Below are positions 1 through 44,667 of a stretch of DNA of 44,667 nucleotides, piece by piece; position 1 is the first letter of the stretch; every line of letters starts with the position of its first letter. Made by a program: the position numbers and the translations under genes. The stretch is taken from positions 1 through 44,667 of the forward strand of contig JAKVAY010000064.1 in the NCBI GenBank assembly GCA_022447185.1, written 5' to 3'. The DNA comes from Fuerstiella sp. GTDB lineage: Bacteria; Planctomycetota; Planctomycetia; Planctomycetales; Planctomycetaceae. Under the pieces are notes generated by a model. The model saw only the letters and a program-made list of their open reading frames with translations, searched no databases and had not been told where the DNA came from.

Positions 1-994
1 GCGTAAGTAACACAAGCATCGGATGGCGAACGCTCCGAAATCCGAAGGACAACAATCCACCGACCGCTATCATCGACAGTAATGCCGCCAGCACCATGTC
101 GTGTCCTGCTCGCGAGAGTTCATCGTGCTCCAGAGCCGGAATGCCGGTGACAGACACTTTAAGTCGCGCATCGGTGTCACGATACGCCGTTTCGACCTCG
201 GCACAAATCTCACGCAGCCGGCTGATACTGGCAGCGCCAGGGTCAAGATCCTTTTCACGGGGAACCACTACCGCATGCAGCCAGCCCATGTTGCGTTCGT
301 CAGTCATCAGGTATGCAAGACCCTCATCCTCAGCGCCGTGATCGACGCCCACCGTTACCAGTTCGCACCACGGAGACGGAAACGTGGCCGACGTATAGCG
401 AACGTCCTGCATTGTTCCTTCCAGGAAATCATCAAGACTGGATGCGAATCGATTAGCATTCCTCAGGATTGCAACTTCCGATTTGCCATGTTCACGAGTC
501 CTTCCCAGTTCGGCACGGATCCGCCGACTGAAGGTTGCCAGACGCAGTGTGTCCCAAGCGCCGTTGCCCCCGTTTTTCGTGAAGCGGTCAACCCGTCGTG
601 CAGCATCCTGAAGCTCGCGTTTTGTAAGGAACTGCAGACCTTTGCTGCGAATTTCACGTTGATCAATGCGATACAAAATATCTCGAAAATATTTGGGTTC
701 ACGCCGGAGTCGATTCGCGATTTGATCCAGTGCTGCTCTGATCTGCGACTTGCTGGGTTTCGCCGTTTCAACGACAACAATAAGATCACCGTGACTGGAA
801 AAGTCTTCAGTGTATTCCGACCATGACCGGGAGAATTCAGCAGCCGGGTCAATCAGAGAATCGCGACCGGTTCTCAGTTTCAGTTCCGAAACTGTAAAAC
901 CAGCGGCAGCACAGCCCAGTATCAACACAGGCCATATGACCATCCGAGGCCGTCGCGCCACGAATCCGACAATTCGCCCGATGAGTCGAGACAT
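1..994 (-). CDS. MMPL/RND-superfamily membrane transporter, N-terminal part; the gene continues beyond the left edge of the window
   Basis: The minus-strand frame is open from the ATG at 994 to the window edge and is not in the ORF track because it is truncated. The translation begins MSRLIGRIVGFVARRPRMVIWPVLILGCAAAGF (N-terminal TM helix), has a large soluble loop, and ends ...ELSRAGHDMVLAALLSMIAVGGLLSFGFRSVRHPMLVLL (TM bundle). This architecture is typical of MMPL/HpnN-like RND exporters. The plus-strand ORF 101..826 overlapping it looks spurious. Confidence 0.6.
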   Translation of the reverse strand, partial: MSRLIGRIVGFVARRPRMVIWPVLILGCAAAGFTVSELKLRTGRDSLIDPAAEFSRSWSEYTEDFSSHGDLIVVVETAKPSKSQIRAALDQIANRLRREPKYFRDILYRIDQREIRSKGLQFLTKRELQDAARRVDRFTKNGGNGAWDTLRLATFSRRIRAELGRTREHGKSEVAILRNANRFASSLDDFLEGTMQDVRYTSATFPSPWCELVTVGVDHGAEDEGLAYLMTDERNMGWLHAVVVPREKDLDPGAASISRLREICAEVETAYRDTDARLKVSVTGIPALEHDELSRAGHDMVLAALLSMIAVGGLLSFGFRSVRHPMLVLLT

Positions 995-1431
995 CAGGCC
1001 TGCTGAGTTTTGGGATTTGTCTGCCACGACCGGTCCGTCAATCGCAAATAGCACGGGAACACTGTCACAACCCTAACGCCGCAGCTGTGCACAATGCGTC
1101 TCTGAAGGAATATTCGTCAAAGCCCGTATAGCCGCAACAGTAGAATCTGAAGTGGCAGATCGAGTCACCGTGTTTGCGCACCCTGTGACACAGTCGTCAG
1201 GATCTGAAAGACCGGACACCGGTACGGAGACGGGCAGGACTTGCCGATATGAACTACCCTTGAACCGCCCCCTCCTGGGTCCGGCTGATTTTGCCGAACC
1301 GAACCATGTCGTGACGATCGGCTCCTCACCACAAAACAACGAGCAGAAAGTGTCCACTGCGCGTTTCCGGACTGACGCAGAAATCGGGACTCACCTCCAG
1401 CTACTCAGTCGAATTTTTATTCGTGAATCGG

Positions 1432-3387
1432 CTACAGCTTTGGCCGAGTGGCCTTGCGTCGCTCGTTACGTTCCTGCTGTTGGCGCCGACGTTCCATCTC
1501 TTCAGGGGCAAACTGGGGACCATTGGCGATATTTCGGGGACGATTCTGAGCCACGCGCACAAACGCTTCACTCCATTCCCAGCCAAGAGGCTCTTCCAGT
1601 TCGACCTTTGCCAGCCAGGCCCATGGTGTCGACGGGTGTTCATCGATGACGCGACTGAGGTACTCAATTGCTGATTTATGCATTCCCCGAACCATTGCGC
1701 CGGCATCACTGGCTTCCGTCGGCGTAAGCACCCATTGATTCGACTCCTCCCGTCGAAACGTTCGCGGCGTGGACTTCATTTGCGCGAGCATGGAATTGTA
1801 GCCAAACGCCCGGACACGCATCGCCAGAACTCGGCCCATCGCAAGATCGTAACTCGCTCGCCAGCGATCTGTATCGAGCTTGTCCCGATCAATTTCACCT
1901 CGTTCCAGAATCTGATGCAGTCCTTTCAGATAATAGTCAAGCGTCGCCAATGGTTTCTGTGCTTCGGTGATCTGTTGTCTCAGTACAGTATCGGTTGTGG
2001 CCAAAAAGTGTCGCTGCGGTTGAGATACCGAATCTTCCGGCACAGCATTTCGAGCGGCCTCAACAAGAGCTGACTTTGCTCTGTTGAAAGACAATTGCTT
2101 TTCATACTCTCGCTGTGGACGGTAGTCCGGTGCGTACTGCCGCATGACTGAAGGATCAAACCGAGGTCCCTCCGTCTGATCTGCAATGAAATAAATACCC
2201 CCGGTTTCCGCACACAGACGAGAGAGTGCATAGGGGCCGAATCCGGAAGACATTCGACCGAGGTTCAGTCGTTCGCCTGTCCAGAATGGCAACTGCAATG
2301 CTTCGACCATGGCTGTCTCTGGCCCCTGGTCGACCGGCAGGTCTTCCTCAAAACGGTCGCCGTTCGATTCCCATGCGTATCGAACGAATCCCTTTTCACG
2401 ACCAAAAACGGCAGAATTTCCGATACAATAAACACGTGTACCGGTTCGGGTGCACTTATGAATGATTTGTTCGAGGTCACCAAAGTCGTCTCCACGTTCG
2501 TCGGTGACCAGAATAAACATCAGATTGGCACGCTGTTCCTTTTTGTGTTTCACAAACGTTCGCAGCGCTCGATCCACGGCGGTAAACACCAATTCCTGAC
2601 CACTCTCATCACTCCTGATGCCACGGATAATTTCGGTCAGCTCGCTTCCCGCACTGCTCGGGGTTCCCTGAAGCATGTGAACGTCTGCACCAAACCCGAC
2701 AATTCCAGTCGTCAGATTTTCATCGACGTTGACATTCAACTGGCTGAGCTGTTCGTAAATCGCATTAAACCGACGGGCGACAGTCGCTCGACGGTTCTTA
2801 AGAGACAGTGACTCGTCAAACAGCCAGACTGCTATCGTTTTACGCTCACGCAATGAAGCCGCAATTTCCCAGGTGATACGATCAATCGAACCTTCGGTAC
2901 CACCGGGATGCTCCGTGGTTCCCATCAGATCGACGGCTTCCAGCACTTCCGCTTCGCTGGGAACGGGGAGAGTTGCCACCATTGGCAGCGTGGGACTGAT
3001 ATCCTGTTCGATGTGATGTATTTTTTCGGGGTGGGATTCCAATCCTAAATTTTGAGCAATCGCCAACGAAGCTCCATCCATTTTCATTGGACTGTTCGTT
3101 CCCACGATCTGGGTAATTTCCGTGTCAATCACATACTCGGGAGCAATCGATTCCTCAACGGGGACTTCTGACATCAACTCCAGACGTGACTCGGCCACAA
3201 TGACAATACTCACACTGGCAAGGCCCAGTGCCAGAAGCCCGTGAACCAACAGACTGAATCCCCATGCCGGGATATCTTCGAGCCAGCCGACATCTGTACC
3301 CGCAGTCTGCTTTATGGAATCCGAATCAGCATGTGCTGCGCTCACAGCATTACCTTCCATCGGAGATCTCATACACCAATTCCACAA
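1432..3387 (-). CDS. Membrane-anchored von Willebrand factor type A (VWA) domain protein
   Basis: 651-aa ORF with an N-terminal TM helix (FSLLVHGLLALGLASVSIVIV). It has a VWA/MIDAS-like core (IAVWLFDESLSL...LMFILVTDERGDD...RVYCIGNS) and a C-terminal helical region. The start may lie downstream of the longest-ORF ATG. Confidence 0.65.
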   Translation of the reverse strand: MWNWCMRSPMEGNAVSAAHADSDSIKQTAGTDVGWLEDIPAWGFSLLVHGLLALGLASVSIVIVAESRLELMSEVPVEESIAPEYVIDTEITQIVGTNSPMKMDGASLAIAQNLGLESHPEKIHHIEQDISPTLPMVATLPVPSEAEVLEAVDLMGTTEHPGGTEGSIDRITWEIAASLRERKTIAVWLFDESLSLKNRRATVARRFNAIYEQLSQLNVNVDENLTTGIVGFGADVHMLQGTPSSAGSELTEIIRGIRSDESGQELVFTAVDRALRTFVKHKKEQRANLMFILVTDERGDDFGDLEQIIHKCTRTGTRVYCIGNSAVFGREKGFVRYAWESNGDRFEEDLPVDQGPETAMVEALQLPFWTGERLNLGRMSSGFGPYALSRLCAETGGIYFIADQTEGPRFDPSVMRQYAPDYRPQREYEKQLSFNRAKSALVEAARNAVPEDSVSQPQRHFLATTDTVLRQQITEAQKPLATLDYYLKGLHQILERGEIDRDKLDTDRWRASYDLAMGRVLAMRVRAFGYNSMLAQMKSTPRTFRREESNQWVLTPTEASDAGAMVRGMHKSAIEYLSRVIDEHPSTPWAWLAKVELEEPLGWEWSEAFVRVAQNRPRNIANGPQFAPEEMERRRQQQERNERRKATRPKL

Positions 3388-3612
3388 AGTGGGGAGTCAC
3401 AACCGAAGCAAGCTGCCCCTTCCCGGTGCACCGAGCCTCCGTCAGTCACTCAGAAATGCGTGGACAACAAACAAATTTTGAATATTTACGGCTCGGATAA
3501 CCCTTCAATTTATCATAGGCGCGGTTCAAGCATCGGACAATCATCTCCCGACCAAACTACTCCCAATCATGTTGGTAAAACTCGTATCGTGCGAATTGTA
3601 TTGCCAATTTCA

Positions 3613-3700
3613 GTCGATTGGCCGGTTGCGTATCCCAGGATCACCGATTCAGTAACGCGCGAGTCGACAGGGATATTCGTGAAAAACCGGCCAATTCGAC
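3613..3700. repeat. Long-range imperfect inverted repeat (GTCGATTGGCCGGTT ... AACCGGCCAATTCGAC) enclosing an approximately 57-nt spacer
   Basis: The arms are 15 nt and 16 nt and differ by one inserted T. It lies in the 415-bp intergenic region between the PDZ gene stop (3803) and the VWA gene start (3387), both on the minus strand. Confidence 0.3.
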
Positions 3701-3802
3701 GTTAATCACTCATTAAGAATATCTGCCCGTATCCTGACTCCGGGGTCTCAGGTGCAGCCAAAGCTGTACCGCTCGTTTGATTCCATTGACACATCAGCAC
3801 AA

Positions 3803-4975
3803 TCAGCGCACCGTGGCCGGCGATACGATGTCGGATTCTGCATCGTCAGCCGCACTTTTCACGGCATGGACATAGTCCTGCCAGCTTCGCAGCTTTACCG
3901 GAATCGAAAGTGTGATATTCGTCCGACCAGCGTTGCCTATGACAATGCGATTTACATTGATTTCCACTAAGTGGCCAACGGCGAAGCTGCGCAGTTCACC
4001 AACAAGATCGTCAAACCCCGCAATCTCCTGGTCAGCCACAGCGGTGATCACGTCCCCATTCATCAAGCCCGCCGCGTCAGCCGATCCAAACGGCACCACC
4101 GATCGAATGTGACATCCCGCACCAGCAGCAACCCCACTTCCGGTGATTCCCAGCATAACCTGACCGCGTTCCTGCACGCGCTGACCAAAGACACCCTTGA
4201 TCCACATTTCTGAATCGTGATCGAGTGAGTTTCCATCAATCAGAAAGATCACAACCGGTGCCTGAGAATTCCGATTGAGGCCACCAAAGCGTCGTCGTCC
4301 GACTCCAGGCACCGCACCAAACCCCTGGGCATTCTGCATTTCAACCCCTGGCAGACGTCGGAGTAATCTGACGGTCGATACATCGCCATGCCACTTGTCG
4401 GTAAAAAACACCTGAACGCTCTCCGGCGCCGAAACCTGATTATTGAAAAACCCACCCGGTAAAGCATTCAGTGGCCGTTTTCCCTGCTTGATACGACGCC
4501 GTGCATGGACAGCCTGTGCTGCAGATGCCACTTCCGGAAGCAAAACGGAAACACCGTGCCGCCGCAATTCTTCGATTGTCAGATTTCCACGGATCTCCCA
4601 GTGGCTGGACAACACCCACGCCGCTTCTTCCCGAACAAGATGCCGCTCAGAACCAAGTAACGATTCAAGTCCTTCCCAGGCCGTCCAGGAAACCGTCGTG
4701 TCTTTGCTTAGAAAATGATGTTCCAGAGCGTGGACACAACGAATGGCTGTTTCCGCTGCCGGCTGCGCGACAGCATGACCTGCCAGTAACGCAACCTGAT
4801 CTTTCGTGATTTCTCTGAGTCGTACCTGGGCTGATTCACGTACCGCGAAATCCGACGAATTCAACTGAGCCAGAACCACATTCAGATCCATTTTCTGATC
4901 ATCTGCGCCACGTATTCCCCCGGAAACAGGAATGCTGCACACACCACACATCAGCAACAGATTGACGAACTTCAT
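3803..4975 (-). CDS. Secreted PDZ-domain protein
   Basis: The ORF is open up to 5137, but the ATG at 4975 gives a classic signal peptide (MKFVNLLLMCGVCSIPVSGG). The C-terminus has a PDZ fold signature (GQVMLGITGSG...GLMNGDVITAVADQEI...VGHLVEINVNRIVIGNAG). Confidence 0.6.
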   Translation of the reverse strand: MKFVNLLLMCGVCSIPVSGGIRGADDQKMDLNVVLAQLNSSDFAVRESAQVRLREITKDQVALLAGHAVAQPAAETAIRCVHALEHHFLSKDTTVSWTAWEGLESLLGSERHLVREEAAWVLSSHWEIRGNLTIEELRRHGVSVLLPEVASAAQAVHARRRIKQGKRPLNALPGGFFNNQVSAPESVQVFFTDKWHGDVSTVRLLRRLPGVEMQNAQGFGAVPGVGRRRFGGLNRNSQAPVVIFLIDGNSLDHDSEMWIKGVFGQRVQERGQVMLGITGSGVAAGAGCHIRSVVPFGSADAAGLMNGDVITAVADQEIAGFDDLVGELRSFAVGHLVEINVNRIVIGNAGRTNITLSIPVKLRSWQDYVHAVKSAADDAESDIVSPATVR

Positions 4976-5282
4976 GTGTTGTCCAGAGACCGAACAATTA
5001 CTACACGAGAAAACAAGCAGGATACTGACTGCCGGTGACATTGTTTCACCAGAGACTCTCATGTGCAATATCACGTTACCCAGGGAACCACAGAAGGAGC
5101 AGTCTAACGTCTGTCCGTCTTTCTCAGGCAAAAACAAGCTGTCAGGATCTGAAGACGCAGACCGTCTGGATCAGCGATTTTTAAAACGAACAATACCCTC
5201 AGAACATCGTTTTGTTCTGAGTGTTGAATCGTTACTACCCCAGCGTTAGAAAAGTGCCAATAAGACACAATAAACAGGGACA

Positions 5283-6008
5283 ATGTCTGCAACTCGTTTC
5301 AAGCGACCACTCGTGCGCACTTTCACCGATCCGCCGGTCGCTCTCCAGGCTGGGCACACGACGCGAGTATGTGACGACATAAAATTCCAACGACTTCGGA
5401 ATTGCCGAATGCCACCGACAGATATCCGGAAACTCAAAAGCCAAATTCGCCGGACCGCTCGGTCTCGACGAGACGATCAGCAACACAAGGATGAATTGAG
5501 TGACCGCATCGTTGGGGCTTTCATGTCACTGCCCGAATACGCCACTGCATCGACTGTGATGTTTTACATCGATGCCCGCAGTGAAGTACGTACGCACCAG
5601 AGTCTGCCCGACGCACTGGAAAGCGACAAAACGATCATTGTGCCCTGGTGCAACGATCGAGGTGAACTGGAACTGTTCCACCTGGAAGGCATGGATGAAC
5701 TGGAAATCGGCAAGTATCGAATTCCGGAGCCTCGTAACGATCTCCGAGCCCTTTCGGAAAAACAGGTCTGTGTGAAAGAACTGGACGTGATTATGGTACC
5801 AGGAACAGGATTCGACACCCGCGGCGCACGTATCGGCTCTGGCAAGGGATACTACGACAAACTACTGAAACAGGTGCGGACGGACACACAACTCATCGCC
5901 CTGGCGTTTGAATGTCAAATGTTCGATGAAATCCCGATCGCTGACCATGACGTCCTGATGGACAAAGTGATCACAGAAGACCGGATCTACCTGACGCACG
6001 GTCGCTGA
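5283..6008 (+). CDS. 5-formyltetrahydrofolate cyclo-ligase (MTHFS family)
   Basis: Family motifs are present: IRKLKSQIRRTARS, STVMFYIDARSEV, IIVPWC, LDVIMVPGTGFDTRGARIGSGKGYYDKLL. The biologically likely start is the ATG at 5409 (MPPTDIRKLK..., 199 aa). The ATG at 5283 only gives the longest ORF. Confidence 0.8.
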   Translation: MSATRFKRPLVRTFTDPPVALQAGHTTRVCDDIKFQRLRNCRMPPTDIRKLKSQIRRTARSRRDDQQHKDELSDRIVGAFMSLPEYATASTVMFYIDARSEVRTHQSLPDALESDKTIIVPWCNDRGELELFHLEGMDELEIGKYRIPEPRNDLRALSEKQVCVKELDVIMVPGTGFDTRGARIGSGKGYYDKLLKQVRTDTQLIALAFECQMFDEIPIADHDVLMDKVITEDRIYLTHGR

Positions 6009-6184
6009 CCGCGTGTCCTGCGACATCGTCTGTCGACGCAAAGAACACAACTTTATGCCGGGACATCGACCGAGCAGGGTAAAATAACATACCGAAGAAC
6101 CGGGAGCATAATCACCTGGTCCATACGACTGACTCAGGAAACGCAGATCGACGCGTGCCGCTCGCCAGGTGATTTCTTATTTAA

Positions 6185-6206
6185 TGCATGTCTTACGACA
6201 TGCATA
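6185..6206. terminator. Perfect 9-bp palindrome (ATGCATGTC-TTAC-GACATGCAT) between convergent genes; putative bidirectional terminator hairpin
   Basis: It lies 20 nt past the stop of the minus-strand thioredoxin-like gene and about 180 nt past the stop of the plus-strand cyclo-ligase gene. The flanks are A/T-rich (TTTCTTATTTAAT upstream on plus) but there is no clean U-tract. Confidence 0.35.
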
Positions 6207-6226
6207 CACAGATCGACGCCTTCGAT

Positions 6227-6787
6227 TTAATCATGATGGAGTTGTCGAAGCCGCGCTGACATGCGCAACATCAGCTGAATCCTTTCAAACTCATTCAGCC
6301 ACTCCTGTGTTACCTGCAGCAATAACGACGTTTCCACCGTTGCGATTCCGGACGGGCAGGCCGTCCCCAGTTGGGTGGCTGCCATGTCTCGATATTTGGC
6401 CAGTGTCCGGTCGCCGTATCGCCCGCAAACATGGTGATCTTCACTCAGAAACAGCACCGACGGCACGCGCTGTGCGCCACAGGTTGAAAGAATCTCGCCG
6501 AGGTCGGCATGTTCATCGCGATCAAAATAGCGAACATCAATCGTATCGGCAGCCATTGCGAAATGGTCAAAGATCGGACATTGATTGACACAGTCTCCGC
6601 ACCACGCTCCGGCCAGCACCATTACCTTCATGTCACGGACGAAGCCGGACAACAGGTTCCGCTGTTCATCAGTGAGACTTACCTGTTCATGAATCGCACG
6701 CCATCGGTTTTTTTGTTCGTCCGTAGCAAAGGCGCCGAGGAATGAATCATACGTAAGTCCCGATTCAAATTTTGCAGCAAGCATCAT
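6227..6787 (-). CDS. Thioredoxin-fold family protein
   Basis: 186 aa with a WCGDC redox-type motif in a thioredoxin-like context (VMVLAGAWCGDCVNQCPIF). No signal peptide. Confidence 0.6.
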   Translation of the reverse strand: MMLAAKFESGLTYDSFLGAFATDEQKNRWRAIHEQVSLTDEQRNLLSGFVRDMKVMVLAGAWCGDCVNQCPIFDHFAMAADTIDVRYFDRDEHADLGEILSTCGAQRVPSVLFLSEDHHVCGRYGDRTLAKYRDMAATQLGTACPSGIATVETSLLLQVTQEWLNEFERIQLMLRMSARLRQLHHD

Positions 6788-7148
6788 GAAACATCTCTAA
6801 ATAATCATGTACGTCAGCAGGCATTCACTGGTCCTGCCAGGTGATTCACAAGTGACGAAGGGAAAGAGACCTGAGTGCTGTCCGATCACACCGTAGAAAC
6901 AGTCGGGAAATCCGCCGATTCCGTACGTATCCCTGTTCCGCGACGCACCGTGTTGTTCCGGACCATAGCGACAGATTACACATTCACGTATGGCAAAACC
7001 TGCATTCACAGCAGTGACCGAGTCTCCGCTGGCTCGCATCATGGCTAACCGTACTCAGATGTGACTGGTTACAAACAACGAACAATAACGCCGACTGAAG
7101 GATCTTCAAATTATGACAGACAGATAGCCGACGGGCCCTCAAAGATAA

Positions 7149-8948
7149 TCAAAACGGCCAAACCCATGGCGCAATCAGTAAAGTGACAATCCCTACCAGA
7201 ATTGTGAGCGGCACGCCGAGTCGAAGATAGTCACTTGAACGATAACCACCAGGACCGTAGACCATCATGTTAGTCTGATAACCGAATGGAGTCGCAAAAC
7301 ATGCCGCACAGCCCATGATGACCGCAATGGCAAACGGAGCAAACAGTACACCAAGCGATTCCGAAGCCGCCTGAGCAATATTGAGTGTAATGACAGCAGC
7401 CGCTTTTGCAGTAATCATATTCGACAGCAGCGACGCTATGATGAACACGGCTGTGAGCATCGCATGTGGATTCTGCCCCACGATGTGAGTGAGCTGCTGA
7501 ATGATGAAGTCATCAGCCCCGCTAACGTCCATCGCCTTCCCGATACCGATGCCTGCTGCCATCACCGTGATAACATTCCAGTCGACGGATCGGCGAGCTT
7601 CACTGGCGCGAGTACATCGAAAGAGAATCATCAGCAGCGCCACCAGCAAAGCCGACAGCAGGGTTGCAGTGCTGCCTGGCAGCCATCGTGTCAGAACAGA
7701 CGCCGCCAGGACAAAACTAAACATCAAAAACCGAGCTGTCCATGCGTGCTCATGGCGAACCGGACTGGAGTTCTGAACTTCACTGACCAGAAAGAAATGT
7801 CGTGAATTACGTTGTTGCTTTGCGAATCCGTCAGTGGCCTCCAGCAGGATTGTGTCGCCGGGCTCCAGACGAATGTCACCAATCTTTTCTGTCAGCCGGA
7901 CCCCGTCACGACTGACAGCGATAATAGCCGCGTTGTAGTGAGACCGAAATTCCGAATCGCGTACAGTCATCCGTAAAAATGGATAGCTGGTCGAGACCAC
8001 GGCCTCCACAAGACGTCGCAACGAACGCGGACCGTCGAGTTGAAACAACGGATCGATCGCTGGTTCGAGGCCAGGAATTCTCTGAAGGTCAACAACAGAC
8101 GACACAACACCGACGAAGACCAGTTGGTCCCTTGCCTGCAGCATCGTCTCCGAGCCGACTGCAGGAATCACCGTCCCTCTCCGGTTGATTTCCATCAGAT
8201 ACATACCGGAAAGATGGCGCAGTCCGGCAGCCTCAATTGACTTGCCCACCAGAGGACTTCCCGCCTGCACAATCATTTCAACTGTGTATTCACGCGGGTC
8301 ATCCATCGCTGTAAATGCCGGCCTGCGTTCCGGCAACAGCCAACGGGTTGCAGCAGCAATAAATCCAAGACCAACAATTAACGACGGAAGCCCGACGATG
8401 GACAACTCGAACATCGACAACTGCATTTCTTCCCGCAGCTGATTATTAATTACGATAGTGGTACTGGTACCAATCAATGTACAGGTGCCGCCCAGAATCG
8501 CAGCATAGCTCAGCGGCAGAAACAAATGACTGACAGATATGCGATATTTTCTGGACCAGTCGTTGATGATGGGCATCATTAACGCCACAACGGGCGTATT
8601 GTTCAGAAATGCACTCAGGACAGCCGCAGGAACCATCGCTCTCATCTGAGCAGACAGCTGGCTTTTCGGCACACCCAGCAACTGAAGTCCAAGCCATTCA
8701 AAAGCACCGGTTCGATATAATCCATCAGCAAGCACAAACAGTACGGCAACTGTCAGCACTCCCGGGTTTGCAAACCCCTTCAATCCGTCTTCGATACTCA
8801 GACCGTTGGCTCGATCAAATACGCCATAGATCAGCAGGATTGTCAGGGCGCCAAGCAGAGTGATATCTGCCGGCAGTCGATAGAACATAATGCCAACAAT
8901 TGAAGCGGCAATGACCAACAGCGTGACAGTAACAGCCAGCCATTCCAT
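7149..8948 (-). CDS. DASS/SLC13-family anion permease with two central TrkA-C (RCK_C) domains
   Basis: 599 aa with about 10 TM helices in two halves. The halves flank a soluble duplicated region (TVEMIVQAGSPLVGKSIEAAGLRHLSGMYLMEINRRG... and ...TVRDSEFRSHYNAAIIAVSRDGVRL), which is typical of TrkA-C inserts in bacterial SLC13 permeases. Confidence 0.8.
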   Translation of the reverse strand: MEWLAVTVTLLVIAASIVGIMFYRLPADITLLGALTILLIYGVFDRANGLSIEDGLKGFANPGVLTVAVLFVLADGLYRTGAFEWLGLQLLGVPKSQLSAQMRAMVPAAVLSAFLNNTPVVALMMPIINDWSRKYRISVSHLFLPLSYAAILGGTCTLIGTSTTIVINNQLREEMQLSMFELSIVGLPSLIVGLGFIAAATRWLLPERRPAFTAMDDPREYTVEMIVQAGSPLVGKSIEAAGLRHLSGMYLMEINRRGTVIPAVGSETMLQARDQLVFVGVVSSVVDLQRIPGLEPAIDPLFQLDGPRSLRRLVEAVVSTSYPFLRMTVRDSEFRSHYNAAIIAVSRDGVRLTEKIGDIRLEPGDTILLEATDGFAKQQRNSRHFFLVSEVQNSSPVRHEHAWTARFLMFSFVLAASVLTRWLPGSTATLLSALLVALLMILFRCTRASEARRSVDWNVITVMAAGIGIGKAMDVSGADDFIIQQLTHIVGQNPHAMLTAVFIIASLLSNMITAKAAAVITLNIAQAASESLGVLFAPFAIAVIMGCAACFATPFGYQTNMMVYGPGGYRSSDYLRLGVPLTILVGIVTLLIAPWVWPF

Positions 8949-9063
8949 GCGATCTGATTCCGGGTCTTCAACGCTGGCAGCAGAGTGCCAGCCTGTGTGA
9001 TTTGCTGATTAAAAAACGTCAATGTGGCGACTCATTGCAGCCATATTGTTCAGTTTTCACATA

Positions 9064-10059
9064 TCAGGCAGGTGCGCACGCGCCAACCGCGCCGACGACC
9101 GCCTGATGAAACTGTCCATTTGTCACGACCATTCCCTCGTTGGCAGACAGTGTACGTCCATGATTGAATCGTGGCAGCACTCCATGAATGTCTGTCACAC
9201 ATCCACCTGCTTCTTCGACCAGAATCACACCACCGGCATGATCCCAGATCTTCTCCTGATAACCCTTCCGAGTTGGCAACCTAAGGTAGATGTCAGCATC
9301 TCCCCGAGCGACCGCGAAGTACTTGCACTGGCTGTCAATCCGGAACGGCTCTCGAGTGATTCCCAAAGCGGAAGCGATTTTTCCTGACCAGTCGTGCGAA
9401 CTGTGCCCGGATTCGACAGATTCACAGAATCGGCTTGCGGTTACCTGTTGTGTTCCTGTTACGTTTAGTTTCACAGGCATCGATTCGGCGGCATCCAAAG
9501 GAACCATCCAGCTGCCCCTCCCCGCAACACCCCACGCAAGGACACCTCGCGCACCTTCGGGTTCATTGGAATCGACCGGAAGGTTGGGACATCCAAGAAC
9601 TCCAATCGCAATTTCGCCGTCGATGATGAGTGCCAGTGAGATGGCATATTGGTCATTTCGCAGGAAACCTTTGGTGCCATCGATCGGATCAAGCGTCCAG
9701 AATCGAGAGCAATAGTTCTGCTGACTACCGCGATCAATCCAGTCACAGACTTCCCCGACAGAACACTTTCCACAGACGGTGACGCATTCACGATGGACAA
9801 GCTCCAGGAACGACACCCCCTCTGGTTTGCGCAGTTCATCGGCTCCTTCTTCGCCGATGACAGCATCGTTCGGGTACGCCAGCTGTAACTGCCGGCAAAT
9901 CAGAGCCTGGCCCGCGAAGTCGGCAACTGTGACCGGACTCCTGTCTTTTTTCTCCAGTGCATCCGGATCCATAGACGCCTGAACCGATCGACAGACGCCT
10001 GCCGCCTGACGAACAGCAGTCAGAGCCGTGTTCAATTCCGGGAATTCGGAGGGTTTCAT
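9064..10059 (-). CDS. 3'(2'),5'-bisphosphate nucleotidase / inositol-monophosphatase superfamily (HAL2/CysQ-like)
   Basis: Metal-binding motifs of the IMPase/HAL2 family are present: WTLDPIDGTKGF, AISLALIIDGEIAIGVLGCP, and WDHAGGVILVEEAGG. 331 aa. Confidence 0.8.
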   Translation of the reverse strand: MKPSEFPELNTALTAVRQAAGVCRSVQASMDPDALEKKDRSPVTVADFAGQALICRQLQLAYPNDAVIGEEGADELRKPEGVSFLELVHRECVTVCGKCSVGEVCDWIDRGSQQNYCSRFWTLDPIDGTKGFLRNDQYAISLALIIDGEIAIGVLGCPNLPVDSNEPEGARGVLAWGVAGRGSWMVPLDAAESMPVKLNVTGTQQVTASRFCESVESGHSSHDWSGKIASALGITREPFRIDSQCKYFAVARGDADIYLRLPTRKGYQEKIWDHAGGVILVEEAGGCVTDIHGVLPRFNHGRTLSANEGMVVTNGQFHQAVVGAVGACAPA

Positions 10060-10150
10060 AAAATGCGACTGTCGAAATAGTTCTGCTGAACGGACCGGTG
10101 AGCAGTGATTGTCGTCGCGTCGTTCCGAAAAACAAGCTCCACTGGTGCCG

Positions 10151-11488
10151 TTAATGTGATCGCTGAAATTCGGGCGAACGCGGTTCGATGATAAAGAGTG
10201 TTACAGCCCACGAAACGGCTGCAGCTGCTGAGACGAGCAGAAATGGAAGAACGTACCCTGTGTGACTGATCATCACGCCTGCGATGGGAGAAAGAAAAAT
10301 GATCGGTGTGGTACTGAGAGCTGTGGTACTAATGTAAATCGGATGCTGTCGAGGTGCTGTCAGCTCGAGCACGTAATTGATCTTCATTCGAAACGTGACT
10401 GGAACCGTACCCAACCACAAAAACGTAATCCAGTACCAGTCTGCGGTACCAGCCTGCCACAGTACCAGTGGAACGATGGGTGACAGAGCAGCTGCCAGGG
10501 TCAGCATTCGCAGTGCACTTCGTGTCCCTCTGGAGTCAGCAATCATTCCCGCAAACCAGCTAAAAGCGGCTGCTCCAACATTCTGACAAATAACCCAGGT
10601 CATGAGCATATGATTCTCATAGTCAGGCAGACTGCGGCCCAATCGCTGATAGTACGGGAACAGGACCATTGGGCATGCTATCAGACCACTCAGCATACAC
10701 ATCCGCCTCAGATGCCGGTCGTTTTGCAGACAATAAATGGCATCACGAACCGGACGACGTCTCTCCGCTGGTGCAATCGGCTGATCTGACGACTCTCGAA
10801 GAAATCGTGCACAAAAGCTGGCAATCAGGAAAACGCATCCCGTGAACAGAAAGACCGCCCAAAATTTTGGAGACGATTGGTCCACCCATGGACGCATGAT
10901 GAACAAGACCGCGAGGATGGACACCGGTGATCCGACATAGCCGGCAATTGCAATCAGTCGCCCACGACGGTTGGCGATGATCAACTTTCCCTGAATTGTG
11001 TTGAATACGGCCTGATTCATACCCGTCGTCGCGAAGAACACCGCATACAGAAACAGGAATATCAACGGCATCCATCGCTGAAGTTCTGTCCCGGACCATG
11101 CCACCATGCCACTCAATGCAAGAAACGGTATCCCCATCAACATGGTCGTTCTGAACAACCAGCGCGACTTGAGCGGTGTGTCTCGTAATCGTCCGGACAG
11201 CAACAGCGGAGTTACGGACTGACCCAGCCGATTGATGGGAGGCAGCAACCCGCTCAACCAGCCAGTCGACGTAATGCTGTCCAAAAACGCCGGCATCACG
11301 ACACTCTCGGTCTTGAAAATCCATGCAACACGGAACAAGACCTGGTGAAGAATCAGCGTAATCGTATTGTGACGTTCAGTGCGGACCTCGAAATCAAATG
11401 ATTCCGATCCGGCTGTAGACGGCGTCTGTTCTGCTATTACCCGCAAATTCGACAATGTCGCACTTTGAGTCTGATGGATTGACGGCAA
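10151..11488 (-). CDS. MFS-type transporter
   Basis: 445 aa with about 12 predicted TM helices in two 6-helix halves separated by a cytoplasmic loop (RFLRESSDQPIAPAERRRPVRDA). The internal ORF 10743..11324 in another frame is spurious. Confidence 0.7.
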   Translation of the reverse strand: MPSIHQTQSATLSNLRVIAEQTPSTAGSESFDFEVRTERHNTITLILHQVLFRVAWIFKTESVVMPAFLDSITSTGWLSGLLPPINRLGQSVTPLLLSGRLRDTPLKSRWLFRTTMLMGIPFLALSGMVAWSGTELQRWMPLIFLFLYAVFFATTGMNQAVFNTIQGKLIIANRRGRLIAIAGYVGSPVSILAVLFIMRPWVDQSSPKFWAVFLFTGCVFLIASFCARFLRESSDQPIAPAERRRPVRDAIYCLQNDRHLRRMCMLSGLIACPMVLFPYYQRLGRSLPDYENHMLMTWVICQNVGAAAFSWFAGMIADSRGTRSALRMLTLAAALSPIVPLVLWQAGTADWYWITFLWLGTVPVTFRMKINYVLELTAPRQHPIYISTTALSTTPIIFLSPIAGVMISHTGYVLPFLLVSAAAAVSWAVTLFIIEPRSPEFQRSH

Positions 11489-11856
11489 TCGATAAATCCG
11501 GGCTCGGTGAACATCCTCAATTTGCGACGATTCTCGCGTGTTGAAAACAGTATCTGGCCGAAATTGAACAAGGACCGCCCCGCTATATGGCCAGACTGTA
11601 ACGAACCATCCGTGTTAAAAACCGAGTGATCGGACAGGATTTTGAGGATTCAGGTCCTCTGAAAAGAGAACAAGGATGACGCAGAGCTTGCTGTCTGGTT
11701 AAGCTGGGTTACCGAAGATAAGCAGTTTTCCACGAATTGTCACTGCATGGCGGGAGCAAAAATATCCCGGCAAGTTTCAGATCCGTACCGCCGATGGTTC
11801 GGATAGAGTCCGTTTGCAGTCGGCACCGTAGCAGCGACAGGTTCTCGGAGGTTTGC

Positions 11857-12816
11857 ATGACAACAATCGGAAAAATCTGCCTTTGGCTCAACGTCATCGG
11901 CCTGGGCGTGGTTTCCGTCTGGCTTTTGCCCACCGTTGGTAAACACAGCAACGATGTTTCGGCAAACCTGGTGAGCAGCCAGGAAGCACTTGACCAGGCA
12001 ATCAACAACCACCGGAAAAACAAACGGGAACTCCTCGAACATCAGTATCAGCTTGCAAAGCTGAAGATCGGCTGGGGCAAGTCCTGGAATATACAGCAGG
12101 ACGTAAACTCCGGTGTCGAAGTCATCGCGGGCGAACGTCCACAACTGAATGTACGGGGCCTGGGTACCGATTTCGGCCTCATTCCTGTTCTGGATGACTC
12201 CGGACAAGCAGCCGAACCGGTTGTCCATGCGTTCAAGGAAACATCAGACGGCAGCATCGTTTACGTCGGTGAGTTTGACGTCATAAATCGTACGGCTACA
12301 GAGTGTGCGCTGCTTCCCAACTGGACCGTGACCCAGGAGGAACTTGACGTTTGGTCAGCAAATCCTGAGTTACCGTGGAGGTTTCGATCTATGGTCCCGG
12401 CTTCGCTGCGAATTCAGGTTGATCAGCTCCACGCACAATTGCAGAAGCTCTCTGAAGATTACTCTGAAATTGAGGCGAACGTTGCTCAGCAGGAAACTCT
12501 GCTGCAGCAGGCGAAATCTCAGCTCGAAATTCGCGAGCAGGAACTGAAGGGCAATCCCAATGCCCAACCAATATCGGGACACCCGGAATACGCCGACGGA
12601 CTGGAGAAAGCGATCTCTGCGGCAGACGAAGTCCGCAGTGACCGACTGATCAGCGTCGACCAACTACGGCGGAACATCAAGAACGCCCGTGATACTCGCG
12701 ACGAGTTACTACGTCAGCTGGACGAATCCAATCAGCGACTGTCCACCGTACGGAAGAATCAACCGGAGCGAAGAGGGCGCCCGGTCGGGGTAGCGGTGTC
12801 ACAAAAGCAGCGCTAG
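11857..12816 (+). CDS. Hypothetical membrane-anchored coiled-coil protein
   Basis: The ORF is open from 11737. The ATG at 11857 gives MTTIGKICLWLNVIGLGVVSVWLL (an N-terminal TM anchor). The C-terminal 120 aa are heptad/coiled-coil-like (LRIQVDQLHAQLQKLSEDYSEIEANVAQQETLLQQAKSQLEIREQELK). No family recognised. Confidence 0.5.
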   Translation: MTTIGKICLWLNVIGLGVVSVWLLPTVGKHSNDVSANLVSSQEALDQAINNHRKNKRELLEHQYQLAKLKIGWGKSWNIQQDVNSGVEVIAGERPQLNVRGLGTDFGLIPVLDDSGQAAEPVVHAFKETSDGSIVYVGEFDVINRTATECALLPNWTVTQEELDVWSANPELPWRFRSMVPASLRIQVDQLHAQLQKLSEDYSEIEANVAQQETLLQQAKSQLEIREQELKGNPNAQPISGHPEYADGLEKAISAADEVRSDRLISVDQLRRNIKNARDTRDELLRQLDESNQRLSTVRKNQPERRGRPVGVAVSQKQR

Positions 12817-12876
12817 ACTTCCAAAGTGAACGGTGGGCGCTAAAAGTCGGCCCAACTGCATTGCGGCCCGCAACAA

Positions 12877-13791
12877 TTGTTGGTGGATTTCGGTATGGGT
12901 ATCGAATCTCGCGAATACCTGAGAGATGAGGGAGATGTTTCTTTCGGCGGTCAGAGGTCTGTCCAACCGATGTCTGTGGTGACGAAGATCATTCTGGCGA
13001 CGGTGGCCGTCTTCGTTTTGCAGTTACTCTCGACTAATTCCGCTGACGGAACGTCCGGACTCGAACCATGGTTCATTTTAAGCGGCTCCAAATTATTCCA
13101 TGGCCAGATCTGGCGTCTGCTTTCGTACGCGTTTCTGCACGACACCGGATTTTTACTCCACATTGTCCTCAACATGTACATGCTCCACGTGTTGGGACGC
13201 GCGACGGCTCAGTTGACAGGCAACCGTGAATTCCTCTGGTTTTACGCTGCCTCCGCTATGTTTTCCGGCCTTTGCTCGGTGTGCTTTTATCGTCTTCTTC
13301 AAGTCAATCCAAACATTCTGGGAGCATCTGGCGCTGTTTTCGCTGTCTTCACACTGTTTGCGATGCACTACCCGCGACAGAAGCTGTATCTTTTTGCAAT
13401 TCTTGGAATCGAAGTTCGATGGCTGCTGGTAATCTACGTGGTCATTGAGGCCCATCCCGTCGTTCGGCAGCTCGTGGACGGACAACTTGGCAACGATGGA
13501 ACCGCCCACAGCGCGCACCTTGGGGGGTTACTTTTCGGCTGGTTGTATTTCCGCTGGAATATGCGATTTTCGACCTGGTGGGATCGTGTCGCACGGCGAA
13601 CGTCAACCCGCATCAAAGCAGGGAAATCGGGTTTGCGTGTCTACAACCCGAAGAACCAGCCGGAGTCCAATCTTTCGGATCGCGTGGATGCTATCCTCGC
13701 AAAGATCTCCAGCCAGGGTGAAGAGGCGTTAACCGAACGTGAACGCCGCATTCTTCGCCAAGCCAGCGAGCAAATGAAGAAACGCCGGTGA
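12877..13791 (+). CDS. Rhomboid-family intramembrane serine protease
   Basis: The catalytic serine motif GASGAVFAVF is in TM4 and a downstream AHLGGLLFGW histidine motif is present. The protein is polytopic. The C-terminal soluble tail is charged (EEALTERERRILRQASEQMKKRR). An alternative start is possible at 12895 or 12970. Confidence 0.75.
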   Translation: MLVDFGMGIESREYLRDEGDVSFGGQRSVQPMSVVTKIILATVAVFVLQLLSTNSADGTSGLEPWFILSGSKLFHGQIWRLLSYAFLHDTGFLLHIVLNMYMLHVLGRATAQLTGNREFLWFYAASAMFSGLCSVCFYRLLQVNPNILGASGAVFAVFTLFAMHYPRQKLYLFAILGIEVRWLLVIYVVIEAHPVVRQLVDGQLGNDGTAHSAHLGGLLFGWLYFRWNMRFSTWWDRVARRTSTRIKAGKSGLRVYNPKNQPESNLSDRVDAILAKISSQGEEALTERERRILRQASEQMKKRR

Positions 13792-13830
13792 GCCTCGACA
13801 AAGGACGTCAGTTGCCTGCTGACAATTTTT

Positions 13831-14454
13831 CTATTGAGCCGTCTCGGCCTTTTTCTCCGATGACGCCTGACTGTCGCGTTTCAATGTTTCCCTGACATCA
13901 ATCCGTTCCGTTTCAAGTAGATCCGCAACATACTGAGACACTTTGTTGGCCAGCAATCCGCTGGGATCGCAACCGGCCGCTATCGAACGGATCCTGCCAC
14001 CTTTTTCTATCAGGAAATTGGTCGGCATTGTCTTTGTCTGGAAAGTCTTCCAGCTGCTGCCCTCAGAGTCCACGGCGTACATCATCTTCAGCTTCTTCTG
14101 TTTGACGTAGTCTTCAACTTTTGAATCAGGTTCGCGAAAAATTGCGAGACTTGTCAGGCCAAGATCCTTGTATTCCGCATGCATGGTCTGAAAGTAGGCC
14201 AGTTCCTTATCACAGCCGGAGCATCCGCATGTAAGCCGAACCAATACGGGTCCCTGATCAGTCAGTTGTTTCAGATCAATTTGTTTACCGCTGGAATCTT
14301 TGATCCTGAATTTCGGCGCACTGGCCCCAATAACGACCGTCTTTTTGACTTCGGAAATTTCTTTTTTTTCTGCGTCCCCTGACTTCTCTTCAGCAAACCC
14401 CGCAGCCCCTCCCACGAACAAAGTGATCAGCGTTGCAGACAGACTCAGCTTCAT
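13831..14454 (-). CDS. Secreted TlpA/redoxin-like thiol-disulfide oxidoreductase (thioredoxin fold)
   Basis: Signal peptide MKLSLSATLITLFVGGAAGFA. A CxxC is embedded in the unusual CGCSGC motif. The C-terminus has redoxin-like beta strands (NFLIEKGGRIRSIAAG). Confidence 0.6.
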   Translation of the reverse strand: MKLSLSATLITLFVGGAAGFAEEKSGDAEKKEISEVKKTVVIGASAPKFRIKDSSGKQIDLKQLTDQGPVLVRLTCGCSGCDKELAYFQTMHAEYKDLGLTSLAIFREPDSKVEDYVKQKKLKMMYAVDSEGSSWKTFQTKTMPTNFLIEKGGRIRSIAAGCDPSGLLANKVSQYVADLLETERIDVRETLKRDSQASSEKKAETAQ

Positions 14455-14997
14455 GACGGGCTCCGTTGAACTCAGGTTTATGGACGGGAAACATGGCAGT
14501 GGTAGTCACGACCTGCCAATGCGACACGCGTAATCGTATCAGTCGACACTGCACCAAACAATCCTTCGCAGCACGTTCGCAACGGTGCGACGCGACGAAA
14601 GACTGTTTGGAAGGGCAAATAAAATGTTTGTGGCTGGCACAGCCGCGAGATGCCAGAACAGTACAGTTGGCGCCCACAAAAGCATGCCCTTCAGTGAACC
14701 AGTCACGGGCACCTCAATGATGGATTATTGAACGTGTTGGTGTCTGGTTCCATGTTGTTTGCAGTTCCGCTTTCAGACCATCCATAGTGCTTTCTTTACC
14801 GCAGTTTCATCTGAAGGCGAACCAAAGAAACGTGAAACAATGCTGTAGAGTCGGGTACTCCCTGACACGAACCGTTCAAGTATCGTCAATCCCGCGATTT
14901 GTCGTTCGAGGTGGATTCTTAAGTGTCTGGTACTGCACCTGAGAACAGGTCTGCAGATCAGGAATCAACCAAATTGAGTCATCGTGAAACGGGAAAC

Positions 14998-15031
14998 CTC
15001 AGGTAATAATGCTGTATCACCTGAGTTTTCG
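14998..15031 (+). promoter_or_regulatory. Stem-loop (CTCAGGT-14 nt loop-ACCTGAG) followed by TTTTC in the long AT-rich leader upstream of the NfeD-like/flotillin genes
   Basis: It is a 7-bp inverted repeat with a U-run immediately 3'. It is located 50 to 90 nt upstream of the candidate starts of the yqiJ-like gene, inside a 627-bp divergent intergenic region with no ORFs. Confidence 0.3.
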
Positions 15032-15081
15032 TGATCCGCAACCATAATTATTCGTTAACAATGGGGTATTTGATCGGCTGA

Positions 15082-15738
15082 GTGTCAATAATTCTTCTCT
15101 CATTAACGGAAAGAAGGACCGTGGAACAGTTCATAGAAAGCTCCTTCTCGTGGCCAACGTGGCCGGCTTCGGTACTGCTTTTGTGCGTCTGCGGTTATTG
15201 GACACTGATGGTGTTTGGGGTCGTTGATCTTGATTTTTTGGATCTGGATCTGAATTTCGACGTCGATTCAAGTACATCGATCCTGGAGATTGGTTTCGTT
15301 CCACTCCGGTTTCTGAATCTCGGCAGCGTTCCCACCAATTTGTGGCTGAGTGTGTTTGCACTCACTGGATGGATGGTGTCACGGTTGTGGAACAGTCCGT
15401 TGCCACATCCGACATTTAACTGGCCATCGGACTCGATGGCAATTCTGAGAGACGGCGGCGTGGCCGCTGCACTGACCAAAATCATTACACAGCCCTTAAG
15501 AGGTCGCTTTGACCCCGTGGAACCGAACCGTTCAGCAGATCTTGTAGGGAAGCACTGCGTGATCACGACCACTGAAGTCACGGAGACTTTCGGTGAAGCT
15601 GAACTCGCCACGGACGGCGCCCCCCTTCGTCTAAAAGTTCGTAATGACAGCGGTCAACTGAAGAAAGGCGACTTTGCAGTCATCGTAGACGTGCAAACAA
15701 AAGGCAACACTTACTTTGTGGAACCGGAGTCAGTTTGA
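15082..15738 (+). CDS. NfeD-like / YqiJ-like inner-membrane protein with C-terminal OB-fold
   Basis: The start is GTG at 15082; GTG at 15121 is an alternative. The N-terminal half has hydrophobic TM segments (SVLLLCVCGYWTLMVFGVV, LWLSVFALTGWMV). The C-terminal approximately 70 aa are beta-rich and OB-like (GKHCVITTTEVTETFGEAELATDGAPLRLKVRNDSGQLKKGDFAVIVDV). It sits directly upstream of a flotillin gene, as in the E. coli yqiJ-yqiK and Bacillus nfeD-floT arrangements. Confidence 0.65.
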   Translation: MSIILLSLTERRTVEQFIESSFSWPTWPASVLLLCVCGYWTLMVFGVVDLDFLDLDLNFDVDSSTSILEIGFVPLRFLNLGSVPTNLWLSVFALTGWMVSRLWNSPLPHPTFNWPSDSMAILRDGGVAAALTKIITQPLRGRFDPVEPNRSADLVGKHCVITTTEVTETFGEAELATDGAPLRLKVRNDSGQLKKGDFAVIVDVQTKGNTYFVEPESV

Positions 15739-15778
15739 CGCCGGACCTGTGCAGCGAATTCAAAAACCGGAGAGCTTC

Positions 15779-17917
15779 ATGATGCTTCCTCAGTCATTCT
15801 CTGCCATTACGACCCTCGGACTCGCTGAGTCTCTGTTCGTCTTTGGCGTTGGGATTATTGTCTTCATCATCTTTGTGTTCGGTGCCTCAGCGGCAATCTC
15901 CAAGTTCTATCGCAAACCTGGTCCGGAGGAAGCGATCGTTCGAACCGGTGTACGCGGACTGCAGGTCATGACCGGCAAAGGAATGTTTGTAGTTCCATTG
16001 ATGCATGAAGCACACGTCATGGATCTGTCTGTGAAACGCGTTCTGATCTCGCGTGACGGTGAAGACGGTCTGATCTGCCAGGATAACATGCGAGCTGACA
16101 TCAAGGTCACGTTCTTCGTTCGCGTCAATAATCAAACCAACGATATCAAGACTGTTGCGGAAACCATCGGACCTCGCCGTGCATCGGAACAGGCCAAGCT
16201 GGAGGAACTCTTCGAAGCCAAATTTTCAGAAGCTCTCAAGACTGTCGGTAAGAACTTTGACTTCGTCCAGCTGTACACCGAACGTGATCAGTTCAAGGAG
16301 CAGATTCTGCGAGTGATCGGAACCGATCTGAATGGATACGTACTGGATGACTGCGCCATCGACTACCTCGAACAGACGCCCCTCGATCGCCTCAGTCCAA
16401 CAAACATTCTGGACGCAGAAGGCATTAAAAAGATCACTGAACTGACAGCAGCCGAGAAAATTCAGGAGAACCACTTCACGCGAGAAAAGGAGAAAACGCT
16501 AAAGAAACAGGACGTCGAGGCACAGGAGGCAATCCTGGAACTGGAGAAACAGCGGGTGGAAGCTGTCGAAAAACAGCAAAGAGAAATCTCGGCAATCGCG
16601 TCTCGTGAACAGGCGGAAGCCTCCAGAATTTCTGAAGAAGAGCGGCTCAAAGCCGAAACAGCCCGTATTCGCACGGAAGAAGATCTCGAGGTTCAGGAAG
16701 AAAACAAACTGCGACAGGTTTTGGTCGCTCAACGTAACAAAGAGCGTACTGACGCTGTTGAACTCGAACGGGTCGTTCGCGATCGCGAGCTGGAGGTAAC
16801 CGAACGTGAGCGAGTTGTTGGCCTGGCCGATATTGAAAAAGAGAAGGTAATTGAAGTTGAAAAGAAAAACATACAGGATGTCATACGCGAGCGAGTCACC
16901 GTAGAACGAGCAGTCGTGGAAGAACAGGAAAAGATCAAGAACACGGAAGCTTTTATGGAAGCGGATCGGCGGAAACAGGTCGCCGTAACGTTGGCAGAAA
17001 AGGAGGCACAGGAAGCACTGGTTAAACAGGTGAGAGCTGCCGAAGCTGATAAATCCGCTGCTGAATTGCGTGCAGATCAGGTGGTCGTGGAAGCGGAAGC
17101 CAAACGAGCGTCAGCAGAAAAAGAAACGGAGGCCACCAAAATGCTGGCCGAAGCAAAATCCGCTGACCACGCGTCGATTGGGCTGGCTGAAGCCCAGGTC
17201 ATGCATGCGAAGGCGGACGCTACGGAAAAGACCGGGACAGCCGAAGCTGCCGTCCTCCAAAAGATAGCCGAGGCGGAGGCAAAAGGGCTCGTTGCCAAAG
17301 CCGGAGCGGTAGAGAAGGAAGGGACGGCAGAGGCACAGGTGATGCAACTGAAGTTCAATGCGGAAGCGACAGGTATCCACGACAAAGCGGAAGCAATGAA
17401 GCTCTTCGACAGCGTTGGGCGCGAACACGAAGAATTTAAATTGAAGCTGAACAAAGAGAAAGATGTCGAAATCGCTGCAATACATACGCAAAAAGACATC
17501 GCTGAAGCGCAGTCGGACATTGTTGGCGAAGCATTAAAGACCGCTCGCATCGATATCGTTGGCGGCGAAAGCACCTTTTTCGATCAGATCGTCAGCTCTG
17601 TGAAAGCAGGGAAAGCAGTTGACCGATTTGTTCACAACAGTGAAACGGTCACTGATATCAAGCAGACATTCTTCAATGGAGATCCTGAGTATTTTCGCAA
17701 CAAGCTGACACAGTTCGCCAGTCAGTTCAACATGAGCTTCGAAGACGTCAAGGATCTGTCCGTGACCGCATTGATCGGCAAAATGCTAACGATGGCCGAA
17801 ACTGACGAAACACGGGCGGAATTGACGCGGATGCTGGACACGGTCGCCGGTTCATCAATGGCAACAAAGAAAATTGCAGCTCTGGCCGGTGGACTGACAG
17901 AAAACAGTGAAGTGTAA
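15779..17917 (+). CDS. Flotillin (SPFH/band-7 family, YqiK/FloT-like) with an extended Ala/Glu/Lys-rich coiled-coil region
   Basis: The ATG at 15779 is preceded by GGAGAG (15768..15773); the ORF is open from 15716. The N-terminal membrane hairpin is LGLAESLFVFGVGIIVFIIFVFGA. The SPFH core follows (AIVRTGVRGLQVMTGKGMFVVPLMHEAHVMDLSVKRVLISRDGEDGLICQDNMRADIKVTFFVRVNN). Then comes a very long EA-repeat coiled coil and a flotillin C-terminal region. Confidence 0.85.
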   Translation: MMLPQSFSAITTLGLAESLFVFGVGIIVFIIFVFGASAAISKFYRKPGPEEAIVRTGVRGLQVMTGKGMFVVPLMHEAHVMDLSVKRVLISRDGEDGLICQDNMRADIKVTFFVRVNNQTNDIKTVAETIGPRRASEQAKLEELFEAKFSEALKTVGKNFDFVQLYTERDQFKEQILRVIGTDLNGYVLDDCAIDYLEQTPLDRLSPTNILDAEGIKKITELTAAEKIQENHFTREKEKTLKKQDVEAQEAILELEKQRVEAVEKQQREISAIASREQAEASRISEEERLKAETARIRTEEDLEVQEENKLRQVLVAQRNKERTDAVELERVVRDRELEVTERERVVGLADIEKEKVIEVEKKNIQDVIRERVTVERAVVEEQEKIKNTEAFMEADRRKQVAVTLAEKEAQEALVKQVRAAEADKSAAELRADQVVVEAEAKRASAEKETEATKMLAEAKSADHASIGLAEAQVMHAKADATEKTGTAEAAVLQKIAEAEAKGLVAKAGAVEKEGTAEAQVMQLKFNAEATGIHDKAEAMKLFDSVGREHEEFKLKLNKEKDVEIAAIHTQKDIAEAQSDIVGEALKTARIDIVGGESTFFDQIVSSVKAGKAVDRFVHNSETVTDIKQTFFNGDPEYFRNKLTQFASQFNMSFEDVKDLSVTALIGKMLTMAETDETRAELTRMLDTVAGSSMATKKIAALAGGLTENSEV

Positions 17918-18187
17918 AGTTTTATTCGCCTTTCGTCTGACATTTCCCTCTTGTTCAGGACATCAAGAGACATTTTAGAATTTGCAAGTTGGCAGTGTGA
18001 ATCCACTCTCCCTCCAGGACTGCCAAATCGTTGACGTCGGAAGGGCAAACTCCCGTGTGAATGCTTTGATGGCCACCCCTTCTGCACAACCGGTGAAAGA
18101 CCAATTCACTTGATGGAACATCAAGTAAAAGCCCATCGAACCCCAATGTAAGACGGGATTACCGTAACCCGCTGACTTTTTCGTATC

Positions 18188-21100
18188 ATGCCTGAACCTG
18201 CTGACAAACCAGTCGACGAAAATGCACCGGGGCTGGAGAGCAGTACGTACGAAATTATTCGCAGCCGATTGCTCAACTGCGGGAAAGAGCTACGTTCACG
18301 ACTGAACCAGCTTAACGAGGCACGCAGACAGGTCTTTGGCTCAATCGACACCGCATTGCTCAGTACTGAGCGAATCACGACCGACCACAACTGTATTGCT
18401 CGTGACATGGTGGCCATCGGTGACCGTTTTTTGTTCGGCTACAACATCCATTTTGGCCTCAAGTCTGAAACTGAACTGTCGGATGTGTTTGCGATCTACA
18501 ATTTTGCGGATCGTACGCTGCATGCTCAGGATTTGAGCCTGCTGATCGATAGTGAATTTGAGCGAGACTTCAAAGATCTGTTCCGCTACTACAAAAACGC
18601 GGTCTTTGCAAAATTCGCAGTTCGCGGGCCTTATTTGTACATGGTTTTTCGCGTCGGCAGGTCAGTCGATGAGGTTAAGGTCTTCAAGTGGATGATTGAT
18701 TCCTCTGCCCCTGAAGCAACCACACTTCACTACATCGACAATCGAAGCGACCATGAATTTCGATTTCCTCCACAGCATGATTTCGAGTGGCTTCGCGTCA
18801 CTCGTGACGATCACCACTACGGCGACTACTCGCACGTTTCGATTCAGAATCGTGTGTTTGTTGAAACCGTAGGCGGAGATCTCACTATCAAGGTCGAGAA
18901 CAATACGGATTCCGGTGCGGGGATTTACTCTGAACCCGTTGATAACGCAGATCAGACACTCGACGACGCAGAAATTTACTATGCGGTGGTTGGACACATC
19001 ATTCTGTTGAGGATCAGACCCTATCAGGAAAAACAGTTTCGGTATCTGGTTTACAACGAGAAACTGCAGCGAGCGATCCGGGTGGATTCGATTCGGGATG
19101 CCTGTGTACTGCTTCCCGATGACCATGGGCTGATTTTTTCCAATGGCTACTACCTGCAGGACGGAGAATACAAAACGTTTGAACACAATCTCTCAGAAAT
19201 GCTGTTTGAACGCACCATCCCGGCTCCGAACGGCGAAGACTATCTGTTTGTGTTCTATAACCGGGAATCAGGCATCTATGTCCTGCTGCAGTACAACCTG
19301 ATTGAGCAGAAAATCCAGAACCCGCTGATTTGTAATGGATGGACGTTCTTTGAAGCAGGCGAGTTGCTGTGTTTCAAATCTCAGGGCGAAGCTCAGAAAC
19401 ATCACGCGATTCAGTTGTGGCAAACGCCTTATGTCGGTGAAGACCACGTAATGCCCGTGCGGAGTGAATCATTCCTTACCAACGTCGGCAACAAAGACAT
19501 CGTCAGAGGAATGTCCGAATGCCATGAAATTCTCAATCTGATCAGCAAAGAAGACACTTACAGCAATCTCTACACGGATCTTGTCCGGCAAAGTGCAGAA
19601 ATTTCTGATACGTATTTCTGGCTGGGCCGTGATGACACGTTCAACCTTGCGGAAACCCTCAGCGAGGTTAAAGCTGCCGCCACAGCTGCCGTCGACGAGT
19701 TCGACAAGGTGGTACGAGTCAAAAAGAACACCCAGAAAAAAACACAAGCCGCTCAGGCGCAAACACAAGACATTCTTTCAAAGATTCGACATCGTCGTTT
19801 CGAACACATCAGCGATTTTGTGACCTCGTTAAGTGATCTGCGTGCCGTGCGAGGAAACATTATTTCTCTAAAAGATCTCCGTTACATCGACGAGAAGCTT
19901 GTCGAACAACTTGAAGACAGTGTGGCAGAACAAACAGAGCTATCGTCCCGCAACTGTGTGGAATTTCTGCTCAAACCGTCGTCGCTTGAACCGTATGAAC
20001 AGAAAGTACGCAACGAACAGACGTCAATTGAAGACCTTACCAAAGTGACCGAAGCGAGGTCTCTTGAGGCAGATATCGCACAGAGTGCCGGCGAGCTCGA
20101 GATGCTGATTGAAATTGTCAGTAATCTGAAAATCGATGATGCGACCCAGCGGACAACAATCATTGACAACATCTCGTCAATTTTTTCCAGCGTTAATCAG
20201 GCACGCGCAATTCTAAAGAAAAAGCTCAGGGAACTGGCATCGGTCGAAGGCGTCGCCGAATTCAATTCTCAGATCAAACTTCTGAATCAGTCCGTGGTCA
20301 ACTACCTGGATGTCTGCGATACGCCTGAAAAGTGTGAAGATTTCCTGGCCAGAGTGATGCTGCTGCTCGAAGAACTGGAAGGACGTTTTGCCGAATTCGA
20401 TGAATTCATCCTGCAACTGACGGAGAAACGTGAAGAAGTTTATAACGCGTTTGAGACTCGAAAACTTCAGTTGGTGGAGACTCGCAATAAACGCGCCAAC
20501 TCGTTGATGAGTGCAGCGGAACGTGTATTAAAAGGCATTCAGTCCCGGGTGAAGAGTTTCGAAACAGTCAACGATATCAATGGATACTTCGCTGCGGATC
20601 TGATGATCGAAAAGGTCCGGGATGTTGTTGAACAACTGCAGGAACTGGATGACTCGGTCAAGGTCGATGACATCCAAAGTCGGTTGAAAACGATCCGTGA
20701 AGACGCGGTGCGACAACTGAAAGATCGACAGGAACTGTTTGTCGATGGTGAAAATTCAATCCGCCTGGGTGCTCACCTGTTCTCTGTCAACGCACAGGTG
20801 CTGGATCTGACCACCGTGCTGCGGGACGGCAAACTGTTTTTGCACCTGACGGGTACGAATTTCTTCGAACCCGTTAACGCTCAGGTCCTGGACGATGCAG
20901 GACTGTTGAATGACTTCGACAGGGTGCGTGGTCAGGAAGTCGTATCCGAAAGCCAGGAAGTTTACCGAGGGGAATTTCTGGCGTGGAAGATCCTCCGGGC
21001 GTCGATGATCGGAAATTCCGACGCCAACTCACCCGTACCTTCACCTGCCGACCTCGCAGCGATGACCGATGAAGATCTGTTAGGATTCGTCCAACGTTTC

Positions 21101-23680
21101 ATGGGCCCACGATACCGAGAAGCGTATTCAAAAGGTGTGCACGACATCGATGCAGCTTTACTGCTTCGTTCACTGGCAACCATGCATCAAACGATTGGTC
21201 TGATGCGATTCGATACGAAATCACGGGCTCTCGCATCACTGTACTGGAATGTGTTTGCTGACCGAAAAACGAAAACGACAGTATCCGCACGGATGGCAGG
21301 TGCGGGAGCCATCGCCGACGCTTTTCAGGACTCAGCGGGTCGAGATGGATACACCGATCAACTGCACGAATTGATTGAAACATTTTGTACTCATGGCTCG
21401 GGTTTCCAGTTCGCAAATGCTCCAACTCCAGACGTTCAGTCTCCAAATGCCCGACAAGACGACCTCGGCGGGAACCGATTTCGTGACGCGGCAGAATACC
21501 TGTTCGGCGAACTATCCGGTGATGCCACATTTTGTGTTAGTACGGTCGCCGCGGAGCTTACAAAGGATTTCCGGCAGCACGTCAAAACCAATGGATACAG
21601 TGAGGCTTTTGACCGGTCCGTCGCATCCGTCAGTAAAGACCGGGCTAATTGCTTCGTGCTCCTGAAAAACTGGGTCCAGGCATTTTTGGCGTCAACGCAG
21701 TCCAGACAGTACAGCAAGGACTACGTGGACGAAGTGGCCCTGATCCTGATGCCCGGCATGCCCGATGGCAGTCAGGTGATTGAGGCAAAAGTCGATGCCG
21801 AGTTGACAGGAATTGTCGGTAGCCATCCGGTCATTGACGGGGGGAGCTATCACCTTAATTATAATCGTTTCGTTCAACGTCTTTCGACATTTGATTCAAT
21901 CGCCGTTCCGCGTTTCAATGCATGGACAGACCTCAAACACAATCTCCTTGAACGCAGTCGAACAGAAATGAGACTGGACGAATTCCGGCCTCGAGTGCTC
22001 ACTTCGTTTGTTCGCAACAAACTTCTGAACGATGTCTATCTTCCACTGATCGGCGACAATCTGGCCAAACAGATGGGCACTTCCGGAGAAGGCAAACGCA
22101 CCGATCTGATGGGCCTGTTATTGCTGGTGTCACCGCCTGGCTACGGCAAGACGACATTGATGGAGTACATCGCCAATCGGTTAGGCCTGATTTTTATGAA
22201 AATCAACGGTCCGGCGCTGGGGCATGCGATCACCTCACTGGATCCGACCGAATCCACCAATGCTGGCGCACGGGAAGAAATCGAAAAGCTGAATCTCGCA
22301 CTCGAAATGGGTGACAATGTCATGATCTACATCGATGACATTCAGCATACGAATTCTGAGTTTCTGCAGAAATTCATCTCCCTGTGTGACGCCCAGCGGA
22401 AGATAGAAGGCGTCTACAAAGGAAACCCACGCACGTATGACCTCCGGGGCCGCAAGGTTGCCGTGGTGATGGCCGGAAACCCCTACACCGAAAGCGGTGA
22501 AACGTTTCAGATTCCTGACATGCTTTCGAACCGTGCTGACATCTATAACCTTGGTGAGATCGTTGGCGAATCAGGTAACGCGTTTGAACTGAGCTACCTG
22601 GAAAACGCCCTCACTTCAAATCCGGTGCTGGCAAAACTCTCCAGCCGCAGCCAGAAAGATGTTTATGCCATTATTCGAATGGCTAACGATGAACCTCGCG
22701 ACGGGGTTGAACTTGAAGGCAACTATTCGCTGGAAGAAATTAATGAACTCGTTGGCACAATGCGGAAACTGATGCGAGTCCGAGACGTCATTCTCAAAGT
22801 GAACCAGGAGTACATTCGTTCGGCTGCTCAGAGTGATGACTACCGCACCGAACCGGCTTTCAAGCTGCAGGGGTCGTATCGAAACATGAATCGAATAGCC
22901 GAAAAAGTCGTTCCCATCATGAACGACGAGGAACTCACAACACTGATCGTCACCAGCTATGAAAATGACGCGCAGACGCTGACGACGGATACCGAGGCAA
23001 ATCTTCTGAAGTTCCGTGAACTGAATGACCTGCTGACGGACACGGATTCTGCACGCTGGGATGACATCAAACGTACGTTCCGTCAAAACGTGAAGCTGCG
23101 AGGAATCAGCAGTGACGACAAAACCGGTCAGGTAATTGCCACACTTGGCAACCTCAGTGACGGACTCTCTGACATTCAGAAAACACTCATGCAGGGTCTG
23201 TCAGCCGCAGACCAGCGGCAGGCAGAGAGACAAACAGCAGACGCATCTGAAACCCAAGAATCACCGCAACCGTCATTCGATGTTGTTCTTGAGGATCTTC
23301 AGGGACTCAGAGAGGGACTGGAGTCGATCGGTCAGTCGATTGCTGCGGGTGTCTCTCAGTTGGTGGAATCAGGAACATCGCCGACTCTGCTGCGACCAAC
23401 GGCACCGAATGAACCCGTGGTAACCGAGGGAGCAACGTCTGCAATGCAGACAGCAGGTGAGGACGATTCGCGTCGCATCACGGTCGTCAACAGAATTCCA
23501 CAGACTGTAGTTGCTGTGTTGAAGCATCAGTTTCGTCTTATGAATCGATGGCTGGAACCTATGCATCGGGCCAGTCAGGTACAACAGGCCGACATGTCGG
23601 AATTGCGAACGCAGACTGAAAAGTGTCTGCGGCTTTACGAAAAGCTTATTGAGCGAATCGACCCAGAGACGAAGTCTTAG
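18188..23680 (+). CDS. Giant (1830 aa) coiled-coil protein with a single embedded MoxR/AAA_5-type AAA+ ATPase domain; candidate flotillin-associated ATPase
   Basis: It is one uninterrupted ORF. The N-terminal roughly 450 aa form a non-coiled beta-rich region, and residues about 480-900 are long coiled coils. The P-loop LLLLVSPPGYGKTTLMEY (Walker A) is at about nt 22125..22160. Walker B NVMIYIDDIQH is at about nt 22318..22350. An AAA_5/MoxR-style sensor/arginine segment KVAVVMAGNPYTESGETFQIPDMLSNRADIY is at about nt 22455..22550. The C-terminal 300 aa are helical/coiled again. There is no signal peptide or TM segment. Confidence 0.8.
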   Translation: MPEPADKPVDENAPGLESSTYEIIRSRLLNCGKELRSRLNQLNEARRQVFGSIDTALLSTERITTDHNCIARDMVAIGDRFLFGYNIHFGLKSETELSDVFAIYNFADRTLHAQDLSLLIDSEFERDFKDLFRYYKNAVFAKFAVRGPYLYMVFRVGRSVDEVKVFKWMIDSSAPEATTLHYIDNRSDHEFRFPPQHDFEWLRVTRDDHHYGDYSHVSIQNRVFVETVGGDLTIKVENNTDSGAGIYSEPVDNADQTLDDAEIYYAVVGHIILLRIRPYQEKQFRYLVYNEKLQRAIRVDSIRDACVLLPDDHGLIFSNGYYLQDGEYKTFEHNLSEMLFERTIPAPNGEDYLFVFYNRESGIYVLLQYNLIEQKIQNPLICNGWTFFEAGELLCFKSQGEAQKHHAIQLWQTPYVGEDHVMPVRSESFLTNVGNKDIVRGMSECHEILNLISKEDTYSNLYTDLVRQSAEISDTYFWLGRDDTFNLAETLSEVKAAATAAVDEFDKVVRVKKNTQKKTQAAQAQTQDILSKIRHRRFEHISDFVTSLSDLRAVRGNIISLKDLRYIDEKLVEQLEDSVAEQTELSSRNCVEFLLKPSSLEPYEQKVRNEQTSIEDLTKVTEARSLEADIAQSAGELEMLIEIVSNLKIDDATQRTTIIDNISSIFSSVNQARAILKKKLRELASVEGVAEFNSQIKLLNQSVVNYLDVCDTPEKCEDFLARVMLLLEELEGRFAEFDEFILQLTEKREEVYNAFETRKLQLVETRNKRANSLMSAAERVLKGIQSRVKSFETVNDINGYFAADLMIEKVRDVVEQLQELDDSVKVDDIQSRLKTIREDAVRQLKDRQELFVDGENSIRLGAHLFSVNAQVLDLTTVLRDGKLFLHLTGTNFFEPVNAQVLDDAGLLNDFDRVRGQEVVSESQEVYRGEFLAWKILRASMIGNSDANSPVPSPADLAAMTDEDLLGFVQRFMGPRYREAYSKGVHDIDAALLLRSLATMHQTIGLMRFDTKSRALASLYWNVFADRKTKTTVSARMAGAGAIADAFQDSAGRDGYTDQLHELIETFCTHGSGFQFANAPTPDVQSPNARQDDLGGNRFRDAAEYLFGELSGDATFCVSTVAAELTKDFRQHVKTNGYSEAFDRSVASVSKDRANCFVLLKNWVQAFLASTQSRQYSKDYVDEVALILMPGMPDGSQVIEAKVDAELTGIVGSHPVIDGGSYHLNYNRFVQRLSTFDSIAVPRFNAWTDLKHNLLERSRTEMRLDEFRPRVLTSFVRNKLLNDVYLPLIGDNLAKQMGTSGEGKRTDLMGLLLLVSPPGYGKTTLMEYIANRLGLIFMKINGPALGHAITSLDPTESTNAGAREEIEKLNLALEMGDNVMIYIDDIQHTNSEFLQKFISLCDAQRKIEGVYKGNPRTYDLRGRKVAVVMAGNPYTESGETFQIPDMLSNRADIYNLGEIVGESGNAFELSYLENALTSNPVLAKLSSRSQKDVYAIIRMANDEPRDGVELEGNYSLEEINELVGTMRKLMRVRDVILKVNQEYIRSAAQSDDYRTEPAFKLQGSYRNMNRIAEKVVPIMNDEELTTLIVTSYENDAQTLTTDTEANLLKFRELNDLLTDTDSARWDDIKRTFRQNVKLRGISSDDKTGQVIATLGNLSDGLSDIQKTLMQGLSAADQRQAERQTADASETQESPQPSFDVVLEDLQGLREGLESIGQSIAAGVSQLVESGTSPTLLRPTAPNEPVVTEGATSAMQTAGEDDSRRITVVNRIPQTVVAVLKHQFRLMNRWLEPMHRASQVQQADMSELRTQTEKCLRLYEKLIERIDPETKS

Positions 23681-23856
23681 TCAAATCGCTGCGAAATCTG
23701 ACCAGGATCCATAATGATGACCAGACTGACTTCGCGTCGCATTCATTCGCAACGAACTGCTTTCGAAGAGATTGGTCCGCAATTGTTGGCAGACATCCAC
23801 CGGTCGGAAACGGACCTATTGGAAATCCCTGAGGAACCGTCGTGAACGGCCGCGTC

Positions 23857-23883
23857 ATCTGCAGACAGCCTCCGTCTGCAGGA
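23857..23883 (+). terminator. 10-bp stem hairpin (TCCTGCAGAC-AGCCTCC-GTCTGCAGGA) about 180 nt downstream of the giant ATPase gene
   Basis: It is an exact inverted repeat read directly from the sequence. It lacks a downstream U-tract, so an intrinsic-terminator role is uncertain. Confidence 0.25.
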
Positions 23884-24127
23884 GTACCGAGAGACTTCAT
23901 GAACCTGAGGTCAGAATTCGGCGGAGGATTCTGAACGGGCTGTGACATGCTCTGACGGTGACATCAGTCCGATTGGCTGATCTGCCGGGCTTGTCTGCCA
24001 TGCACAGGCCGTTTTGATGCGTCGTAAAGCAGTTGAAATCCCGACCACTGCAATTGTGATCACTCACACCATACAGTTTGGTGGCACGGATCGAATGCAT
24101 CAGTAACTGTCCGAGGATAGAGGATTC

Positions 24128-26536
24128 ATGCAGCTTTCATCGAAAGAAATCCTGAAGAGACTAGGCGATGGTCAGTCGATCAGCGACGTGTGCTGCGCAG
24201 TGGCTGTCAGTCGTAAAGAATTCGATACCTGGTGGCAGAAAGAGATTAGATCACGTGTACCGAACCCCAGTGGTTCGATCTCGGCACCTGTGGCAACTTC
24301 GGTCGTGATCGAACGAGACCACTGGGGAATTCCGCATGTCTTTGCCGACAGTGACCAGGATTTGTTCTTCGGTTTTGGTGTCGCTGTGGCTCAGGATCGC
24401 CTGTTTCAACTGGACTATTTGCGTCGCAAAGGCATGGGGCGACTATCGGAAGTGTTCGGTGAAGACACGCTGTCCCAGGATTCAATCGCACGAACCGTCG
24501 GTTTGAACCGAATTGCGGCCACGCAATGGAGGAACCTTGAGCTGCGAGTTCGGATGCTCGTCGAATCATTTACAGCCGGTGTGAATCAAGTGATCGCCGA
24601 TACGGCAGACTCTCCTGCAATCGAATTCGATCTGCTGCAATACCGACCGGAACCGTGGCAGCCCGTGGACTGTCTGGTGATCGAAAACGAATTCCAGTGG
24701 TATCTGACCGGACGACTGCCGGTGATTGTCATCCCGGAACTCGCGAAACGTGTTCTGGGGAAAGGACCGCTGTTCAACGAATTTATTTTCGGCGAAGCTG
24801 ACGATGAGTCGATCCTGCACCCTGGCGATTACGAGCCGGCTACACCTGTAAATGAAAGTTCACCAACTGGTCACGCCATGAATGATCCCGACGCGACGGT
24901 GGGCAGCAACAACTGGGTGCTGTCGGGACAACGCACCACAACCAGTCAGCCGCTTCTTGCCAGCGACCCGCACATCGCGTTCGAAGCCGTCTCCTGCTGG
25001 CACGAGATCCATCTGTGTGGCGGTTCGTTCCATGTTGCCGGCATGTCATATACTGGAATTCCGGCAGTCATGTTTGGCCGCAACGAACATGTTGCCTGGG
25101 GAATTACCAACAACATCTGTTCTCAGCGAGACCTGTATCAGGAACGAACGGACCCCCAACACCCAGGATGTTTTCTTTACGACGACCAATGGGAAACAGA
25201 ACGTTGCCTGACAGAAATAATTGAAATACGGGACCGGCCGGCTGTCGAAAAGACGATTCGATTTTCACGCAACGGTCCGATCGTGGATGAAATTTTACCG
25301 GTGGAAGCAGAGCACTCCGGCCCCGTGTCTCTTAAATGGCTGGGGGCACATGGAGGCGAATGGCTAACCGCGCTGCTGGACATGGACCGAGCTGACAGTG
25401 TTTCCGGTTTTCGGCAGACCCTGCGGCCGTGGCAGGTGCCGACATTTTCAATCGTCATCGCTGATACAGACGGGAACATCGGTTTCCAGACATCAGGCGG
25501 GATCCCGATCCGTGGTGACCTGGAGCGGGGATATCGACGCGGCTGGGATCCCAATCACCAATGGAATGGACAGATTCCTTTTGAGTCGATGCCGTCGACA
25601 GTGAATCCCTCGCGAGGCTGGGTTGCCTCAGCGAATAATCGCGTTGCTCCAAACGATTTTCCCTGGAAACTCTTCGGTTGCTGGAGCAGCGGCTGGAGGG
25701 CCAGACGTATTCGCAACATGATCGAATCGAAACCACTTCATGCACCCGACGATATGGGAACCATGCACCAGGACACAATGTCACTGCGGGCTGAAGAACT
25801 GGTACCGTTAATCGTCCCTATACTGCAGAAACACTCCGCCCAGCATATTCAGGACGCGGTCAGTGTTCTAGATGAATGGAATTGTCGCTGTGATTCGGAT
25901 TCCATTGGGGCAACAATCTTTAACGTCTTTTTCACGCACTGGTGCCGCAGGGTGGCATCGCAACGATTCGATTCCGACCTGATTGATCTCATGTCCACTG
26001 CGATGTCCGGATGCGCTGGGCGTCTGCTGAAAGCTGATCCTGCCAACTGGTTTGACGGTACGGATCGACAGCAGGCCCTCATCAATTCATTCGAAGATGC
26101 GGTCAACATGCTCATTGATCGCTTCGGGTCAGATCAGCGGGACTGGACGTGGAAGCAACTGCATCAAATGCCGCTCAAACATATTCTTTCCGATCGTGGC
26201 GATCTGAGCAACCTGCTGAACCACGGCGGGACCGGTGTCCACGGAGACATGGTCACAGTCTGTAACACAGGCAGCGGAGACGACTGGTCTGCTGCAACAG
26301 GTGCCGGCTATCGTATCGTCTCAGATTTGTCTGCGGCCCCCCCGGCATTGCGGGCGATTGATGCTCAAAGCCAGTCCGGGCATCCCGGCAGTCTGCACTA
26401 CGACGATCAGTACGAGAGATGGCATTCCGGTGACTATCACGAAATTCAGCTCGTCCGAGATACGATCGGTGACTTGTGTATAACAAAGTTAACCCTCAAT
26501 CCTGATCAGTATTCCTCACAGTCAATTCCTGAATAG
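24128..26536 (+). CDS. Penicillin-amidase / acyl-homoserine-lactone acylase family Ntn-hydrolase (peptidase S45)
   Basis: The alpha-subunit region is WGIPHVFADSDQDLFFGFGVAVAQDRLFQLD. The nucleophile-containing beta-subunit start is GSNNWVLSG. Family motifs follow downstream (SDPHIAFEAVSCWHE, NEHVAWGITNN). There is no signal peptide; see the finding on its N-terminus. Confidence 0.85.
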   Translation: MQLSSKEILKRLGDGQSISDVCCAVAVSRKEFDTWWQKEIRSRVPNPSGSISAPVATSVVIERDHWGIPHVFADSDQDLFFGFGVAVAQDRLFQLDYLRRKGMGRLSEVFGEDTLSQDSIARTVGLNRIAATQWRNLELRVRMLVESFTAGVNQVIADTADSPAIEFDLLQYRPEPWQPVDCLVIENEFQWYLTGRLPVIVIPELAKRVLGKGPLFNEFIFGEADDESILHPGDYEPATPVNESSPTGHAMNDPDATVGSNNWVLSGQRTTTSQPLLASDPHIAFEAVSCWHEIHLCGGSFHVAGMSYTGIPAVMFGRNEHVAWGITNNICSQRDLYQERTDPQHPGCFLYDDQWETERCLTEIIEIRDRPAVEKTIRFSRNGPIVDEILPVEAEHSGPVSLKWLGAHGGEWLTALLDMDRADSVSGFRQTLRPWQVPTFSIVIADTDGNIGFQTSGGIPIRGDLERGYRRGWDPNHQWNGQIPFESMPSTVNPSRGWVASANNRVAPNDFPWKLFGCWSSGWRARRIRNMIESKPLHAPDDMGTMHQDTMSLRAEELVPLIVPILQKHSAQHIQDAVSVLDEWNCRCDSDSIGATIFNVFFTHWCRRVASQRFDSDLIDLMSTAMSGCAGRLLKADPANWFDGTDRQQALINSFEDAVNMLIDRFGSDQRDWTWKQLHQMPLKHILSDRGDLSNLLNHGGTGVHGDMVTVCNTGSGDDWSAATGAGYRIVSDLSAAPPALRAIDAQSQSGHPGSLHYDDQYERWHSGDYHEIQLVRDTIGDLCITKLTLNPDQYSSQSIPE

Positions 26537-26656
26537 CAGGACTGTTTTGAATTTGTGTCGTGATTCAACGCATCTGGTTATTAACCACAATGTCCTGACT
26601 GCGTCCTCGTGTATAATTGGTAACTGCTTCCTATTTGTCAGACTGCGGGTGCCAGC

Positions 26657-27955
26657 ATGCAGGTCGAGCTACGTTACGGACGAAGCTACAAATCACTGAC
26701 GCTGCCGGTCGATGTCTCCGCAACGATCATTCGCAAGCCCGCAATGCCACAGATTCAAAATCCTGCCGCGGCAGTTCGTGCTGCCATCAGCCAGCCAGTC
26801 GGCGCCGCGGCACTTAGTGACCTGGCAAAAACTTCCCGAAGTGTCTGCATTGCTGTGTGCGATATCACTCGTCCGGTGCCCAATCATCTGTTCCTGCGAC
26901 CGGTCGTCGAGACACTGATCCATTCAGGTGTACCGGCAGAAAACATCACCATCCTGGTGGCAACGGGTCTTCACAGACCTAACGAAGGCGAGGAACTCAA
27001 AGAGCTCATCGGCGACCCCTGGGTGCTAAAAAACGTCTCGGTGCGAAATCATTATGCGCGGCGTGACGAGGACCATGTCACACTCGGTACGACTTCAACA
27101 CGCAATACAGTTGTCCGGCTCGATCGTCGATTCGTTGAGGCGGATCTTCGAATCGCCACTGGGCTGGTAGAGCCTCATTTCATGGCCGGTTATTCCGGTG
27201 GTCGGAAAGTCATCGCTCCCGGCCTGGCCCACGCGGAAACAATCACGACTTTTCACAGCGCGAGATTCATGGACGACTCTGCAGCAACAAGCTGCAATAT
27301 GGACGGCAACCCACTTCATGAAGAACAGCTTGAAATCGTGAAGATGCTCGGGGGTGCTCTGGCGATCAACACAGTCCTCAGTGAGGATCGCCAGCTTTCA
27401 CACATCAATTTTGGAGAGATCGTCCAGAGTCATCAGGCAGCCGTCGATTATGTGCGGAAATTCTGTGAACTGTCGGTGCCTCGCAGGTTCCAAACTGTTG
27501 TCACGAGTTCTGCAGGATATCCACTGGACAAGACGTACTACCAGACGATTAAGGGAATGGTCTGTGCAATGGATATTCTTGAACCGGGAGGAGATTTGAT
27601 CATTGTGTCCGAATGTTCGGAAGGCATGGGATCTTCCGAATTCATTGATGCACAGCGACGACTCCTGGATCTTGGCTCAGAAGCTTTTATGAACGGTATT
27701 CTGCAGAAGTCCCATGCAGCCATCGATGAGTGGCAGACACAGATGCAAACCAAACCGATGCGTGTCGGCAATGTCCATCTGGTCACAGATGGATTGCGGC
27801 CGTCGGAACACTCGTTAACCGGCGTCAACGTAACTGGATCACTTCAGTCGACAGTGGAGACCAGCCTGTCCCGCAGCTCGGACCGAGCAATTGCTGTGAT
27901 TCCTGAAGGCCCGTACATCGTGCCGTTTTTTCGACCCACAGGAGCTCCTGTGTGA
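26657..27955 (+). CDS. LarA-family (nickel-pincer-dependent lactate racemase-like, DUF2088) protein
   Basis: Characteristic LarA N-terminal domain motifs are present: VCIAVCDITRPVPN, ILVATGLHRPNEGEELKELIG, and EPHFMAGYSGGRKVIAPGL. The length is 432 aa. Confidence 0.7.
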   Translation: MQVELRYGRSYKSLTLPVDVSATIIRKPAMPQIQNPAAAVRAAISQPVGAAALSDLAKTSRSVCIAVCDITRPVPNHLFLRPVVETLIHSGVPAENITILVATGLHRPNEGEELKELIGDPWVLKNVSVRNHYARRDEDHVTLGTTSTRNTVVRLDRRFVEADLRIATGLVEPHFMAGYSGGRKVIAPGLAHAETITTFHSARFMDDSAATSCNMDGNPLHEEQLEIVKMLGGALAINTVLSEDRQLSHINFGEIVQSHQAAVDYVRKFCELSVPRRFQTVVTSSAGYPLDKTYYQTIKGMVCAMDILEPGGDLIIVSECSEGMGSSEFIDAQRRLLDLGSEAFMNGILQKSHAAIDEWQTQMQTKPMRVGNVHLVTDGLRPSEHSLTGVNVTGSLQSTVETSLSRSSDRAIAVIPEGPYIVPFFRPTGAPV

Positions 27956-28078
27956 AATGCCCAACTTCAACTCGTGAATTCAGCGATACCGGTAATATAC
28001 ACGCACAGCTGCTCGATTTTCACTATAAGTCAATACTCCGAAAACTGTTCATCGCTCCATCCGTATGGAAAACCATCA

Positions 28079-29131
28079 ATGAAATCCAATGTCTTCAGAT
28101 ATGTGAGTATCGTGTCGGTTTCTCTGATTACCGTCGGCCTTGGCGTTGCCCAGGTCACCAGTGTGATCAGCCTTAAGAAATGGGAGCCCGGTCGGGGATG
28201 GGGATGGGTTTGGGGGCCCGATGATGAAGTTGGTGCCCTGAACGAAATGACAAACGCCAGCAGGCTGGCCGCCGTAAGATTGATACAGAACGGAAAAACG
28301 TTTGACCTGGGCATCACATATGACCGCAACTCGTTCAAATGGCCGGGCCACAGCCCAGGTGAAATCATTACGTTCCGTTCCCCCGAAGGGGTGAAGCGTC
28401 AGGGAGATTTTTTTCCCGCTCTCGACAGTAAACGTGGCACCACATGGCACAGCAGTGCACTCTTCATCAATGACAACGTTGCCACGCAGATTGACGGACT
28501 GGGTCACGCTGTCGAAGGAGAAGATAACCACTGGTACAACGGATTCAAAGAGGAAGACTGGGGTGGCAACTGGGGGCCCCGAAAATGCGATGCCGTTACG
28601 ATACCTCCTGTCGTTGCGCGTGGTGTACTGATTGATGTGGCACGTTCGAAGGGAGCCCGCGCACTTCCGCCTCACTATAAAATCACTTCCGCCGATCTGC
28701 GTGATGCGCTCGCAGCCCAGAGAACGAAGCTGCAGCCCGGGGATGTGGTTCTGGTTCGCACGGGAGCAATTCAGTTCTGGGAAGATATAAACGATCGTGA
28801 GCTGCTTGCTGCCCACGATACCGCAGGACTGTCCCTGGAAGCTGCTCAGTGGCTGGTCGAGCAGAATGGTGCCATGATGATTGGCAGCGATACCAGCGGG
28901 CTGGAATACTGGCCGCGTGCAGACAATGCAGATGCTCATCGCAAACAGCACGGTTCGTTCATGCCGGTACACAACTACCTGCTCATCGAACAGGGAGTAC
29001 ACATCGCTGAGTTCCACTATCTCGAGGAACTTGCCAGCACCAAAACCTGGGAATTCTGCTACATCTGTTCGACGGCAAAGATTCGCGGCACGACCGCCGG
29101 ATTTGCTCTGCGGCCCATTGCCATGCGGTGA
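28079..29131 (+). CDS. Putative cyclase-family protein (kynurenine-formamidase-like fold), secreted
   Basis: The ORF is open from 27974. The ATG at 28079 yields signal peptide MKSNVFRYVSIVSVSLITVGLGVAQ. Cyclase-family motifs are present: IDGLGHAVEGEDNHWYNG (His-rich metal site), VARGVLIDVA, and GDVVLVRTG. The antisense ORF 28076..29170 is rejected. Confidence 0.7.
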   Translation: MKSNVFRYVSIVSVSLITVGLGVAQVTSVISLKKWEPGRGWGWVWGPDDEVGALNEMTNASRLAAVRLIQNGKTFDLGITYDRNSFKWPGHSPGEIITFRSPEGVKRQGDFFPALDSKRGTTWHSSALFINDNVATQIDGLGHAVEGEDNHWYNGFKEEDWGGNWGPRKCDAVTIPPVVARGVLIDVARSKGARALPPHYKITSADLRDALAAQRTKLQPGDVVLVRTGAIQFWEDINDRELLAAHDTAGLSLEAAQWLVEQNGAMMIGSDTSGLEYWPRADNADAHRKQHGSFMPVHNYLLIEQGVHIAEFHYLEELASTKTWEFCYICSTAKIRGTTAGFALRPIAMR

Positions 29132-29304
29132 AACGAGTTTAGACCTGCAGGACGACAACTGTCTCGACACGTGATTATCGGAGAAATCAGCAGAGAGTTT
29201 CTGTCACCGCCGCAACTCTGGCGTCATTCTGTGATACCGGCATACAGTCTGGACGAAACCTCGTATTTCTGCGCGCCAACACCGGCAATCATCTTTCCGG
29301 TGAA

Positions 29305-32300
29305 TCAATTTGGCTCCGAAGTGAGGAACTCGCCATTGAGGTCGCTGGCTACGATCTCAATCCCGCACAAAATCGGACGCCCGTGAATCGGCTTGAAGGA
29401 AACACGAACGTCACTCTCTGCTTTCACATCTGTGAACTCCCGGACGAACGCCGTATGGCTCCCGCCGGACACCTCTGAAACATCCAGGCGTTCAATCACG
29501 GTTTCCCCCTGCAATTGAACGTCAAAGACGCGCTCGCCGGCACCAAGCGAATCGGGCTCGCTGAAGTGCAGACGCACCGTGTAGCGACTGGAATCTGTTT
29601 CGTTTTTTCCGAGACCAATCGTAATTGACGAAAGACCTTCAATTCCCGAACCCGCCACCCATTCCATGCCATCTCCGCTGACCAGCGACGAATGCTGTCG
29701 AAACCTTCTTTGTTGATCTCCCTGCATATCAACAGAAATGTCTGGCGAGGAGCCTCCCACGTTGGGTGCGTCAAACCACATCGTACCATTGCTGGCCATT
29801 CGATCGCCTGGCGCTCCGAGATTGATACCCACGCGGCGGATACGGTCGTTCTGCTGGTCGAGGGCCAGAGCACTATAGCTCCATACCTCAGATTCCGGCA
29901 GGTGAACCAGTGACAGCGAAGTGAACAGAGAATACCCACACACACAGCCGTGTGCGAAATTCGGAGCATTTAAGACTCCGTTAGCCGGAATCAGGCTGTT
30001 GCGACAACCGGAACGAAAACCGTTGAGCCGCGAAGTTGCTCCCGATTCAATTTCGCAAAACCCCGCGGTATCCGCCCGAAAGGTCATCAGATGCGGACTG
30101 GCAATCGCGTAGTTGCAGTGATGCCCGGATTTGGTGAATTCCCAGTCGACCTGTTTATTTGTCAACGGATGCACCCGAGCGACTCGCTCGCCTGTTTCAA
30201 GATCCCACGACAGTCCTGGTCCACGTTGATCAAGTACTCGATCCTTCCAGACAATCACGCGGTCCCACAGGCTTTCAGGATGCCCTTTAAACCCCTCACC
30301 TTCTGCAGATTGTTTCCAAAGCAGGTCCCCCGTATGTCCCCGAAACGCCATCACATATTTTTTGTTCGTCATCAGCAGGACGTCGCGATCTTCGGAATAA
30401 GCCACCCAGGTGCCGATAATGTCGGAATGTTTTTTCCACTCAAGGTTGCCTGTTGCAAGATCGATGGCCTTCACATGCCGAATATCGGACGCTTTGGGAA
30501 GAAGGCCTCGACGTCTCCAGTCTTTATAAAACCCCTCGAGTGCTCCGTCGTAACAGAAAATTTTCTTACCCCCGACGGCGATGACGGGAAAACTGGATTC
30601 AGCCTCATGAGACCACAGACGTTCACCACTGAGCCGATCGAGCGCAACTATCTCGACCGGAGCGTTCTGTCCGGCCAGCAGTTTTCTGGCATCCGGCAGT
30701 TTGTCTTTGTCAGCATTGAGCGTGCGAAACACGACTGCAATCAACAGTTCGCCTTTGACACGAATACGGCCCCAGTCGTCTGCCGCGTCGGGTAGTCTGA
30801 ATTCGGCCAGTCGTTCACCGGTTGCCGGATCAAGCCGCAGACAGCTTTTTCCGTGCACCAGATAAATTGAGTCTTCGACTGCCAGAAAATGAAAACCGGA
30901 GATTCGATCCTCAAAGTCATTACCTCGACGGCCGGGCAGATAATTCGACTCATCTTCGAGAGCGATTTGCCAAAGAATCCGGCCGGTGTAAACGTCAACA
31001 GATGTCATTTTTCCGGGACCCTGAATAAACATTCGGCCACCGATCACAGCCATGCTCGGCCCCCAAAAATGACGGTTATAAAACAAACTGCCGTCCGAAG
31101 CCGGGCCGCCAAACCACAGAACTCCCAGCGGTGCCTTCACCAGTTGGTCATGCGACATCAGAGTGTTCGAGGCGTCACCGTATTCGTGAGTCCAGTCCGC
31201 TGCACCCGGCAGTGCACCATTCCGGGTAATTTGCGACAACTGACCGGACCGAACGACGTTTGCCTTCGCAAGTTTTGTGTCGCGGACGAGGTTCATAATT
31301 TGCGTATGCCGTGACTCATCGCCTGGCAGATACGCAGTACCACCATACGGTCTAAGGCGGCCGTAGAGTCGTTTCAGGCGATCCGGACTCCGGGTCAGAC
31401 CAAATCGGTGAGGTTCCTCCGAAACCAGAACCGTTGCCAGATAGGGTGGAAGGTCAACGAGGCCCGGATCGCCGACAAGTGCAACAAGGCGTGTACCATA
31501 CAACCCCATACGATCATACTGCTGCCGCAGTTTGTTAACGCGAGCTTCATCCGGATCAACGACGATGACACGCATGTCCGACTGGCGAATCAGCTCGTCG
31601 ATCAGGCCGCCGGACCCAATTCCCAGCGTCACGCAGTAACTATCGTGCGGTCTGGCGTGCATGAGTAAACGATCTGCATGATCGGACCATATCGTCGTCT
31701 TTGCGTTTTCTGCCACGGACAGATTGCGTTGCGAGTGGATTTGAGGCTGGAGCGATTCGGCACCAAAGCATCGAATGGTGCCATCCCTCGTGACAACAAT
31801 CAGCCGACCGTTCGCAGCAAATATCGACGAAGGGTGACCGGAAACACGGGTCCGCCACGAGACCTCGGCGGACCTGTCTGCAACAGGCAAATCGATGGCA
31901 AAGACCTCTTGTCCCTGATGACCGTACAGTCGATCTCCGGCTTTGACATCCACAAGCAGCGGGTTTGACAGCAGCCACTGCTCGTAGTCCTTGTTCGGTA
32001 CTTCGCGAATCTGATCGTTTGGCAGGGACCATCTTTCGGTCAGCAGTGTGACCATCTTTTTGTTGCCGCGTCGATCCAGTTGCTCGACTTCCTTTGGATT
32101 GAGCAGGTCGTAGGCGACAATTCGTCCATTTTCTCCCGCATAGATCATGTCCTCGCCAGAAACAGGTGCCCGAAGGCTCATTCCCAGTTGCCGATTTGCT
32201 GATGTGTCGAACGTCACGGCACCGTGAAACAGCCATTGCCCGCTTGTGGAGACGTGATAGTTAGTGACCTTGCTGGTTGAGTAACGGAAACCAAGAAATT

Positions 32301-33066
32301 CACCAGTCTTTCGATTTCGACATCCAACCACAGATCGTCCCTGAGGAATGAACAGGTTCGTGTCGCTGGCAGCGAGATAGCCCTGAGGCGTCATGTTGTT
32401 CAGTGTTGTCACTTCATGCCGTGGAGCCGTTGCCTGCTGTGAATCGACCATGTTTCCCGTTTCAGCATCAACGGCATACAGAAATGTTCCTTCAAATGGC
32501 CATACACCGGCAGTGAAGTAAATCTGACCATCCAGAAGTACCGGACCTCCCCGGACCGGCCACACCGAAATCAACCGTTCATTCCCAATCACTCGACGCG
32601 TGTTGGGAGCTGCACGGAATCGCCACCTGAGTTCACCGTTGTCAGCGTTCACACAATACAGTGACCCGTCATCGGAACCGAAGTAAACATTCCCGTCAGC
32701 GACCAGTGGTGCAAATCGCACGGGTCCGGCTGCGTAAAAACGCCAGCGCTGGTCACCCGTCGCGAGATCGACCGCAGTAACAGAATCATTACGGGACGAT
32801 CCATAGAACAACGTATGACCTGAAACAACCGGTTCATACGTCGCGTCAAACTGCAGACGCGGATCCTCGGACCACGCCGGCTTCAGACGTGGCAGTTCAA
32901 GTGTCCATTGCAAATGCAACTCTTCGGCAAGCTGCTCCGGAGTCGCAGCGCTTCGCCTGGCATCGAATCGCCACGCTGGCCAGTCTGCACCGTTCACAGA
33001 ACCTAACGACGCCACAGAAATCCCGGTCAGCATGACACACATGATGATTGCCAGGTATTGCCTCAT
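29305..33066 (-). CDS. Giant secreted PQQ-like beta-propeller repeat protein (BamB-like blades) with an internal SAM-methyltransferase-like Rossmann module and a C-terminal malectin-like domain
   Basis: Signal peptide MRQYLAIIMCVMLTGISVASLGSV. Repeated blade motifs occur (VYFGSDDGSLYCVNADNGELRWRF, IYAGENGRIVAYDL, etc.). The internal module is CVTLGIGSGGLIDELIRQSDMRVIVVDPDEARV...LVALVGDPGLVDLPPYLATVLVSEE...LRPYGGTAYL. The C-terminal approximately 150 aa (YTVRLHFSEPDSLGAGERVFDVQLQGETVIERLDVS...ILCGIEIVA) are malectin-like. It is a paralogue of the upstream gene. Confidence 0.8.
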   Translation of the reverse strand: MRQYLAIIMCVMLTGISVASLGSVNGADWPAWRFDARRSAATPEQLAEELHLQWTLELPRLKPAWSEDPRLQFDATYEPVVSGHTLFYGSSRNDSVTAVDLATGDQRWRFYAAGPVRFAPLVADGNVYFGSDDGSLYCVNADNGELRWRFRAAPNTRRVIGNERLISVWPVRGGPVLLDGQIYFTAGVWPFEGTFLYAVDAETGNMVDSQQATAPRHEVTTLNNMTPQGYLAASDTNLFIPQGRSVVGCRNRKTGEFLGFRYSTSKVTNYHVSTSGQWLFHGAVTFDTSANRQLGMSLRAPVSGEDMIYAGENGRIVAYDLLNPKEVEQLDRRGNKKMVTLLTERWSLPNDQIREVPNKDYEQWLLSNPLLVDVKAGDRLYGHQGQEVFAIDLPVADRSAEVSWRTRVSGHPSSIFAANGRLIVVTRDGTIRCFGAESLQPQIHSQRNLSVAENAKTTIWSDHADRLLMHARPHDSYCVTLGIGSGGLIDELIRQSDMRVIVVDPDEARVNKLRQQYDRMGLYGTRLVALVGDPGLVDLPPYLATVLVSEEPHRFGLTRSPDRLKRLYGRLRPYGGTAYLPGDESRHTQIMNLVRDTKLAKANVVRSGQLSQITRNGALPGAADWTHEYGDASNTLMSHDQLVKAPLGVLWFGGPASDGSLFYNRHFWGPSMAVIGGRMFIQGPGKMTSVDVYTGRILWQIALEDESNYLPGRRGNDFEDRISGFHFLAVEDSIYLVHGKSCLRLDPATGERLAEFRLPDAADDWGRIRVKGELLIAVVFRTLNADKDKLPDARKLLAGQNAPVEIVALDRLSGERLWSHEAESSFPVIAVGGKKIFCYDGALEGFYKDWRRRGLLPKASDIRHVKAIDLATGNLEWKKHSDIIGTWVAYSEDRDVLLMTNKKYVMAFRGHTGDLLWKQSAEGEGFKGHPESLWDRVIVWKDRVLDQRGPGLSWDLETGERVARVHPLTNKQVDWEFTKSGHHCNYAIASPHLMTFRADTAGFCEIESGATSRLNGFRSGCRNSLIPANGVLNAPNFAHGCVCGYSLFTSLSLVHLPESEVWSYSALALDQQNDRIRRVGINLGAPGDRMASNGTMWFDAPNVGGSSPDISVDMQGDQQRRFRQHSSLVSGDGMEWVAGSGIEGLSSITIGLGKNETDSSRYTVRLHFSEPDSLGAGERVFDVQLQGETVIERLDVSEVSGGSHTAFVREFTDVKAESDVRVSFKPIHGRPILCGIEIVASDLNGEFLTSEPN

Positions 33067-33170
33067 GTTTACCTTCCCGTGTGGGTGAAGACTGATGTGT
33101 CAGACTGAATTGAGCATTGTTGATCACTTCGCCATGATCAGAATCCGGTAGTCCAATAATTTCCAGTGCC

Positions 33171-36100
33171 TTAGTCCACTCGGACAACTTCGATTGCATT
33201 CAGCAAAGTCGTACCCTGCCTGCCCGTGAGTTCCACAGTCAACGAGTCCGTGACCCTGACTTTTTCAACTTCATGAATTATCGCTTCGCCGGTTTCACCC
33301 GATTGTCCGAGGGCAAGTTCATCCACAGTCGGTATTCCGTTCAGTTTCACAGAAAACGCAGCCGTGTCATTACCTCTGCTGCGTGTGTCAGCAAAGTGAA
33401 GTTTGACTGTATAGTCGGCAGGTGCATCCTCTGCTCCCAGCAATGGCAGTGTGAGTTTTGTGATTCCTTCAGCCATTGAAGAATAGAGCCACGGCGTCTG
33501 AGTGTCAGTTAACGTCAGTGAACTTTCACTGACGCTTTGAAATCCTCCACCACTCACAAATTCAGGCTGAAGATCGAGCTTAATATCCAGAGACGTCTCC
33601 TGGTAGGCCACACGGCGTGGCCAGGAAAGCCAGACAGTCCCGTAGGAATCTCTGCGGTCGCCTGGAGCCCCAAGATTGATGGCCATGTGTTTGACTGGTG
33701 TTTGTACGCCGACGGAACTGTAAATAGACCACGGACGGCGTTCTTCACGTGGTTCAAGAACAACCGTCGAAGCAATTGAGAACTGGCAAACACATCCGGC
33801 ACTCGCTTCCGGAATCATCACCAGACCGTTGGCCGGAATAGCGTTAATCCAGCAACCCAGTCGATGCCCTGCAAAGTGCCGCACACCCGCGTCGTGATTG
33901 AGATCCATGAACCCCGTAAATCCGGATCGGAACATAATCATGCCCGATTCGGAACCCGTCAGCATTCCGCAGTGGTGACCGGTCCGCATCATTGACCAGG
34001 GAACCTGTTCGCCGGTCAGCGGATGAGAGCGTGTAAGCTGTTCGCCGGTCGCAAGATCATACATCCATGGTTCGGCCAGCACCCTGTCTCCAACGATGAT
34101 TGGCCGATTCCGATAATTGGCGTCTTTGGCCCAGAGTTTGTAACCGTCCCGAGCGCGGAGTGCCACCAGTCGCCGACGAGAAAACTCACCCGCAACGAAC
34201 TGTTTCCAGTAGTGACCGTTCGCGTTGGCACCACAAAGAATGAGCATATCATTCTGATACATCAAAGTGAGCATCCCTCCCCCGATTCCGATTTCACTGC
34301 AGTCAGTGACGTCCACCGGTTTCTCCCAACTCTGCGCGCCCGTCCGTGAATCGATCGCTATCGCGCGGCGAATATCGGCATTCTTCAGTCGGTCTTCCGC
34401 AATCTCCCTCTGTTGCCCTGTGAGAAACTCCAGATCGGTTTTGTCAGCAGCGAGAATAGCTGCCCGCTGCAGACTGGTGATCGAGCTGTCAATGAAATAG
34501 ACATGTTTCGGACCGACCGCGATGGTACGGTGGGAAATGCTCTGGCCCTGATAGGTCCACAGATGCTCACCTGTGGTCAGATCAATCGCGAAGACAGCAT
34601 CGGTGGCGTCCTTCGTTTTTCGACCTCGGCGACGCTCTCGTGAGTCGATGTCATCCAGAACCGTTGCGGTTCCGAAAAGCAGATTACCCTGTACCACGAC
34701 ATAGGCCCATGCGTGTTTGCCATCATCGGTCTCTGCAGGAAGTCGGTGAATCCGCACAGTCTCCCCTGTCGCGGCATCGAGCTCAAAGCATTGCCGACCG
34801 ATGAAATGGAACAATCGATCGTCACTGGCCGCCAAATTTCCCGGACTGACGTTTTGGAACACGCCCAGTCGAATTGCTTCGGGATTGTCGTAGTTCCAGA
34901 GAAACTGGCCGTTGTAGGCATCGTATGCCCGGATGGTTGTTTCGCCCTGCACAAACAGACGCCCGTTCGTCGCCAGTGGACCAACTGCTCCGTCGTGACG
35001 GTTGACCATCTCCCCCGGTCCAGGGTCGCCGTACCACAAAACGCCAAGTCCTCCATTGATACGAAGGTCATTACTCACAGCGGTGTTCGCCGGGTTGCCG
35101 TACTGATGAGTCCAGTTCCCCGCGCCCGGGAGCGGACCACGAATGACGGTGGCCCAGCCGCTGCTCGTGAACAACTCCACGTCGTCATCCGTCAGGTCCT
35201 GACTGCTAAAGACACGACTGATCGCGGACAGTGCAGCAGCAGCATCGTTGCTCTCCGGACTCCCCAAACTCAACACGCCCCCTGTTGGTTTAAGGTGTCG
35301 ACTGATCAACGTCAGATCGACTCCCAGTTCTCGCTGTTTGACGAATCGATCACTGACGATCAGGTTCGCGAAGTAATTCGCATAGGGAATGGCCCCCGCA
35401 TCAAACTGGTGCACGGTAATTCGACTGCCGTATAAATCTGTTTTCGCCAGAGCCGCGCGTGCGGCAGCAACCTTGGTGGCGTCTGATTCAACCACATAGA
35501 TCTCGAGCTCACTCCTTCTGGCCAGTTCGAATGCAAGTCTTCCGTACTCCCCATCGACAACCAGACAGTATCCGCGGTGAATGCCGGTGTTCTTCAGAAT
35601 TTGCTCAGCAGCCTGCCTGTATACTGAACTGAACTGATCTTCGGGAAACGGGTTGTCAAGTAACACAGTCTCGTCACTCTGCCGCGTTTCGTTTAGTCCC
35701 TCCGAACCATAACAATAGATCCTGCCCTGATCAGTACTGACCAGCAGATGACCGTCAGCGGTGGCGAGACCCCGAGCATTGCCATCGACCTGCGTCTTCC
35801 AAAGCATCTCGCCGGACTCACGCGAATAGGCAGCTACGTGATCCACACCACCTGCGATGACCAGATTCGCGGTCGCAAGCAGAGCTGCATCGTCAGATGT
35901 TTCCCGTTGCCAGGAGACACCGATGTCGGCAATCTCAATAAGTTCCACGTTGGCGTCCGCCAGACGATCGCGATATTCCTGTTCCCGGTCATCCGGCTTT
36001 CGAAGTTTGCGAGAGAGACTGTAAACTTCCATCTCAAGTTCATGACGTCGCCGGCTGTTAATGGCGTATTCCATGTGGTCCAGTCGTGCAACAACAGTGC

Positions 36101-37100
36101 CTGTCGCAACAAATGAATCATCACCATCAACGACCATCTGGCGACCGGCAAACCACCCGAAGCCAACATCGCCGGTTTTTTGATCCATTGCCAGCAGGTG
36201 ATGCGGGCCACTGGAAAAGATCTGGCCGTTAGCGAGAAGCGCCTGTGTACCACCCACAACACCGCCGGCGGCCGTGCGCCAGCTAAACGAACGCTTGTGA
36301 AGCACCTTTCCTGTTTTTTGATCAATTGCAGCGGGGAGTGAACGCCCCGATGGCACGAACAACAAATCGTCACTGGCCAGAAAGTAGCCCTGAGGCGACA
36401 AATCGTTTCTGCCCGCGTCACGGGAACTGACATCGTCCTGTTTCCAGATAACAGTGCCGCTGGCAGCGTCGACTGCATACATCTGGACATTTTCGTGTGG
36501 AAAGATTCCGGCACCGAAATAGGCGACATTGTCCTGTACCAGCACACCGGAACGCACTGGCCAACGTGAGATCATTTTTCCGCGTGCCAGCAACCAGTCC
36601 TCTTCCGGCCCGGCCCGGAACTTCCATGCGAGATCTCCGGAATCTGCGTTCAGGCTGTAGACATGCCCGTCGTCGGAACCGAAGTACACATGACCGTTGT
36701 CAACTGTGGGTGCGAGCCGAATCGGTGCTCCTGTGAAAAACGACCACAGGCTTCGACCAGTGCTGAGTTCCACACAGTACAGTCGATGATCAACCGAAGA
36801 TCCGAAATAGACCTTTCCGCCGACAATTGCCGGATGAATGGCGTCATCAAATTTGACACGATGCCCAAGCAGTTTCTCCTCAATCACCCGCCCCTCGGCA
36901 CTTGACCAAGCCATTTTCAGCGGCGCAGCGGATTCGTACTGCCATGTTGCCGCAAGAGGCAGTGTGATCGATTCCGAAGTAGTTCCGGTTCGTTCATTAT
37001 TTCCACGATAAGTCGGCCAGTCTGCAGCGGACAACAACAACGGAGTCACAAGGATGCCAAAGAAGGAGACCAATCGACTTGACATGCTGACTGAAAACAT
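33171..37100 (-). CDS. Giant secreted PQQ-like beta-propeller repeat protein, paralogue of the downstream gene; internal SAM-MTase-like module and C-terminal malectin-like domain
   Basis: Signal peptide MFSVSMSSRLVSFFGILVTPLLLSAA. Blade motifs include VYFGSSVDHRLYCVELSTGRSLWSF and VYFGSDDGHVYSLNADSGDLAWKF. The internal Rossmann module is GYCLVVDGEYGRLAFELARRSELEIYVVESD...RITVHQFDAGAIPYANYFANLIVSD...LKPTGGVLSLG. The C-terminus YTVKLHFADTRSRGNDTAAFSVKLNGIPTVDELALG...LLNAIEVVRV is malectin-like. Confidence 0.8.
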   Translation of the reverse strand: MFSVSMSSRLVSFFGILVTPLLLSAADWPTYRGNNERTGTTSESITLPLAATWQYESAAPLKMAWSSAEGRVIEEKLLGHRVKFDDAIHPAIVGGKVYFGSSVDHRLYCVELSTGRSLWSFFTGAPIRLAPTVDNGHVYFGSDDGHVYSLNADSGDLAWKFRAGPEEDWLLARGKMISRWPVRSGVLVQDNVAYFGAGIFPHENVQMYAVDAASGTVIWKQDDVSSRDAGRNDLSPQGYFLASDDLLFVPSGRSLPAAIDQKTGKVLHKRSFSWRTAAGGVVGGTQALLANGQIFSSGPHHLLAMDQKTGDVGFGWFAGRQMVVDGDDSFVATGTVVARLDHMEYAINSRRRHELEMEVYSLSRKLRKPDDREQEYRDRLADANVELIEIADIGVSWQRETSDDAALLATANLVIAGGVDHVAAYSRESGEMLWKTQVDGNARGLATADGHLLVSTDQGRIYCYGSEGLNETRQSDETVLLDNPFPEDQFSSVYRQAAEQILKNTGIHRGYCLVVDGEYGRLAFELARRSELEIYVVESDATKVAAARAALAKTDLYGSRITVHQFDAGAIPYANYFANLIVSDRFVKQRELGVDLTLISRHLKPTGGVLSLGSPESNDAAAALSAISRVFSSQDLTDDDVELFTSSGWATVIRGPLPGAGNWTHQYGNPANTAVSNDLRINGGLGVLWYGDPGPGEMVNRHDGAVGPLATNGRLFVQGETTIRAYDAYNGQFLWNYDNPEAIRLGVFQNVSPGNLAASDDRLFHFIGRQCFELDAATGETVRIHRLPAETDDGKHAWAYVVVQGNLLFGTATVLDDIDSRERRRGRKTKDATDAVFAIDLTTGEHLWTYQGQSISHRTIAVGPKHVYFIDSSITSLQRAAILAADKTDLEFLTGQQREIAEDRLKNADIRRAIAIDSRTGAQSWEKPVDVTDCSEIGIGGGMLTLMYQNDMLILCGANANGHYWKQFVAGEFSRRRLVALRARDGYKLWAKDANYRNRPIIVGDRVLAEPWMYDLATGEQLTRSHPLTGEQVPWSMMRTGHHCGMLTGSESGMIMFRSGFTGFMDLNHDAGVRHFAGHRLGCWINAIPANGLVMIPEASAGCVCQFSIASTVVLEPREERRPWSIYSSVGVQTPVKHMAINLGAPGDRRDSYGTVWLSWPRRVAYQETSLDIKLDLQPEFVSGGGFQSVSESSLTLTDTQTPWLYSSMAEGITKLTLPLLGAEDAPADYTVKLHFADTRSRGNDTAAFSVKLNGIPTVDELALGQSGETGEAIIHEVEKVRVTDSLTVELTGRQGTTLLNAIEVVRVD

Positions 37101-37321
37101 GACATTTCCTTAGCCTGGAGGCATTGTTGAACACGGTGCTGACTGGAGGTACGATATATTGCAGCGGGACCTGAGCCAACGCTTAGAGGGGCTCCGAACA
37201 TTATTTCGTCTGACGACCGTACGATACCAGTAGGGAGAGCAGTCAAATTCGATCTCGTGTTCTCTTAATCGCGTTCTTCGTCGTACTTGTTGCAGTTCAG
37301 GCCATCGCCTGCTCGATTCCC

Positions 37322-38521
37322 GTGTTCCGGTATGCGCTCGAAAACTGGGAGCCGGATCCGTATGTGGCAACGATCCTTCATCGAGGTGAACTGACAACAG
37401 AACAGCTGCAGACAGCCGAGATATTGCGGTCGAACGACTCAGCACAATCAAATGCAGCACATCTGATTGTCAGAACGATCGACCTTGATGCCGAACCGGA
37501 CGCGTTCGCTGCACAGCTCGCAGAGGAGAACAGCGACGGAAAGTTACCTGCGGTAGTTCTCCAGACACCCGCCAGATTCGGGGAACGGGAAACCGTGCTT
37601 GCCGCAGAATTGACACCGGCCAATGTCGTTCAGTTGACGGACTCGCCCCTGCGCAGAGACATCAGTAACAGACTGTTGAAAGGAGACTCTGTCGTTTGGG
37701 TCTATCTCGAGTGCGGTATCCAAGAGAAAGACGAAGAGAAATTCTCCATGTTGTCGGACGAATTAACCCGTCTGCAGGGGGAACTCAAGCTTCCGGAAAT
37801 CGATCAGGAGGATCTTTCAGATCTTGCAGCAGATCCCGAAACACTCAGGATTCGCTTCTCCGCCGTACGACTGTCGCGAGACAACGTTCAGGAATCCGCG
37901 TTCCGTGACATGCTTTTGCATGTGGAACATGACCTCCGTGACGAACCGTATCTCGACCAGCCAATGGCGTTTCCGATGTTCGGTCGGGGACGAGCATTAT
38001 ACGCACTGGTCGGTGACGGAGTGGCTCCCGACCTCATCAGAGAGGCATGCGAATTCCTGACAGGGGCTTGTCAGTGCACCGTGAAGGCCGAAAATCCCGG
38101 AGTGGATATTCTCATGAAGGTCGACTGGGATTCCTTCATCGAGCCCACGGAAACCGTTGATACATCGCTGCCACCACTTGCCGGCTTCACGGGATTTGGT
38201 GACGGGTCTGAAGCAGGCACCACCGGCCTTCAGGTGTCACAGAACACGATCGTACCGGATACGGTAATACCGAATCAGACAATCACACAGAATTCACCGA
38301 CATCCGATTCCAGTGCTGAACCACAACAAATACACATGGACAATCTTCAGACTAAAGATGATCAACCTGTGGTCGGAGACGGTGTCACAAGTGCAGAGGT
38401 GATCGACACACAGTCTCCGTCAACCAACACACTACTGACGAATGTGATCTACGTATTGCTGTTCGCCGGATTTACGGTGGTTGCGGTGACGATTTTTCTC
38501 GCTCGTCTGTCTCGTTCATGA
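37322..38521 (+). CDS. Hypothetical acidic protein with a C-terminal TM anchor; probable 5' extension encoding a signal peptide from a non-canonical ATT start at 37247
   Basis: The first canonical start in frame is GTG at 37322. The same frame is open back to the stop at 37211..37213 and encodes RSRVLLIAFFVVLVAVQAIAC (signal-peptide-like) with no ATG/GTG/TTG. ATT at 37247 is preceded by AGGGAGAG (37232..37239) with a 7-nt spacer. The C-terminus LLTNVIYVLLFAGFTVVAVTIFLARLSRS is a TM anchor. The preceding Thr/Ser/Gln-rich segment looks low-complexity and linker-like. Confidence 0.5.
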   Translation: MFRYALENWEPDPYVATILHRGELTTEQLQTAEILRSNDSAQSNAAHLIVRTIDLDAEPDAFAAQLAEENSDGKLPAVVLQTPARFGERETVLAAELTPANVVQLTDSPLRRDISNRLLKGDSVVWVYLECGIQEKDEEKFSMLSDELTRLQGELKLPEIDQEDLSDLAADPETLRIRFSAVRLSRDNVQESAFRDMLLHVEHDLRDEPYLDQPMAFPMFGRGRALYALVGDGVAPDLIREACEFLTGACQCTVKAENPGVDILMKVDWDSFIEPTETVDTSLPPLAGFTGFGDGSEAGTTGLQVSQNTIVPDTVIPNQTITQNSPTSDSSAEPQQIHMDNLQTKDDQPVVGDGVTSAEVIDTQSPSTNTLLTNVIYVLLFAGFTVVAVTIFLARLSRS

Positions 38522-38645
38522 ATTGTCTTCGTCGTGACCGGTCGTCGTGAGATTCTAAACAGACCGGTGCTGTCAAACTTCGTATCCACGTCTGGTCATT
38601 TCGGTGGCACAGTCAGTTGGATTCATTTTTAGCGATCGTGTGAAC

Positions 38646-40001
38646 ATGAGTGTTTGGCGACTTGTCATTCGTGAAATCAGACACCGCCGACTCAATTTCC
38701 TGATGGGTTTGCTCTCAGTCGCCGCTGCGGTGGCGAGTGTCGTTGGAGCACAGACCCTGCTGACGGCCGACCGCATCATCACGTCGCAACTCCTGAGTAC
38801 GAAAGAGGCGGAGGTTGAGAAATCCGTCGCCGAAAAACAGGCGGCCGTTCAACAGGCAGGAAAAGAACTTCAGGACGTCATTCGCAAACAGATGCTGGGT
38901 CTGGGGTTTAATGTCCTGATCCTGCCGGAATCTCAGTCTCTTTCTGAAATCCATCTCGACGGCAGTATGTCCGCAACAATGCCGGAGGAGTACGTCGACA
39001 GACTGGCCAGTTCAAAAATTGTAACAGTCAACCATCTGCTTCCCAGTGTTACAAAACGCATTCACTGGGAGGAACATAACCGTGACGTCGTCATTGTGGG
39101 GACACGCGGAGAGGTCCCCATCCAGCATCGAGGGATGAAGAAACCTCTGCTGGACGAAGTCGCTGCCGGAAAGATAGTTGTCGGCCATGAGATTCATCAA
39201 CAGATGAATCTCATGGAAGGTGACACAGTCCAGCTCAGAGGCCGCGACTTTACGGTGTCGAAATTACACGCTGAGCGAGGTTCGGTTGATGACGTCACGG
39301 TTTGGATCAACCTGGCAGAAGCACAGGAATTGCTGGGCATGCAGAATCTGATCAACGCCATTTTAGCACTCGAGTGCGATTGTTCCGGCGATCGGATTTC
39401 TCAGATTCGCGCCGAGATTTCCGCCATTCTGCCTGGGACTCAGGTCGTTGAACGGTATTCCCAGGCACTGACCCGGGCGGAATCCCGAGCGAAGGCTAAA
39501 TCATCAGCCCAGCAGGCACTGAAAGCCGCCGAACAATCCGGAGCAGAACAGTTGGCACTGGAACGCAAAACTCGCCGGGACCTCGAGCATCGCCACGCCG
39601 GCTTCGCCGGGCTTCTTGTGCCATTGATCATTCTGGGGTCGATCATGACGATCGGCCTCCTTGCGCTGGTCAATTCACGCCAGCGAAGCCAGGAAATCGG
39701 GGTTCTTCGAGCAATCGGATTGAGTGCTCGCCAACTCATGCTGATTTTCCTCCTGAAGTCAGCCACGATTGGCATTCTCGGTGGACTCGCTGGAGTCTCC
39801 ATCGGTTTGATGGTCGGTCAATCACTCGGTTCGGCAGAGTCGGACGGATCCACCTGGAATGAATTATTTGCATCCGGCGATCTGCCGGTCCTGATTCTGA
39901 TTACTCCGCTGTTTGCATTGGTGCTGTCCGGGCTTGCAAGCTGGATCCCCGCGTTTCTTGCTGCCCGACAGGACCCCGCAGTCGTTTTGCAAAAGGAGTA
40001 G
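38646..40001 (+). CDS. ABC transporter permease, FtsX/MacB-like (N-terminal TM, large periplasmic domain, C-terminal 3-TM FtsX domain)
   Basis: The ORF is open from 38604. The ATG at 38646 gives MSVWRLVIREIRHRRLNFLMGLLSVAAAVASVVGA. The C-terminal FtsX-type helices are GLLVPLIILGSIMTIGLLALVNS, LIFLLKSATIGILGGLAGVSIGL and LPVLILITPLFALVLSGLASWIPAFLAARQDPAVVL. Confidence 0.75.
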   Translation: MSVWRLVIREIRHRRLNFLMGLLSVAAAVASVVGAQTLLTADRIITSQLLSTKEAEVEKSVAEKQAAVQQAGKELQDVIRKQMLGLGFNVLILPESQSLSEIHLDGSMSATMPEEYVDRLASSKIVTVNHLLPSVTKRIHWEEHNRDVVIVGTRGEVPIQHRGMKKPLLDEVAAGKIVVGHEIHQQMNLMEGDTVQLRGRDFTVSKLHAERGSVDDVTVWINLAEAQELLGMQNLINAILALECDCSGDRISQIRAEISAILPGTQVVERYSQALTRAESRAKAKSSAQQALKAAEQSGAEQLALERKTRRDLEHRHAGFAGLLVPLIILGSIMTIGLLALVNSRQRSQEIGVLRAIGLSARQLMLIFLLKSATIGILGGLAGVSIGLMVGQSLGSAESDGSTWNELFASGDLPVLILITPLFALVLSGLASWIPAFLAARQDPAVVLQKE

Positions 40002-40007
40002 CAGGTC

Positions 40008-40706
40008 ATGGTGCTGCAACTGGAACAGGTCTCTAAGACGTACGTCGGACATTCCACAGCCGTGCATGCAGTGAGTGATGTCTCCATTGAACTCGGCGCA
40101 GGAGATTTTGTTGCAGTTCAGGGCCCAAGTGGCTGTGGAAAGTCCACAGTTCTGCTCATGGCTGGGGGACTGCTGCAGCCCGATTCGGGAAATGTTCTGA
40201 TCGGCGGAACAAATCCATACGGTCTTCCTCCCGATGCTCGAGCTTCCTTTAGGTCCATTTCGATTGGTTTCGTATTTCAGCAGTTTCACCTGGTTCCGTA
40301 TCTGAATGTACTGGAGAATGTGCTTTCACCCGGACTTGCAGGCACGAACTCTCCGGAGCATGTACGCCAACGAGCTGAACACCTGATTGAACACTTTAGA
40401 CTCGCCCATCGCCAAGATCACCTTCCAGGTGAACTCAGCAGTGGGGAACGACAACGCACGGCTCTTGCCCGAGCACTTCTTAACAGTCCTCAGTTGCTGC
40501 TCGCCGATGAACCAACTGGAAATCTTGACCGTGAAAACACTGACGCGGTGCTTGGGTATTTGAAGGAATTCGCTGAATCCGGTGGCACGGTTCTGCTCGT
40601 CACGCATGACGACCGAGCTGTCCCGTTTGCAAAACGTACGGTTCATCTCCGTGACGGGCGGACCACGAATCACATGAATCCTGGTTTCAGTGCAGCGTCT
40701 GGTTAG
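40008..40706 (+). CDS. ABC transporter ATP-binding protein (MacB/LolD-type), partner of the upstream FtsX permease
   Basis: Walker A GPSGCGKST, Q-loop FVFQQ, signature LSSGERQRTALARAL, and Walker B LLLADEPTGNLD. It starts 7 nt after the permease stop. Confidence 0.85.
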   Translation: MVLQLEQVSKTYVGHSTAVHAVSDVSIELGAGDFVAVQGPSGCGKSTVLLMAGGLLQPDSGNVLIGGTNPYGLPPDARASFRSISIGFVFQQFHLVPYLNVLENVLSPGLAGTNSPEHVRQRAEHLIEHFRLAHRQDHLPGELSSGERQRTALARALLNSPQLLLADEPTGNLDRENTDAVLGYLKEFAESGGTVLLVTHDDRAVPFAKRTVHLRDGRTTNHMNPGFSAASG

Positions 40707-41224
40707 CCCCGCGGCGTTGCGGTCGTTTGGTGTGTCTCCTTTGCAGTCAGGCAGGAACCATTCGCTGCCGCACATTCCGGCTGAAGCGGGACTAAGAATC
40801 ACAACTCAACGCTGTAAAGTTGGCTCAACACAGCCGCCAGCCTTGAATATTCAATATTTTTTGACTCGATCTCAGGGAGCCGCACCTCGGATTTGTCTCA
40901 ACGGCAGTCCTTGAATACGCTGTGAAACGAGCGGCTGATGACTTCGAAAAAACAACAGGCACAAAGTACATTCGAGTCAGTCCGGGATTGCCTGCCCATT
41001 CACTTGCCCAAGCTGCCCGCCTGGATATTCTCATCCGCAACTCACATTGCCGTTCGGCACATGAATTTGGACGCGGGTTCCGTCGACATGACAAGGATCT
41101 GTCTGTAACGTCCTGAACTCCATACCTGCCAAACCATTGAAAGTCACACGGCCCACCCAATATGTATCGCCATACGTTCAGTTTCTTTCGATCTGATTCC
41201 TGTCACCGTGTTGGTGCCGGTCGG

Positions 41225-42808
41225 ATGAATTCCATGTGGGCGCTTCTGCTGGGCGCTTTCACACTGATCTGTGTTTTGATCTTTTTGATGAGGCTCGGCC
41301 CAGAAAACCGAAACAGTGATCAGGATACGCTCATTGTCTTCGCAGCGGCCGGAATGCGAGTACCGATGGAAGAAATCGCTCGTCAGTACGAGACGGAGTT
41401 TGGTGTCACCCTGGAGATTCAGTACAACGGCTCAAACACACTGTTGAATCAGCTGCAGACGAATCAATTCAACGAAGCTGATGTGTATCTCGCGGCCGAT
41501 GATTTCTACACAGCGAAAGCAATTGAACTGGGTCTGGCAATCGACACAATGCCCATCGCTCACCAGCGACCTGTCATTGCCGTGCGAAGGGATTCCGGAC
41601 CAAAGATCGATTCATTCGACGATCTGCTTCGGGACGAAGTTCGCGTGGCGGTTGCCAATCCTGATCAGGCAGCCGTTGGCAAAGCGACGCGCCGCCAATT
41701 GAGTCCTCTGCAGGTCGGTGGCACCAGTCTCTGGGACCAACTGGAAAAACACGTCAGACAATCGGGTGTCTTTAAGCCGACGGTGAATGATATAGCAACC
41801 GACGTGAAGCTTGGAAATATTGATGCGGCAATTGTCTGGAACTCCACTGTCGCTATGCCCAAGTACCGGGAAGACCTGACCAGTGTCTCCCTTCCGGAAC
41901 TAGACGGTGATCCTGATCTGATCAGTATCGCAGTACTGCATTCCTCGTCGGACCTGTCTTCAGCCTACAGATTTGCTCGCTATGTATCGGCTCGCGACAA
42001 AGGCCTCGCTGTTTTTACAAAGTACGGGACCGAAGCTGTTGACGGTGACATATGGTCGGAAGTACCACAGATTAACTTTTTCTGCGGTGCAGTGAACCGG
42101 CGCACGACAGAAGAGATTATCGATGAATTCCAGGTACAGGAAGGAGTCGTTGTGAACACGATCTATGATGGGTGTGGCATTCTCACTAGTCGCATGCAGG
42201 GCATCGACGGACAAAGTCCTGCTCTCGGATTTCCAGATGTTTATATGGCCTGTGACCTGCATTATCTGGAAAACGTGAAGAACTGGTTTCAGGAAGCCGC
42301 GAATGTCTCAGACGTCGACCTTGTCATAGCCGTTCCAAAAGGCAGCACAAAAGTGCGGACGCTGTCTGATTTGCTCAATCCCGACATCCGCGTCGCCGTT
42401 GGTGAACCATCGCAGTGCACCATCGGCACACTGACGCGCAGACTCCTGAAGACAGAGGGCATCTATGACCGGTTTGTCAAAAAACAACAAAGCGACCAGG
42501 TAACGGTGATTGAAAAATCATCATCGGCTCATCTCGTTCCTGACGTAGTCACCGGACACGTCGATGCAGCAATTGCCTACTTTTCTGACGTATTACCCAA
42601 TCAGGATTCGATCGACGTCATCCGAATTGAATCACCTGTCAACATGGCCATTCAGCCGATCAGCATCGCAAAAAAAAGTGAACACAAATACCTGCTCCGC
42701 AGACTGTTCAAACGAATTGAGAAATCTCCGGAATCATTTGAGTCCGCAGGATTCGGTTTTCGCCTGGGCGGATCAGCTAAATCCGACATTGAGAGCCTCG
42801 CGCCATGA
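41225..42808 (+). CDS. Molybdate/tungstate-type ABC transporter substrate-binding protein with two tandem ModA-like domains
   Basis: The ORF is open from 41162. The ATG at 41225 gives TM/signal MNSMWALLLGAFTLICVLIFLM. Domain 1 is LIVFAAAGMRVPMEEIARQYE...ADVYLAADDFYTAKAIE...VAVANPDQAAVGKATRRQL. Domain 2 is INFFCGAVNRRTTEEII...DVYMACDLHYLENV...RVAVGEPSQCTIGTLTRRLL. Both have the ModA/type-II PBP pattern. The gene overlaps the downstream permease start by 4 nt. Confidence 0.7.
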   Translation: MNSMWALLLGAFTLICVLIFLMRLGPENRNSDQDTLIVFAAAGMRVPMEEIARQYETEFGVTLEIQYNGSNTLLNQLQTNQFNEADVYLAADDFYTAKAIELGLAIDTMPIAHQRPVIAVRRDSGPKIDSFDDLLRDEVRVAVANPDQAAVGKATRRQLSPLQVGGTSLWDQLEKHVRQSGVFKPTVNDIATDVKLGNIDAAIVWNSTVAMPKYREDLTSVSLPELDGDPDLISIAVLHSSSDLSSAYRFARYVSARDKGLAVFTKYGTEAVDGDIWSEVPQINFFCGAVNRRTTEEIIDEFQVQEGVVVNTIYDGCGILTSRMQGIDGQSPALGFPDVYMACDLHYLENVKNWFQEAANVSDVDLVIAVPKGSTKVRTLSDLLNPDIRVAVGEPSQCTIGTLTRRLLKTEGIYDRFVKKQQSDQVTVIEKSSSAHLVPDVVTGHVDAAIAYFSDVLPNQDSIDVIRIESPVNMAIQPISIAKKSEHKYLLRRLFKRIEKSPESFESAGFGFRLGGSAKSDIESLAP

Positions 42809-43704
42809 GTGACGGACCCGAGGCCGACCGCGACAACAAGTCAGATCACACGTCAGCTGCCCGCAATGTGTCGGTATCCAATACGGCGTTCATGGTTTCT
42901 TTGGGAATCATTGGCGGCACCTATGTGTCACTCATCGTGGCCATGCTCGTCGCAGATACGTGGTACATGGCCGAAAAGTCAGTCAACGCGGCCGAAGCCG
43001 CAAATTCATGGACGAAACTTTTCGTGGAGAACCCGATTGCCGCGGCTCTCACGGACCGAAAGATTCGCTATTCGATCTGGCTGAGTCTGACTTCCTGCAC
43101 ACTATCCGCAGTCTTCTCACTACTCGTGGCAGTGCCAATCGGCTACCTGCTGTCGCGTCATCAGTTCCGCGGAAAGCGACTGCTGGACGCGGTTCTGGAT
43201 ATTCCAATTGTACTGCCGCCGCTCGTCGTGGGCTTGAGTCTGCTGATTCTGTTTCAGTATCGACCCTTCGCGTGGATTGCTCGAGATGTCGTCTATCAGC
43301 TCCCTGCAGTGGTCCTCGCTCAATTCTCAGTGGCCTGTGCGTTTGCGGTCAGAACAATGAAATCGACGTTTGACCATATCAATCCAAGATCAGAACAGGT
43401 CGCAATCACCCTGGGGTGTTCACGAGCGCAGGCATTTGGGTCTGTCGTGCTCCCGGAGGCCTCCCGTGGAATGATGACGTCATTCACACTGGCGTGGGCC
43501 CGTTCACTCGGTGAATTCGGGCCATTACTAATCTTCGCCGGAGCAACTCGCATGAAAACAGAGGTCTTGTCGACATCAGTGTTTCTTGAGCTGAACGTTG
43601 GTAACATTGAAGCAGCTGTTGCTGTTTCACTGATTATGATTCTGGCTGCGGTCACTGTTCTAGTGATCACACGTCGATGGGGTCTGCGAGACGTGACAGT
43701 GTAG
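42805..43704 (+). CDS. Molybdate/tungstate-type ABC transporter permease (ModB-like)
   Basis: About 6 TM helices. The EAA-loop region is ITLGCSRAQAFGSVVLPEASRGMMTSFTLAWARSLGEFGP. It overlaps the upstream stop (ATGA). Confidence 0.8.
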   Translation: MSDGPEADRDNKSDHTSAARNVSVSNTAFMVSLGIIGGTYVSLIVAMLVADTWYMAEKSVNAAEAANSWTKLFVENPIAAALTDRKIRYSIWLSLTSCTLSAVFSLLVAVPIGYLLSRHQFRGKRLLDAVLDIPIVLPPLVVGLSLLILFQYRPFAWIARDVVYQLPAVVLAQFSVACAFAVRTMKSTFDHINPRSEQVAITLGCSRAQAFGSVVLPEASRGMMTSFTLAWARSLGEFGPLLIFAGATRMKTEVLSTSVFLELNVGNIEAAVAVSLIMILAAVTVLVITRRWGLRDVTV

Positions 43705-43810
43705 TGCAAGGTACGTTCTTTTATGGCCGCGTTAGACATACGCGAGTCCCGATGCATTCAGGTTCCGGCATTGAATTGATCCATGGATCGTCAGGAATTG
43801 ATGCAAACAG

Positions 43811-44470
43811 ATGATTGCAATTGAAAACATGTCAATTGAATCCGGCGATTTCCGTCTCTCCAGAGTCTCGATGACCGTCCCTGCGGGAAAATATGGAGTG
43901 CTGATGGGACGGACGGGTTCAGGTAAAACAACGATCCTTGAATGCATTCTTGGACTCCGGACCATCGAGACAGGCACTATCCGTCTGGCCGATGAGGATG
44001 TGACACGTCTCAACCCTGCCATGCGGGGAGTCGGTTACGTCCCGCAGGACAAAGCGCTCTTCTCGAAGATGACGGTCCGCGAACATCTGGCATTCGCACT
44101 TTCGATTCGACAGGCATCGAATTCTGTGATCAATGAACGTGTTGATGATCTTGCAGAGTCACTGAATATCTCACATCTGCTGGAACGGACACCTCGCGGC
44201 CTGAGTGGTGGCGAACAGCAACGCGTCGCCCTGGGCAGGGCACTCTCATTTCGACCACGAGTTTTGTGCCTTGATGAACCACTCAGTGCGCTCGATTCAG
44301 AAACACGAAAACAAATGTGCCAGTTACTGGAAGACATCTCACGAAAGGAGCAGGTGACAACGCTTCATGTTACTCATAACGTCGACGAAGCGCGACAACT
44401 TGCGGATTGTCTGTTCCAGCTAGTCGATGGCAAAATCGAACCGCTTGAAACAGCGATCAAAACCACATGA
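43811..44470 (+). CDS. ABC transporter ATP-binding protein (short ModC/TupC-like, no C-terminal TOBE domain)
   Basis: Walker A GRTGSGKTT, Q-loop VGYVPQD, signature LSGGEQQRVALGRAL, and Walker B VLCLDEPLSALD. It is only 219 aa. Confidence 0.8.
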   Translation: MIAIENMSIESGDFRLSRVSMTVPAGKYGVLMGRTGSGKTTILECILGLRTIETGTIRLADEDVTRLNPAMRGVGYVPQDKALFSKMTVREHLAFALSIRQASNSVINERVDDLAESLNISHLLERTPRGLSGGEQQRVALGRALSFRPRVLCLDEPLSALDSETRKQMCQLLEDISRKEQVTTLHVTHNVDEARQLADCLFQLVDGKIEPLETAIKTT

Positions 44471-44667
44471 TACAGATTACAGTACAATACGAAGCGCAGG
44501 CCCGACGAGCGGCGGGGATCAGCTCTGAAACTGTCAACGTCGGTGAGGCCTGCAGTGCAGCTGACTGCATCCGTCAGGTCGCGGACACTCATGGTAAACC
44601 ACTCAGACCTGTCCTGCTGACAGCCACCGGAGAGATTCAGGGCTCGCTTCTCGTATTTCTGTATGAC
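44467..44667 (+). CDS. MoaD/ThiS-family small sulfur-carrier-like protein, N-terminal part; runs off the right edge of the window
   Basis: Its ATG overlaps the upstream TGA (ATGA at 44467..44470). The translation MIQITVQYEAQARRAAGISSETVNVGEACSAADCIRQVADTHGKPLRPVLLTATGEIQGSLLVFLYD matches the beta-grasp MoaD/ThiS pattern; a C-terminal GG would be expected beyond the window. Confidence 0.5.
   Translation, partial: MIQITVQYEAQARRAAGISSETVNVGEACSAADCIRQVADTHGKPLRPVLLTATGEIQGSLLVFLYD

Follow-up and report, generated by a model that had tools for sequence, protein, structure and literature searches.

A three-gene module encoding a YqiJ-type NfeD-like membrane protein, a YqiK-type flotillin and a giant soluble AAA+ ATPase is carried on a 44.7 kb contig of a Fuerstiella (Planctomycetota) MAG, referred to as the window. 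The linkage of the flotillin and giant genes is far above chance, the module is tight and ancient, and the locus is an abbreviated, PspA-less form of a conserved operon. The giant protein is, somewhat more probably than otherwise, an ATP-driven remodeller of flotillin/NfeD cages, and perhaps of PspA polymers, under membrane stress. The three ORFs of the initial annotation were recovered on the + strand at the positions claimed (Table 1). Housekeeping genes surround them (among others redoxin, rhomboid, penicillin amidase and LarA), and no PspA, CesT/Tir or XRE regulator was found within the 44.7 kb window.

Table 1. Features of the three-gene module in the window. Residue numbers refer to the protein encoded by the respective ORF.
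Feature	Position	Strand	Basis
YqiJ/YuaF-type NfeD-like membrane protein (ORF of 218 aa)	15082..15738	+	ORF and family profile vs E. coli YqiJ
Flotillin: SPFH/Band-7, long charged helical region and conserved C-terminal region (ORF of 733 aa)	15716..17917	+	
Flotillin-to-giant spacer, 270 bp	17918..18187	.	
Giant soluble AAA+ ATPase, 1830 aa, DUF3686/DUF7902 family	18188..23680	+	Pfam
DUF3686 (residues 34-477): long N-terminal helix, beta-propeller-like domain (56-412), helical bundle	18287..19618	+	
All-helical region of spectrin-repeat-like bundles (residues 490-850)	19655..20737	+	
DUF7902 (residues 599-682), within all-helical region	19982..20233	+	
Conserved middle domain (residues 857-1190)	20756..21757	+	Model secondary structure and alignment columns
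AAA+ alpha/beta core (residues ~1303-1500)	22094..22687	+	
Helical lid and C-terminal helical domain (residues 1515-1680)	22730..23227	+	Model, family alignment
Lineage-specific C-terminal tail, partly low-complexity (residues 1681-1830)	23228..23677	+	

The NfeD-like identity proposed for the first gene was borne out as YqiJ-like. Its family profile (A5) matched E. coli YqiJ in hhalign with a probability of 96.3% (E=1.7e-9, 183 columns). Pfam YqiJ_N was found in 7 of the 26 family members (best E=3.6e-8); the protein of the window itself scored 16.8 bits, under the cut-off of 23. N-terminal TM segments (KD19 maximum 2.18 at residue 30) are joined through an acidic linker to the C-terminal domain, which is of beta type, and the protein probably has an OB fold. 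Judged from the DNA, translation more likely starts at GTG 15121 (MEQFIESSF..., 205 aa) than at GTG 15082, since AAGGA is located 6 nt upstream and the shorter form agrees with the N-termini of homologues.

For the second gene, the proposed SPFH scaffold was supported by a Band_7 match (E=1.1e-11, obtained only when the N-terminal 266 aa were scanned alone) and by homology to E. coli YqiK (30% identical, E=4e-47); the Symmachiella dynata orthologue is 70% identical. The more likely start is ATG 15779 (MMLPQ..., 712 aa) rather than TTG 15716. The protein has a single N-terminal TM segment (KD19 maximum 2.76 at residue 20). The module flotillin is longer than YqiK by about 160 aa, and module flotillins (n=54) are conserved over their full length, residues 526-675 included. 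A small NfeD-like gene likewise precedes a flotillin gene in E. coli yqiJ-yqiK and B. subtilis yuaF-floT, but in E. coli no giant ATPase gene is present downstream, and sibD/ibsD come after yqiK.

The giant protein was matched in Pfam by DUF3686 (E=2.8e-187), DUF7902 (E=2.7e-27), AAA (E=2.6e-7) and AAA_5 (E=7.5e-5). Its relatives number >4521 homologues, reduced to 976 representatives after clustering at 50%. No TM-like segment was detected in it (KD19 maximum 1.14), in line with the solubility expected initially. Two structure models were obtained, both confident (pLDDT 87.5 and 80.3). The beta-rich N-terminal region of the initial annotation is present in the confident AlphaFold model. The predicted heptad coiled coil of roughly 400 residues held in part: long helices are there, but they cover about 360 residues and are arranged in the model as spectrin-like bundles. 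In the middle domain, a small five-stranded beta unit is modelled ahead of a helical domain. The helical domain carries a KGVHDxD motif, in which G983, H985 and D988 are invariant and D986 nearly invariant in the family alignment.

The ATPase motifs are intact. Walker A (SPPGYGKTT, 1315-1323), Walker B (IYIDDIQH, 1380-1387, with DD where DE is usual) and AGNP...SNRADIY (1429-1453), all quoted initially, are real and fall in invariant columns of an alignment of 27 diverse family sequences. The sensor-1 Asn (N1431), the candidate Arg finger R1449 and a QGSYR motif (Q1561, G1562, S1563, Y1564, R1565), a candidate sensor-2, are invariant as well. A pre-sensor-1 beta-hairpin is placed at 1405-1418 in the model. 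The likeness to dynein, midasin and MoxR was supported, if only weakly, in that these are the closest folds of the AAA+ core by structure. AAA_5 was matched with 23.2 bits, just over the Pfam cut-off of 22. The clade assignment is weak in sequence: hhalign against RavA gave a probability of 8%, and profile matches in the PDB were confined to the P-loop. An NP-x-x-E-x-G...P-x-x-L-x-x-R motif is also present, which we take to resemble its MoxR counterpart.

Gene linkage was assessed at the 63 loci whose sequence extends 3.2 kb or more upstream of the giant homologue. In 60 of them the gene directly upstream, on the same strand, encodes an orthologous flotillin, so that the three-gene module with enriched SPFH/NfeD adjacency, as initially proposed, was upheld by the gene-neighbourhood comparison. 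The loci cover at least six phyla with unrelated flanks: Planctomycetota, Bacteroidota, Verrucomicrobiota, Desulfobacterota, Clostridia and Actinomycetota. In three loci (L014, L016, L031) the giant gene is without a nearby flotillin. When the flank ORFs of 81 loci were clustered all against all, the giant (80), flotillin (63) and YqiJ-like (50) families were the only widely shared ones, the YqiJ-like member lying upstream of the flotillin. The module order is kept in S. dynata amid unrelated flanks and in remote branches with about 27-40% identity (L082, L084 and L083 of Natronoglycomyces albus). Compared with each other across loci, the flotillin and the giant protein diverge in step (Pearson r=0.75, Spearman 0.39, n=66), which suggests that the two genes are inherited together and fits a stable core module.

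Spacing in the family is short, with medians of 12 bp between the NfeD and flotillin genes and 66 bp (IQR 27-119) between the flotillin and giant genes, and with overlaps in Clostridia. The 270 bp of the window are thus long, and this spacer could hold a promoter of its own for the giant gene. A separate promoter and terminator at this position had been named initially as speaking against the module; no promoter-like or terminator-like site was found on its + strand, the promoter scan being one for sigma-70 sites, which is uninformative for Planctomycetes. The spacer contains a palindrome with an 11-bp stem (18105-18129), its RNA fold z-score is 0.44, and no Rfam match was obtained.

PspA is linked to the module recurrently. 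CesT_Tir_1 and PspA_IM30 are encoded directly upstream of it in 15 Bacteroidota loci. In 2 Phycisphaerae loci the giant gene is followed immediately by PspA, and in L082 PspA lies 6 kb downstream. As conserved partners, flotillin reaches 95% of loci and PspA about 20%. The operon CesT/Tir - YqiJ/YuaF - band-7/flotillin - (beta-propeller + coiled-coil + AAA+ ATPase), associated with PspA, was already noted in a comparative genomics study of the phage-shock (PspA) system, with Dokdonia donghaensis ANH61663.1 as an example and with explicit mention of abbreviated operons without PspA (Ravi et al. 2024, mSystems, PMC11237479). Its three core genes share order and domain architectures with those of the window, its extended form was recovered independently in the present analysis in 15-16 Bacteroidota loci, and the system can no longer be called undescribed. 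That account is one paragraph of contextual inference without structure model, statistics or experiment, and its inference is the same as that drawn here. No experimental study of the three-gene module was found in a literature search. The window locus adds a Planctomycetota example to an operon known so far from computation.

Coupling of an SPFH scaffold to an AAA+ machine is an established theme, as in HflK/C-FtsH and prohibitin-m-AAA protease, and the initial statement that flotillin scaffolds are not known to act with a dedicated giant ATPase was not supported. By analogy with other SPFH-NfeD pairs, which form cages facing the cytoplasm, the co-expressed YqiJ-type protein and flotillin would assemble into a large cage-like structure at the inner membrane, on its cytoplasmic side. 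The giant protein (about 200 kDa) may dock on this cage through its N-terminal beta-propeller-like domain and spectrin-like helical arm. Its single AAA+ domain, of the pre-sensor-1-hairpin group, would presumably act as a ring oligomer, spending ATP on remodelling, opening or taking apart the flotillin/NfeD scaffold and, where PspA is encoded, also the ESCRT-III-like PspA polymer. We infer the physical interaction, oligomeric state, substrate and stress context of the module. Such a role could be likened to that of Vps4 on ESCRT-III or of FtsH inside HflK/C cages. FtsH, however, is a membrane-anchored protease of the classical AAA clade inside a periplasmic or intermembrane cage, whereas the giant protein is soluble, has about 1830 aa and no protease domain, and belongs to another AAA+ group. 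Vps4/CdvC is a functional analogy only: the AAA+ gene lies beside PspA, of the ESCRT-III superfamily, in some lineages, but the giant protein has no MIT domain, is of another AAA+ clade and has flotillin rather than PspA as its conserved partner. Bacteria apparently lack a Vps4-like regulator of PspA, according to a 2025 review. The pre-sensor-1 beta-hairpin is shared with MoxR (NorQ, CbbQ, RavA), dynein and midasin (AAA_5, pre-sensor-1 hairpin superclade); the giant protein differs in having one AAA+ domain, not six, no linked VWA partner, and propeller and spectrin-like domains around the AAA+ domain that are missing in those families. Counted against remodelling were the missing PspA in the window, the three flotillin-less loci and the long spacer, and also the DD of Walker B and the weak clade assignment in sequence.

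The same linkage evidence would serve a rather unlikely alternative, in which membrane proteins that are unfolded or damaged are kept in the cage and the giant protein is an ATP-dependent unfoldase or extractor clearing or refolding them, comparable to FtsH in HflK/C cages but soluble, and leaving the scaffold itself unchanged. S. aureus FloA-NfeD, an ATP-independent holdase, is reported to keep unfolded proteins stable, so that a partner using ATP would have a place beside it, and a pre-sensor-1 hairpin occurs also in HslU, Clp and MoxR-type remodellers. However, neither a protease nor a chaperone-partner domain was detected in the giant protein (Pfam) or conserved beside its gene (flank clustering), and the recurrent PspA/CesT linkage favours membrane and polymer dynamics over proteostasis. 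That the adjacency has no functional meaning and the giant gene is transcribed independently, as the spacer with its palindrome and the loci without flotillin might suggest, is effectively refuted by the short spacers, overlaps and variable flanks. Flotillin and giant genes typically occur about once per genome, and conservation in 60/63 loci across six phyla therefore rules out chance.

Large NTPases with repeat domains are common among defence systems, and small PD-(D/E)XK and DUF559 ORFs are inserted within the operon at some loci. A defence-related role, also raised in the initial annotation, here taken as an anti-phage or conflict system with the AAA+ protein as membrane sensor or effector, is nevertheless improbable. 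PADLOC returned only mad8 for the giant protein (E=0.0018, P-loop region) and nothing for the first two genes, no relative was present among 2.9 million IMG/VR viral contigs, the neighbours in the window are housekeeping genes, and the co-varying divergence points to joint inheritance. A role in DNA repair, with the flotillin neighbourhood incidental, is more improbable still. It is suggested by names alone ('ATPase involved in DNA repair' for Pfam DUF3686, 'DNA repair ATPase' at NCBI) and by weak P-loop matches to RuvB, but the latter span only about 35-45 residues at Walker A. The giant protein showed no domain of DNA-binding, nuclease or SMC/RecN type, the partners conserved with it are PspA and two proteins of the membrane, and the literature search returned no paper using its family identifiers.

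The giant proteins of Planctomycetota differ from those of the published operon by about 150 additional aa at the C-terminus, a tail that is missing in homologues of ~1620-1670 aa. Query coverage in tblastn extended to about residue 1820-1830 for most loci of Planctomycetota and for two of Desulfobacterota; it stopped close to residue 1667 for most of those in Bacteroidota and Clostridia and for several in Verrucomicrobiota.

With a diverse alignment of the giant AAA+ protein as the query, the genomes of single representatives of each species were scanned for loci carrying a homologue. The matches listed include 80 giant loci, spread over Planctomycetota, Bacteroidota, Verrucomicrobiota, Desulfobacterota and Clostridia. 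Where 3.2 kb or more of upstream sequence was available, in 63 loci, a flotillin orthologue (36-70% identical) is encoded upstream on the same strand in 60; the exceptions are loci L014, L016 and L031, which have the giant without flotillin nearby. When the flanking ORFs were clustered all-against-all, the only widely shared families were the giant (80 loci), flotillin (63) and the YqiJ-like protein (50), the next commonest family being found in 16 loci. The same gene order is seen in Symmachiella dynata, where the flanks are unrelated, in the actinomycete Natronoglycomyces albus and in two remote metagenomic branches that are ~27-31% identical. Across at least six phyla, the giant is almost always encoded directly after flotillin. 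The divergence of flotillin co-varies with that of the giant (Pearson r=0.75, Spearman 0.39, n=66 loci), thus indicating inheritance as a unit. The flotillin-giant linkage is overwhelmingly real, and the conserved adjacency of a three-gene module, put forward as a candidate in the initial annotation, is borne out by this neighbourhood check.

The three ORFs described for the window are all present on the + strand (see the table of features). For gene 1, the GTG at 15121 (MEQFIESSF...) is most likely the true start, because AAGGA is found 6 nt 5′ of it and the resulting N-terminus agrees with those of 25 homologues; for gene 2, the ATG at 15779 (MMLPQ...) is most likely the start. The corrected starts give a spacer of 40 bp between genes 1 and 2 and one of 270 bp between genes 2 and 3. 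The median spacer in the family is 12 bp from the NfeD-like gene to flotillin (47 loci) and 66 bp from flotillin to the giant, with overlaps in Clostridia, so that the 270 bp of the window is near the upper end of the range. A separate promoter and terminator, on which the earlier suggestion of co-expression would founder, were looked for in 17918-18187; neither a terminator-like nor a promoter-like site was found there on the + strand, the promoter scan being of the sigma-70 type, which is uninformative for Planctomycetes. The spacer matched nothing in Rfam, and its RNA folding was unremarkable. It contains at 18105-18129 a palindrome (TTCACTTGATG ... CATCAAGTAAA) whose stem is 11 bp long; this is not an operon terminator, since no T-run follows it on the + strand, and could be an operator site.

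Features of the window and of sampled loci with a giant homologue (L-numbers)
Feature	Sequence	Position	Strand	Remark
Gene 1, NfeD-like	window	15082-15738	+	218-aa ORF
Gene 2, flotillin	window	15716-17917	+	733-aa ORF
Gene 3, giant AAA+	window	18188-23680	+	1830-aa ORF
Two tandem PQQ_2/BamB-like beta-propeller proteins	window	29305-33066, 33171-37100	-	~1250-1310 aa; first with C-terminal malectin domain
359-aa ORF	window	11737-12816	+	weak coiled-coil-type Pfam matches only (Snapin_Pallidin, OEP); upstream of rhomboid protease gene
ResA/AhpC-TSA-type thiol-disulfide oxidoreductase	window	13831-14454	-	just upstream of module
ResA/AhpC-TSA-type thiol-disulfide oxidoreductase	L083 (N. albus)	2175-3668		just upstream of module
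VWA ORF	window	1432-3387	-	~12 kb from module
PspA_IM30	L010	6790-7479		directly downstream of giant
PspA_IM30	L053	4766-5449		directly downstream of giant
DUF559 or PD-(D/E)XK_3 ORF	L018	818-1258		between flotillin and giant
DUF559 or PD-(D/E)XK_3 ORF	L025	7392-7949		between flotillin and giant
DUF559 or PD-(D/E)XK_3 ORF	L027	7536-7958		between flotillin and giant
DUF559 or PD-(D/E)XK_3 ORF	L028	7501-7920		between flotillin and giant
DUF559 or PD-(D/E)XK_3 ORF	L066	7532-7906		between flotillin and giant
DUF559 or PD-(D/E)XK_3 ORF	L081	76-501		between flotillin and giant
Ankyrin-repeat genes	L082 (remote branch)	1-1807, 3416-4978, 20532-20866		around the locus

The product of gene 1 is assigned by profile comparison to the YqiJ/YuaF-type NfeD-like proteins. 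Its family profile aligned with E. coli YqiJ over the full length (hhalign probability 96.3%, E=1.7e-9, 183 columns), and a beta-rich C-terminal block is conserved in the family alignment. Pfam YqiJ_N gave 16.8 bits with the window protein, under the cut-off of 23, and matched 7 of 26 family members (best E=3.6e-8). The product of gene 2 is likewise identified, from its domains and homology, as a flotillin of the YqiK type. Band_7 (PF01145) was detected when the N-terminal 266 aa were scanned alone (E=1.1e-11, 45.5 bits against a cut-off of 23.6). The Pfam scan of the full-length protein was empty, probably because of the bias filter acting on the charged helical region. BLASTP aligned the protein with E. 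coli YqiK at 30% identity over 443 aa (E=4e-47), covering the SPFH and coiled-coil region, and one strong TM segment at residues ~20-40 (KD19 peak 2.76) forms an N-terminal membrane anchor. The C-terminal Flot domain (PF15975) scored 14.7 bits against a cut-off of 27 (E=0.034); among 54 orthologues conservation extends over the whole length, including the C-terminal region that BLASTP does not align with YqiK. A PDB sequence search with this flotillin gave no match, and none of the three genes matched an NCBIfam family.

The giant is placed by Pfam in the DUF3686/DUF7902 'DNA repair ATPase' family, with matches to DUF3686 (PF12458; E=2.8e-187, profile positions 1-448 of 448), DUF7902 (PF25472; E=2.7e-27) and, weakly, AAA/AAA_5 (AAA E=2.6e-7). 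The same triple of DUF3686, DUF7902 and AAA is present in all of the best 120 of more than 4521 homologues (E<1e-10; 976 representatives at 50% clustering), and at least 587 of ~185,000 species genomes carry a homologue. Hydropathy analysis of the giant found no TM-like segment. AlphaFold modelled residues 1-500 confidently (pLDDT 87.5, pTM 0.85) as a helix of 35 residues followed by a beta-rich domain (56-412) and a helical bundle, so the beta-rich N-terminal region noticed initially is seen in the model. Residues 490-1681 were modelled with pLDDT 80.3. Here the segment 490-850 consists of long helices in bundles, whose structural matches are spectrin and plectin repeats; the extent of the roughly 400-residue coiled coil described earlier was about right, and it is modelled as helical bundles. 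A small beta unit (857-895) and a conserved helical domain (898-1190) follow. The latter bears KGVH985-D986-x-D988 (window 21140-21151). Among 27 diverse homologues H985 and D988 do not vary and D986 hardly varies; this site may bind a metal or a ligand. A helical lid and a C-terminal domain come after the AAA+ core.

The AAA+ core occupies residues ~1303-1500 in the model. In the same 27 homologues, which are 28-50% identical to the window protein, G1318, G1320, K1321, T1322, D1383, D1384, N1431, R1449 and QGSYR1565 are invariant, the Walker B motif having DD in place of DE. We infer that R1449 is the Arg finger and R1565 the sensor-2 residue. Given these invariant Walker A and B motifs, N1431, R1449 and QGSYR1565, the giant is expected to be an active ATPase. 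AAA_5 gave 23.2 bits (cut-off 22, E=7.5e-5). The PDB was searched with the single sequence and with the profile, and the matches were at P-loop level alone (RuvB, Rix7 and p97 for the profile), so that the AAA+ clade is not placeable by sequence. In structure comparison the core is nearest to three groups, among them the MoxR-type NorQ and CbbQ (Foldseek probability up to 0.99, TM-score to target 0.33-0.48), and a beta-hairpin at 1405-1418, between alpha3 and beta4, corresponds to the pre-sensor-1 hairpin; both this hairpin and nearest structural neighbours within the clade are marks of MoxR/AAA_5 proteins. No VWA family, the partner typical of MoxR, occurs among the conserved neighbours of the giant, and the sole VWA ORF of the window is unlinked to the module. 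The description 'dynein/MoxR-like' is reasonable as a structural resemblance; membership is not established by a probability of 7.8% with E. coli RavA (hhalign) and PDB matches restricted to the P-loop.

CesT_Tir_1 and PspA_IM30 genes stand before the module in 15 Bacteroidota loci, usually with a divergent XRE-type regulator further upstream. PspA is downstream on the opposite strand in one further locus, directly downstream of the giant in two Phycisphaerae loci, and 6 kb downstream in one remote locus. Since PspA is upstream in Bacteroidota and downstream in Phycisphaerae, its linkage to the module arose more than once. Among the window's ORFs of 150 aa or more, none matched PspA_IM30 or CesT. 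Exactly this operon, CesT/Tir-PspA with three proteins, one of them a 3TM YqiJ/YuaF protein, was described by Ravi et al. 2024 (mSystems, PMC11237479; preprint 2020), with Dokdonia donghaensis as an example in their Table S3. In its full form the CesT/Tir-PspA dyad is adjacent, whereas the window is without the dyad; the co-oriented genes of the abbreviated form, for YqiJ/YuaF, TM+band-7+flotillin and beta-propeller+coiled-coil+AAA+ proteins, are all in the window, which thus holds the abbreviated operon. The initial annotation was therefore wrong to call the association undescribed: its reading as a flotillin-ATPase module stands on the conserved three-gene linkage, and its novelty does not. 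Literature searches by family identifier (DUF3686, PF12458, DUF7902, or 'DNA repair ATPase' with flotillin) found no paper and no experimental work on the giant was found; it goes unmentioned in Hinderhofer 2009 and in a 2026 SPFH paper on P. aeruginosa. The module is computationally described and experimentally untouched, and the window locus is a further member.

A mechanism can be proposed around the gene identities, the linkage, the intact catalytic motifs and the solubility of the giant established here. Partnerships between SPFH and AAA+ proteins are classical, as in HflK/C-FtsH and prohibitin-m-AAA. Flotillin and the YqiJ-like protein would form a membrane scaffold, to which the soluble giant would bind by way of its propeller and helical arm. 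During membrane stress the giant would use ATP to remodel the scaffold, together with any PspA polymers present. This is the best-supported reading and on balance we lean towards it; the interaction, oligomeric state, substrate and trigger are those that we infer. Its main rival, to which we assign a modest probability, is that the giant processes client proteins held by the cage and not the cage itself. SPFH-NfeD pairs have been described as cytoplasm-facing cages and S. aureus FloA-NfeD as an ATP-independent holdase.

A role in defence, as suggested in the initial annotation, is poorly supported and very improbable: PADLOC gave nothing useful, 2.9 million viral contigs contained no relative, and the window bears no signs of a mobile or defence island. 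The neighbours are ordinary, comprising a redoxin, rhomboid, penicillin amidase, LarA-like racemase, transporters and the two large PQQ-propeller proteins. That the giant is a DNA repair ATPase would follow from the name in public annotation, which is a mislabel in a well-populated and experimentally untouched family, and we give this reading hardly any credence. An adjacency without meaning would be compatible with the loci that have the giant and no flotillin nearby; set against the 60 of 63 testable loci, it is scarcely conceivable.

A wider proposal, which we regard as tentative and somewhat unlikely, is that bacterial membrane scaffolds have in the giant DUF3686 AAA+ protein their missing ATP-driven remodeller. 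As a functional counterpart of Vps4 or dynein, it would dock via its propeller and spectrin-like arm onto flotillin/NfeD cages and would reshape or disassemble these together with PspA/ESCRT-III-like polymers. According to a 2025 review, bacteria seem to have no Vps4-like ATPase. The topic bears on the role of bacterial flotillins and on the control of PspA/ESCRT-III-like polymers without Vps4. A soluble AAA+ protein of ~200 kDa, whose gene almost always comes directly after flotillin across six or more phyla, is a concrete and testable candidate for the component of this machinery that consumes energy. If the proposal is true, the giant would be the first motor dedicated to membrane microdomains in bacteria. 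The remodeller idea itself is not new, and the function of the giant is predicted only. What is added here to the single published paragraph is the neighbourhood statistics, the independent linkage of PspA in different positions and two confident domain models.

A redoxin gene shortly precedes the module in both the window and Natronoglycomyces albus, accompanied in the latter by a DsbD_TM gene; this is probably coincidence, as no redoxin family recurs across the 81 loci. The flotillin-giant spacer of ~19 loci has inserted small ORFs, some of them PD-(D/E)XK_3 or DUF559, and these endonuclease-like ORFs, found in several Bacteroidota and Verrucomicrobiota loci, look like selfish insertions. 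A homologue listed as eukaryotic in EukProt (P0096), 62% identical to the planctomycete giant ATPase, most likely comes from bacteria contaminating a eukaryotic assembly. Another homologue, P0283, has fused ankyrin repeats. Ankyrin-repeat genes also surround the remote locus L082, which hints at a host-associated organism.
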